NCBI GenBank assembly: GCA_015680685.1
Contig: MNCI01002765.1
Span: 1 to 64,000, forward strand
Reading direction: 5' to 3'
Length of the DNA stretch: 64,000 nt
Source of the DNA: Gnetum montanum
Taxonomy: Eukaryota > Plantae > Gnetophyta
Part shown: in pieces, positions 1-64,000 of the stretch
Numbering within the stretch: the stretch's first letter is position 1
Layout: each line of letters begins with the position of its first letter
Made by a program: the position numbers and the translations under genes
Notes under the pieces: generated by a model
What the model was told of the DNA's origin: nothing
Database searches by the model: none
What the model saw: the letters and a program-made list of their open reading frames with translations, nothing else

Positions 1-194
1 TGGAGTGATCAATCTGCCAGAGCTTCGCTACACTAGCCAGTATTGAGAAATGAAGGGAGTGCCGCCTCTTATTTATAGAAATGGCGGCGGGACGCGATAT
101 CGCATACGCGATATCGCAGGAGAAAACGCAATATCGCGTCGGCTGCGATATCGCGTACGCGATATCGCAGCCTAGTGTAAGTCGCGTCTCATCA
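1..194 (-). mobile_element. 5' end (U3/TATA) of an LTR, same young family as the solo LTR at 26482-27535; cut by the window edge
   Basis: Reverse complement begins TGATGAGACGCGACTTACACTAGG and aligns with 26482-26658, including the CGCGATATCGC palindromes and the CTATAAATA box. Confidence 0.9.
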
Positions 195-199
195 ACATG

Positions 200-1140
200 A
201 CTCTTCAAAATTGGACAACACATTCTTTGATGGCATGAAGTTTGGTAGAGAAGATTAGATAGTCTTAGGTGGTGGTGGCTCCTAAGGTTCTAAGGGATCT
301 TCACTGGCATCACACATGTGTGCTAGTTGAGGTGGTTGTGGCTGTCCTGCTACTACTGTGACTTCTGGTGGGAGGTGGAAAGCATCAAGTAGTGCTCTCA
401 TTTTCTCCTTCTTACTTATGGGATCATGCATCATCCATGTAACTTTGCCAATGTGGGCTAGAATGGGCACATCCCAAGGACATGGAATTGCTAGAAATAA
501 CTCTACATTGATAAACCAAGAAACAAATTGTTTGCATTCAATGTCAAACACTCTGACTATATCCTTTAGCTCATGTAATCATTCATCCTTTTGGCTAGGT
601 TCTCAATAGTTGATCATTGATCTATGAATCGTGCTATAAGAACTTTGAGTTCAACATTTGCAGTCTCAAGCTTCTGCTTGATGTCTTTATGGTGCTTGAA
701 CTCTCTACCTTGTATAGCAAATATGAGCTAGCCACTTGTTTCTCTAATGCTGACTATAGTTGTTTGATAGCTAGCATAGCTAGGTTCACATAACAAAGAT
801 TGTCCAACTCCATGTACTTTGTCATTTCTTCTATTTGCAACTCCTTTAGGAAGATCTCTTCTTTTTTGTAAGCATTAATCCCATCAATGATGGGTTGCCA
901 AAATTCTAGTCCTTGTTGGATTTGTTGTAGAGCTTCATTTACTTTCACCTTCACCATTTGGATGTGCTTCTCATTGACTTCCTTTTGCAAGCCAACCTGG
1001 TCTCTATAGTGTTTTTTCACTCTTTCAAACTTCAAAGCTTCATTTTTCCAGGCAATAATCTCAATAGTATATTTCTAGTGTTAGGCACAAACTTCTTCCA
1101 TTGGCAGATTCCAATTTTCTATTGCTAATTTCCTTAATTC
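200..1140 (-). pseudogene. Degenerate fragment of an Athila-like extra (3') coiled-coil ORF
   Basis: ORF 282-551 contains PCPWDVP...WMMHDPISKKEK, matching PCPWDVPA...WMIHDPRTKEEK at about 18635-18720. ORF 754-1035 is E/K/Q/L-rich, like a coiled coil. Confidence 0.65.
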
Positions 1141-1149
1141 AATATTCAC

Positions 1150-1270
1150 CCTAGTAGGCATGTATTTATAGCCAAAAAGTAGACACTACATCGATGGGGC
1201 CTCATCGACACATGATACAATGTATCGATGAGGCCTCATCGACGAGGCACAATCGACAAGGCCTCATCAA
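1150..1270 (-). promoter_or_regulatory. TE-type promoter block: repeated TCGATGAGGCCTCATCGA palindromes followed by CTATAAATA
   Basis: 3-4 degenerate palindromes at 1188-1270 and a minus-strand TATA box at about 1162-1170; same layout as the LTR U3 regions in this window. Confidence 0.45.
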
Positions 1271-1811
1271 CATAGCTGACAAAACTGTGACTCATCACTC
1301 ATGTTTTCCCTTGTTTCACTATTGATGCCTTAAACATTAAAAAAAATATTTACTTAATTTCTATTTAATTAAACTATGATGATTCTTCCTTGTCCAAGCA
1401 AGTCATAATTGTATAGAATGGTGTGGGGCCATCGAGGTTATGACTAAGAACCATTTTATTACATTCTATGTGTGGTGTTGCACATGACCCAACAGGGATT
1501 GTGGCACAAGCATTATGTCTATCCCCAGTATGGATTGTGATGCATGTGTATTTATCTTTTTTTCACTTCATTTAAGCATAAAATACATAAAAATTATAAA
1601 ATATATAATTAAAAATATTTTCTCTACCTCTCATTGTGGCAACATGGTCTATCACTTATATCATATATATTATAATATCATTTATACTTTTTGAAGATAA
1701 CAATATACATGAGTGTTCTTAACAATCTACTAAACATCATCTTTGAAGCTTAAAACCAAATTATACTACATTTTCTATGATAAATCCCATTGATCAAAAA
1801 CAACAAGACCC

Positions 1812-3620
1812 TGTAATGACTGAAAATGTCAATGGCTAGAATCACTTAGGGGTCCATGGTCATATAGCCTTAACCCTACATCCATATGAGAGCCTACTAG
1901 AAATAGAGGTAGGATGCCCAGAATGGTCTTGTTGATGGAACTGGGACTTACAGGGTTTACAATGAACAAATGCGAGGGGTTTGCATGGTGTTTGCAACAT
2001 CCAACATGCCTATAGTAGTGAGTGTAGTTAAGGCTTTTGGTGCAAAACAAGGATGCAAACACATGAATATGCACAAAAATGATGAAAAATGCAATTAGAA
2101 TGCTAAAATGCAATAGAAATTGCTAAAAATGTACAAGATGCAAGCGAGAGAGAAAGATGCACCACTCCAAATGGGGAGAGCATAGTTAACTGTAAGAAAA
2201 GAGAAGGTAAGGAGGTACACGATGTACAAACAAGCACAAAAGCTAGCATAGTCATAGTCTCAAGGTGTTTGGGCTACAAAAATTGATGTCTACCATGAAG
2301 TCTGAGCCTACCAAGTTGGCTTTCATGGTGTCCTACAAGCTATAGTGGTCTATGGGGTGCAACGGTGTTGTGATGATGTGCAACGGTGCCAAGTGCTATC
2401 TCAAAGTTCGCCAAAATGCTAAGTGCACTCAGGTGCCAAATGCCAAAATGTCGTGGAATGCAAGAGTTTCCAATTGAATGCTTGAAATTCCAACCCCTAG
2501 AATATAGAAACTTGGGTTATTTATAGGGCTAGGGTTAGCCCAAATTGCGAATTAGGCACCACATGGCAGAAGGGTAGTTGGGACTATGCTCTAATATAGT
2601 TGGGACTACGCTCACCCCAACTATGCTCTATGATGTAGCAAATGGTATTGAGTGGTTTCATTTCTCTGATGGAGTATGTGAAGCTAAGATACTATGACTA
2701 CACTACCTTCTTCATAAAGAAGAGTACAAATGTACCTGAGAAATGCAAAACATGCCAAAAAATGCAACTTTTTAAGACTACACTATGGGACTATGCTCTA
2801 GAGCATAGTCGCAATTTTTGGGGAAAGGGGGATGCAAAAATGACAAATGTTATTGCTAGAGAGGTGCTAGAGCTTATGTAAATGCCGATGCTAAGGTGTG
2901 AGAGCCTTTGGAGGCTATTCTTGCTATCTACACTAACTATGCTCTTGAGTGTAGTTTCAGACTTTGGCAAAATCTAGTTAAAAACTAGAAAAAACCAATA
3001 AAATATGGCTAAGTGTTGACTATGCTCTAGAGGAGGTTGACTACACTCATGAGGATAGCAAGCATAGGCTTAACACTTAGATAAAAATCTACAAAATCTA
3101 CCTTTTGGACAAACTACACTAACTATGCTCTAGAGCATAGTCCCAAAAGCAAGAGTGTAGTCTTGATAGTTAGAAAAATTCTATAGAAAAAATGTGTTTC
3201 CAAGCTAACTATGCTGACTACGCTCTAGATCGTAGTCCTAGTAGTGGTGTAGTTTAGGTACTTAGAAAAATTTTGGCAAAAACTGGACTTCCAAATTATC
3301 TACACGTTAACTACACTCTAGAGCATAGTCATGACAATTAGAAAAAATTTGCAAAAATTGATGTTTTGTGTTGACTATACTCTAGAGCATGGTCTTGGTA
3401 GTCAAGAGTGTAGTCTTTGCACTTAGAAAAATTTATAGCTTTATCACCATTTTGACACTTAGAAAAAATCCTACAAAACTAGTAGTTGTGTGTTGACTAT
3501 GCTGACTATGCTCTAGAGCGTAATCTCAACACTTAGAAAAATTTGGAAAAGTGCCATCATTTTGAAACTTAGCCAAATTTGTGGGTGGGATGCAGGAGCC
3601 CAAAATTTTATGGTGTTTCA
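1812..3620 (-). repeat. 3' LTR of the Tat/Ogre-like element
   Basis: Colinear with 9491-11298; many ACTATGCTCTAGAGCATAGT palindromes. Confidence 0.9.
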
Positions 3621-4774
3621 TTAGCCCCTCTTTGTTGGCGTTTGGAGGAGTGATTTGAGAGACATTGACAAAGAACATAAAACACCACAGTAAATGTGCC
3701 ATCAAAATTGCTCGTTAATACCTAATTGGGTGTCATTCCACCATGCTCAAGAGTGCTATGATAAGGGTATGCTAGGGCAAAGGGTATAGGCAATGTGCTA
3801 GGGAGATGAAATGTAAATGAGAAGATGAAATGCAAACAATGGAGATGCAATGCAAATAAGTTTTCATGATGCAAGATGCAAAGTCAGCACGGTTGACAAC
3901 AATCATGGCATAGAGTGGCTTGCCCCTGAAATGTTGACCTTTCATCAAAGTGCTCATGAGAGAGTCAAAGTGGATTCAAGGCTGAGCCGATGTGAAATTG
4001 TAGTGTTTTCAATTTTCTTGGGGATGTACTTTTCCCCATTCTTTTTTTTCACTTTTTTGTTCGCTTTTTTTGCTTTGTTGTGGGGAAGACCTACATTTGG
4101 TTCTACACATTATTGAATGTAGCTACAAGGCATTGGCCATTGAGTAGATGGGCTTGTTGGCCATTAAGTAGATGGGATTTACTTTGATGCAACCACATTG
4201 CGTCTGTAAGATAGGTGTTTCCTCTTAAGGATGAGTTGCATCCACCATAGGCTCCCCACTTTGATCAGCCAACATAGGCTCCCTACAGGACCGCCATAGG
4301 TTCTATAGTTGATGTGAAGAGGGAATGCCATGTGCATTACAGTGTGTATGCATCAAAGGGTTTTCATGCAATGGAATGTAGGAAATGTAAGAAGGTATTG
4401 AGATGTAAGGGACATGCATAGGCTATAATGCAAGGATATGCATAATCTATAACGAGGTGAGGGGGATGTGCACTCTTATGTGGCTTAGCTAGCCCAATCA
4501 TGCATGACAAAGTGATGTGATGACTTCCTGCTACAATGATATGCAGCTTTGCATGACTACCTCCAGGGCTTCGTCCTGCAAACACAACTCTGAGAAGACA
4601 AGAAAATCACAAACAAAAAGTGCAAGTGAAATGCTAGATGCGAAGATCCTGCATATGCTTGAAAGGCTGAACTAGTTGCAAGTGCTCAGGAAGCCAATGA
4701 AAGTGCCAAGCTCGATAATGTAGCGAGTACTTCAAAGGCCAAAATAATGGCAAGTGCTCTAAAGAGATTAGAAA

Positions 4775-5370
4775 AATGCTAGTTTAAAGTCCTGGTAGAC
4801 CGTGAACCCAGTTTAAGGTCCTAGCAGACCATGGCGCACTAGTTTATAGTCCTAGTAGACTGCTATGTGCTAGTTTATCATCATAGCAAATGTGCTACTA
4901 TGCCAATTTAATTTCATGACCTAAGGACAAGATGTGTCAATTTAATGTCATGGCAAACAAATGCTATGGATGCTAGTTTTAGCATCATGGCCCAAGGACG
5001 ATTTGTGCCAATTTATAATCATAGTAGACTACTATGCTAGTTTAACAACATGGTGGATGAGTGCTTACCTTACTATGTCAATGTGGTACAGTGCTACATG
5101 CATAGTCATGTTGTGTTCCTGCAAAGATTAACTAGAAAAATAACATCAAGTGGCACCTATCGTAAATAAAGTTAATGCATAAATGAAAGGAAAGTAATGC
5201 AAAGAGTGATAGTTTTACGCTATTTCAGGCCACAGTAGTAGTTTAAGGCCATTTTGGGCTATGCAATGCTAGTTTAAGGCCATGGCAAGCCATGTGCTTA
5301 TTTAAGGCCCTTTCGAGCCACGTGGACCACTAGTTTTAGGGCCATTTCAGGCTATGTGTGTTGCTAGTTT
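4775..5370. repeat. Array of ~30-40 bp units (CYAGTTTAA plus small hairpin) in the 3' non-coding region of the Tat/Ogre-like element
   Basis: Examples: CCAGTTTAA GGTC CTAGCA GACC; CTAGTTTAT AGTC CTAGTA GACT; GTAGTTTAA GGCC ATTTTG GGCT. About 14 units in two blocks. Confidence 0.75.
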
Positions 5371-5879
5371 TGTGATTTTTATTTTTATTTTTATGGGTTT
5401 TGCTATTTTTCAAATGCAATGCGTAAGCTAAGTAAATAAATGCATGAATAAAGAAAAAATTCATAAAAAAGAAAACAAAGTAAAACTATACATAAGCTAA
5501 GCAAGAAGGCAAAATGTAAACACATAGACAAAGGCAATGCAAGCGAAAACCAAAAATGCATGCCACATGGAGGCAAGGGGTGGGCAAGTGCCTATCATGT
5601 TTTTGGCCAAGGGGGTATCTTGGTTATGTAGTTGCTTCCTTATTAGGCATGGACTAGGGGATGCATAGGGCCTAGGGTCCTCTAGGAGGCTGTTGGCTTC
5701 AATTGCTTATTCAAGTGTGTTAAGCTTAAGCATTGCATTCGTTGTCACAGGTATACCACCAAGAAACTCCATCTTCAACACTTGTCCCATGTTGACATGA
5801 TGGATGTCTAGAGGGGAGATGTTATTTCTATAGATGATAACTTGACCACCTTTTTAAGAAAGGTAGAGTTCTTGATGGA

Positions 5880-6200
5880 TTAGAGAGGAGATGGCTTGCA
5901 GTTAAGCTAGCCAAGGCCTGCCTAGGATTAGGTTGAAGCCTGGAATCTCCTCTATGATTGTGAAATCTATAGAGGTGGGGAACTGCTCCCCTACCACAAA
6001 GGCTATGTTGATCATGCCCCTGATAGTGACACATGATCCATTGAAGGATTTTAGACATGTAATTTTGGTTGGCCTAATCTCATCTACCAAGACTAGTTTG
6101 TCGATGACAAAATATAGAACTACATTTGTTGCTGCACCATCATTGATATGCACCCTATAGATGGTATAGTTCCCAAAATGTATGCTAATGGATAATGGAT
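5880..6200 (-). pseudogene. Retrotransposon aspartic protease remnant
   Basis: INDGAATNVV...FNG...FNLILGRPWL, typical of Tat/Ogre proteases. Confidence 0.8.
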
Positions 6201-7116
6201 CTATAGTGACCTCCCCTCATTCAAGGTTGACCTTGACTATGTCATCATAAAAGGCTAGGAATGTTGAACCCAATTCCTGTGGTATAGGAGGCAAGATCAT
6301 TGCACGGATGGTGTTCTCATCTATAGGCATGGCCTCTGTGACAAGAATGGAGGCCAAAATCTTGGCCAATGCTTGGTGGTGGGTAGACAAAGTCATGACC
6401 AAGTCATACAAGCTTAGTGTTTTGTTCTTTTGATTGAGCATTTGTTGCACCTAGGTTAGTGCAACTACGAAGTTCTTGTGATCAACTGTTGTATTGGCCT
6501 TGACATCCTCCATGTGGCTTGAGATACTAATATCTTGTAGATGGGACTTGAGCTTGGGTTGCTTGGCCTATTTGGGGGTAGAGGCCTCATTGTTCTGTTG
6601 TGACTTGCTTGTTTTGGCCTTTACTTCAACCATCGGGTTTGTGATGTGCTCATTTGGCCTCTTGAATTGCCATTTGGTAGGCCTTCCTGGGTTACTAGTG
6701 GGGTCAGCCCTTGAAGGAGAAAAGACCAACACATTACCCACTATTGGGCTTCGGGTAGGAGAGGTACCAGTGGGTTGTGACACCCTAATGAAAAATAGCA
6801 GCTTTGCAGTTGTTGTTGTAGGGCTAGCTCATTGTGGCTCCTTAATGACGAATGGTTGCTTAGTGGTTGCTAGTGTAGCTTGCTAGTTTAATGTCTTAGC
6901 AAATAGGTTTTGTTAGTTTAATATCTTAGTAGATGAATTTTTCTAGTTTAATATCTTAGCAAATAATTGTTGTAGGACCTTGACCATGAAGGGTGTTGTG
7001 GGTGCCCGCAGTGATACTTTGACCATGAAGGGAGATCTCTTACATGTAGAGGCTGAGGGAATCCTTACCTTGCTGGGAGGCACTTGAATCACAAAAGGTT
7101 TTTGCACATGTTTATT

Positions 7117-8250
7117 CTACCCACCTATGTTAATGTATTTTATGATGTAGGAGGCATCATCTGCATTGGATTGACTCAATGCATCGAGCATAAGTTTGTC
7201 CCTTTCTATCATTCTTTGCAAGTCATCTTGTGAAGCCTGATAGTTGTCTGTATTGTGACCAGATAGATAGTGGTAATGATAGTATTGGTCTAGTCTGAAG
7301 TATTTAGGAACTAGAGGCTTGTTTGGTACTATTGAGGTGAGGTTCCTCAGTAGTTCGTAGTACCTATCGTGTCGTTGGTAGGCAATGTCCAACACTTGTT
7401 TATGTTGGATTCGCCCAGCTTTCAAGAGTTGATCCAATAACTCTAAGGGTCTCATCTGCAGTGGGGTATACCTTGAGTGATCCTTACACTCAAAGTGGAA
7501 CCTTGAAGTCGCTTGCGCTATGGCCCCTACAAATGTAGGTAGATTGGTGCTAGAGTTGGTGGCTTTGTATCCTAGGGCCTTGGGTTGCTTAGTCATCTAG
7601 CCCCAATTGGTTGCTTTTGCATTTTTGGTTACTATTGCCACTATTGTTTTGCTTACTGGCATGTTGCTTTTTGTAGGCCACATAGGCTAGGTCATTGTTA
7701 GCTTACACTACCTCCTCTATGCCCTTCATTTGAAAAAATGCTTGGCTAAGAGACTTCGGGGCTAGGTAGTACAATTTAGACTTGATGAAGTTATTAACTA
7801 CCCTTTTGAAGATGGCCAAAATGTGAGTCTCTACTATGGGCTTTCATATTTCTTATAACAAGGAGCTCTAGCATTAGATAAATTTGGGCATGGGCTCTAG
7901 GGACCCCTGCTTGACCTACATGAGCTGGTTGAGGGTTGCTTTAGGTTTTAGGTTGTACCTAAATTGTATCACAAATTGGCTGAGGAGGTCCTCCAAGGAG
8001 GAGATTAAGGCCCTAGGTAGCACATGGTACTAGTCAAGAGCTTTGCTAGTAAGTGACATGGAAAAGACACACATGATTGCATGTGTTCATGCTTGTAACA
8101 ACACGCACTCAAACATGAATGTGACCAAGTGCACGTTGGGATCATCCTCACCATTGTACTTGGTGAGTTGAGGTAGCAGGACCCTAGTTGAGAGAGTTAG
8201 TGGTGGGACTACATAACTTATGGGATCATCCTAGTAAAAATCCACCACCT
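7117..8250 (-). pseudogene. Gag remnant (retrotrans_gag domain plus Ogre/Tat-type Zn knuckle)
   Basis: Reads KYNGEDDPNVHL..FSMSLTSKALD*Y at about 8020-8160. YYHYHYLSGHNTDNY is a decayed C-x2-H-x4-H-x4-C motif. Many stop codons. Confidence 0.75.
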
Positions 8251-9490
8251 TGATGATTTCAGAGGAGGTAGCTTTGAACCAATTGATCTCCTCTATCAAG
8301 ATTTGGATCAGGTAGAATACCTTATCCAAACTTGGGGATGTGCCAGCTAATTGGGCTAGGCTTATGTGGTTTTCACAGTGAAGTGCTAGATTGTTGGTTG
8401 CAGAGTATGCCAATTTAACGTCGTAGAAGACGAATGAAATTGTTGCATTGGCTAAGGGATGGGTGTGGTAACCGAGGTAGGCCACACATGCATTGGTTGG
8501 ATTGATACTAAGGGCACCAAGGAGATAGGTAGGATGTAGGATGCCTAAATCATTTGGAACTAGGAGGTGGCCCCATCATGAATGTAGGGTTTGGCGAATG
8601 CAACGGTTGCTTGCAAGGAAGGCTAAGTTGGCATGGTCACCATCTTGTAGAGGACGAGTGAACCAAACTAAGGAGGGGTAGTATTGGGGAGTGGTTGTTG
8701 GAAGATGATGTAGAGGAGGCTCTCACATTTGGAGTAGGCCTCGAACTCATCTTCCTCCTCCTATGAGACCTCCTTGTAGGTTGTCCCTACATCGTGCTCA
8801 TTTGCATCAATGAGTTGGGACAATAGTTGGTGGTAGGACTCCATGAGTGGGATTATATTAAACAAGGTAGGGTTATACTCTTATCCATCCTAATGAACTC
8901 ATTCATAGTCCTATTTTTCCTCTATGTCAAGGCTATCTATGGGTAATCCTACTTGGATTTTTGCACAAACAAAGTTGTACTATTCGTGGCTTAGCATGGC
9001 ACGCTTTAGGGGGATGATGGTGTCAAGTGTGTTAGACACTGATACAGAAGGTTGATCTAGATTCATGTTCATAGATCAAGCCATGAGAGTTGTTGTTTAC
9101 AAAAAAAAAATAGTTAACTCTAAAAACACAGAAAAATGGCTATGTTTTTTGGTGGCAAAAAATGGCTAAGTTTGGAATATGCAGAAAAATGACTAAGTGT
9201 GAAAATGAAAAAAAAATTGCTAAGTATGAAAACTATAGAAAATCAACTAAGTATAAAATTGCAAGAAAAATGGCTAGGTATGGAGACTACACTCCACACC
9301 AACTATGCTCTCTACACTCAGAGAACGAAGACCTAGAAAAAAGAGTGAAGAATAGTAAGACTTAGGTTGCTACGCGGAGTCTTAGGGAGACCAACAATAG
9401 GGACCAATCTACACTAACAAGTGTGTAGAGAGCATGCAAATACAACATAAATGAATGAAATGGCATGACCCTCCTTCTAGAACTAGAAAC

Positions 9491-11298
9491 TATAACGATC
9501 GAAAACATCGATGGTTGGAATCACCAAAGGGTTCGTGGTCATATAGCCTTTACCCCACATCTACATGAGGGCTTGTTGGAAATGAAGGTAGGATTCCTAG
9601 AATGGTCTTGTCGATCAAACTGGGGCTTACAAGTTGTTACAATGAACAAATGTGAGGGGTTTGCATGGTTTTTACAACATCCATGGTGCCTATGGGGGTG
9701 AGTGTAGTTAAGGTTTTTGGTGCAAAATGAGGGCACAAACACACAAGCATGTGCAAAAATGGTGAAAAATATGAGTAGAATGCTAAAACACAAGAGAAAA
9801 TGCTAAAAATGTGCAAGATGCAAGCAAGAAATAAAGTGACACCATCCCAAATGATGGAAGCATAGTTAACTACAAAGAAAGAGAAGGCGAGGAGGTACAT
9901 GGTGTACAAACAGGTGTAGAAGGTAATGTAGTCACAATCTCAAGGTGTCTGGGTTGTGAAAACTGACATCTACTATGAGGTCTAAGCCTACTAGGTTGGC
10001 TACCATACTGTCCTGCAAGCTATGGTGGTCTATGAGGTGCAATGGTGTTTTGGTGATGTGCAATGGTGCCAAGTGCTATCCCAAAGTTCACCAAAATGCC
10101 AAGTGTGCATGGGTGTCAAATGCCAAAATGCCAGTTGCATGCAAGAGTTGCCAACTAAATGCTTCAAATGCCAACACCTAGAATGCAGAACATTGGGGTA
10201 TTTATAAGGCTAGGGTTAGTCCAAATTGTAGATTAGGCACCACATGGTAGAGGCGTAGTTGGAACTACACTCTGGGGTAGTTGGGACTATGCTCACCCCA
10301 ACTATGCTCTGTGGTGTAACAAACGGTGTTGAGTGGTGTCATTTCTCTAATAGAGTTTGTGAAGCTAAGAGACTATGACTAAATTACCTTCTACATGAAG
10401 AAGACCACAAATGTACCTAAGAAATGCAAAACATCCAAAAATGAAACTTTTGGAGACTACATTCTGGGACTATGCTCTAGAGCATAGTTATAATTTTTGG
10501 GAAAAGGGGGATGCAAAAATGACAAATGCTATTGCTAGAGAGGTGCTAGAGCTAATGCAAATGCCAATGTTGAGGTGTGGGGGCCTTTAGAGGCTATTCT
10601 TACTATCTATGCTAACTACACTCTGGAGCATAGTCCCATACTTTGACAAAATCTAGTCAAAAACTAGCAAAAACTGACAAAATATGACTAAGGGTTGACT
10701 ATGCTCTAGAGGAGGTTGACTATGCTCCTGAGCATGGCAAGGGTATGCTTAACCCTTAGAAAAAAATCTACAAAATCTAGCTTCTAGAAGAACCACAGTA
10801 ACTAGACTCTAGAGCATAGTCCTGATAGTAAGAGAGCAGTCTTGATAGTTAGAAAAATTATACAAAAAAAATTTGTTTCCAAGCTGACTATGCTCTAGAG
10901 CATAGTCCTAGTAGTGGAGAGTGTAGTTTGGGTACTAGAAAAATTTTAGCAGAAACTGGACTTCCAAATTATCTACACTCTGACTATGCTCTAGAGCATA
11001 GTCCCAACAGTTAGAAAAAATTTGCAAAAACTAGTGTTATGTGCCGACTACTCTCTAGAGTGTAGTCTTGGCAGTGGAGAGTGTAGTTTCAACACTTAGA
11101 AAAAATCCTGCAAAATTGGTAGTTGTGTGTTGACTATGCTAACTATGCTCTGGAGCATAGTCTCAGTAGTGGGAGCATAGTCTCAGTAGTGGGAGCATAG
11201 TCTCAACACTTAGAAAAATTTGGGAAAAGTGCCATCATTCTGACACTTAGCCAAATTTGTGAGCGACAAGCAAGAGCCCAAAATTTTATGATGTTTCA
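9491..11298 (-). repeat. 5' LTR of the Tat/Ogre-like element
   Basis: Colinear with 1812-3620; both copies end AAATTTTATG(G/A)TGTTTCA. Confidence 0.9.
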
Positions 11299-11949
11299 AC
11301 CCCTATCATTAGTGTCATTGCTAGGAAAGGCATTGGTAAATTATCTAGAAATACTTATACACTTTTTATCTTATCATTTATTTAAACCAAGTGTATGTTT
11401 ATTTAGTGTTGTATGTAGATTTTGAACATGAACAAGATGGAAGATAATGCAATAAGCCTACCAAAGATCTTAGAAAATGTACCAAAACAAGAAAGGAATT
11501 CTGTTATTTATAAACACTCTAATGATATGACCCTACCACCATTTATCTAGATCTATTATTAGGACAAGTAAGAAAGATGATGTGACACTCATGGGTAGTT
11601 CTCAAAGGAACTGGTTGTGATTGTATCATGAGATCTTAAAGAGATCCTTATCAATCTTGAATTACAAGAGTTTCATGCATTCCACATGGCTTTGTAGCCA
11701 ATGTACAACAACTATGAATCCCAATAGAAATAAGAGCTTTGAGACTAGATGGCAAAAGAGAAGACCCACTATAGCTTTTCATTTGACCACTCAGATGAGG
11801 AGTAAGACTAGAAACTGAACATCAAGGATAAAGGGCCAATATGACATGAAGGCACATGATCAATAATTGTCAATTCAAACACATCTAGAACCCATTAGGA
11901 TGATCTAATCTATAAGTCCTAACATCTTTACCTATTAGGATTATCCAGT

Positions 11950-12620
11950 GATGATGATGCCCCCTTGTTTGATTAGGATAATTATCATGAGCTTAATTAA
12001 GCTTTCTACATTCCACAGGAGCATGTTTGTAACAATAAGATTAAATGAACTAACATGGCCAATGTTCTAACTTATAGAGGGTATACTAGCATTGATTCCC
12101 AAATTCACATGTAGGCATTTAATAATTCTTGCTATTTACAAGAGATCATTAATTATTAGCATAAGTTACAATTGTTTTCCTACACCTTCATTAAGCAAGT
12201 AGAAACTTGGTACAAATCCTTACCAACTAAATCAATTTAAGAATAGGTAGATATGGTTAAAATCTTCTACACCAAATTTCAAACTTATGCTTACATTTCA
12301 AACAACTAGAAGAAGATGACTGGATGAAGGCAAGGAGCCCATGAATTACTAGACATTGCCATGGAGAGGTACCTAAAAGTAGCTCACCATTGTCTAAACC
12401 ATGTTTTAACCAATAAGAATAGGTGATGCATATCATGGAAGTCTAAGGCAGGAAACAAGATAGCAAGTATCTATATATGCAATGGGCTAGGTACACAAAA
12501 ACTTTGTGACTCAAATCAAAGTGCTCCTTGACATCATAATTAGCATGGACGGTGAATGAAGAAAATGGCAATTATCTATGTTATACAATCATGATCCTAT
12601 AAGAAAAAGGGAGATCAAAA
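11950..12620 (+). pseudogene. Athila-like gag remnant
   Basis: FPYTFIKQVETWYKSLPTKSI and YNHDP motifs parallel FPRALIKEVENWYWSLEPKSI and YNHDP in the 52062-62033 element. Confidence 0.7.
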
Positions 12621-15600
12621 TCATTGAAGGTATAACTAAACCTCCTACTATTGTTGAGGTCTTGGCAAGAGACCAAGAAAAAACCAACAAGGCCTTGGTA
12701 GACTTGGCTTACCATGTGGACCAAGTTTGGAATATGATAGATGAGAAGATGATAATTATCCTCAAGGACATTAAGGGTATGGTGGCTGAATCTATGGCAA
12801 AAATAATTGTATCACTTAAATGTAGAAAAAAGTATAATGGCAAGGGCAAGCTGTAGCTCTCTTACTCCAAGAGCACAAGGAAAGATTCAGATAAGGATTC
12901 CCCATCCTCAAGTGATGAGGATTGTTTTGAGTATTATGTAGATCCTCATGACTCATAGTGTTACCTAGTCATCGTCCACATGATTGATAAAATGGGATAA
13001 GCTAGGATGCATTTGAATCCTAATTTTTTTAAGAGGCCAACAAGGAGGATTCCCTAATTTGGCCAAGTATACTATCTTGAAGGTGTGTATCCATAAACCA
13101 TGCAGCTATATCAATAGTGGAAAACTTGAAATCCTTGGGGTGCTACTCTATGGAATTTTCCAACTCCAATGCAGTAATAGATGATGTTACCTTCCAACCC
13201 ATACTCTCAAGGTGCCCAAGAAGGTACTTATTCATTTCCATAGATGACACTTTAATATTAGCTACCTACATTAATCAATCCTACCTTACAAGCTTCTCAA
13301 TAATAATAACCACAACTTCTACTTTCTAATCCCATGCAAGATGAGATAAGAAAGTTGAATATCTATATAATGTTTTTTCCATGATAAATTAAAGTATACT
13401 TGCTAATAAAAATGTATGCAATGATGAGGAAATAGTAATGATATAACAATTTGATTAGAAAGAGGTACCTACAAACTTCTCTACCATTATATTTTCATAA
13501 GCATGCACTGGGTTTGCATACAATATGTCTTTGAATAGCATTAAGAAAATGAGCATAATCCCAACATTAGTTATAATTTTAAGAACTTGAACATTTATAA
13601 CTGTCATTTATAATGATAATTGATAACTTAAATTCAAAGGCTAAATTTCAAATGCTTTGGGAGGGGCCATATATCATCTAGGTGACTTACCCATCTAATG
13701 CTATGCACATTCACCATCAATCTAGTGCACACAAGCTTATCCTAATAAACATCCAATAGGTCAAACCTTACCATGAATATTTCAACTCTACAAAGGATTC
13801 TAGCCAACCTATATGAATTTCCTCTACCTATTCGCTTTTCTAGTTGACCAGTCCTAATCATAGTTGTGGGGATATCCACTGTGACATGTAGGTACCTTTT
13901 GAATTTTTTACTTTCTTACTACTTTTTTCTACTTTCTTGAAATATTTTCCTATTCTTTTATAATTTTCAATTTCTTGATAATTTCTTAATTCTTTGATAT
14001 TTTCAAAATCTCGTATAATTTTTCATTCTTTTTATATTTTCAATTCTTGATATCTTTTATAAATTTTCATACTTTGTCTTCATCTCACTTGTACATGTTT
14101 TTTGTCAATTATCAATAAAGCACACTGAATAAAGCAAGATGTAGTCCCAATAAGGTGAAGATTTTTCCATATTATCAAATCGTAAGGGACTGATTACCTA
14201 TATTGAGACCATAGCTTCCATCCACGCATTCCAATAACTAGACATTCTTACCATGGCCATAATGACATTCTTCTGATAATAAAACTAAGAATAAACCTGT
14301 GATCATTATGCTTGGATAGAAGAGTGAAGAACAAAGTGGGAATGCAAAGGGTATGACATCAAGAGGATTTTTCGATTTTGTTGGATTGCTAATATGAGTT
14401 TTATCCTATTGCTAAGGATGTATTATATGCTTGTAAATCTAACAAAAAATGGGAGTAAGAGTACAATAAGTGTTTCCTTACCATGTCATTGGAAATACAT
14501 GTTACCCATGCTTGAAGGTAGTCCTCTAGTATGGTTGACATAGTTAAAAAATAATAAAATCCTTGTACAGAATAAATTTCTAAAGATCCCATTGGAAAAA
14601 CATGTTACCCATGCCTAAAGGTAGGTGGCTTATTAGAAATCTCAAAAATAAAGAGTGCAATGAATAAAGTCCTCCCTTGGATAATACGCCAAGTGGTAAT
14701 ACTCTTTGCAATAGTGGTAGTCTTATGGTTGTAAATCCTAGAGATGAAGCAATGTGATGTCACTAGAAATTAATTTGGACTTGGTTTGAATCTTGGAAAG
14801 AAGGGCTAATGATGACCTTAAGCACAAAGCACACATAAGGATTCATTACGCCTATGATAAGATACCTCACGTCCCATATCACCTCATTGTATATTTAATC
14901 ATAACTTGTGGTTTCATATAATATAAGTGTTATTTTTCCAATCTAGTAATATTAACATGTGTGCTTTGCTAGACAAGTATGTCTTACATTCAACTCCTTG
15001 AGTTCCTATGGACACTTTTAGATGTGGTTATATAAGGGCACTGAGGGTTAGAGCCTACTTTGGGGAGGACCCAATTATATAACTCTTGTATTTCATACTT
15101 GACAAGAAATTCCACATCATCTTGTGCCTTTCAAAACAATCCAAACTTAATAAATACTTCCCATAACATCTAATAATTTCTCAATACATCAGAAATTCAG
15201 AACCCATCTCCTATCCATCCAATAAACTTTTGTTGCCTAAGATTCCTTCTTTATGAACTTTGAATGCCAAATTTTTAAACATTGTGCATCATTATTGGTT
15301 CAAGATCATTTAGACAAGCTTCACATCTTCCAAGCATTCCATTTAACTCATTTTTTCCTTGAAAATTCAATGAAAATTTTGAAAATTTTAACAATGACAT
15401 CATAGCTATGACATTGTAGCCCCTACAATGTTGCATCTATGATTTTGAACTAATAAAAATAATATATATACATGTGGGAGTTAGTAAAATTTCTCATTCC
15501 TCTCATATGTAGCAAGAGAAGTTTTTGTAGTTTTTTCTTAGAGCTCTTGTACACTAACTTCCAAAGGCCATAATTTCACCCCCATAGCTTCGATCTTCAA

Positions 15601-16026
15601 AATTTTTGAACCCTGTTAACCTTGGATCACTCAACTTAATCATGGGGGAGGGGGTAATCATTGTGCTAACATTATGAAATTGGAGCTAAAATTTTCCTAA
15701 CACCCAAAAGATACCATAAAGGGTAAGTATAAGAGATAAGAAGAACCTTATAGTTAATCAATAAAACTTAAGCTAGAAAGACTTAGTTAATTTTCCTAAT
15801 GGACCATACCAATCATTTTAAGCCATAATAAGTAAGAAAATGATAACTGTAGAAGGTCATAAGCAAGTAATGATATAATACTTAAGGGGTTTCTTTTTGA
15901 AAATTTTTCTAACTATGCAATAATAATAAGATAAGAACTTGATCTAACCAAGGGTATAAGGAAGGAAAAGGACTATTAAGAATTGATATAAACAATTTAA
16001 TAATTTCAAATCCTTGTTGATTGAAA

Positions 16027-18810
16027 ATGGTACCAAAGAGGCCAATAGCTGAAGGACCTTCCCAACATGGAAGCAAAATACCAAGAGGTCATGGGAGAGG
16101 CCAAGTGGAAGAATAAACTCCTCAAATGAAACACACATAACAAGAGGCTCAATTGTATAGCACCCATCAACAAACCCTTGCTACTAAGCACTCAGCCCAA
16201 GGAGAGGTAGAAGCTCAACCAGTACCTAAACAAGAATAGTGTCTCATGCTATGACTTGAGTGCCTTCAAGTCATACAAAAAAAGTCCATCATGGCCACAG
16301 TCATTATGGAATTAAACTTTGGTACTTTCATGGAGTTTGCTCTAGAAGTAGTGAAGATGCAACTCCAAGCATCCCCTTTATAGCCTGCATTATCCAATAG
16401 TGGTGAATGGTACGTAGGAGAAACATACCAATTCTAGTAGAATAAACAAGTTGATGCTATAGTCAAAATTGAAGGAGCCTTTGTACTTTACTCAATGGAG
16501 GTAATTGCCAAGGCCCTTAACATCTTAAATGAAGGGGAAAATGTGACATAGATCTCAATAAGATTTGATATTAACACTAAAAGGTTGTGGTTTTATAGGG
16601 CATATGGTAAAGAATATAAACTTTATAGCAATCTCATAGCTAAGAAAAAATAATATTTTAAAATTGGCACCTACCACTTGTTTTAAACAAAGAGGTTCAA
16701 TAGGATATCCACATATGTGGCTAGAGGAAGTGCCATTCTGATGGAAAAATTTAATGCTAATATTTCCCATCTATTCTTCCTCAAGATTCAAAGGTGTTTC
16801 AATGAAAATAAGGTAGGGAAGCTAATACTTCAATTCCCTTGCCTCACCAAGAACTTGTGTAAGTAAGCCGAAATCCTAAGGTACATCAATGATGTCCCTA
16901 GGAAAGCCTAGAATGCTTCTTTTGCAAAAATGTTCAAGTTGATGCCACCAAAGAAGGACCAAGTAGGAAAATTAATAGGAACTAAGGGAGCTACAAGTAC
17001 CACCCTTACTAGTAGCATTCTAGCTACTGGTCAACAAGAACAAGCATGACCTAGTAGCCAACCACGACAACAATAGCAAAAACAAGTTCCACCATTGTTG
17101 CAAGACTACAAATCATCCATGATCCATCTACAGAAAATTGTAGAAATAATAAGTTGGGGAACAAGAGAAAGGGCTAATTTGTATAAAATAAGAGAGAGCT
17201 CAACAAGGCCTAAAATATCCATAGATCTAGCTAGTGGGCAAGTAACACTCCAAGTAGGAGAAGAGGATGATCAGACACAATAGATATTCAGAGATGCTAC
17301 ATCATTCTAACTGATGCTTGAAATCGGTGAAGGTGACAATATTGTGATCATGCAACACCAAGATGCAAAAGGATCCACAGAGATCATCACTAATCACATC
17401 AAGACATCCTTCAACATTCCTATTGTGCCACTAGTTGATATCACTGGAGCACGAGATACTTAAATGCTTGCTAGAACCTCAATGACTCTTGTGGAGTACA
17501 AAGATATTCTGGAAAGATTTTTTCATATAGGTCAAGTGATGTAAAATATTTTTGATATCGCTAGTGATATCACTATAGTCTAGTATAAGTTGATAGCCAC
17601 AAAAGAAAAGTTGGTCATGGCTAAAACCAAGGCCAAGGATGTAAAGAATGAGGTACAATGATTGCAAGAGGAGTTAGCCACCCTTAGAGCTAAAAGAAGA
17701 GACCCAATGCAATTCATAGTGCTAGACCAATTGGATCAACTTATAATAGACCATGTGAGGTGATGGATTAACCATAACATAATAATGGAGAAAGAGAAGG
17801 AGAATGTAGTGTGGGATGCATTTCTTGCTAAAGCACAAACATATGCACATGCTAAAGCTCTCACATCCTTACAAGAAGAAAATAAATAATTAGCTACTGA
17901 TAATGCTTGGTTGACAAACATCAAAAAGTAGAAGAATGTTCTCAAGGAGAGCATCCAACAAATCTAAGAAAAATTGGTCTATGTAAACCAAGATATGAGT
18001 CTCTTGGCCTAAGAAAATAGAACCCTATCAATGGAAGAGATCTAGACCATTTGCTAAAGGTTTGTAATTGAAATAAGTGCATGGAAAAATGAGGCCAAAA
18101 AGCATGAGTGACTTAAAGAGCATTTTAGATATTAGGTGGGCATGTATAAAAAAATCAATGGAAAATAAATTTAGATGGAAAAGGTCATAATCAGTTCCAT
18201 CTTTGCAAAAAACCTATATTGGTAGCCAATTCTAGATAGCTTTGCTCCTATCTACCAAGACAAGGTGAAGAATAAAGACCTACAAATAGAGGATCTAATA
18301 GAATACATAGCATTATCAAACCTTCATTATGCTAATTTGGCCATGTTAATAGCAAGTAGATCTTAGAATGAGTTAGAGCAACAAGTAGCAACAGTCTACA
18401 CAATGTATGAAAAGAAGTTTGCTAATAGAAAGGATGCATTATAGAAACTACATGTAGCAAACTCTAAACTAGAAATCATCAAATCCAACTACTAGGGCCA
18501 AAAGGATGTAGTAGTGAACCTAGTACATCAAATTTCATATTACCAAGAGCTAAGAAAGATGTCCAAAGCTTTTGAAGAAGAGAAGCATAGTTTGCAACTT
18601 AGCATGTAAAGGCCAACAAAATGTGTCCATAGCTACCATGCCCATGGGATGTACCTGCTCCATCTAACATTACTTAATAAGAATGGATGATACATGACCC
18701 AAGGACAAAGGAAGAAAAGATTTAGGAACTCCTTAATAGATATCAATACAAAAATCCTAATGACAAAGGGATGTAGCTAATGGAAGAGCCTCCACTGCTA
18801 GGAACATGAG
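16027..18810 (+). pseudogene. Degenerate extra (env-like position) ORF: MVPKR start, globular domain, long coiled coil, PCPWDVP C-terminal motif
   Basis: Purine-rich coding-like tract with broken frames, directly before the PPT; homologous to 200-1140. Confidence 0.6.
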
Positions 18811-19018
18811 CTACATCAATCTACTTCAAGGTTTGTTTTATTTCCTTTTATTTCATCTTTTCATATAATTGTGTCATTTTTTAAACACCACTATGGAATT
18901 CTAAGTCATGTAAATAGTTAGTAAATCATGTATAGTTAAGTCTGCCTCCAAATTTTGAAAGGGACTCCATGTTCATTTTTTTAACTCAAGGATGAGTTTC
19001 GAATTAGTCATGGGGGTA

Positions 19019-19620
19019 TGATAAAGTTAATTTCTATTGTGATGTCATACAGTAGCAACAATGTTATATTACATGCTACATCATCATTCATGTGATGCCT
19101 TGGGATGCATGTAGTCCTTTAAATACTAGCACTTAGGTGCACTATCCATAGTTTTTCATTCCACCCTTAGTGAGATACTTGTAGTTTGTTTTCATAGCCT
19201 TAGTGATAGAGTGAATGCCTACAATATGATATTTACCAATTTTCTGATGTCTTTATTCAAGTGGATTGTACTTGAACATAGTTCATGATGGCAATAAAGA
19301 TTGAGATTGCTTTTCATCATTGTAGCATTCCCTTAGTTTCATTTTTTACTTAGCATAATCTTTACTATTTTCCTAGTTAATCATTTACATTCCAATCACT
19401 TTATTTTACATGTCATTAGTAAGCAATATGGATACAATTAGTTTTGAGTGCTATGTGTAGTTATCTAGTAACCCAGTAGTGGCGTTACTTGGTTTGCCTA
19501 GTAGTAATTCCACTTGGTAATCCCAACGATAACTACACAAGTCCAAAGTGTGAATGGTAGAGCAAAACCAAATGTCCATTACATTAGGCTAAGATAGGTT
19601 TATGTTTTCTTAGTTAAGTA
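19019..19620 (+). repeat. Partial 3' LTR (Athila-like)
   Basis: Starts TGAT after the PPT. Has TTTAAATA, AATAAA at about 19293, and the structured motifs shared with the other LTRs. Confidence 0.75.
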
Positions 19621-20599
19621 GNGTGAAATATATCATGTATTTGTTATATATTACTAGATAACATGTTTGTTACACTCTTCTGTTAGATTAAACAATGTTT
19701 TCGATGTCTTAACACGTTATTGCAAGACTACGTGTTGTATATTGTTGCCTATTTGAATATGGTGTATTTTAATTACATTTTGGATAATGATTCCTATATT
19801 TCTCCATCAAATTTTATATTTGTAATTTGAGAAAATGGGAAACAATGAAATAACCCTCCACATACATCACTATAACTATNCATTGAAGTTTTGAAAAGGA
19901 ACTACAACCAGCATTGTGGTGCACTGTGAAAACCTTGTTTATGTAAATGTTAACACTATAAAGATATATGTCTCACATGCACTCATAGAACTACTACAGT
20001 GAGTAGTAATGTCTCATAGTATTTTTATGTGATTTAAGAGTGATTCGCATGGAATTCAAAAACTAAAGACTTTGCTAGACTATGAAATGCATGTTCACGC
20101 ATGCTTTTAACAAAATAGTGTGAGTTCATGCTACTCACATGTGCTTACAGTTTTTTGGAATTAAAACTAAATTTGAAAATCTTACATATACATCTATTGT
20201 GAATCAATTCTCAAAAGATATGAAGTCAAAGATAAACAATTATGATAGTTATAGTGATTTATGTGGAAGGCATTTTCAAAAGTATTGTTGTTTGATAGTT
20301 ATAGTGATGTATGTGGAGGGTTATTTCATTGTTTCCCATTTTCTCAAATTACAAATATAAAATTTGATGGAGAAATATAGGAATCATTATCCAAAATGTA
20401 ATTAAAATACACCATATTCAAATAGGCAACAATATACAACACGTAGTCTTGCAATAACGTGTTAAGACATCGAAAACATTGTTTAATCTAACAGAAGAGT
20501 GTAACAAACATGTTATCTAGTAATCTATAACAAATACATGATATATTTCAATCATAATTTCCTATCCAAGGATGTTAAACAAAAAATACATTCACAAGA

Positions 20600-23500
20600 A
20601 TATCATCAAATGAGCTACTAGTTTAGGGTAGATATGTGATCAAAGGATTGTCCATGTTTCTCTTGGCCTTCTTCACTCCAATCTGTAAGCAAAAGGAAAC
20701 AAATTCAAAAAATAGAACACAATGTACATTATTTTAATAACCATAGATAACCAATGAAATACTATCCTTACCTTCTTTTAAAAAATTTCTTGCATAGTTA
20801 TGGTTTGAGAGCTTTTGTGTAGTAGGTTTGGAAGGACTATTCTAGCCAGACAATCTTTTTTCGCTCACTAATCCATCTACATTACTTGAAAATAAAAACT
20901 TCAATTCCAACAATTCCACATGTTTTTTATTTCTAAAATACTTTCCTTATTTGTAGGTAATGTCTTTTCCAATCTTGTTAATGTCTTTTTGAGCTTAGGA
21001 ATTTTAGTTTTCTACTGTGCCTCGATATTATCTTTGTCCAGCTCAATTTGGTAATTTGTATTATCCATCATGTCCACCTCATTAGTTACATATCTTCGGC
21101 TAGTTGATCCTAATGTCTCTAGTATCATTCTAAGTTCTAAAGCATCTTCTTGGCTAGGGAACTGATGTGGTTGGAATGAATTTAGTTTCATAGGCACATG
21201 CGAATCGTAAAACTCATCTTGGAAGAAGAACTTGAATGCATTAGTAAGAACCTTTACCTTAATAAGAACTTTCATTGAGTACTTGCAAAAATTGCCAAGG
21301 CAAGACCATTTATACTCACAATATATACTAAAAGAAAATACCTTTAAAACCATGTACCAAGTATTTGGCCTCAAACTATTTTGACTTCACATAGCATATT
21401 CATCTTCCTTTTCCATGACTTAGAAATAGTCAACATCAGATATTTGTAAAGTATTTTCCCATGACTTCTTATTGAAATCTCTATCTTTCTTATATACAAA
21501 ATATCATGTATCTTTAATTCTTGAATTGTTCCAACAATATAGTTATACCTTTTTCAAGCTTTATATAAGCCAATCGATTCATCGTTATTTCCTATTTCTT
21601 ATATCTCTTACAAATTTCCCTCTCAGAAATCCATGGTATGACTCAACACCATTATTTGTGTGTTTCTATGCATGGGGAACATCATGAAATGCTTTAGCAC
21701 ACATTCCTATAATCATATGATTAAAGACAAAAACTAGTAATAAACAAATGGGCAACAAGTTCATGACTATGAATATGAACTTTTATGTAATGATAATAAG
21801 GAATAGAAGCTCACTAAATTTGTCTCCATTTAACCATTACTATTTTAAGTATTTAATGAAATTTGAGTTCTCTTGAAACTTATTAAAAAATATTTTTATT
21901 TCCACAACAACATCTACAATAGTTTTGCATTCATTCATAATATGATTAAGATGATCATCCATTGCTTTTCTCTGATTGGAATCTCTAACTTTGGTTACCA
22001 AGTTCTTCCTCCATGCCCTTGAACCATGCCAAACACATAGAAAAATATTTCTTCCAAAAATAAACCTAATAAATTATTAAATTTTAGCACATGTTAAGAT
22101 ATCTCAAACTAAGGTAGCATGATTTCTAATACATTTTTGAATGCCTTTAAAGTTACCTCACTACATTCATTTTTATCTTTGAGTCATCTAGAATGAAAGA
22201 ATTCACTATCCAATTAGGCTCCTTAGCCTTGCCTCTTCAAAGCAACTCCAAAAGCCAACCTCTGATATCAGTTTTAGTGCACCGTGAGGATAGCATCCAT
22301 GCAACAACTAGAAGTCCATTCTAGTATGAATCAAAAGCCATCAACGTATGAAGATGGAACTAGAAAGATAACCGCACACTTTTAATAAGATAATGTCTTA
22401 TTTTATTATAACACCAATAATTTTTAAAATGAAATAATATAATGCATTATTTAAATTACACCATATTTGTTAGTATTGAAAGTGGAATCCATTGCAAGGA
22501 TACTACATTGAGATAGTGCTATCATTGTTTTTAGCATCCAAGGTGATTGCAACTCAATGCTCAATGAGATACCTTATCCTTGGTTCTCTTTCTGGTAGTA
22601 AAAGTAAAAATCACTTGTTGTTTGGTACCATAGTCAAGTACTGATTTTATCATGCTCACTTTTCTTATAATTAGGGATAACATTTTTGCAAATGTTGTAA
22701 ATGTATTTTTTAATAAGAAAAACATTTCTCTTTTTTGATAGCCCAAACTCATCTCCTCCTTTAAAAGGATCTTTAATAGACCTCTCATAGATGAGATCTA
22801 TTGGTAATCCTTCCTTTTATAAACACAATATCTTCTAACACACCTCACTAGAAATATGTATGGATTGTAAGTTTCTTTTATCTATCATGGGACCTAGTAA
22901 GCCATCATAATAAGCTCCTGATGTGTCAACATGATTCATTTCTTTATATATAATGCATGCAACATGATCTTCTCCTCACATATAGAAAACTATGAAATGA
23001 CATTGACAACTAGTATTTCTTCCTTTCTTATTTCTTTTTCTACCTTTCCTAGGTGCTATCCTTGTAGTAACATTTGGTCCATACTTGCAATGATAACTGA
23101 TACAAAAAACATATTCAAACAAGGGTCGTAGTATTCTAAATTGTGAATATTTCTATTATAAAAAATTAATAGATAAATACAAAATAGTTCTAAATAACTT
23201 ATAATATCTAGCTTGTGTAATGGTTTGCTCGTGAGCAAGTCTTCTTTCTCCATTTTTGTTGGTTTTTAGCTTTATAGAAAAATTAACAAGGAAATATGTC
23301 ATTCTTTTGTTCCCCTTAATAAAATCTTCCACTCTTTATTTATATATCTAAGTAAATGCATCATCATAGAAGTAAGACCATCGAATATCATCTTTTGAAA
23401 AATTTCTTTTTGGTAGATTTTGTATTTCTTGTTGCCATGCTATTTTCTAGAAACCTGCATGCTCTCGTCTTCCTTGCATTCTTCAAAGATTTTACACACT

Positions 23501-23760
23501 ACGTATCCAACATATCTATATTTGAGATAGCATATTCAACACTTGGGTAATATAATATGTCTACAATGAGATCAAGTAGTGTACCTTATTAGTAAATGCT
23601 ATCCTAAAAGTCTTACACATCCTACAATCCATTTTGTAGAGGTGCATCTTCAAGGCCTTTACATTCTTAATGAAATCTCTTCAACAAGATTAGCCTTGAA
23701 TGACAATGTGATTTCTCCAGAAATGCTCTTCACTTCTTTGTTATGCTCTGTGTCCTACTA
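20600..23760 (-). pseudogene. Mutator-like (MULE) transposase pseudogene with SWIM finger; intron-containing
   Basis: Minus-strand reads: CQCHFI (about 23000), AMDSTFNTNKYG (about 22460-22495), FLCVWHGSRAWRKNL (about 22000-22045), and decayed SWIM YCEYKWSCLGNFCKY in ORF 21012-21374. Boundaries approximate. Confidence 0.8.
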
Positions 23761-23919
23761 GTTGCTAAAGAAATGCTAAAATTGAGGTAGTAAAGTGTTT
23801 GTAGTGGTTTTATTTTTTACCTCATACAGCACAATTTGAACTTATGAGTGTTGCACATATTAGCACTTACTATGAGCCATACATATTGCTGTGAATTGCA
23901 GTTTATCAAAAGTTGTGAG

Positions 23920-25481
23920 GGACTACAAGTAGCACTATCACATAATCTGGAGAGTGTGAGCCAATTTGAATAGCAGTCTCACATAATTCAAACCAAAAGA
24001 TAGTTAGACCTTCTGGAAGGCTAAAAATGCTTGAAAGGTTTTCCCACCAAAAGACATGATACCTTTTAGAAGTCTTCAACACATGGACTATGACATGCTA
24101 TGAGTGACACTATCTTGCAATCTCCTAAGGTAATGATTGTTATGAAAAAAATCTCCTAAGGTATAAAAGCCAAGATAAAAATTAACACCCAAGGCATAAT
24201 AATCTCTCAGGATACCATCACCTCTAGTGTAACTTAGTATTTAATTGGAAAACTTATGAATGATCATTAGATGATAGTTAAGTATGATAACTTGGAAACC
24301 TAACTATGACATTAGGAATCATAAAATTTTTCATGTTTAATGTTTGATAGAATATGTGGTTTTCTTTTATGATTTAATGTTAGATCTTCATTTAAACAGT
24401 ATGTTACATTGGGTTTGAATACTTATCTTACTGTAACTCAAACCATAATGTTATGTATTATGAAACTTGATTATCAAGTTTGTGAATAATGTAAGTTTAA
24501 TCCTTTAAGTTGTAGAACAAGCTTATGTTTTCTCATACTCTATTATATTCCATGGGAAAAAACATTAAGTTATTTTACTAAGGTATAATATAAAAGTTAA
24601 AACTCTAGTCTACTAGAAGGCACAAAACCTTCTAAAAGCTCGGTTCAAGTGAAGTGCGATAGGCTACAAGTAGCACTATCTCATAGTTTCATCTAGAAAT
24701 CATAATGATCATCAAGTAGATGAAAAATGTTTGTAATTTTGGCCTACATGAAGGCACAAAACCTTCTAGAAGCACAGTTGATAAAGAGTGCCATTGACTA
24801 CGAGTAGCATTGTCTTGCAGCTTCACCAAAACTCACAATAACAATCTGGTTGATTAAAAATGGTTGAAACTTTGGGCTACCAAAAGGAACAAAACCTTCT
24901 AAAAGCTCAATTTAGGCGCAGTGCAAGTGATTGCAGGTAGCACTATCTCACAATGTCATCCAAAAGTCATAATAACTAATAGGTAGATGGAAAATGGTTG
25001 TAATTTTGGCCTACTGAAAGGCACGAAACCTACAAGAATTCTGGTTCAGTTGGCATGCAAAAGGTTCCAAGTAGCATGGCTTTGCAGTTGCATCCAAAAG
25101 TCATAATAACCATCTGATAGATGAAATATGGTTGTAATTTTGGCCTATTTAAAGGCACAAAACCTACCAAAAGCCTAATTTAGGTGAAGTGCGAGAGGCT
25201 GTGAGTAGCACAACCTCATAGTTTAAATTGGAAGACATAATGACCAACTGGAAGATGAAAACTTGTTGTAATTTTAGCCTACTAAAAGGTGCAAAATCTT
25301 CTAGTAGCATATTTCAAGTGGAGTGCAAGTAACACTACCTCACAGTTTCAACCAAAAGTCACAATGACCATCTAGTAGATGAAAAATGGTTGAAATTTTG
25401 ACCTATTGGAAGGCATGAGACCTTCCAGAAGCTTAGTTCAAGTAGAGTGCAAGTGGCTAGAAGTAGCATTATCTTGTAGTC
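23920..25481. repeat. ~124-134 bp satellite-like tandem array, left part
   Basis: GAAAAATGGTTGTAATTTTGGCCTAC..AAGGCACAAAACC recurs at about 24722, 24857, 24990, 25122, 25256 and 25381, with more degenerate units to the left. Confidence 0.85.
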
Positions 25482-26481
25482 TATTATATCCCATCCAAAT
25501 ACATTAGGTATGGCCATATGCTTACGATTTATACATTACATGTGGAGTCCCAGTGGGTTGTCAAGGTTGAGTTAATTTAATATAAATGTATTTTCTATGT
25601 TATGAGGCTTTGTCTTTATGTTCCAGTTATGATGCCTTAGCATGCTTAACTAACGTGATTATGTACACTAGCCCTATTTGATGTGTTAGACAGGTGAGGT
25701 TGCTAGTAGGGGTGTTGGATTAGGGTACAAGAGCACCTATCTACTATTTCATTATGCTTTATGTGTGATTTCAGTATTTATGCATTTAAACTATAGCACT
25801 GTGTTGCATGATGTTTAGGTGTGATTTTGGCATGTGAATGTGTAGAGCATTTGATAAGGATTTCGTAGGTTCAAATGGATTTTAATTTGGAGTCCCAATG
25901 TGCTTGTTATGCACATTGGAAATGTAGGATATTAGTTGGGAAAGAAACGAAAGAAATAAACTTATGAAAAAAAAGAGTAGAAGTAAAAAGTAAAAATAAA
26001 AATAAAATGTTGCATGTGATGTGAAAAAAGGAAGCTACTTGTGTATATATTTCTTTTAACAAAACATATATGCTAAGAGAATACAATGAAAAAAAACATA
26101 GTTTATAATGTTTTTTTTTTTTACCAACGCTCTTTTTCTACCACCACCCATAAAAATTGGATTTTGTTCATTTCTTTCTATCTCTCAAAATAGAAAGTGA
26201 TATCACATTTATTCTCTTTCAATTTTCTTCTAATTCTCCTTTTTTTTCTAGAATTTTAAGCTTTGTAAATGATTTTTAATTGCTCTAAACCTTGATTTTG
26301 AATTGCTACAGTTACATCTACATGGGTGCAAAACTTATTTGGAGTGAAATGGAGTCCTACCGGATTTTTAAGGGTTTTTTCCTTATTTTGGCCTTTCTAC
26401 CCCAAAAATTTTAATTGGTGGGTTATCTTTACCTTTTTCTTATATTTTTGTGCTAGATTGGTATTTTAATTGGTGGGTTAT

Positions 26482-27535
26482 TGATGAGACGCGACTTACA
26501 CTAGGCCGCGATATCGCGTACGCGATATCGCGTCTTCTCCTGCGATATCGCATACGCGATATCGCGTCGCGCCGCCATATCTATAAATAAGAGGCGGCAC
26601 TCCCTTCATTTCCCAATCCTAGCTAGTGTAGCGAAGCTCTGGCAGATTGATCACTCCAGAGTTAGAATTTTTCCCCATGTGCCCGCAGTAGGAGTCCTAG
26701 AGTGAACGGCTCTTTATTCGAGCAGCTTGTAACCTGAACCCAAGTTGTGTACGGCAATAAAGACGAACTTGTTTGGATAAACCTTGCAGCACGTGGTTTC
26801 ATTTATTGCTTTATTTCCTGCTTTCCTAGTGCGTTCAAGTACGACTTGATTACGAGCGTCTACGGACGTGTACGGCTAGTCAAGGAATCGGCTGCTTGAC
26901 GCAATGCATGAGTACGACTCAATTACGAGCATTGGATGCTTGGTAACCCAGTAGCGTATTCCAGGATTCTGCGCTTGGTAACTCCCGGGTCTAATGTGTA
27001 CGGCTAGTTGAGGAATCGGCTGCTCATTGCTAGGCTAGAACGTGTGATAAGTACGACTTAGTTACGAGCACCCACGGGTGTGTACGGCTGGCTAAGGAAT
27101 CGGCTGCTTATCACACGTAGGCTAAATAGGTGCCTCAGTACGACCACTTCGAGCACTTGCGTTACGTGTGGCGATCCCAGTAACGATTAGCGTTTGGTAA
27201 GCTGCAGTTGCATAGTTCAGGGTGTGTCCGGTAAGTGGGAACGGATGCTGACGCTAGTTAACTTAGACTTAGACCTTAGTTAGAGATTAGTTTAGTTTCT
27301 CAACCCTTTTCTCCTGGTAGCATAGAAGATAAGTCGAAAATACCAAAAAAATCACATACCTCAGACTTGCTTAACCATATACCGTGACACTTACAAGCAA
27401 GCCTGGGAAAACAACGAACGATTAACCCCAAGTGTTTCTTATGGCATTAAGGCATTTAGTCTGCGAAGTTCGACCGGATCGCGCGTGTACGCTCGTTTCG
27501 TATGGTGGAGTGTAGGGGTACCTCGCCACTCATCA
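26482..27535 (+). mobile_element. Young solo LTR (1054 bp, Athila-like family) inserted in the Tekay 5' LTR
   Basis: TGATGAG...CTCATCA termini; perfect 5-bp TSD GTTAT (26477-26481, 27536-27540); TATA at 26581; AATAAA at 26756; CpG largely intact. Confidence 0.95.
26831..27251 (+). ncRNA. Four tandem copies of a covarying structured-RNA motif in the LTR U5 region (putative cis-acting RNA)
   Basis: Near-invariant loop strands ACGA / CGAG / UGUACGGC / GAAUCGGCU, separated by stems that differ in sequence between copies but keep pairing. Confidence 0.7.
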
Positions 27536-27725
27536 GTTATCTTTACCTATTTTCTATACATCATTGATTTTTAGTTATCATGCTTCCATTGTAGATTACT
27601 GGTGATCCTAGGCATCACCCTGCCCTAGCTAGGATAGGGTGTTACATTGTGGTTTCGAAGCTAGTTTAGTCCAATGTGGTATGAACGTCAAAGTACTCAT
27701 CCATTTGTGATTTCAGGTTACAAAT

Positions 27726-30700
27726 ATGTATAGTAGACATGGTCATAATTCTAGTGGGGCCCGTAGACCAAAAGAGCCTAATGATAGACAAGAGCAGCCT
27801 CATCAAACATCTAGTAGTGGTCTTGCAAATGGGTAATCAAATCTTATACGGGAATTATAGATCCTATAGCAGCATGTTGTAGCTATAGTAGACACTCAGA
27901 AGAATCAAACAAGCAACCTATCAATACGGAATTAGTAGAGTAGTTTTGGAAGTTGGGACCTCCTAAATTTGGTGGCACTAAGGATCCCACTGTAACTATA
28001 GAATGGTTAGAGGAATTACAAAAGACTTTTAATTTGATATGTTATTCATTGATTCAACAGACTCACTTGGTATTCTATCAGTTGGTTGGTACTACTTGGT
28101 GTTGATGGATGACTAAAGAGCAAGCCAATGAATGGACTAGCCAAGAGGTGGCATGGGATGATTTTTTGACCTCTTTATAAGCCCATTAGGCATCTACCCA
28201 ATATGCATAGGCCAAGGAGGACAAGTTCTAGGGTAGTTGATTTGTGACAAAGTATGATGCTCGTTTCTCTAAGTTGAGTAATTATATACAATAGATGTAA
28301 ATAGATGCTCAAGCACAAGTGAACAGAGTTGTTTGATATTTGAGGAAATATTTGAAGGATCACCTATTACCCCTCAAATTGATGTCCTATGATGAGGCTA
28401 GAGAAGTAGCCATGGATTTAGAGAGGAGTCAATAGACAGATATAGCACATAGAGAGAGGCAGCAAGGGCATAAGAGAGGATTGACATATGGAGAGAGTCT
28501 TGGACCCTCTAAGCAAGCTCGTGGGCATGGAAGAGAGTGCCCAACACCCACTCATGGTCCTACTATTGGAACTGTTCATGGATCTATTGTTTGTTATAGA
28601 TGTGGATAGCCTAGTTATATGCAAAGTGATTGTTAGAATTATTTTGCATGTGGGTAGCTAGGGCATCAAGCTTAGGAGTTCCCAAAGTAAGTAGGTAGTA
28701 GTGGATGAGGCAAAGGTTGAGCATAGCAACCTTTAGTTTAGGGTGGAATGGAGTACCGATCACTCAGCCCAAAGGAGGGGACCATAGGATATAAGGGCAG
28801 GTGTATGCCTTAATAGACTAGCCATTGGATGTGTAGCCAAACACAGTGATGCAGATGAGAGGTATGAATTTGGGCTTTGATATGTTGATTTTATTTAATC
28901 CAAGTGCTAGTCATTCTTTTGTAGATCCTATCTTTGCACATCATGTAGCTCTTATATGTCATTCTCTTTCTCCTAAGTTGATAGTATCTTCTGCTAGGGA
29001 TCATGAAACTCAAGTTAATCATGTATGTATAGGTGTGTCAATAGAATTGGAAGGTGTGTAGTGGGCTAGTGATTTACATGTTATGGATCTTGGGGTATAT
29101 GATGTAATTTTGGATATGGATTGATTGGTGTAGTTCAATACTAGTTTGGACTGTCGACAAAAGCTCCTATGACTATAATTAGTTTATGGTGCTCCAATTG
29201 AGGTACAAACTCATCCAAGAACTATGCATCTGGATTTAGTCTTCTCTCAAATGTACCGTAGGATGCTTCAAAAATGGCATGAATGCTTTGTGGCTACAAT
29301 ATATAAAATAGATATGGTGAAGATAGATCAAATTCCTATGATTTAAGAATTCTCTAATGTGTTCTAGTCAGAATTATTAGGTTTGCCACTAAGGCAAGAG
29401 ATTAAGTTTGAAATCAAATTTAAACCTATTACAGAGCCTATTTCAAAGGCTCCACATAGGATGTCCCCTGTAGAGTTAGCAAAGTTGAAGATTTAGCTAC
29501 AAAAATTGTTGGACAAAGGCCTTATTCAACCTAGTGTATCATTGTGGGATGCACTAGTGCTTTTTGTTAAAAATAAGGATGAGGGTTTGTGGCTATGCAT
29601 AGATTACAAGTAGTTAAACCAAGTGACTATGCAGAATAAATATCCTCTACCATGCATTGATAACTTATTTGATCAACTTCAGGGAGCTCATGTATTCTCA
29701 AAGATTGATCTCAAGTTTGAGTATCATCAGGTGTGGGTTCGTGAATAGGATGTTTCAAAGACAACATTGAAAATACGATATGGCCATTATAAGTTTTTAG
29801 TGCTTCCATTTGGGTTGATAAATGCATCAACATTTTTCATGCATCTCATGAATAGTGTGATGTGGCCATTCCTCGATCAGTTTGTGATTGTGTTCATAGA
29901 TGATATCTTAGTATATTATCTTGATGAGAAATTTCATGCAAAGCACTTGTAGATGATCTTACAAACTTTAAGTACCAACTATATGCTCATCCATCCAAGT
30001 GTTCATTTTGGTAGTCAAACATTCAGTTCTTAGGACATGTGGTGTCACGAGTTGGTATCTCTATGGATCCTACAAAGATTGTAGTTGCTCATGATTGGCC
30101 TATGCAGCAATCAGTACTGGAGGTGTGAAGCTTCTTGGGATTGGCAGGATATTACCATAGGTTTGTGGAACATATTTCTCACTTAGCATCTCCTTTGACT
30201 CAATTATTGAGAAAGGAGACTACCTTTACTTAGAGCCTAGCTTGTCAGGCTGCATTTGAAGAGTTGAAGCATATATTGATGATTTTTCTAGTGCTAATAT
30301 TTCCTACACTAGGACATTCATATAATGTTAGTACTGATTCCTTAGGGGATGGCTTTGGTTATGTGTTAATGAAGGATGGACAGGTTGTGGCTTATGCATC
30401 CCATCAATTAAGGCCACATGAAATTAGACATCTTGTGCATGATCTAGAGTTAGGTGTGGTGATCTTTGCATTAAATATTTGGTGAAATTATCTATATGGG
30501 AAGCAAGGTACTATTTGGACTAACCATAAGAGCCTCCAATATTTTATGAGTCAGCCACAGCTAAACTTATGACAACGTAAATGGGTGGAGCTACTGCTGA
30601 CTTTGATTTCACTATTAAATATAGACTTGGAAAGACTAATAAAGAGTAGATGCATTGAGTAGGATGGCAAGCAAGTTTAACAGCTTGAAAATCCAATCAA

Positions 30701-32050
30701 ATTTGTAGGAGTAAATATGAGAGAAACAACAACATGATCCATGGTATCAAGAATTGCAATTATAGATCACCTCTGATGGACCACTCTCTATGGATAGTCA
30801 TGGAGTGTTACGAAGGGATGATCGAGTATGTGTTCTAAAATCTCTATGAATGCAATTGATGGATGAGGCCCACATGACCAAATACCAAATGCATCCAAGT
30901 CATTAGAAAATGTACTAGAGTTTACGACAGATGTATTGGTGGCCTAGTATGAGGAATGTAGGAGAGTGTGTATCTTGTTGTTTAATTTACTAGCAAGTGA
31001 AGATAGAGCATCAAAGGTCTGGGGGATATTTGCATTTCCACAATATTCCTCAATGGAAATGGGATGCCATTGATGTGGATTTCATTGTTGGTCTTCTGCG
31101 AGCTCGTAGTGGCCATGATGCTATATTAGTAGTTATTGATTTGTTAACAAAGTCTACCCATTTCCTTGCCACGCAAGCATCGATGAGTGCAATGGAACCT
31201 ACACATATCTTTCTTGTAGAGATAGTGTGATTACATGGTGTACCATGACAAATTATTAGTGATAGAGATTCTTGATTCATGTCACATTTTTGACAAGCAT
31301 TTTAGAAGGAGATGGGTACAAAGCTAAATATGAGTTAAGCATATCATCCACAAACTAATGATCATACTAAGTGGGTGAATCAGATTTACATATAATAATA
31401 GTTATTAGGATATTTTTCAAGTAGCATCATATGACAGTTTATATGGTAGGCCATGTAGAACACCTTTATGTTAGGATACCATAGAAGATCATCAGCAAGT
31501 AAGCACAAATTTGGTGAGGTAGACTATAGAGCATATTTGAGAGATTCAAGATAGATTAAGAGCTACACAAGTTAGGCAGGTGGTATATGCTGATCAGCAT
31601 CGAAGGCCATTGAATTTTATGGTTAGAGATCATGTCTTTCTGCATGTTTCTCCCTTGAAAGATCTTACCCAATTTGGCTAAAAAGGGAAATTAGCTCCTA
31701 GATACATTGGTCCTTTTTAAGTGTTACAGTGGATTGGAAGAGTGGCTTATCGAATAGCATTACCTTCTCATTTGACACATGTACATGATGTATTTCATGT
31801 ATCTATGCTACAAAGTTATGTGTCTAATGAACATCATGTGATTGACCATTCAAGGATACAACTACAATTTGATGTTAGTTATGTTGAGTAGCCAATAGAG
31901 ATTGTTGATCATATGTTGCGATAGCTACATAGTAAAGTTGTACCTATGGTCAATATTTTATGGAGTAGAGATGGGGCTTCAGAGGCTACCTAGGAAGTGG
32001 AGACTGAGATGCATGTAGCTCATCCTAAGATCTTCTGGGAGGAAGATTCT
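27726..32050 (+). pseudogene. Tekay-like gag-pol pseudogene
   Basis: LFNPSASHSF (protease), [25 protein letters not shown] (RT), [18 protein letters not shown] (RNase H), KIEHQR..PQWKWDAIDVDFIVGL (integrase), C-terminal chromodomain-like EAT*E. Confidence 0.9.
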
Positions 32051-32064
32051 CAAGGAGGGGAAAG

Positions 32065-34860
32065 TGTTACATCCCATCCAGATACATTAGGTGCATTCAT
32101 ATGCTTACGATTTCTACATTACATGTGGAGTCACGATGGGTTGTTTTGGATAATTTAATTTAATATAAATTTATTTTCTATGCTATGAAGCTTCATCTTT
32201 ATGTTCCAATTATGATGTCTTAGCATACTTAACTAACTTGATTATGTACACTAGCCCTATGTGATATGTTAGACAAGTGAGGTTGCTGGTAGGAGTGTTG
32301 GATTAAGGTACAAGAGCACCTATCCAGTATGTATTTATGCTATATGTGTGGTTTTTGTATTTATGCATTTGCACTATAGCACTATGTTGCATGATGTTCA
32401 TGTGTGATTTTGACATGTAAATGTGTAGAGAATTTGATAAGGATTTCATAGGTTCAAATAGATTTTAATTTGGAGCTTGAGTATGATTGTTATGCACATT
32501 TGAAATGCAGGGTATTGGTTGGGAAGGGAATAAAAGAAATAAACATATGAAAATAAAAAGTAAAACTAAAAAGTAAAATTAAAAATTGGATGTTGTATGT
32601 GACATGTAAAAAGGAAGCAGCTTGTGTATATTTTTTTTTTTAAAAAAAAGCATATGCTAAGAGTATATGATGAAAAATAACATAGTTTATAATGTTGGTA
32701 TTTTTACCACTATCCTTTTTCTACCACAACCCATAAAAGTTGAGCTTTATTCATTTCTTTCTAACTCTCAAAATGGAAACTAATATCATGTTTACTCTCT
32801 TTCAGTTTTGTTCTATTTCATCCCTTTTTTCTCTAGAATTTTAAGCTTTATGGACAATTTTTGATTCCTCTGAACCTAGATTTGGGATTGCTATCATTAC
32901 ATCTATGTGGGTGTAGGACTTGTTTGGAGCAAAATGGAGCCAAATTTTTTAGGGTTTTTTGCTTATTTCAACCTTTCTACCCCAACAATTTTAATTGGTG
33001 GGTTGTCTTTACCTTTTCCTTTTATTTTTATGCTAGATTAGTGTATATGATAATGTGATGTGTGCATGTGGGACAAATAGCTCAAAGATTGAGCTTAGGC
33101 ATATTATTTTGCGTATTTCCTGAAATTATATGATTTTGGTTATGAATTGTTTATTAATATATATGCAATGTATGGTATGATGTGAACTTGTGGAATATGA
33201 TATGTTATGTTGATGAGACTACTATGATAGGAATATTATGTTTTCAGAATCTATTATCACACAAGTATTTTTGGGATTTTCAATCCTTCCTAGCAGTAAT
33301 TAAATATTATTTTATTAATCAAACTTTGAACATGCATAACTTTGCTTCCAGGAGTTTGATTTAGGTAAAATTAATATTGTTGGAATCATTTTGGGAAGTA
33401 CTTTCTAATTGTGGAATTGGTTTTCTCTTTGGGCATATATCATTTTGAAGGTTAGTATAGTGGTCATTTGTTTAGAATTACATATAGTTTGAGAAATATG
33501 GTATTGTTTTGTCATATCATGGTATTACTGTTGTTTTGTTGAATCATGGTATTGTTTTCATGGAATGACTATGACTATTAGGTGTGGACATATCTTGTTA
33601 TGTTATGTTATGTTTGGATGTGTTGTGCTTATGACATGCATTGGCTTAAGTTAGTTAGAATGTGTACATGTCTTTGTGAGAACACTTGTGATGATCATTG
33701 GCAGGTGGTGCTAGCATGAGGATGTGGACCAATTAGTGATGAGGCACCCTAGAGGTAGTATAGATTGACGCCCACTATGATGCATTAATGAGGCTCCTAC
33801 CTCAAGCCTCATCTTGAGAGTGGGAGAGCGTAGGTGTGTTCATCCCTATGGATGGTACATGGCATAGGTGTGTTCATCCCTATCACCAATCTTCCAAAAG
33901 GCTAGTGGTTGTAGGTCACAAGTTTCCGAACCCTAGCATCGATTGGATAAATATAAAACTAAGAAAATACCTACAAGCAATCATTGTTATGAGTTCTCAC
34001 AGTAATGTTTTGCATGCTACACTGAGTGTGGATATGCTAGCGACCACATGGGCTATGTATATGATAGTATTGATTTGTCAATCATATTATGGATAATATG
34101 TATTATGATTGGATTATGATTATATGGATCACTGACTATTTAACGGTATATCATAGGTATGATGACATGTGCATGATAGTGGAAATGCATGTGATGTGGT
34201 GTAACGAATATATGATAAATGATGTTGAACTGTGGCTTTATCTATGATTGTATGATAGCCATCTATCCTCTTTGATAATGATTATGTTAGCATTATGGGT
34301 GATATGGTGTGTGTGTGTGTGTGTTGTTTTAAGCATGTGTAAGACTAATAGTTATTGTAGGTTGTCTTGTACCCCACTGCTCTCCTCCAATGTGACGCTT
34401 TTTAACCATGTAGCAAGGGAAGTGTAAAAGCTTCTCACTCAATTGTGTACTAACTTTATTTAATTATAGGTGAAAGGTGTAGGAGCCCAGATGAGCATGG
34501 AGAGGGAGAGTAGAGGAGGGGAAAATCTTCAATGCTTGGTTAATGTATATTTTCATGTATAGTAGTATGGACTATGTATAGCTGTATAAAACTCTTTGTA
34601 CTCTTATATATACGATGATGATGTTTATGTGTTTTTGTATTTTAGCATAGTAATGCATATTTTAATTTATGTAGAGACATGAAGTTCTATAAATTGAAAT
34701 GTATATTTAGTTTTTAGTTTGGTATGAAATTTCTATGCAATTTGACCTTCCTTAATATCATGTATTCTACACACCATTGGTTTTTAGTTATCATGCTTCC
34801 ATTGTAAGATTACTATTGATCCTAGGCATCACCCTATGCTAGCTAGGGCAAGTTGTTACA
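32065..34860 (+). repeat. 3' LTR of the Tekay-like element (2.8 kb)
   Basis: Matches 25482-26460 at its start and about 27550-27646 at its end. Confidence 0.9.
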
Positions 34861-36235
34861 CAGTGTCATCTAGAAGTCATAATATGTATTGACAGATGAA
34901 AAATGGTTGTAATTTTGACCTATTGGAAGGCACGAAACCTACCAAAAGCCTAGTTTATGTGGAGTGCTAAAGGTTGCAAGTAGCATGGCCTTGCAAGTTC
35001 ACCCAAAAGTCAAAATAACCATCAGGAAGATGAAAATGGTTGTAATTTTGTCCTATTGGAAGGCATGAAACCTACTAGAAGTCATAATGAATGACTAGAA
35101 GATGAAAATTTGTATTAATTTTGGCCTACCAAAATGTGCAAAACCTTCTAGTAGTATGGTTCAGGTGGAGTGCAAGTAGCACTGCCTTATAGTTTCAACC
35201 AGAAATCATAATGACCATCCATTATATGAAAACTAGTTGAAATTTTAGCTTACTAGAAGGTGTGAAACCTTTCAATAGCATGTTTTAGGTGGAGTGCGAG
35301 TAGCATTGCCTCACAGTTTCAACCAAAAGTCATAATGACCATCTGATAAATTAAAAATGGTTAAAATTTTGGTCTATCAGAAGGTACAAAACTTTTCAAA
35401 AGCTTGATTCAAGTGGAGTGTGAGTGGTTGCAAGTAACAATATCTTGTAGTGTCATCCAAAACTCATAATAAATATTTGGTAAATAAAAAGTGGTTATAA
35501 TTTTGGCCTACTTAAAGGCACAAAACTTATTGGAAGCCTAGTCTAGCTGGAGTGCAAGAGGCTAAAAATAGCATAGCCTCATAGTTACATCTAGAGGTCA
35601 TAATAACCATCTAATAGATGAAAAATGGTTGTAATTTTGGCCTATCAAAAAGCATGAAACCTATTGGAAGCTTGGTTTAGTTAAAGTGCAAGAGGCTACA
35701 GGTAGCATAGCTTTGTAGTTTAATCCAAAAGACATAATGACCAGTGGAAAGAAGAAAAATTATTGTAACTTTGGCCTACTTGAAGGCACGAAACCTTCCA
35801 GTTGCATTTTTTAAGTGAAGTGCGTGTAGCATTGCCTCGCAGTTTCAATCAAATGTCACAATGACCATCCCATAGATTAGAAATGGTTGAAATTTTGGCC
35901 TACCAAAAGACACGAAACCTTCCAATAACACATTTCAGGTGGCATGCAAGTAACACTACCTCACAGCTTCAATCGGAAGTCATAGTGACCATCCAACAGA
36001 TTAAAAATGGTTGAAATTTTGGCCTACCAAAAGATAGGAAATCTTGGGAAGCTTAGTTCAAGTGGCGTGCAAGTGGTTGCAAGTAGCACTATTTCAATGT
36101 CATCCGAAAGTCATAATAAATATCCAACAAATGAAAAATGGTTGTCATTTTGGCCTACCAAAAGGCACGAAACCTATCAAAAGCTTGGTTTAGGTCTAGT
36201 GCAAAAGGGTGCAAGTAGCATGACCTCACAGTATC
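34861..36235. repeat. ~124-134 bp satellite-like tandem array, right part
   Basis: About 11 further units of the same monomer, resuming in register after the Tekay insertion. Confidence 0.9.
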
Positions 36236-36239
36236 TCAC

Positions 36240-36665
36240 ATTTAAATTTTGAAAATTAATAAATTATTTTAGGTGCAATCATATGCAAGTTGCAATTATT
36301 GGTTGACAACATGAATATGCATGCAAGCCTAGTTCAAGTCCAATGCGAGAGGGTGCAAGTAGCACGGCCTCATAGTATCTTGCATTTAAATTTTGAAAAT
36401 TAATAAATTATTTTAGGTGCGATCATATGCGAGTTGCAATCATTGGTTGACAACACAAATATGCATGCATATCAACATGTTAGATTATGAAAATTAATAA
36501 ACTATTTTAGGTGCAAGCATATGTGAGTCGCAATCATTGGTGGACAACATGAATATGCATGCATATCAACATGTTAAATTCTGAAAATTAATAAATTATT
36601 TTAGGTGCAAGCATATGTGAGTCACAATTATTGGTTGACAACATGAATATGCATGCATGTCAACA
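36240..36665. repeat. Four ~90-bp tandem units
   Basis: GAAAATTAATAAATTATTTTAGGTGC..TTGGTTGACAACATGAATATGCATGCA occurs four times. Confidence 0.85.
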
Positions 36666-38029
36666 TAAAATACATCTATGCACAATATGACACATTATCC
36701 ATTAGCATCAACATGAAATTCATAACATACATACCCATGGCCACACCAACCACCTCATAGGCTTTGTAACTCCCTAAAGAGGCCAATTGTAACCTTTCCC
36801 CCTACTACATGTGACTTAGCCTTGATACTCTAGATCAAATCAATCGTATTTTATTGATATTTATCTTGACGTATGATTTGGTTCCATATTTTATTGATAT
36901 TTATCTTGACGTAGAATTTGGTTTGTGTTAAATAAGATCATCCATGTTTTGGTATCTATTTTAAATAATACCACCCAACCACCAACAACTAAAGATGTAT
37001 CTTTTTATGTTGTCATTGCATATCATGGCATGTATGTTTTCATTATGTTACAGATCATTGAATGATTGCATATGATGATGTGGGAGATTATGAAGGAGCA
37101 AATGGGAAATGTTGCAGATTACGTTGAAGCCTTGGAAGAAATGGCATGCCATAACATGATGCGATGTCAAGCCATGATGTCTCCACACATACAGGAGTGG
37201 AGTGTAAGCCCATTAGGGACATGAGTAAATTCAACCCATTCAATTTTTTCTCCTTTAATCTTTTCTATTTTTTCCCCTTTAATCTTTTCTATAAAAATAC
37301 CAGTGTTCTTGCAGGTTTGAAAACGATAGAACATACAATGTACCCATGCGTGTACACCTGGTTTTAATAAATATAGGTAAAGAGGGGACATCTGATGCTG
37401 CTTATTGTTACTGAGTGTACAAATGTGGCTTACGCGTTCGCTCTGTCAGTAAATGAGATCGTTGGTATTTTATGGATTGTTCGCGTTTTACCTATATTTA
37501 TTTTGAGGTAAGTTAGATATTTATTTGAGGTAAAATACCGTGATTTTAATGGGTCGAACTTTATGCTTCGGAATCACTTTTAAATAATACCAACCGACCA
37601 ACGAATCTTTGGACCATGGATGAACGACAAAAACATGGTTAAGGTTGCGAAACATTGCAGATTTCTCAAACTATGCTCGGACCCATCTTTAACGTACAGT
37701 TTGGTTTGGTTTAAATGACAATAATGAAAATATGGGATTACTGATATTTTCGTTCACGTAGACAGCTATGGTTTTAATGTGTACAGGTTAATGCTCTGCT
37801 ATAATTTTTAAATATCTACTCAACAACAGCCAGATACATCAACCAGAGTACTGCGTACAGGTCGATGCTGGTATCATTTTTAGCAGTCTGCGTACAGGTC
37901 GATGCTGGTATCATTTTTAGCAGTCGTTCTGTTAGCAGATCTGGCACCAAAATATGAAATGAGATGAAAATAAAGAGCAATTGAACCAGAGGCAAATGCA
38001 TAAGAATGTTATTATCAGCAATGAACCTG

Positions 38030-38240
38030 TACACAAGCTTCTCTCTTCATCACAAAGAGAGAACAAGAAGAAGCCTCTCTCTCATGCAATGTGGAAATAA
38101 CAAGCTTCCCTCTCTTCATCTGTTCATCACAAGGAGAGAACAAGAAGAAGCCTTTCTCTCATGCAATGTGGAAATAACAAGCTTCTCTCTCTTCATCACA
38201 AGGAGAGAACAAGAAAAAGCCTCTCTCTCATGCAATGGGA
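38030..38240. repeat. Three ~67-79 bp tandem units
   Basis: ACAAGCTTC..TTCATCACAA(A/G)GAGAGAACAAGAA(G/A)AAGCCT..CTCATGCAATG occurs three times. Confidence 0.85.
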
Positions 38241-39669
38241 GAACTCTTAACTCCTATGTATGACCGATTCCAGGACAGACTAACATCTAAAATTAACTAA
38301 GATAGATCATCACAACACGTTTAGAAGTCTTATGTCATCTTTACGAAAAATTCTAAAACTATCGCACAATAGAAACGGAAAGTTAGAAACAGTCATAGTT
38401 AGTTTTTTCCAACACGTTCATGTTATCGTTTTCAAATAATACCAACCCGTTAGAAGTTGTGTACCATGAACGAGAAACATAACTTTTTTCGTAGTAATTT
38501 CTTTTTCAAAATGAACAACATTAATTTATCATTGCATGCGTCTTTCGCACTGAGTAGTTACCTTTTAAGAAGTATAGCAAGTTGAAAATGATAAATCTTT
38601 AAAGTTTAAACCCACCTACCTAAGTATTTCTGTGCCTATTCAGCGTGTCTGGTTACCCTATACCTATGCATCAGTTTTTATTAAAAATGCATCCTTTGCT
38701 GTAATTTAAGTTTATAATATTCTGTTTAACTTCAAGTTTTCTGTTAAGCTTGACTTTTGATTCATGAATACTACTTCTGGTATCTTAATGATATTTATTT
38801 TGATATTCCCATGTAACACTGTACATAGTTGGTATCTTAATGAAATTTATTTTGATATTCTGGTGTAATATTGTATGTAGCTTCATGCTCTAGCATAGTC
38901 ACAAAAGGAAGGAGCCATTTGAATTCTTACATGTTTTGTGGGTTGGTTGGTACGGGTATTGGACCTTTCAATTTTATTGATATTTATCAATGTGGTGGTT
39001 TCAATTTCATATATATATTCATGTTAATGTAACCTATATTCATGTTAATAAAGATAATCATTATCCAGAGGCAAAATGTTCATATGGTCAAGGCAAGGTC
39101 TATTAGGAGCAACAAATGAGTGAAAGCCTAACCTCTTTTGAGTCTCCAAGTCCAAGCATGAACCCAAGTCTTATAATTTAAGAAACAAATACCTTATCAT
39201 TACTTCAAGTAGTAGTCCCTTAATTGCTATCATACATTATGATGTCCATTCTCCAAAGAAGGAAATGGTAGAAAAACCCTTCCCAAGTGCAATGGAAGCC
39301 CTCTTTCTACGCCATTGGATTTTCTAATATTTTAAATTGATTATTGGGATTTTAAAATTGATTTTAAAATTATTATTTTAAATTGATTATTGGGATTTGA
39401 AAATTGTAATCTATGAAAGAAGCTCAAATAGAGATTGAAAGGGCATAGTAAAATGCCCTTTCTAAAATGAATACTCATAACAATCTTGATGCACCAAGGG
39501 GTGTGGGGCAAGCGGTCAAGACACTCATCTCTTAGTGGGTAGATTGTAGTTTGACTTTTTCTTCTCCTTCTAGGTGTAGCAATAATGGAGTAGGCTTGTG
39601 GTGGGACCCTTTTGTTGGTAGGTCACATCTAAATTGTTGTGTGGGTAGTAGGGGTTATGCTACCACCTC

Positions 39670-40050
39670 TAATTGCCTTGCCTAAAAAAGAAAAAATAAC
39701 CTTGAGTTGCCTAAAAAAGGAAAAATAACCCCAAGTTTCCTTGCCTAAAAAAGAAAAAAATCTTATAATCCTATGGATAGTAGGGGTTGTACTACTAACC
39801 CGGAGTTGCCTTGCCTTAAAAAAAGAAAAAATAACCTTGAGTTGCCTAAAATAAAAAAATCTTGACAATCCTAGGTCACACTTACCTTGCCTAAAAAAAG
39901 TCTTAAAAAATCTTGACAATGCTAGATCACATTTACCTTGCCTTATAAAAAAAAACAAAACAAAACAAAAAAACACAAGTCTTGACAATCCTATGGCCTT
40001 AATTTTAAAAAGAAGAAGAAGAAAAGGTCTTGACAATCCTAAATCACATG
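39670..40050. repeat. Degenerate tandem repeats (TTGCCTAAAAAA / TCTTGACAATCCTA)
   Basis: Recurrent short units; these explain the spurious ORF 39629-40096. Confidence 0.7.
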
Positions 40051-40434
40051 TATTCTTGAATTTCAATTTGATCATGCAATAAAATTGAAATTTCAATTAA
40101 GCTTCTTATTGGTAAGCGAACACCCCATCTCATCGTCCAGGTGTTTCAATTGGGAAATTTCATCGGCAACAAAATATTACATCATATTTGTTTAAAAATA
40201 AATATCACAGCAGTTTAAATACCTAAAGAGCACAGCACCACCATGTTGGCTATAATCCAATGGCAGCACCCTAACAACAGAACACGAACCCTAACACCCT
40301 AACAACAGAACACGAACCCTAACAACAGAACACTAAATGAAGATCTATCGCCGCGGCGGCGGATACATTCTCATCACCGCTACGCCAGGAGTCGGTGTGA
40401 AATTCCTTCCAATATTACAGCAGCATAACACACA

Positions 40435-41958
40435 CTAGACCCTGGGGAGGATCTGGGGCGGTGTTGCAGGATTGTCACCCTTCTCCACGGCTTCCAAATA
40501 CTTAACAATGGGGTGGCAATAGTCATCCGAAAACCGGTTCCTTGTATCACACGGGTAGCGATCAATAACATCATCCCAAACATTATTATTACTGGCCGCC
40601 TTATCGGGGTGGCGGGATTGCTGGTGCAGCACCTCCCAAACAGCCGAATTGCACTTGAACCCGGAACCCAGAGCAATCTGCCACACTCTGTCTCCGCGCC
40701 GGAGTCGCCGCTTGGCGTCCAAGTAGGCCAATACGTACCAGATGCCAGAAACGGAGGCATTCCCAAATCGATGCAGCGCCATGCGCGACGCCTCTGCATC
40801 ATATTCCGTCAACCCAAGACTCTTGGCCACGCCATTGATCACGGCGCGCCCTCCCGGATGAATGCAGAAGTGCTCAAACGCCGACCGAAAATCCGGAACA
40901 TACGGCGCTGGCGCGGAGCCGGCCACGGTTTCCCGGGGCAGACGACGACGGAGACGCGGGAGCAGCACGTTGTAGTAAACGTAACGGAGCTGCTCTCGGA
41001 GCGGCAGAACTTTGGGTCCGAGCTCCGTCAGGCTCCGGCGGACGGCTTCGCCGGCGACGCCGGTGAGGCAGGGCTGGAGAGATATTCCGTAGACGCCGGC
41101 GTCGTCCTCCTTCGTAATGACGCATCCGTGCGCTGCGTCGTCGGCGGCGTAGGTGGTGCGCAAGCGGAGCCGGGCGCGCCGGGACTCGTCGGCGCGGTTG
41201 GAGAGCAGAACGGCGTTTCCGCCGACCCGGAAGATGGCCTGCGTGAGCATCATGCTGCGGTCGCGCCCGGCGTAGTTGGCGTTGACGGAGGAGCTGTCGG
41301 TGCCGACGAGGAGGGCGTACGATTCGGGGCTGAGCGATAGCAGGTCGCTGGCCATGGATACGGCGATGACGTTCGCGGCGCAGCCCATGCCGGAGAGATT
41401 GAAGGCCTTCACGTCCTCGCGGAACCCGTAGCGGTTTTCGAGCCACGCCGTCCACGACGGCGTCGGGCTGAAACTGCCGACGGTGACGATGAGGATGTCG
41501 ATTTGCGCCGGTTCGACGCCGGTCTTCGCGAACAGATCGCCCAGGACGGCCTGGAAGGCTTCCTCGGCTTCTTCGCGGCATTCCTCCATGGTGGCGTGGC
41601 GGTGCTCGCCCGACAAAACGAATCTGGGGACGTAGGTTTCGTCGCCCAGGCCGGAACGCAGGAAAATGCGCCACTGCAGATTCAGGCGTTGGGCCGTGAC
41701 GGGTTGCGCGTTGCATGTGAAGTAGAGGTAGGACTCCGAGTTCATTTTGCGATCGTCCGGTGGGCGGTAGCAACTGTAATCTACCAAGTAACAGCACCGG
41801 CTCCGGCTCCGGCGCAACAGCGCTTTCAGAGACAAGGCCACCATCACAGCGCAGACCACGGCCACCGGCACGAACACTTTCGCGGACACGTCCATTTTGG
41901 GTTTGGAAGGCAGGCACGCATCCACCCTTGGCCGTGGAACTGCGATGGGGTTTGGCAT
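40435..41958 (-). CDS. KCS: 3-ketoacyl-CoA synthase (FAE1/KCS family very-long-chain fatty acid condensing enzyme), intronless
   Basis: 507-aa ORF with an N-terminal TM helix and the motifs YLVDYSCYRP, RSGLGDETY, FNLSGMGC (catalytic Cys), FEHFCIHPGGRAVI, EASRMALHRFGN and GDRVWQIALGSGFKCNSAVW. Confidence 0.96.
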   Translation of the reverse strand: MPNPIAVPRPRVDACLPSKPKMDVSAKVFVPVAVVCAVMVALSLKALLRRSRSRCCYLVDYSCYRPPDDRKMNSESYLYFTCNAQPVTAQRLNLQWRIFLRSGLGDETYVPRFVLSGEHRHATMEECREEAEEAFQAVLGDLFAKTGVEPAQIDILIVTVGSFSPTPSWTAWLENRYGFREDVKAFNLSGMGCAANVIAVSMASDLLSLSPESYALLVGTDSSSVNANYAGRDRSMMLTQAIFRVGGNAVLLSNRADESRRARLRLRTTYAADDAAHGCVITKEDDAGVYGISLQPCLTGVAGEAVRRSLTELGPKVLPLREQLRYVYYNVLLPRLRRRLPRETVAGSAPAPYVPDFRSAFEHFCIHPGGRAVINGVAKSLGLTEYDAEASRMALHRFGNASVSGIWYVLAYLDAKRRLRRGDRVWQIALGSGFKCNSAVWEVLHQQSRHPDKAASNNNVWDDVIDRYPCDTRNRFSDDYCHPIVKYLEAVEKGDNPATPPQILPRV

Positions 41959-42383
41959 GTTTAAATGCTAATGGTGCCGGTGCTCATACTTCATTACGTC
42001 TGTCTGGACCTTAAAGACATGTCAAACAAAACTGTCTAATAGCAATAAATCCTTGACACTGTTGGGCGGTGCTGGAGGACATACTGTATCTATCTTACAA
42101 CTGTTTCATAATGATTTAGTGTAAGAATTAACTGTTAGTTTTGAGAGAATTTTTTAGCATGAGTTTCATTGCAGCAATCAAAGTTAAATTTGAATTTGAA
42201 TTTAAAAATATACTTATACTACAATCATTTCGAATTTCAACACGTTATGTAAGTCGGGGGTGTCGGACCCAAAAAATAAATTTAATTAATAGAGAAAAAA
42301 GAAAATAGTACAAGAAATTAGGAAACGCTCACCTCAAAAGAGGAGAAACTACAAGAAATTAGGAAAAACGGGAGAGAAAAAGT

Positions 42384-45300
42384 TCAAGAGCTCAACTGCA
42401 GCATTAGCTGTTGAACAATGTCTCCTTGAATAGACAAGGAGAGAATATTAGTAGGAGAATTACGTTGAAAAACCACATTACAACAAAATTTCCGGATAGC
42501 ATGGAGAATAAGGGGACGAAGGCGACACCAGATATAAATCAAAGAGCCTTGAAGATTCGAAGTGTCACCAAAAAGAACCTCATCTAAGCTTGGTCGAAAA
42601 CCCTGTAAAAACCTGCCACATCAAATCCAAGAGCTATGAGCAAGGGGACAAGAAAAAAAACAGTGAGTAAAAGCATCTTCCCTATGACAAATAGGACATC
42701 GTAGGTCAAGAACCCCCAGATGAGAGCGCCGAACACCCATAGGAAAACCTTGGTGAATCAGATACCATAGAAAATGTTGAATCTTTGAAGAAGTAGGAGT
42801 AGTCCAAATAGTCTGAATACGTTGCTTCCAAACCTGCACATTAAGATTAACTTGCCAAAGATGGTTGAATCTAGGCCAAATATTAGTAGTGGAATTAATA
42901 AGAGAGTAAATAATCTTAGAATGATAGGGAAAAACTTGATGACCAGAAATCCAAGAAAGATCTAAAAAACCACCAAGGGAGTCTTGAATAACAACACTTT
43001 TGTTCAAGCTATCCAAAATTGTACAAAAGCTAGACTTTTGAGCAGCATTAATACCATAAATAAGGTGACATTCAGTCCAAGTAATCCAACGATTATGAAT
43101 GCGAAGAGAGGAGAGGGAGGAGATGCCAAGCTTATCCCAAGTGCTACATAGACGAGGACGCTTAATGGCCCAAGGTTCATTGTGAATGGGAATCCACCAA
43201 GGAGAAAGCTTATCAAGTGTAGAGGAAGAAATAGTGATAGTGTTAAAGTTCCAAAACTGATTGATATAACACCATGCCTTCCAAATGTGTTTGATGACAA
43301 CAGAACCAGAAATGGTAATACCAGTGGGAAAAAGAATCCAATTAAAGAAATGAGTATTATTCCAATAATTACTACCTTTGGGCTTCCCAAGCTGTATGCA
43401 TTTAAGGAAAGGAAGCTTCCAAGGTTCAGAGCCAGATAAGCATTTGGCCATCCATTTGGCGCATAACACAATGCCCTGTTTGTAGCAATTAATGAGGCCC
43501 AAACCGCCGTCCTCTTTATGAGTAGTACAAACATTCCAAGCAACCCGACAAAATCCTTTCTTAGTATGGTTGCTATTCCAAAGAAAGTGTTTGACTAGTT
43601 GATCAATGCGACGATAAGCAGAGATGCTAGGAGCCCAACAAGAAGAGTAATACACATGGGTAGCTTGGAGAATATGCTTGCAGACAATAAATTTACCAGC
43701 CATAGATAGCTTCTTTTCCTTCCACTTAATAAGCTTTTGTTCAAGTTTCGTCATAGTGACATCCCATAATGTTTTGGATGATCCGCCAAAAGAAAAGGAA
43801 ATGCCAAGAAGCTTAAAAACTTGATCCTTTCCTAAAAATTGCCAAGACTTAGACAATGCATAGGCTTGAACCTCTTTGTTGCAAAAGATAGAAGATTTGA
43901 ACCAATTAATCTGAGAGCCAGAGAGTCTACAATAATGATCAATGCGATAAAAAAGACGATCAGCAATAAGAGCATCATTTTTTATCATAAAGAATGAGTC
44001 ATTAGCAAAATGCATATTCAATAAGGAAGGAACATTATGATCAATGAAAATACCTTGAAGCAAATTTTGTTCCTTATCCTTATGAATAGCATGACACAAA
44101 AAGTCCGCAGCAAGAATGAAGAGGTAAGGAGCAAGAGGACAACCTTGCCTAACAGGGCGCTCAAGCTTGAAGCAATTAGTTAAGCCAGTGTTAGTAGCCA
44201 CGAGGGCATTGGCGTTGGCAAAAAGAGTCTCCACCATTTTAATAACATTAATGTGAAAACCATATTTATGAAGGCAAGCAATAACAAATTTCCACTCAAT
44301 TTTGTCATACGCTTTAGCATAATCAAGCTTAAGAAAAGCAATGTTTTGATTGGAGTCCTCGGCCCATTGCATACCTTCCCAAGCCGCAACAACATTATCA
44401 AGAATATACCTACCCTTAACAAAGCCTGTTTGCATTGGGGTAATGATCTGAGGGATAATTAGCTTCAGTCTATTAGCAAGACATTTAGCCAAAATCTTGT
44501 AAACAGAGTTAAGGAGAGTGATAGGACGCCAGTTACCAATCAGTGAAGGATCACCTGTTTTAGGAATAAGACGGATGACACCTCTATTTAACTCAGGACC
44601 AAGAGACTGTTGATTTATGGCTTCTGCAAAAACATAAGAGAGGTCTGAACCCACAATATCCCAATGATTCTTAAAAAACTCAATGGGGATGCCATCAAAA
44701 CCAGGGGCTTTATCATTGGCCAGGCTAAACACAGCAGCCTTGATTTCAGAAAGAGAGATATCTTGAGCGAGAAGATGATTGTGACTGCTATGGACAATAC
44801 TAGGTAGGTGATCTGAGTTAGTAGCAAACTCATCCTGATCAAACCCATTGGAGACAAAGAGGCATTGAAAATGTTGTTCAAGAAAACCATTTATAACATG
44901 AGGATCGGAGGTAAGTTGGCCATTCACTTCCAAACGTTCTATAGTAGGGAAAGTACCTCTACCCTTTAAAAATTTGAAGAACTCTTTATAGGGTTCTCCC
45001 TCAATTTTTAACCAGTTGAGACGACTCTTGATGAGAGCACTTCTAGCAGAGTACATATCCCATTTTTGTTTAACTGAGCGAACATAAGTTAGCCGTTGTT
45101 GAAGAGCAACATTAAAAGGGTCATGTTGAAGTGCAGAGTTAAGTTGTTGCAATTCAGAACTAACATTCGCCTCAATAGACCTACGTTTCTTAGCATATTG
45201 CTTGCCCAACCAGCGAGCAAAGTTGCGAATACGAGAAGTGGCACGCAACCACCAGTCAATCCAACCTAAATTGCCTGATGGCCTTCTCTCTGCATTCCAA

Positions 45301-46115
45301 AGAGATGTCAAAAGACCTTTACCAGAAGGAGTAAGAAATAAAGAGGCATTCATGCGAAAAAGTTGGCGATGTTGAGCTAAAGATTTAGAACCAAAGGTCA
45401 AAGTGAGAGAAATTGGAAAGTGGTCTGAGAGGGTAGCATCAAGGTGGACCTTAACATGACCATCACAAAACCATGAGGAATAACTAGAGAAATAAAATCG
45501 ATCAAGTCGCTCACAAATGCGATCAGCACCAATCCTAAGGTTGGACCAAGTAAACCAACCTTCACGATTCACGTTAGAGCTGGCAGCATCAGAGAGACAA
45601 AAGTGCTCCTTAACATCACTCCAACTAGAAAGCTCGAGGCTGGTAAGTTGAGAAGAGGCTCCACCAACTTTATCATAAGGATGTTCGATCATATTAAAAT
45701 CACCTCCAAAGAGCCAAGGAATGTTAGGCAGACTGTGAAGGAGAGACTGCCAAACACTGGCCCTAGTGGTAGGAGTAGTGGGAGCATAAATATTACAAAT
45801 GCCGAAAGGACCAGAAGTGCCTTGAAGAGTAGCCCAAACAAAAGAGGTGTGACTACCATGAGAGAGAATTTTGTTAGACCAGGATTTATTGATAATAAGG
45901 GCTGCACCACCTTGACCAGTAATATGATTTGTGGAAAAGACAATAGAGTCAGGTAGGATGCTATTGCCTGCAATAATTGCATCCAGAGTAGAAATTTTAA
46001 CCTCTTGCAGGAGAAGGAAGTCAGGAAGCAAAGGTCGAGAGCGAATAAAAGCACCGACCACCCGTGTTCGGAGGTGATTGGAGAGCCCCCGAACATTCCA
46101 AGAATAGACTAACAT
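42384..46115 (-). CDS. LINE ORF2 (APE endonuclease, reverse transcriptase, zf-RVT); probably inactivated
   Basis: SWNVRGL, LQEVK, GGDFN, RLDRF, SDHFP; KAPGFDG, NWRPITLLN, KLDYAKAYD, RQGCPLAP, FAND; CPIC..HCFFSC. Open 46115-42621, and the frame continues past that TGA to 42384. Confidence 0.93.
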
Positions 46116-47158
46116 CCAGAGAAGGGGGAGGAGGCCCCCGCCCTAGTTGCAGAGTTAACAATGTCTAAAGAAATCATTTCCTGGTTGTGATCAATGGCAG
46201 TAAAGGGATTGTGGGTGAGTAAGAGAGTTTGAGTGGATTGGTTGGACTGAAGTGTAACGTCGTTGGTAAAAGGCATACCCCGACGTTTCCTACTGAGGGG
46301 AACTATTTGAAATCCGTCATCATCAATAGGAGGGTTGTTAGAAGCCGTAAAAACGTATGGGTGTTTTCCCTTAGCTAATGAAGAAGCATGAGGAGGTGGC
46401 TTTTTGGTAACCTTACTTTGAGACCTAGGTGTGGGAGGAGCCTTGTTGCTAATAGAGGAAACCTTAGGATCAGTAGGGGAGGATTGTTGTGATCGTGCTT
46501 GCGCTGCCTTCTTTCGTAACATAAAGGGGCATGAGACAAACATATGACCCTCTTGGTGGCAGTAGTGACAAGAGTTGGGAAGGTTGTAATAGACCACCTT
46601 TTGCATATAGTTAATACCACCTGCACGCAAAATAAGTTCTCGTTTAAGAGAGTCTAAGTCCACTTCAATCATATATCGAGTCCTGCGAAGGCCACTAGGT
46701 GTACCTAAGGATTCAGTGTGTTTGATTAATCCAAGGCGAGACACAATATCCCTTTCAACTCTTTCGAAAATCAAGGGGAGATTCGGTAACTCTACAAAAC
46801 AAGGGACTTTCCGAAATTCAGGAGAAGTTGGGTTGAGAGAAGGAGTCCACTTGCGAATAATCAATAAAGCATGACGATGGTGAAAGACACTAATGCTAAG
46901 AGCTTCAGAGACCATCTCTGAGTTAATAAACTCAACAAGTAGAAAAGAATTAGATAAATATCGAACATGTGAAGCTATCAAACCACGATCTTTCCAAACA
47001 GAGTTGACATGATGCAAAAAGCTAGAAGAGCAGGGCAGGTAGCCTAAAATTTGTACAAAGACATACCTGCTAGAAATGTCGTGGGTGATAGATTCAAACA
47101 AATCATTAGGAAGCTTGTAGAATGGCGCGGAAGAAGTGGAGCCACCATCTGGCGACAT
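46109..47158 (-). CDS. LINE ORF1 (DUF4283-like RRM plus CCHC zinc knuckle)
   Basis: LLIIRKWTP, VPCFVELPNLP and QKVVYYNLPNSCHYCHQEGHMFVSC. First ATG is at 47158; the ORF track starts at an upstream TTG. Confidence 0.9.
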   Translation of the reverse strand: MSPDGGSTSSAPFYKLPNDLFESITHDISSRYVFVQILGYLPCSSSFLHHVNSVWKDRGLIASHVRYLSNSFLLVEFINSEMVSEALSISVFHHRHALLIIRKWTPSLNPTSPEFRKVPCFVELPNLPLIFERVERDIVSRLGLIKHTESLGTPSGLRRTRYMIEVDLDSLKRELILRAGGINYMQKVVYYNLPNSCHYCHQEGHMFVSCPFMLRKKAAQARSQQSSPTDPKVSSISNKAPPTPRSQSKVTKKPPPHASSLAKGKHPYVFTASNNPPIDDDGFQIVPLSRKRRGMPFTNDVTLQSNQSTQTLLLTHNPFTAIDHNQEMISLDIVNSATRAGASSPFSGC

Positions 47159-47825
47159 GGGAACTGAAGGAGCTGATCTAAAACAGGTCAGAGAGCCTTC
47201 TCTTCTACGATCACAAAACAGAACAGGCAGCAAGATCTGCCTGAGATCTGCAAAGGTGCCTTGATCCGATCCGATTGCAAAGGTGTCTTGATCCGATCCG
47301 ATCTCACAGGCAGCAAGATCTGCTCGAGATCTGCTAGGACGCCTCCGTTCCTCGCTCTACCTTCGTTTGCCCAATCACAATGTGAATTTGTATCAGCAAT
47401 GAAAACAATTAGAAATGGCGACCAAATGCTGATGCCGGTGCTGATAACGCGGTAGAATCCACACTACGATCTGACGCTAACTTTGCATGTGCAGCAACAA
47501 TAACTCCCGCCTGGCCTGCTACCAGCCCTGGACGTGGGATCCTCGCGACTGGTCTGCGGTTGCATCTGCAATGCCTGCAACAAGGATCGTGGCGCCAAGA
47601 AATGACTGCAGCGCGCTTTCGCAACTGCCTACGACAAGACGTTTTTGCTCTCGGGCCTCTGCAATCAATATTGTGGCCTGTATAGCACAAGTGATATTGT
47701 GACCTGTATAGCACAAGTGATAGTCTGTATCCAAGCCAACACGTTATGTAAGTCAAAGTGACATGACTCTGTGTAAATGTACGTACGTCATGAACATCAT
47801 CGTTTACCATGCATCCACCAGTCTG

Positions 47826-47972
47826 CCTCGATTAATGGGTCATTTCATGTAACCAATTCATGTACATTCCATGATCATCTTGGCCATGCTTATGTGTCCC
47901 TCGATTAATGGGTCATTTCATGTAACCAATTCATGTACATTCCATGATCATCTTGGCCATGCTTATGTGTCC
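47826..47972. repeat. Perfect 73-bp tandem duplication
   Basis: CCTCGATTAATGGGTCATTTC...GCTTATGTGTC occurs twice. Confidence 0.9.
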
Positions 47973-49459
47973 CTCTCAAGGGTGGGACTCAGAAACACAT
48001 GTTTGAATAATACAAAAAATATTTTAAGCATCAACTAATCTGCGTAGGACAGTGATATGCAATTATACTAACAAATGTGAGGTTGAGCGTGAATTCCTTG
48101 CTTTTACAAATTTTGTATATATCGTCACATATAGCAAGAATATCGTCACGCAGACGCTAATCACTTCCTGTCTGCGTATGTATGCCATGCATACCCTCAG
48201 TTACCATAAATCCACCACATAACAGATATGAACATGAGTTACGCGAGTCAGAGTCACACGGAGGTGTTACGTGCGTCAGAGTCACACGACTCAGTGCAAT
48301 GAATTGGGAGGAGTGCTTTGCTGGTTTGGATAACCTCTTAAGTGACCTGCGATACAATATGATTCTGCAATGAATTGGAAGGAGTGTGTTGCCGGTTTGA
48401 ATGACTGAAGTGACCAGCGATGTGATTCCTATACGCAATTTTAGGTGGGATGAGTAGGAGCTCTCGCAACATACCAGCTTATTAGCTTATTCGTAGTCCG
48501 TAAAACTGAGGAGGGTAAACACTGCAAATGCCCTAAAGCTACGCGTTACACTCGTCACGTGCGGCAGCAAGAACTGGTTCTCTGTGACAGTAAATAACTG
48601 CAGCATTCATGGTGTAATACTTAGGATTAAAATTTTAGATTCTGTTAAATGATCCATATATAATGAAATCCGTATATATTTCCGTATATATTATTTTTTT
48701 AAAGTTGTACGTCGTAAGCTAGATTTTAGCGTACATTGTTAAGTTATAAAGTGTTAATTGGACTATTTATTTTGGAGTGTGCCTTATATTACAATTATTT
48801 CAAGGTTTCCACCACCCCCTACCAAACTATTCTTTGATATTGAAACCTTTGTCTAGTTTCCACAATATCATGGTAATGATGTTAACACATCAATGCTAAA
48901 GAACACCCTAACAAATCGTTGTCCCTTTTTTATAGCACACTTTACCTTAGAATGCCTTAGCATCTGCGAACCCTTCTCCATATCTATTTGCAATGTGGGA
49001 ACCCATGTCCATTTTCCATAATATCAGGGTGACAATGTTGCACGTTGGAGAATGCCTTAGCAAGCCTTTGTCAATGTTTCACAGTAACACATTGCATTTG
49101 AACTGCCCTAGCATCTACCAAATTTGAAAAATAACAATATAAAATATTCTTAGTAATAAAATAAGAATATAAAATATAAGTGATGGTGATCAACTCAAAA
49201 AGATATCTAGCATTGCAACAAGGCACTATGGCTATATCAAGATGCTTCTTTTACTAGTTAGATTGAATGTAGCATTAAACAAGCAAGCATTTTACTAACT
49301 AGATTGAAGGTAGCCTTAAAAGAGCAAGCATGAACAAGGATTGTTCCCCAATTAGTAGTAGTTGCTTATGTGTTTACTAAGATCCTTTCATCAAAGGGTG
49401 GGGTCGTGGAACCCCAAAATAATTGTAACATAGATATACCCCAAGATATATAATTCGGT

Positions 49460-50465
49460 ATTGCCCACTAGAATTGAACCCATGACTAGTTTTCAAATCA
49501 AGAGTCTTACTAGTAGATTAATGTTTCATTGTTTACGAAGACCCTTTGGATCTATTTAACTAAATTTAAAACTCCTTTTATGGATTTTTTAAAAATTTAT
49601 ATCATAGTGCTACCCAATGGAATTAAACCTATAACCTAGGTTACTATGCCATGATTCTTACCACTAAGGTTGTTGGAACTTGAAATAAGTGAAACATAGG
49701 TACACCCCAAGATTTATAGAAGTTTATGACTCAATGCTACCTAGTAGAATCAAACCTATGACTTGGAGTTATCAAGCTAAGACCTGTACCACTAGGCTAA
49801 CATCTCATTGTTAACAAATTTTTTTTTGATATACAATAATACCATTTTAATGTATAGAGTTTCATGCTCCAGTATAGTTTTCAAATAATACCAACCTACC
49901 AACAACCATGTACCATAAAACACAAAAACATATCTTTTCCATGTTACAGCTAAGGGTCAAATTTGAAGGGCATGTTGCATTTTTCGTTTGAAGGATGATT
50001 TTTGACATGCCTAACCAATATGATATGCAAATATTTTTCTCCTTCTTTAAGGTGTTTATTTTAATGAATATGTAATTAATTAAAAATTATTAATTACTTT
50101 TTCAAGATATGTAGCATTAATATAAAGTAAATCTTTGAAAGCTCATCCTCTCCATGATGCCCACCATTTTATGGAGAATTTTAATTTTAAGATATATGAA
50201 TTGAATAGTGCACATAAAAATTAATTTTAATTTATTTTAACAATTCCTATATTTTACATTTTATCTATTTTTAGCAAATGAATTATCCCTTATTAGGGAA
50301 GGTATACTTAGAACACACTTCTTAGATGAAGGGTACTTTTTGTATTAAGCTTTTCTTCAATAAAAAGGCCTTTCAAGATGAATGCAACTTGGAAATTTTA
50401 TCGTTGAACCTATAACTTGAATTTATCCAACCAAGAGTCTTACCACTAAACTAACACCTCATCAT
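49460..50465 (-). repeat. Four degenerate tRNA-derived (SINE-head-like) units
   Basis: About 70-nt units at ~49460, 49605, 49732 and 50403, with A-box-like TAGCCTAGTGGTA and B-box-like GGTT(C/T)(G/A)ATTC on the minus strand. Confidence 0.55.
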
Positions 50466-51110
50466 TATAATGCTACATATAGTTTCATGCTTTTGTGTAA
50501 TTATTAAAATAGGGCCATTTAAATTCTTCAATAATTTATTGGTTAGTTGGTTATGTGCATATATGATGTTTCTAGGTTCAATTAAATTGGATATTTTTAT
50601 TTTATAAATATTTATTTTTATGTAATGGTTCCACCTTTTAATATATAGCATTTTAAATTAATTATTGGAATTTAAAAATGGTAACCCATGAAAGAAGCCC
50701 AAATAAAGGTCAAAAGAGCATAGTAAAATGTCTTCATTTATAGATGTGGCAACAATAGAGTAGCCTTATGGTAGGGCACTCTTGTTTAATGGGAGTAAGT
50801 TAGGGTTATGTTATTAGCTGCAATGTCCATTTACTAAAAAAATCTTTCAAAATAAATCATGATTATAATAATGTCTTGTAATATAATCATATGCTAGACT
50901 AATATGATTGCCTGGAGGTATAGGATCATTATGTAGAACCTTAATTCCCATCTACCAAGATGAAGCTATGTAAAGTAGGAAATTCCATGGAGTTGTAATA
51001 TCATTGTGCAGAGCCTCAATGCTCATTAGCTAAGGGAAGGCATGTAAATTGCTAAATTCCATCCAGTAATAACATATTGTATAGAACTTTAAAATTCTAA
51101 ACAACACAAT

Positions 51111-51985
51111 TAATGAACAGTGAATACCCCTATGCTCAACTATAAGAATCACTAAGCATTCACATGTGATTTGGTTGAATTATATGGACCTTTTGTATTC
51201 TGATACACCAGCCTCTAGGAAGTGAACGTGCCCTAATAGTCATTTGTTGTCTTCCCAATTACACTTGTGATATGCAAAGGTATGGTTAAGTGTAATCAAG
51301 GCATATGATTTTATTATTTTAATGTTTTATGTTTTGAGTGATTAAAATAAAGGATGAAAGGAATGAAGTAATTTAATTGCTAATTTAATCTAATTAACTA
51401 ACCAATGTCTAACTAATCCTAACATAAGCATTCAATCCCACTTTTCATACACATCTTGAACACGTATAATGCTATTGGGTTACCATATGTTAAGCATTAC
51501 TGGGATTACCAAGTGTCATGCAAATGCTCAAAGTAGTCATACTTATGTACTTAACTAATTACTATTTGATCTAGCTTAATTTAGCTCGATTACTTAAAAG
51601 CATTAAATAACATTGCATGAAACATTAAATGCATGAAGAAAATATTTAATCTAGCCAAAGTGCTACAAGGTTTATCAGAAAGCTCATTTTTATTATCACA
51701 CATACTACTGTGCTTAGGTACAATAGTTCTTGAATAAATATCCATACACTCAATGACTCTTGTTATGGGCACTTGGAAAAATTATTCTAGCTCTAGGGAA
51801 GAAAAAATGCAAGAGCTTTTCTACACTATGACAAAAGATTACTCTAAACTATACGTCCAAGAACTATATTTATAGGCTAGCACACATCCCATGATATTAG
51901 ATATTTGACATTGCTTCGTAATTCCCAATATTAGGTATTCGATATCAAGCTTCGATATCAGAGCCAAACAAAATAAACTTCATCA
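51111..51985 (-). mobile_element. 3' LTR of a minus-strand Athila-like element
   Basis: Minus strand: PPT TCAGTCATGGGGGTA (51986-52000), start TGATGAAG, end ..GTTCATTA; homologous to 52062-52918. Confidence 0.85.
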
Positions 51986-52061
51986 TACCCCCATGACTGA
52001 ATGAAAACTCATCCTTGAGTGAAAAAATGGAGGAACAAGTCCCTTACAAAATATTGGGAAG

Positions 52062-55000
52062 TGATGAATCATGTTTTGATCGATATCGGAGCCCCAACAT
52101 CGAATACCTAATGTCGGAGCCTAGGATGCGATGTCAAATATCTGATATCGCAGGGTATATGATGGTCTATAAATATAGCACTTGGGCTCACAGCTTTCAT
52201 AAGTTTTTAGTTGAGTTTTTTATAGTTTTGCATAGAGTAGCAAAGCTCTTGTAGTTTGTTTTCTTCAAAGTTAGAATATTTTTGAGTGCCCACAGCAAGA
52301 GTTTGAGTGTGTACAGATCTTTGTTCGAGCACTAATGTACCTGAGCATAACAGTGTGATGGGAATAAAAACGAATCCTTTTGCTAATCCTTGTAGCACTA
52401 AGAATAGATTAATGTTTCTTTAATGCACTTTATTTTCATGCACTTTACTTTAATGCATTTAAATTAAGTAATTAATTTCTAGTTGTTAATGAACACAAGC
52501 ACAACTACTTCAAGCATACATATAGTGCTTAGTAACCCAGAAATGCTTAATGTTTGGTAACCCAGAGGGACTATATGTGTTTAGGATGTGTCTAAGAAAG
52601 TGGGATGGGTACTTGTGTTAGGATAGGTAAGTAGTAAATGAATTAGGTTTTAAATTACTCTACCTTTCATTCTTGTTGTAGGTGATTAAATTTATAAAAC
52701 ATAAAATGATAAAAATCATGTACCTCAATCACACTTAAACCATATCCTTGAGCTTCACAAGTGTAGTTGGGAAGACAACGAACATTCTCAATGTCCATTT
52801 CACTTCCTAGAAGAACTAGTGCATTGGAAAACTATAAGTCCACAAAATTTGACTGGATCATGCATAAATTCCTTAGTGATTTGTATGGTTGGGCATAGGG
52901 ATACCTTGCCACTCATCATCGGCATTGTTGTCGAGGACTATCTAGTTGTTACATGCATTATCTAGGATTTAGTGATAATTATTCAAAATCATTGGACTAA
53001 ATCTTAGAATCATATCACACTTTACAATAACTACAATAATATTTAGAAGCACACTGTGTTTTTATTTTCTAATATAAAATGTCTTCTTCTCACAAGAGTG
53101 ATTATCCACCCAAGTTTGATAGAGTACATCAGCTGATGCCTCAACAATACTGAGTGGTATATGCTCATCCTGATGAATATGTATCTAGTTTCACTTTTAT
53201 CCTATACTAGGATGAATAGCTATGGTGGCATGACATGGAGGGCAACATCATGTTGCTACCTAATTGATCCATTCTTGCAATGCTCCAACAAATGCTTACA
53301 TAATGGGATCTCCAAGAACTTCATGCTGAGTATATTATGCAAGATACTGATGCTAGGGATTATCATCCCACTGAGGCACAACATCTATAGGATCGACAAC
53401 TAGAACAACATCATGAATCTGCAAAGGGAAAATAATTTAATGATTCCCCATTCCTACTGTACCAAAAAGATGATGGTGAACCCTTTTCTAAGGATTTTCC
53501 ATTCAATGAAGTTTCTATCTTTGACTTCGATGAAAGAGGTCAAAACCAAAACCTATAGTCCACAATTCACAATCTTGGCTCTAGCAAGAGTGGATCTAAT
53601 GACCAAGAAGGATCCAAAGAGGCAAGTTAAGATAGGGATGTAGGTAAGAAACAAGATTGTGATCATGGCCATAATCATCGAAGAGGTAGCAAGCACTGTG
53701 GCGATGCTAGTCCTTCTTCATCTTCACCTATGTCATCATCTTCTTCTTTTGGCTTTGACTGCAACCACAAGGGGTGAGACTATGCTGGAGGTGATTGAAA
53801 TGATTGATGAGATTGAAATGATCGAAGAGATTGTTAGGCAAGACAAGACTAAGGGCGTGGACATTCAAGAGAGGTGCATTTCCATGAATGAAGGGGTAGT
53901 AGAGGGCATTGTAGGCACTATAACCATGGCCTTGTGCTTACTACCTAAAGTATGCTCAATATTGCAAAGGCAGTGCAAATTCCAATGAGGCATGTAAAGG
54001 ATAGTTGGATCAAAAGTCTAGACATGAATAATATCCCTCGATTCAAAGGGGGATATAACTTGGATCTGCAGAACCATTTCCAAGCTTTCCAAGATGCATG
54101 TGCCTTGCAAAATATAGAGAATGAGTGGAAAAAGCTTAAGTTGTTTCCAAGGGCACTCATTAAAGAAGTAGAGAATTGGTACTGGTCCTTAGAACCTAAA
54201 TCTATCAGATGATGGAGTACAACGCTTGAATTGTTTAATGATAAATATCAAACGTACTTTAGAGTGTCCAACTTGAGAAGGAAGATCCAAGGATGGAAAC
54301 AAGGAACACACAAACTCTTGGATGCCACCATCGATTGATACTATTCCTTAATGCATAGATGTCTTTGCTATGGTTATTCTTAACTGGACTAACTTCACCA
54401 CATTGTAGATGGGCTTTGATCTAAAATGAGGAGAACCCTTGATGTTTATGCCCAAGGATGGCTAGCAGAATTAAGCACCTATCAAATCCAAATATTGATT
54501 GAGTAGATAGCTAAGGAAGAATGTGAATTAAGAAAAAGAGAAAGTGCAGAAGAGTATAATCATGATCCTTCCATTCGTAAGAGGAAGGTTCGATTTTGTG
54601 AGAGTGAGGAAGACTCATCCCTTAATGAGGTAGTGAATAGAAAAACCTTGCCATTTCAAAAATCTCAATCTAAAATCATAGCCAAGGTTGATTAGTTATG
54701 GGACTCCATGTATAGTAGATTTCAGGCTATCCTAAAAATTGCTGAAGAGTCCTAAGAACAAGGTAGTGATCATGAAGGTGTAAGGAAGCTAAACATATCT
54801 ATTAAAGAGATAAGGGCAATATTATTACAATAGAAGAAGTTGCAAGAACCAAATCAAATGATGATGGTGGATGTGACATATGCCAATATGAATATCCTAA
54901 GAGATGTTGCCCCATCGTGTCACACTTACAGGAATCTGAGGTGTACACTTTATATCCACAACTTGCACAAAGGCAAACACCTAGAATATTACCTTATCCT

Positions 55001-58000
55001 CAAGGCAATTCTATACAGTTCTACTAGCAACAACAATATTATCCAAGTGGAACTTCATCACAACCATATGAGAAATATTAACAATGGCAACAACCACAAT
55101 CATGGGCATTGGCACCACCAAGGTAGCAATAGCCTTACAAAAAACCTAATCCATATGGGTACTACATTTAGCAACCCTTATCTCTATGTGACTCTTCTAG
55201 TCATGTTTCTACTTTCCAGTCTTACTATCACCCTTCTGATTATTATCGAATCCATTCTCCACATGTAAGGAGGAATACTACCTCTTACCCTTATCCTTCT
55301 CCTATTCCTGCAGATCTTCCTCCTCCCTCCACATAACTACCACCTACTGCACCTATGCAGGGTGAACTACTAGCTCAACTACAACAATGCAACACTACTA
55401 GGGCTATTAATCTATAATTGGTTCATCAACTAAGTGGGTTAGAGATTCAATCAAAGAAAAGATCTTTCTTTTGACTTTGAAATCTACCTAAGCCTTCAAA
55501 TACACCTATGGTTGACAATCTTGTTCCTCTATCTTCCTCTGTATCAACTTCCTTTGAGTCCCCTATATTGTGATGGTTACTCATGTCGTATTTGATTGGA
55601 TTCATGCTGGAAACCTTCCTAGGAAATTAGCAAATCCTAGAAGTCCTCTTATTTACTTGCAGATTGTTGGGAATGAACCATGCAAAGCTCTTCTTGACTT
55701 AGGTTCTATTTTTAATCTAATTTTTGATGAGATGTACACTGCATGGAACCTACCTCCTCTAAAGAAGAGATAAATTAGATTAGAATTAGTAGGCTAGTCC
55801 ATCACTATTTCATTTGGACTAGTAGAAGACATTACAATCACTATCTATGGGTTACCTTATCTTGCTGATTTCTTTGTGATGAAGGTGGAGAAATGAAAAG
55901 GAGACTTCCCAATCATTATGGGAAGGACATGGCTAAGCATTGTTGATGAAAAAATGGGCATCAAGATCTTTCCCTGGAAATATCTAAAGAAAATGCATTC
56001 AGGAAGAAGGAGAAGAAGTAAGTTCTATGCATTGTGTATAATGATATGGGGTGCAATTATGTGCAGAAATGTTGGGTAGTGAAACAAGCATCCATTTCTA
56101 CATGCAAGCAGTGTGCACCAGAAGTAGAAATTCAAAGGTTTTTGTACATAGCAACCACAAAACAAGAGGGCACCTAATGGTTGACTACTGATTCTTAGAG
56201 TAGCATACCTTGCATGGAATTGACTAAGAGCTTGACATGCACATATGTTGTAGGCATGAATGAACTAGAGAAAGTTCATCACCAACTCTTTAATGATGAA
56301 AATGATGATACCTATTGGGAAGAGTTGGAAATTCCTAAAAATTTCAAGTAAGAGCCCCTTAAATTAAAAATTCTATAAGCCAAAATGGAATATGTGTTCT
56401 TAAAAAATGAGAACTTGGTCATAATTAATGCTATTGAATGTAGTTGAAAAATGGTCAGTAGCTTTTGCTTAGTCATATCTTGAACTCACAGGGATTGATC
56501 CTAGGATGTGCTAGCATCGTGTCTACACTGATCCGACAATGAAGCTAAAGAGGTAATCACAGAGGCAAATAAACCCCAAACTAAAGTAGATCATTAAGGA
56601 GGAAATTAAACAAATCCTCAAGGCAGGGTTTATCTATCCCATTATAGATAGCGAGTGGATTAGTCCACTCAGTATTATGCCCAAGAAAGGTGGCAAGTGG
56701 TGGGTCTACATCAATTTTTGGCTGCTGAATATGGCAACATTCAAGGACCATTTTCCATTACCATTTGTTGATTAGGTGTTAGACACAATATTTGGGCATT
56801 ATTATTATAGTTTTTTGGATGGTTATAGTGGCTATAACTAGATCTAGATTGCACTAGAGGACCAAGCCAAAACAACATTCACAAGTCCCTGGGAGACTTT
56901 TACATATTGCAAGATGTTGTTTGGTCTATGTGATGCCCCTACTACATTCAAATGCCTAGTTCTAAGCATTTTTCAATAGAAAATCAAGAGTGGTGTGGAA
57001 GTCTTCATGGATGACTTCTCCACCTATGGAGCTACATTTAAGCAAGCCCTGGACCACCTTGAGCAAGTACTGAAATGATGTGTTGAAACGAACTTGTGGC
57101 TCAATTGGCAAAAGATTCATCTAATGATCTAGGAAGGAATTGTGTTGGGGCACAAAATATCACAAGCAAGAATTGAGGTCAATCTCAAACAAATTAGGGT
57201 CATCCAAGGAATTACTCGCTAGCCAGAAACTATCAAAGATGTTTAGTCATTCCTTGGACATACTAGCTACTATCGAAAATTCATACAAAATTTCTCTAAG
57301 ATCACAAAACCATTGGTTGAGTTGAGAAAGAATAATTCTCCATTTATCTAGACCATGAAATGTGAAAAAGCATTCCAGCAACTAAAGGAGAAACTTGTAG
57401 AAACTCTAATTCTACAAGCACCCGATTGGTCTAGACCATTTTATGTCATGAGAGATGCATCAAATTATGCCTTGAGAGTCATGATTATGTAGACGAATGA
57501 CAAGAAATGTCCATACTACATCCACTGTGCTAGTTGAAGCATTGTGGGTGCACAACTAAACTACGCGACTGCAAGAAAAGAATTGATGGCAATGATGTTT
57601 GCTTTAGAGAAGTTCAGGCACTATGTGCATGGATACAAAGTGTTTGTGCACATCGACTACAATGCCATATGCTTCCTATTGAACAAGCCAATGGTGAGCC
57701 CCCACATCATACGGTGGCTGATGATCTTACAGGAATTCAGTCTTATGATGGTAGATCAAAAGGGCACTAAGAATGTGGTTTCCAATCACTTGTCTCGATT
57801 ATGATAGGACAACAAAGAGGAGGAGAACCCACTATCTGATATGTTTCCTAATGAACTCCTCTTTGCTAGAGCTATAATTAAATAATTTCCCAATGAGCCT
57901 AAATGGTATGATGGCATTCTCACCTATATTCTCACCCAAGGGATGCCAAAAAGGTTGGACCATTGGAAGAAACAATAGTTTCTTCACCAAGTAAAATGCT

Positions 58001-61000
58001 TCATGGAGATCAATAGACACCTCTACAAGGTGTGTGCCGATGACCTAGTTTGATGGTATGTCCTTGATGTTGATCAACTACATGTTCTCCAAGATGCTCA
58101 TGAAGGTCCTTGTAGGTACCATTATGCTAGGAGATGCACAATCATTAAAATCCTAATGGTAGGGTACTACTGGCCAACAATCTACAGGGATGCTCACTAA
58201 TATGTCCACTCTTGTGAATGTTGCCAATAAGATGGTGGAATCACTGCTTGAATAGAGGGACCTTAGCAATGGATCCAACTGTTGGAATCCTTTGACATTT
58301 GGGGCATTCATTTGATGGGTCCCATCACGCCCATGTCAAATGGAAAGGTGTACATCATAGTTGTTATTGACTATTGTACAAAATGAGCAGAAGCAGTAGC
58401 CATCACCAACTGTACACCTTCTACTACTACTCAATTTGTACAACAAAATTTTGTAAATATGTTTGTTGTGCCATGTGCATTAATTTCTAATAACGAAACT
58501 CACTTTATAGGCACTACATTTTAGAAGCTCATGCAATGCTGGGGGGTTGAACATAAACTCACAACACCCTACTATCCCTAAGCCACTGGTCAAGCTGAGG
58601 TTACCAATAGGGAAACCACAAGGATTTTAACAAGAACTATTAGCAAATATAGAAAAGACTAGAGCACAAAACTAAATGATGCCCTTTGGGCCTACCGCTC
58701 AACATGGAAACTTCCTATAGGCTACTCTCCCTATGAGCTTGTGTATGGAAAATTACAAATACTTTCTATTCAATTCAAACTTTGTACATTTTCAGTAGCC
58801 TATGACCTTGACCTTGACTTGAGTCTAGCACAAAAAGAACAATTAATGAATCTCAACTTGCTAGACAAAAATCAATTAGTGGCCCTATCATCTAACGAGT
58901 TGCACAAGGCATTCAACAAAAGGTGCCATGACCTTAAAATCAGGAAAGTCAAATTTCAACTAGGAGATAAGGTTCTCTACTAGAATCCCACACATATATC
59001 TCAATGAACTAAGTTCCAAACATTGTGGTAAGGACCTTACATCATTTATGAAACTTTTTCTTCTCGGTCAATGATGATCTACAAACTTGAGAACCCAGAC
59101 AAGAAACAACTAGTCAACATACAACAAGTCAAACCTTTCCATGAGCATAAGCTAGCTAATACAACAAACACCTCATTGAATGGACAACCATGCTCAATAT
59201 TTTGGATCTCCACCTTTCAACTTAGTCATGGGGGAGATGGCTATCTATGCTAATCATATAAGTGGCTCCTCAGTTTTTCATATTTCTCTTTTACAACTTT
59301 TTGTTTTACACATTCTTTATTTTACACTCTTTGTTTTCTACAGTATTAAATTTTCAAAATTTTTGTTTTACAACATCATTAGTATGTTTTCTTCTACTTT
59401 AATATTTTACAATTTCTTATATATTTTTCTTTATTAGGATGTGATTTTCTTATCTTATTTTAATAATAAGCATCTTATTGCCAACTGGGTACAATGTGAT
59501 TTAATTGATGTGGGTACATACTATTTAGTTACTTGATTGTTGGTGTCTGTATTCTAGATTTGAATTTTGTTACTGATAACTAGGACATGGTTTCTTTTCA
59601 TGCAATAGGAAGTAAGTCCACAACATCCACCCATCCATAAAATCTATGGTTTTCGTTGTTCTAGAAATGTGTAGTCCCTTTTTCATTAATAAAAATTTAA
59701 CAAATTTGTGACTTTATTAGTTTCCAGATTTGGAAAGGATTCAAAGGTTTGAACAAGGTGTGACTTTAAGGGGATTCAGTATTCTTTGTGCTTTTATACT
59801 TACTTAGGTGCATGTGTGTTTTCATGTATTTCTTACCATCCTATGTTGACTAACAAAGAAAGTTGAATAAGTCTTTGCATGGTATGGTTCCCATTTCAAA
59901 AAAAAAAAAAAATCATGAGAATTTAAAGCACACCCCTTAGACAAAATAAATGGGCTACAAGCACTAGTTATGGGACTAGAAAGACATGTTACCCATGCCT
60001 GAAGGTCCCTTCTAACTAAGGCCCTTCCTCACCTTCTACTTCTCTTTTCTTTTCTAATTAGAAATAGTGATTGTTCTGTGGATGCACTCTTGTGTCTCAG
60101 GGGGGTAAACTGGTCTTAGAATGATGATGCAAAGTCATCAAATGTGGTTGGTTTTGGTCTAGACTAAGGATGGATTTTATCAAGTCATTTAACCATAAAA
60201 TTCACAAGGGACTTCATGTGACCTTAATTAGGAACTCCATTCCACTTTCTCTCTCTCTCTTCCACCTATTCTTTCCATGTCTCACCTCACTATTGGTTTC
60301 ATGTTCTTGTTCGATGTCCTGATTTGAAGTGTCGAAATTCTTAGGTAGTTTCTTCCAAGTTTTTGTACTTAATCTTCCATAACCATTAATCATCCATGGA
60401 TCCCATGGACTTCTTAGTTTGAAGTTATGCAAGGGTAATAAAAGGTCTGTGCCTGCTTTGGGGAGGATCCATTTACATATCTTTTGGTTGGATTAATTAA
60501 GTTCTTTATCCTTAGACATCCTTATAATTAAATTTTTTTGTTTATCTCATTAGTGACATCCAATTGTGTGCATCTTCACAACATTTTTCAGTGAAACCTC
60601 TTATTGTTACTATTGTGAATTCTTAAACCTTATTCAAGCATTTCATCTTGCTTGAACTTTTTCAAATTTAATGGACTGTCTATCTATTTTACCCTATTTT
60701 TAGTCTTCCTACTAACACTACTAAAAGAATCAATTTATCAAAATCACCACCTAGTTGAGTATAACTACTAACAAGACAAGGTACTTAACAACTATGTGTT
60801 ATGCATTGCATACTAATTTGATTCTATTGTGATTGTAGTGGGAAGCATGGACTAGAAGCAGGACTATCTTCATCAAGGATGATGCAGCATTCATGATTGT
60901 TGAATCTTCTCCCTCACTCTTCAACTGCTAGAGGAGTTAGATGTCAGTTTTGATTAGGTTGTTCTCTTCTCTTATCATGAACATCCAATTTTGTAAAATA

Positions 61001-62033
61001 TTGTAAATCCATACACTTGGGCACTTAGAGTCTATTTGTTCCATCTGAGTCAATTTGTATGTTAGTCAATAATCTCATACCTTCCCAATATCCTATAAGG
61101 AACTTGTTCCTCCTCTTCTTCACTCAAGGATGAGTTTTCATTTAGTCATGAGGGTATGATGAATCATGTTTTGACTAGCTTTGATATCAGGTATATGATA
61201 TCAGAGCCTCGACATTAGATACCTGATGTCGAAGCCCAAGATGTGATGTCGAATATCCAATATCATGGGGTATATGGCGGCCTATAAATATAGCACTTGG
61301 GCTCATGGTTTTCATAAGTTTTTAGTTGAGTTTTTCATAGTTTTTGCAGAGTAGTGAAGCTCTTGTAGTTTTTTTTCTTCAAAATTATAATATTTTTGAG
61401 TGCTCACAGTAGGAGTCTGAGTGTGTACAGATCTTTATTCAAGTACTAATGTACTTGAGCATAACAATGTGATGGAAATAAAAACAAATCCTTTTGATAA
61501 TCCTTGTAGCATTGAGAATAGATTAATGTTTTCTTTAATGCACTTTATTTTCATACACTTTACTTTAATGCATTTAAGTTAAGCAATTAATTTCTAGTTG
61601 TTAATGAACACAAGCATGACTACTTTAAGCATACATATAGTGCTTGGTAACCTAGAAACATGTAACATTTGATAACCTAGCAGGACTATATGTGTTTAGA
61701 ATGTGTTCAGGAAAGTGGGACAGGTACTTGTGTTAGGCTAGCTAGGTGGTAAATGAATTAGATTTTAAATTAATCTACCTTTCATTCTTGTTGTAGGTGA
61801 TTAAATTTATAAAAAATAAAATGATAAAAATCATGTACCTCAATTACACTTAAACCATATCCTTGAGCTTCACAAGTGTAGTTGGGAAGACAAAAAATGT
61901 TCTCAATACCCATTTCACTTCCTAGAAGAACTAGTGCATTGGAAAACTATAGGTCTATGGAATTCAACCAGATTGCATGTAAACATCTTAATGATTTGTA
62001 TGGTTGGATGTAGGGTTACCTCACCACTCATCA
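52062..62033 (+). mobile_element. Complete but degenerate Athila-like Ty3/gypsy element
   Basis: LTRs 52062-52918 and 61157-62033 (TGATGA..CTCATCA). Perfect TSD GGAAG. PBS TCGGCATTGTTGTCGAGGA is a decayed Athila TGGCGCCGTTGCCGGGGA. PPT TTAGTCATGAGGGTA. Confidence 0.95.
53080..59180 (+). pseudogene. Athila-like gag-pol pseudogene
   Basis: KLKLFPRAL..WY (gag), KALLDLGS (protease), KDHFPLPF / FLDGYSGYN / VFMDDF (RT), NYATARKELMAMMFALEKFR (RNase H), FDIWGI / ALWAYRS (integrase), and a GPY motif. Confidence 0.9.
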
Positions 62034-62038
62034 GGAAG

Positions 62039-63430
62039 GTATGGGATTACTGACTAACATGCAAATTGACTCAGAAAAAATAAATAAATTCTAAGTGCCC
62101 AAGTGCATGGATTTACAATATTTTACAAAATTGGGTGTTCATGATAATAGAATTAAACACCCTAGCAAAAAATAACATCCAACTACTCTAGTAGTTGAAG
62201 AATGAGGGAGAAGATTCAATGATCATGAAGGGGCCTCATTGCATGGTGCTATTGCTGATTTCTTGGTGAAGACAGTCTCGCCTCCAATCCATACTTTCCA
62301 TTGCAATCACAACAAAACCACAGATTAGTATGCAATGTGTAACTTATAGCTTTTAGGTACCTTGTCTCATTGGCAATTACAGTTGGCTAGGTTGTGATTA
62401 TGGTGAATTGATTCTTTTAATAGCATTAGTGAGAAGACTAAAAAATAGGATGAAATGGATAAGTAGTTCATTATTAAATTCTGAAAAGCCCAATTATGAT
62501 GAAATTCTTGAAAAGGGTTAAAGAATTCATAACAACAAAAAAGAGGATTTCACTAAAAAACATTATGAAGATGCGCATAATTGGATGTCATTGATGGAAC
62601 ATACAAAAGGGTTTGGTTGTGAGAAGGCCTAACAATAAAGAACTTAACTAACCCAATCAAAAGGTATGCAAGTGGATCCTTCCCAAAGTAGGGACATGCC
62701 CTTTGTTGCCCTTGCATATCCTCAAACCAAGGAGTTCATGGGCCCCATGGGTGATTAATGGTTATGGAAAGTTAAGTGCAAAAACCTAGAAGAAACTACC
62801 TAAACATTTAACACATCAAACCAAGACATCAAACAAGGACATAAACACTAGCAGTGAGGTGAGTTATGCAAAGCATAGATGGATGAGAGAGAGAAAGTGG
62901 AATGGAGTTCTTGATTAAGGTCACATGAAGTCCCTTGTGAATTTTGTGATTAAATGACCTAATAAAATCCATCCTTAGTCTAGACCAAACCAACCACGTT
63001 TAGTGACTTTGCATCGCCACTCTAAAACCAATCCACCCCCTTGAGATACAAGAGTGCTCCCATAGAACAACCACTATTTCTTATTTAAGAAGAAAAGAGA
63101 AGCAGGAAGTGAGAAAGGACCTTAGTTAGAGGGGACCTTTAGGCATGGGTAACATGTCTTTTTAGTTCCATAACTAGTGCTTATAGCCTATTTTTTTTGG
63201 TCTAAGGAGTGTGCTTTGAATTTCCATTGTTTTTTTTTTTACTTTTGAATTTTTGGATGAGGACTACAACATGCAAAGAATTATTCAACTTTCTATTATT
63301 GGTCAATGTGGAATGGTAAGAAATCCATGAAAACACCCATGCATCTAAGAAGAAGAGTACAAAGAGTACTGAGTCCCCTTGATGTCACACCTTGTTCAAA
63401 CCTTTGAATCCTTTCCAAGTCTGGAAACTA
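62039..63430 (-). mobile_element. 3' internal non-coding region of the minus-strand Athila-like host element (continues 51986-52061)
   Basis: Reverse complement aligns with about 59715-61085 throughout. Confidence 0.85.
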
Positions 63431-63436
63431 CCAAGG

Positions 63437-64000
63437 TGATGAGTCATGAATTGTTGGCTGTGATATCGCACCCACAATATTGAGTAGATGATATTGTAGC
63501 CTAGACGTGATATCACGTATGCGATATTGCAGCCTATCTCCTCATCTATAAATAAGAGGCAGGAAGATTTGGAAATTAGTCTTTTTGAGTTTTAAGTTTT
63601 GTAANGATTTTTTATCAGTTTTTTCCTTTCAACCCTTTCTCCCAGGGCATGCCCGTAGTGTGATGCTTGTATTTGTACGGAATCCTTATTTGAGTGTGAT
63701 GTACTTGGACATGCACATGACCAACAATAAAGATTGAGATTACTTCATCATTGCAACATCCACTTAGCTTAATTATTTAATTGTTATTATTATTTATTGC
63801 TTTCTTAGTTAATATCTTTCTACCCTTATCTCCTAGTAATGCGAAATGAGTATGACTTAATCACGAGCATTTAAGTGTGACTACTTGGTAACCCAGTAGC
63901 GTACCTAGGCCATGCGCTTGGTAATCCCAGTGGTAGTCATGCATGAGGTCCAAGATATGTATGGATGATCAAGGAAGGGATGCTCATCGTACTTAGGCTA
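63437..64000 (+). mobile_element. 5' part of another LTR related to the 26482 family; cut by the window edge
   Basis: Starts TGATGAG; (G/C)GATATCGC palindromes; CTATAAATAAGAGGC; AATAAA at about 63726; structured motif at 63841-63990. Confidence 0.85.

Follow-up and report, generated by a model that had tools for sequence, protein, structure and literature searches.

Tandem two-module hairpins in the U5 region of a Gnetum montanum solo LTR, an apparently undescribed structured RNA element and candidate protein-docking array

The 64,000-nt stretch of Gnetum montanum DNA analyzed here (contig MNCI01002765.1, positions 1 to 64,000; referred to as the window) contains an array of four tandem hairpins at 26831–27251, which appears to be a real structured RNA element that has not been described before. 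The kind of element to which it belongs, a cis-acting leader signal of an LTR retroelement, is already known. By analogy with other retroelements, the array may best be explained as a multivalent protein-docking site on the 5′ leader of the genomic RNA, most likely for Gag-mediated packaging, and we give this reading a probability of about 40%. Most of the DNA in many plant genomes consists of LTR retrotransposons, and the array makes the question of how a plant Ty3/gypsy element marks its own RNA directly testable.

The four copies were found where a preliminary description, made from the sequence alone, had placed them, and all of them can be parsed into one architecture, P1-[CG A]-P2-[CG A]-P3..P3′-[G NN CG GN]-P2′-[G NN(N) CG GN]-P1′. 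The proposal that the two internal loops are versions of one repeated module was borne out, with 5′-CG A-3′ opposite 5′-G N2-3 CG G N-3′, while their depiction as open loops was not, because each contains a 2-bp CG/CG helix, next to which the A faces G-N2-3 and a G-N bulge is formed. Hairpin 1 (26831–26902, + strand) has two modules, an 8-bp P2 and a cUACGg tetraloop at 26861–26864. Hairpin 2 (26908–27027, +) also has two modules and an 8-bp P2, and its long apex contains a further, symmetric module. Hairpin 3 (27041–27117, +) combines two modules and an 8-bp P2 with a long P1 and a cCACGg tetraloop at 27073–27076, and hairpin 4 (27135–27251, +) has a 6-bp P2, a 5-bp P3, an 8-nt 3′ bulge, and a diverged symmetric apex. 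The P2 arms, which agree with those first given, are 26845–26852/26877–26884, 26918–26925/27005–27012, 27057–27064/27089–27096, and 27144–27149/27233–27238 in hairpins 1–4, respectively. Each P2 arm pairs better with its own partner (6–7 Watson–Crick pairs) than with that of another copy (4–5), in all six cross pairs. The P3 of copy 4 had to be revised from a helix of 6–7 bp, because a constrained fold made 5 bp followed by the 8-nt 3′ bulge more likely, and because the original register is broken by a family variant at 27157, which accounts for 42%–48% of the depth in three runs. A search pattern for the two-module hairpin, derived from these same four copies, matched four times on the + strand of the window, never on the − strand, and in 0/2000 dinucleotide shuffles of the LTR.

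The data showed that the stems differ between copies and still pair, while the loops are nearly invariant, as had been suggested from the sequence. Among the helix positions of the four copies, 93 of 94 are paired (80 Watson–Crick, 13 G-U, 0 A-C, and 1 other), the 13 G-U pairs occupying only five independent columns, and invariant columns make up 17/20 of the module as compared to 15/36 of the stems in copies 1–4. In a MAFFT alignment of copies 1–3 and the copy at 63844, which was not fitted to the structure, 96.9% of 96 cells were paired and 10/24 pairs changed on both sides; the paired or the two-sided value was reached in 0/500 shuffles, although the rows are four related paralogues, whose kinship alone can beat shuffles. 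Controls with slid partners gave 23%–40% pairing, and the number of further pair types in the four-row alignment was not above shuffles (120/500). A covariance model built from four rows recovered copy 4, which had been left out of it, with 38.6 bits, and the copies at 51423, 52493, and 61608 with 26–39 bits, along with two weak extra matches. In the model-fitted alignment 93.2% of 249 cells were paired (21/24 pairs), which is not used as main evidence, because this alignment is fitted to the structure and two of its 11 rows (26704 and 24169) are weak. The covariation analysis is based on nine copies in the window and on per-position variant tables.

The two-sided pair changes and the count of 13 G-U against 0 A-C pairs support the earlier view that a sense-strand RNA structure is under constraint. 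The five older copies in the window, scored over slightly shorter helices, contained 61 Watson–Crick, 20 G-U, 11 A-C, and 6 other pairs, and this is the composition that strand-blind decay following insertion would be expected to give. Hairpins 1 and 3 are capped on the sense strand by UACG and CACG, which are both of the YNMG type; UUCG and CACG are treated as members of this tetraloop motif in the available part of PMC2346598. As RNA, the + strand folded 6.6–9.1 kcal/mol better than the − strand in each of the four copies, while with DNA parameters the strands differed by at most 2.2 kcal/mol.

These observations bear on an explanation at the DNA level, or a neutral one, in which a tandemly duplicated quasi-palindrome is kept paired by template switching and the "loops" are conserved transcription-factor sites. 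Quasi-palindrome correction can mimic compensatory change, the U3 of the solo LTR contains true DNA palindromes, and a good fold is obtained for the − strand of copy 3 as well, with a z-score of −3.15. However, such correction would erase rather than keep the asymmetric loops, and neither the excess of G-U over A-C pairs nor the sense-strand location of the YNMG-type caps fits it. Moreover, the conserved bases are split between two strands, with apices ranging from 4 to more than 60 nt in between, an arrangement that is sensible only after folding. Hence, we regard this explanation as highly improbable.

When copies were folded alone, the z-scores were −2.37 for copy 1, −0.43 for copy 2, −4.30 for the + strand of copy 3, and +0.74 for copy 4, and the whole array folded no better than shuffles (z −0.49). 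In the context of the whole leader, ViennaRNA gave P2 probabilities of 0.87–0.97 for copies 1 and 3 (0.95–0.97 for copy 3), 0.00–0.21 for copy 2, and 0.0 for copy 4. The named structure of copy 2 is the minimum free energy (MFE) structure in isolation, with a mean pair probability of 0.78, and the named fold of copy 4 lies 1.9 kcal/mol above the MFE. Nearest-neighbor energies leave out non-canonical loop structure and bound protein, an omission that may excuse these low values but lends no weight to the folds.

The apical module of hairpin 2 (26939–26990, +), which the preliminary description had missed along with the nested position of the solo LTR and its single-hairpin relatives, is twofold symmetric, as both of its strands read Y-U-UGG-UAA(U)C-CCA-G. 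In the predicted fold, two UGG/CCA helices with GU bulges enclose a UAAC/UAAC-type internal loop. Both apical strands were found, partly decayed, in all seven long-apex copies, and RNAalifold gave seven consensus pairs for the inner half of the module, two of which change on both sides. The symmetric fold is the MFE structure of the copy at 63870–63945, and the copy at 19426, although the most diverged of all, still has the module. In hairpins 1 and 3 a tetraloop takes the place of the symmetric apex while both lower modules are retained, which suggests that the two-module hairpin is apparently a unit by itself.

The array is located in a solo LTR of 1054 bp (TGATGAG...CTCATCA; 26482–27535, +), which was delimited by its terminal inverted repeat and by a 5-bp target-site duplication, GTTAT, at 26477–26481 and 27536–27540. 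This LTR interrupts the 5′ LTR (25484–27646, +) of an old Ty3/gypsy host element unrelated to the solo-LTR family. The other LTR of the host element, which starts at 32067, represents the empty site at the insertion point, and the two host LTRs are 83.6% identical over 982 bp. The observed/expected CpG ratio is 1.2 in the solo LTR as compared to 0.08–0.26 in the host LTRs, which indicates that the solo LTR is a young insertion. As the hairpins sit in a solo LTR nested in another LTR, this copy makes no genomic RNA; it is a passive copy, and any function belongs to the parent element. The family is abundant, because 75,807 and 56,585 contigs from two DNA runs map onto the solo LTR, and at least half of the family's words are present in 14 of the 24 listed runs.

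Five older, diverged LTRs in the window have one hairpin apiece as compared to four in the solo LTR. A decayed full-length relative (52062–62034, +), flanked by a GGAAG target duplication, has LTRs at 52062–52918 and 61159–62034, in which a covariance-model search located single hairpins at 52493–52617 and 61608–61732 (+). Its two LTRs are identical at 751/851 positions, and the solo LTR matches its 5′ LTR at 566/783. The third LTR, which begins at 63448 and is cut by the window end, contains a hairpin-2-like copy at 63844–63988 (+), and, being truncated, could hold more than one hairpin. A decayed single hairpin at 51423–51548 on the − strand (35.5 bits) belongs to a related LTR near 51400–51990, and the most diverged one, at 19426–19580 (+), to a related LTR near 19020–19600. 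The latter keeps the symmetric apex above a perfect 12-bp stem; it scored 54.8 bits in a sequence model that included it and 15.8 bits (E 0.058) in a covariance model that did not. A further related LTR, at 1–193 on the − strand, is 86.5% identical and truncated before the hairpins. Since each of the five older copies shows one hairpin, four hairpins are the exception in this window. The hairpin-4 type was found in four of the five older relatives. Should the one-to-four difference have arisen by amplification within the youngest lineage, subfamilies may be competing for Gag or a host factor.

The decayed relative has the order gag-PR-RT-RH-INT, a single RNase H, and about 1.9 kb of non-coding sequence between integrase and 3′ LTR; RVT_1, the one RNase H, and integrase are Pfam matches found in that order in one frame, and the protease was assigned by eye without a Pfam match. 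The site after 52918, now decayed, resembles a tRNA-Asp primer site, the window being without a tRNA gene for comparison. The family fits the Athila-like Ty3/gypsy elements as described in the available text of PMC6317226. It shares with the Athila clade, which belongs to the OTA non-chromoviruses, the Ty3/gypsy domain order, the single RNase H, long non-coding regions, a 5-bp target duplication, and possibly a non-Met primer site. The RT of the decayed relative is 44%–52% identical to its best database matches, which are unlabelled angiosperm RTs. A CCHC knuckle was not found in its gag frame, even with one mismatch allowed. Ahead of the Gag core, this frame contains a 40-residue stretch with eight arginines, which is weak evidence, because the same density is attained in another reading frame of the gag region.

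Variation among family contigs was compared with the structure over copies 3 and 4, where 31/217 positions were variable at 6% or more in the contigs of four runs. Among the 14 variable positions in core helices, seven leave a G-U or A-U pair in place and seven break the pairing. The latter seven comprise three CpG G>A changes at 1%–11%, two helix-end pairs, and positions 27093 and 27079, which are without a listed partner change; the variant at 27093 reaches 19%–23% in three runs and 69% in the fourth. The breaks at 27093 and 27079 may be caused by easier cross-mapping of the conserved 3′ arms of paralogues than of their 5′ arms. Another family variant, at 27073, converts the CACG tetraloop to UACG (6%–20% in three runs, 67% in the fourth). 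None of the 25 unpaired module positions in copies 3 and 4 has a listed variant at this level, which is weakly suggestive of their invariance in the family, as no more than two to three variants were expected by a hand count and read mapping favors conserved bases.

RNA reads allowed us to place the array in relation to the transcript. A TATA box at 26582–26588 (+) marks the promoter predicted from the sequence. An AATAAA at 26756, conserved in six of six aligned LTRs, precedes a poly(A) site at about 26781 (26756–26781, +), which was identified from RNA read ends and forms the R/U5 border of the polyadenylated pool, as 197 and 396 reads pass into a poly(A) tail at 26781 in X23 and X24, two RNA runs from a single study. 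The RNA depth peaks at about 1000 just upstream of 26781 and drops to 20–320 over the hairpins, mostly in one direction. Transcription over the array is in the sense direction, with a depth of 212–270 as compared to 26–38 by mate direction at 27022–27129 in X23. Because only 223/4357 and 209/3531 of the RNA reads are at least 99% like the solo LTR, these data describe the family and not this locus. As the family RNA is polyadenylated at about 26781, the array (26831–27251) lies in the U5 of the polyadenylated pool. Hence, the original assignment of the array to the 5′ leader of genomic RNA stands with respect to its U5 position and fails for this solo-LTR copy. For the barley BARE element, the available part of PMC3735527 describes the packaged RNA as a separate, non-polyadenylated pool, which means that the U5 border may differ for the replicating RNA.

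The same reads are relevant to the suggestion that the repeats are a new self-cleaving ribozyme, which in a retrozyme-like manner would make circular or unit-length RNA. The invariant loop bases on covarying stems would suit such an activity. However, if the RNA were severed between R and the primer-binding site, strong-stop DNA synthesis would be destroyed and normal reverse transcription blocked. In addition, transcripts of the family are already polyadenylated before the array is reached, and the two RNA runs, whose libraries are 3′-biased, list no accumulation of molecule starts or ends across the array. Eight tandem catalytic sites would also be redundant. The suggestion is disfavored on these grounds, and we consider it very unlikely. 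An equally slight chance is given to the broader proposal that the unit represents a new class of small self-cleaving/self-ligating ribozyme, with which an autonomous plant Ty3/gypsy family processes a separate non-polyadenylated pool into a retrozyme-like circular replication intermediate.

Comparison with known plant ribozymes gives a similar picture. Retrozymes (PMC4918200, PMC6765202) and minimal twister-sister-like ribozymes (PMC11620745), as far as the available parts of these papers describe them, resemble the array in having a conserved structured RNA in a plant LTR and small internal loops between two stems. Each retrozyme LTR carries a ribozyme, and two stems with a single internal loop suffice for the minimal twister-sister-like ribozymes. 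On the other hand, a retrozyme is presented in the same part of PMC6765202 as a non-coding element of 1–1.5 kb with LTRs of about 350 bp and a 4-bp target duplication, while here the LTR has 1 kb, the duplication has 5 bp, the poly(A) site is used, and the relative at 52062–62034 carries gag-pol. The twister-sister definition in the available text of PMC11620745 includes a 5+6-nt L1 and cleavage at a conserved CA, and the module loops are devoid of a CA step; the sole GCUCA[AU] string belongs to the P1 arm of copy 2, which is paired. The array also lacks a hammerhead core, a three-way junction with CUGANGA and GAAA, since CUGANGA is absent from both strands of the solo LTR. The hairpin loop B strings are likewise absent from both strands, and the two loops differ from those of the hairpin ribozyme in being copies of one module. 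These results agree with the initial impression that the array is not a recognizable hammerhead, hairpin, or other listed ribozyme.

The position of the array in the leader also raises the question of translation. The predicted leader contains eight AUGs in short frames of 4–24 codons ahead of the LTR end, so that plain scanning looks poor, and the hairpins could be part of an internal entry site or a shunt, or a scanning repressor that routes the RNA from ribosomes to particles. We consider such control of translation or RNA fate unlikely. A 4-codon upstream ORF leaves about 140 nt between its end and hairpin 1, and just three of six aligned LTRs have its AUG, while the multiplied identical modules fit avidity better than one folded entry site. 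A role in the initiation of reverse transcription, in RNA dimerization, or in the suppression of the 5′ poly(A) site is distinctly unlikely as well. It is favored by the location of U5 between R and the primer site and, for dimerization, by the interrupted palindrome GGUAACC in the apical strands, which could pair between two RNAs much as Ty1 dimerizes via 5′UTR palindromes in the available account (PMC6844567). Nonetheless, about 285 nt separate hairpin 4 from the LTR end, and the palindromic apex is missing in two of the four copies. Because U5 is presumably transcribed behind both poly(A) sites, it could not by itself distinguish them.

Docking of a protein, which we prefer, would account for both the multiplication of the modules and their location. 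In full-length RNA, U5 is expected at the 5′ end and nowhere else, and the two identical modules of each hairpin, spaced by roughly one turn of the helix, would face the same way, which would suit an oligomeric protein. Avidity would rise with the increase from two modules to eight, and the divergence of the stems would favor folding within each copy. In other retroelements basic peptides bind grooves widened by bulges, as in Tat-TAR and Rev-RRE. The element's own Gag would then bind the array and select that RNA for packaging. Gag is proposed as the likeliest ligand by analogy with Ty1, whose 5′UTR holds dimerization palindromes and a preferred Gag-binding site according to the available part of PMC6844567. 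As in a packaging signal, the array lies in 5′-unique RNA, downstream of 26781 and upstream of the LTR end in the polyadenylated pool, and has a conserved sense-strand secondary structure, with weak thermodynamic support for copies 2 and 4. A point against packaging by Gag is that retroviral packaging signals usually reach downstream of the primer site.

The main rival to Gag packaging is export, in which the paired modules and the symmetric apex, like a CTE or RTE, recruit a host factor for export or RNA stability to the unspliced genomic RNA; we consider this rather doubtful. The CTE and RTE sit near the 3′ ends of their genomes, the CTE loop AAGACA is absent from both strands of the solo LTR, and the symmetric apex is missing from copies 1 and 3. 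In its favor, the retroviral CTE is described in the available part of PMC4330393 as a twofold-symmetric stem–loop, each of whose two internal loops binds one Tap-p15, and the apex here is also twofold symmetric. CaMV RNA is likewise exported through a structured 5′ leader according to the consulted portion of a 2025 review, in which the RNA export of plant LTR retrotransposons is said not to have been studied directly (PMC12786077). The type D retrovirus CTE (PMC4330393) and the mouse IAP RTE and MusD MTE (PMC12786077), in these same partial texts, resemble the array in being long hairpins with repeated conserved internal loops and variable stems in unspliced retroelement RNA. Apart from the AAGACA loop, the array differs from them in its 5′ U5 location and its plant host, and the twofold symmetry of the CTE is matched by the apical module only, as the two lower modules are direct and not twofold.

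Packaging leaders of retroviruses are a further near system, consisting of structured cis-acting RNA in the 5′ leader. The Ty1 5′ dimerization and Gag-binding region (PAL1-PAL2 and the 5′ pseudoknot; PMC6844567, available part) is similar as a structured cis-acting leader RNA with palindromic strands and, in our case, a plausible Gag site. The likeness seen is one of layout rather than of sequence; here tandem long hairpins with two identical modules each are located wholly inside U5, in a plant Ty3/gypsy rather than a yeast Ty1/copia element. The tandem repeats in the 5′UTRs of Drosophila ZAM and Idefix are also repeated units in a non-coding Ty3/gypsy leader, but in the partial sources available they are described as DNA-level insulators or protein sites, while here the stems covary and the strand bias is that of RNA. 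The strand layout of the module does not fit sarcin-ricin/loop E, kink-turn, 11-nt tetraloop-receptor, or T-loop motifs. A CaMV-type shunt was set aside as well, because of the distance of the short ORF from the hairpins and its lack of conservation.

Database searches were consistent with the claim that the array is without a known Rfam family. Rfam 15 gave no matches in the window at the gathering threshold, and none of the 12 weak matches over the LTR at E ≤ 10 overlapped 26831–27251. Exact-pattern scans of mostly prokaryotic collections, which are silent on other plants, yielded matches at chance level and no convincing homologue. JGI metagenome contigs gave one match, which was bacterial, intergenic, and without the 5′ arm (12.9 bits, E 0.065), and GTDB genomes gave four matches against about eight expected, with P2 paired at 5, 2, 2, and 3 of 8 positions. 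IMG/VR viral contigs gave no match to the hairpin patterns in one scan and one with P2 at 5/8 in another; six matched the apical pattern, four of them sharing their spacer length and downstream bases, and none folds as the symmetric module. A search of viral contigs for RT confirmed 0/18 candidates. In the full-text literature, largely outside subscription journals, no U5 structure of this sort was found described for Athila or other plant LTRs.

The array adds two RNA modules that have no Rfam match. Interest in it is tempered by the fact that retroviruses, Ty1, and mouse elements are already well known to have structured signals in their leaders. The hairpin is a compact unit of about 70 nt with built-in controls, as its loops can be mutated, its stems compensated, and natural versions with one and with four copies compared.

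The window as a whole is repeat-rich plant DNA, in which a 3-ketoacyl-CoA synthase gene, an L1-type LINE, and several Ty3/gypsy elements were observed. A poorly sampled non-flowering plant is the probable host judging by the 3-ketoacyl-CoA synthase, whose five best matches are 43%–56% identical and comprise two gymnosperm records.

In the long-type hairpins of the family, such as copy 4 of the array in the solo LTR, P3 is separated from the apical stem by an unpaired 3′ bulge of 7–10 nt. The sequences of this bulge, located at 27214–27221 and with counterparts near 19555, 51460, 52575, 61690, and 63945, are alike, and in copy 2 the sequence resembling it is paired. The bulge could pair with a UUGG strand of the apex, either as a pseudoknot or as a dimer contact. 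On the minus strand at 6657–6698, the sequence model matched weakly with its apical portion (11.3 bits, E 0.0096); this is possibly an additional remnant. Another LTR-like pair (1802–3431 and 9481–11184), which is 77–86% alike, 7.68 kb apart and contains short internal repeats, yielded no hairpin of the solo LTR family when the window was searched with the sequence model and the covariance model.

The reads of X23, an RNA run mapped on the solo LTR, come mostly from other family copies, and 138 of them join unrelated upstream sequence to LTR sequence at position 27026 (agreement 0.99). This joint could reflect a variant copy without hairpins 1 and 2, or alternatively, a chimeric or spliced transcript.

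The R region of the solo LTR contains, upstream of AATAAA, a look-alike of the internal-loop module in reversed order (26700–26723), in which G-NN-CG-GN precedes CG-A with a spacing of about 8 nt. Its sequence is conserved at matching places in five related LTRs, and the base 3′ of CG-G shows C>A variation in the family, as it does in the true modules. The outer stem is paired at just two to four of its four positions, and the look-alike did not fold more stably than shuffles. A four-codon upstream ORF is also located in R (26677–26691), with its AUG found in three of six aligned LTRs.

Palindromic GCGATATCGC units are clustered in U3 of the solo LTR (26506–26570) and also at 90–170. They make up a near-perfect DNA inverted repeat with the TATA box downstream; 38–45 nt of it are missing from many family copies, and fold-back joints were observed there in RNA reads. 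The palindromes are likely transcription-factor sites.

On either side of the older Ty3/gypsy element hosting the solo LTR lies an array of tandem repeats (24023–25540 and 34894–36650), with diverged units of 124/134 bp, and the element seems to have inserted into one such array. An L1-type LINE on the minus strand (42621–47356) is probably a recent insertion, because its two frames, encoding a 415-aa DUF4283 protein and a 1173-aa endonuclease-RT-zf-RVT protein, are both uninterrupted. It lies directly upstream of a 3-ketoacyl-CoA synthase (FAE1 family) gene, whose intronless minus-strand frame (40435–41967) is rich in GC and CpG, is overlapped by long open frames on both strands, and shows just 43–56% identity to its best matches.
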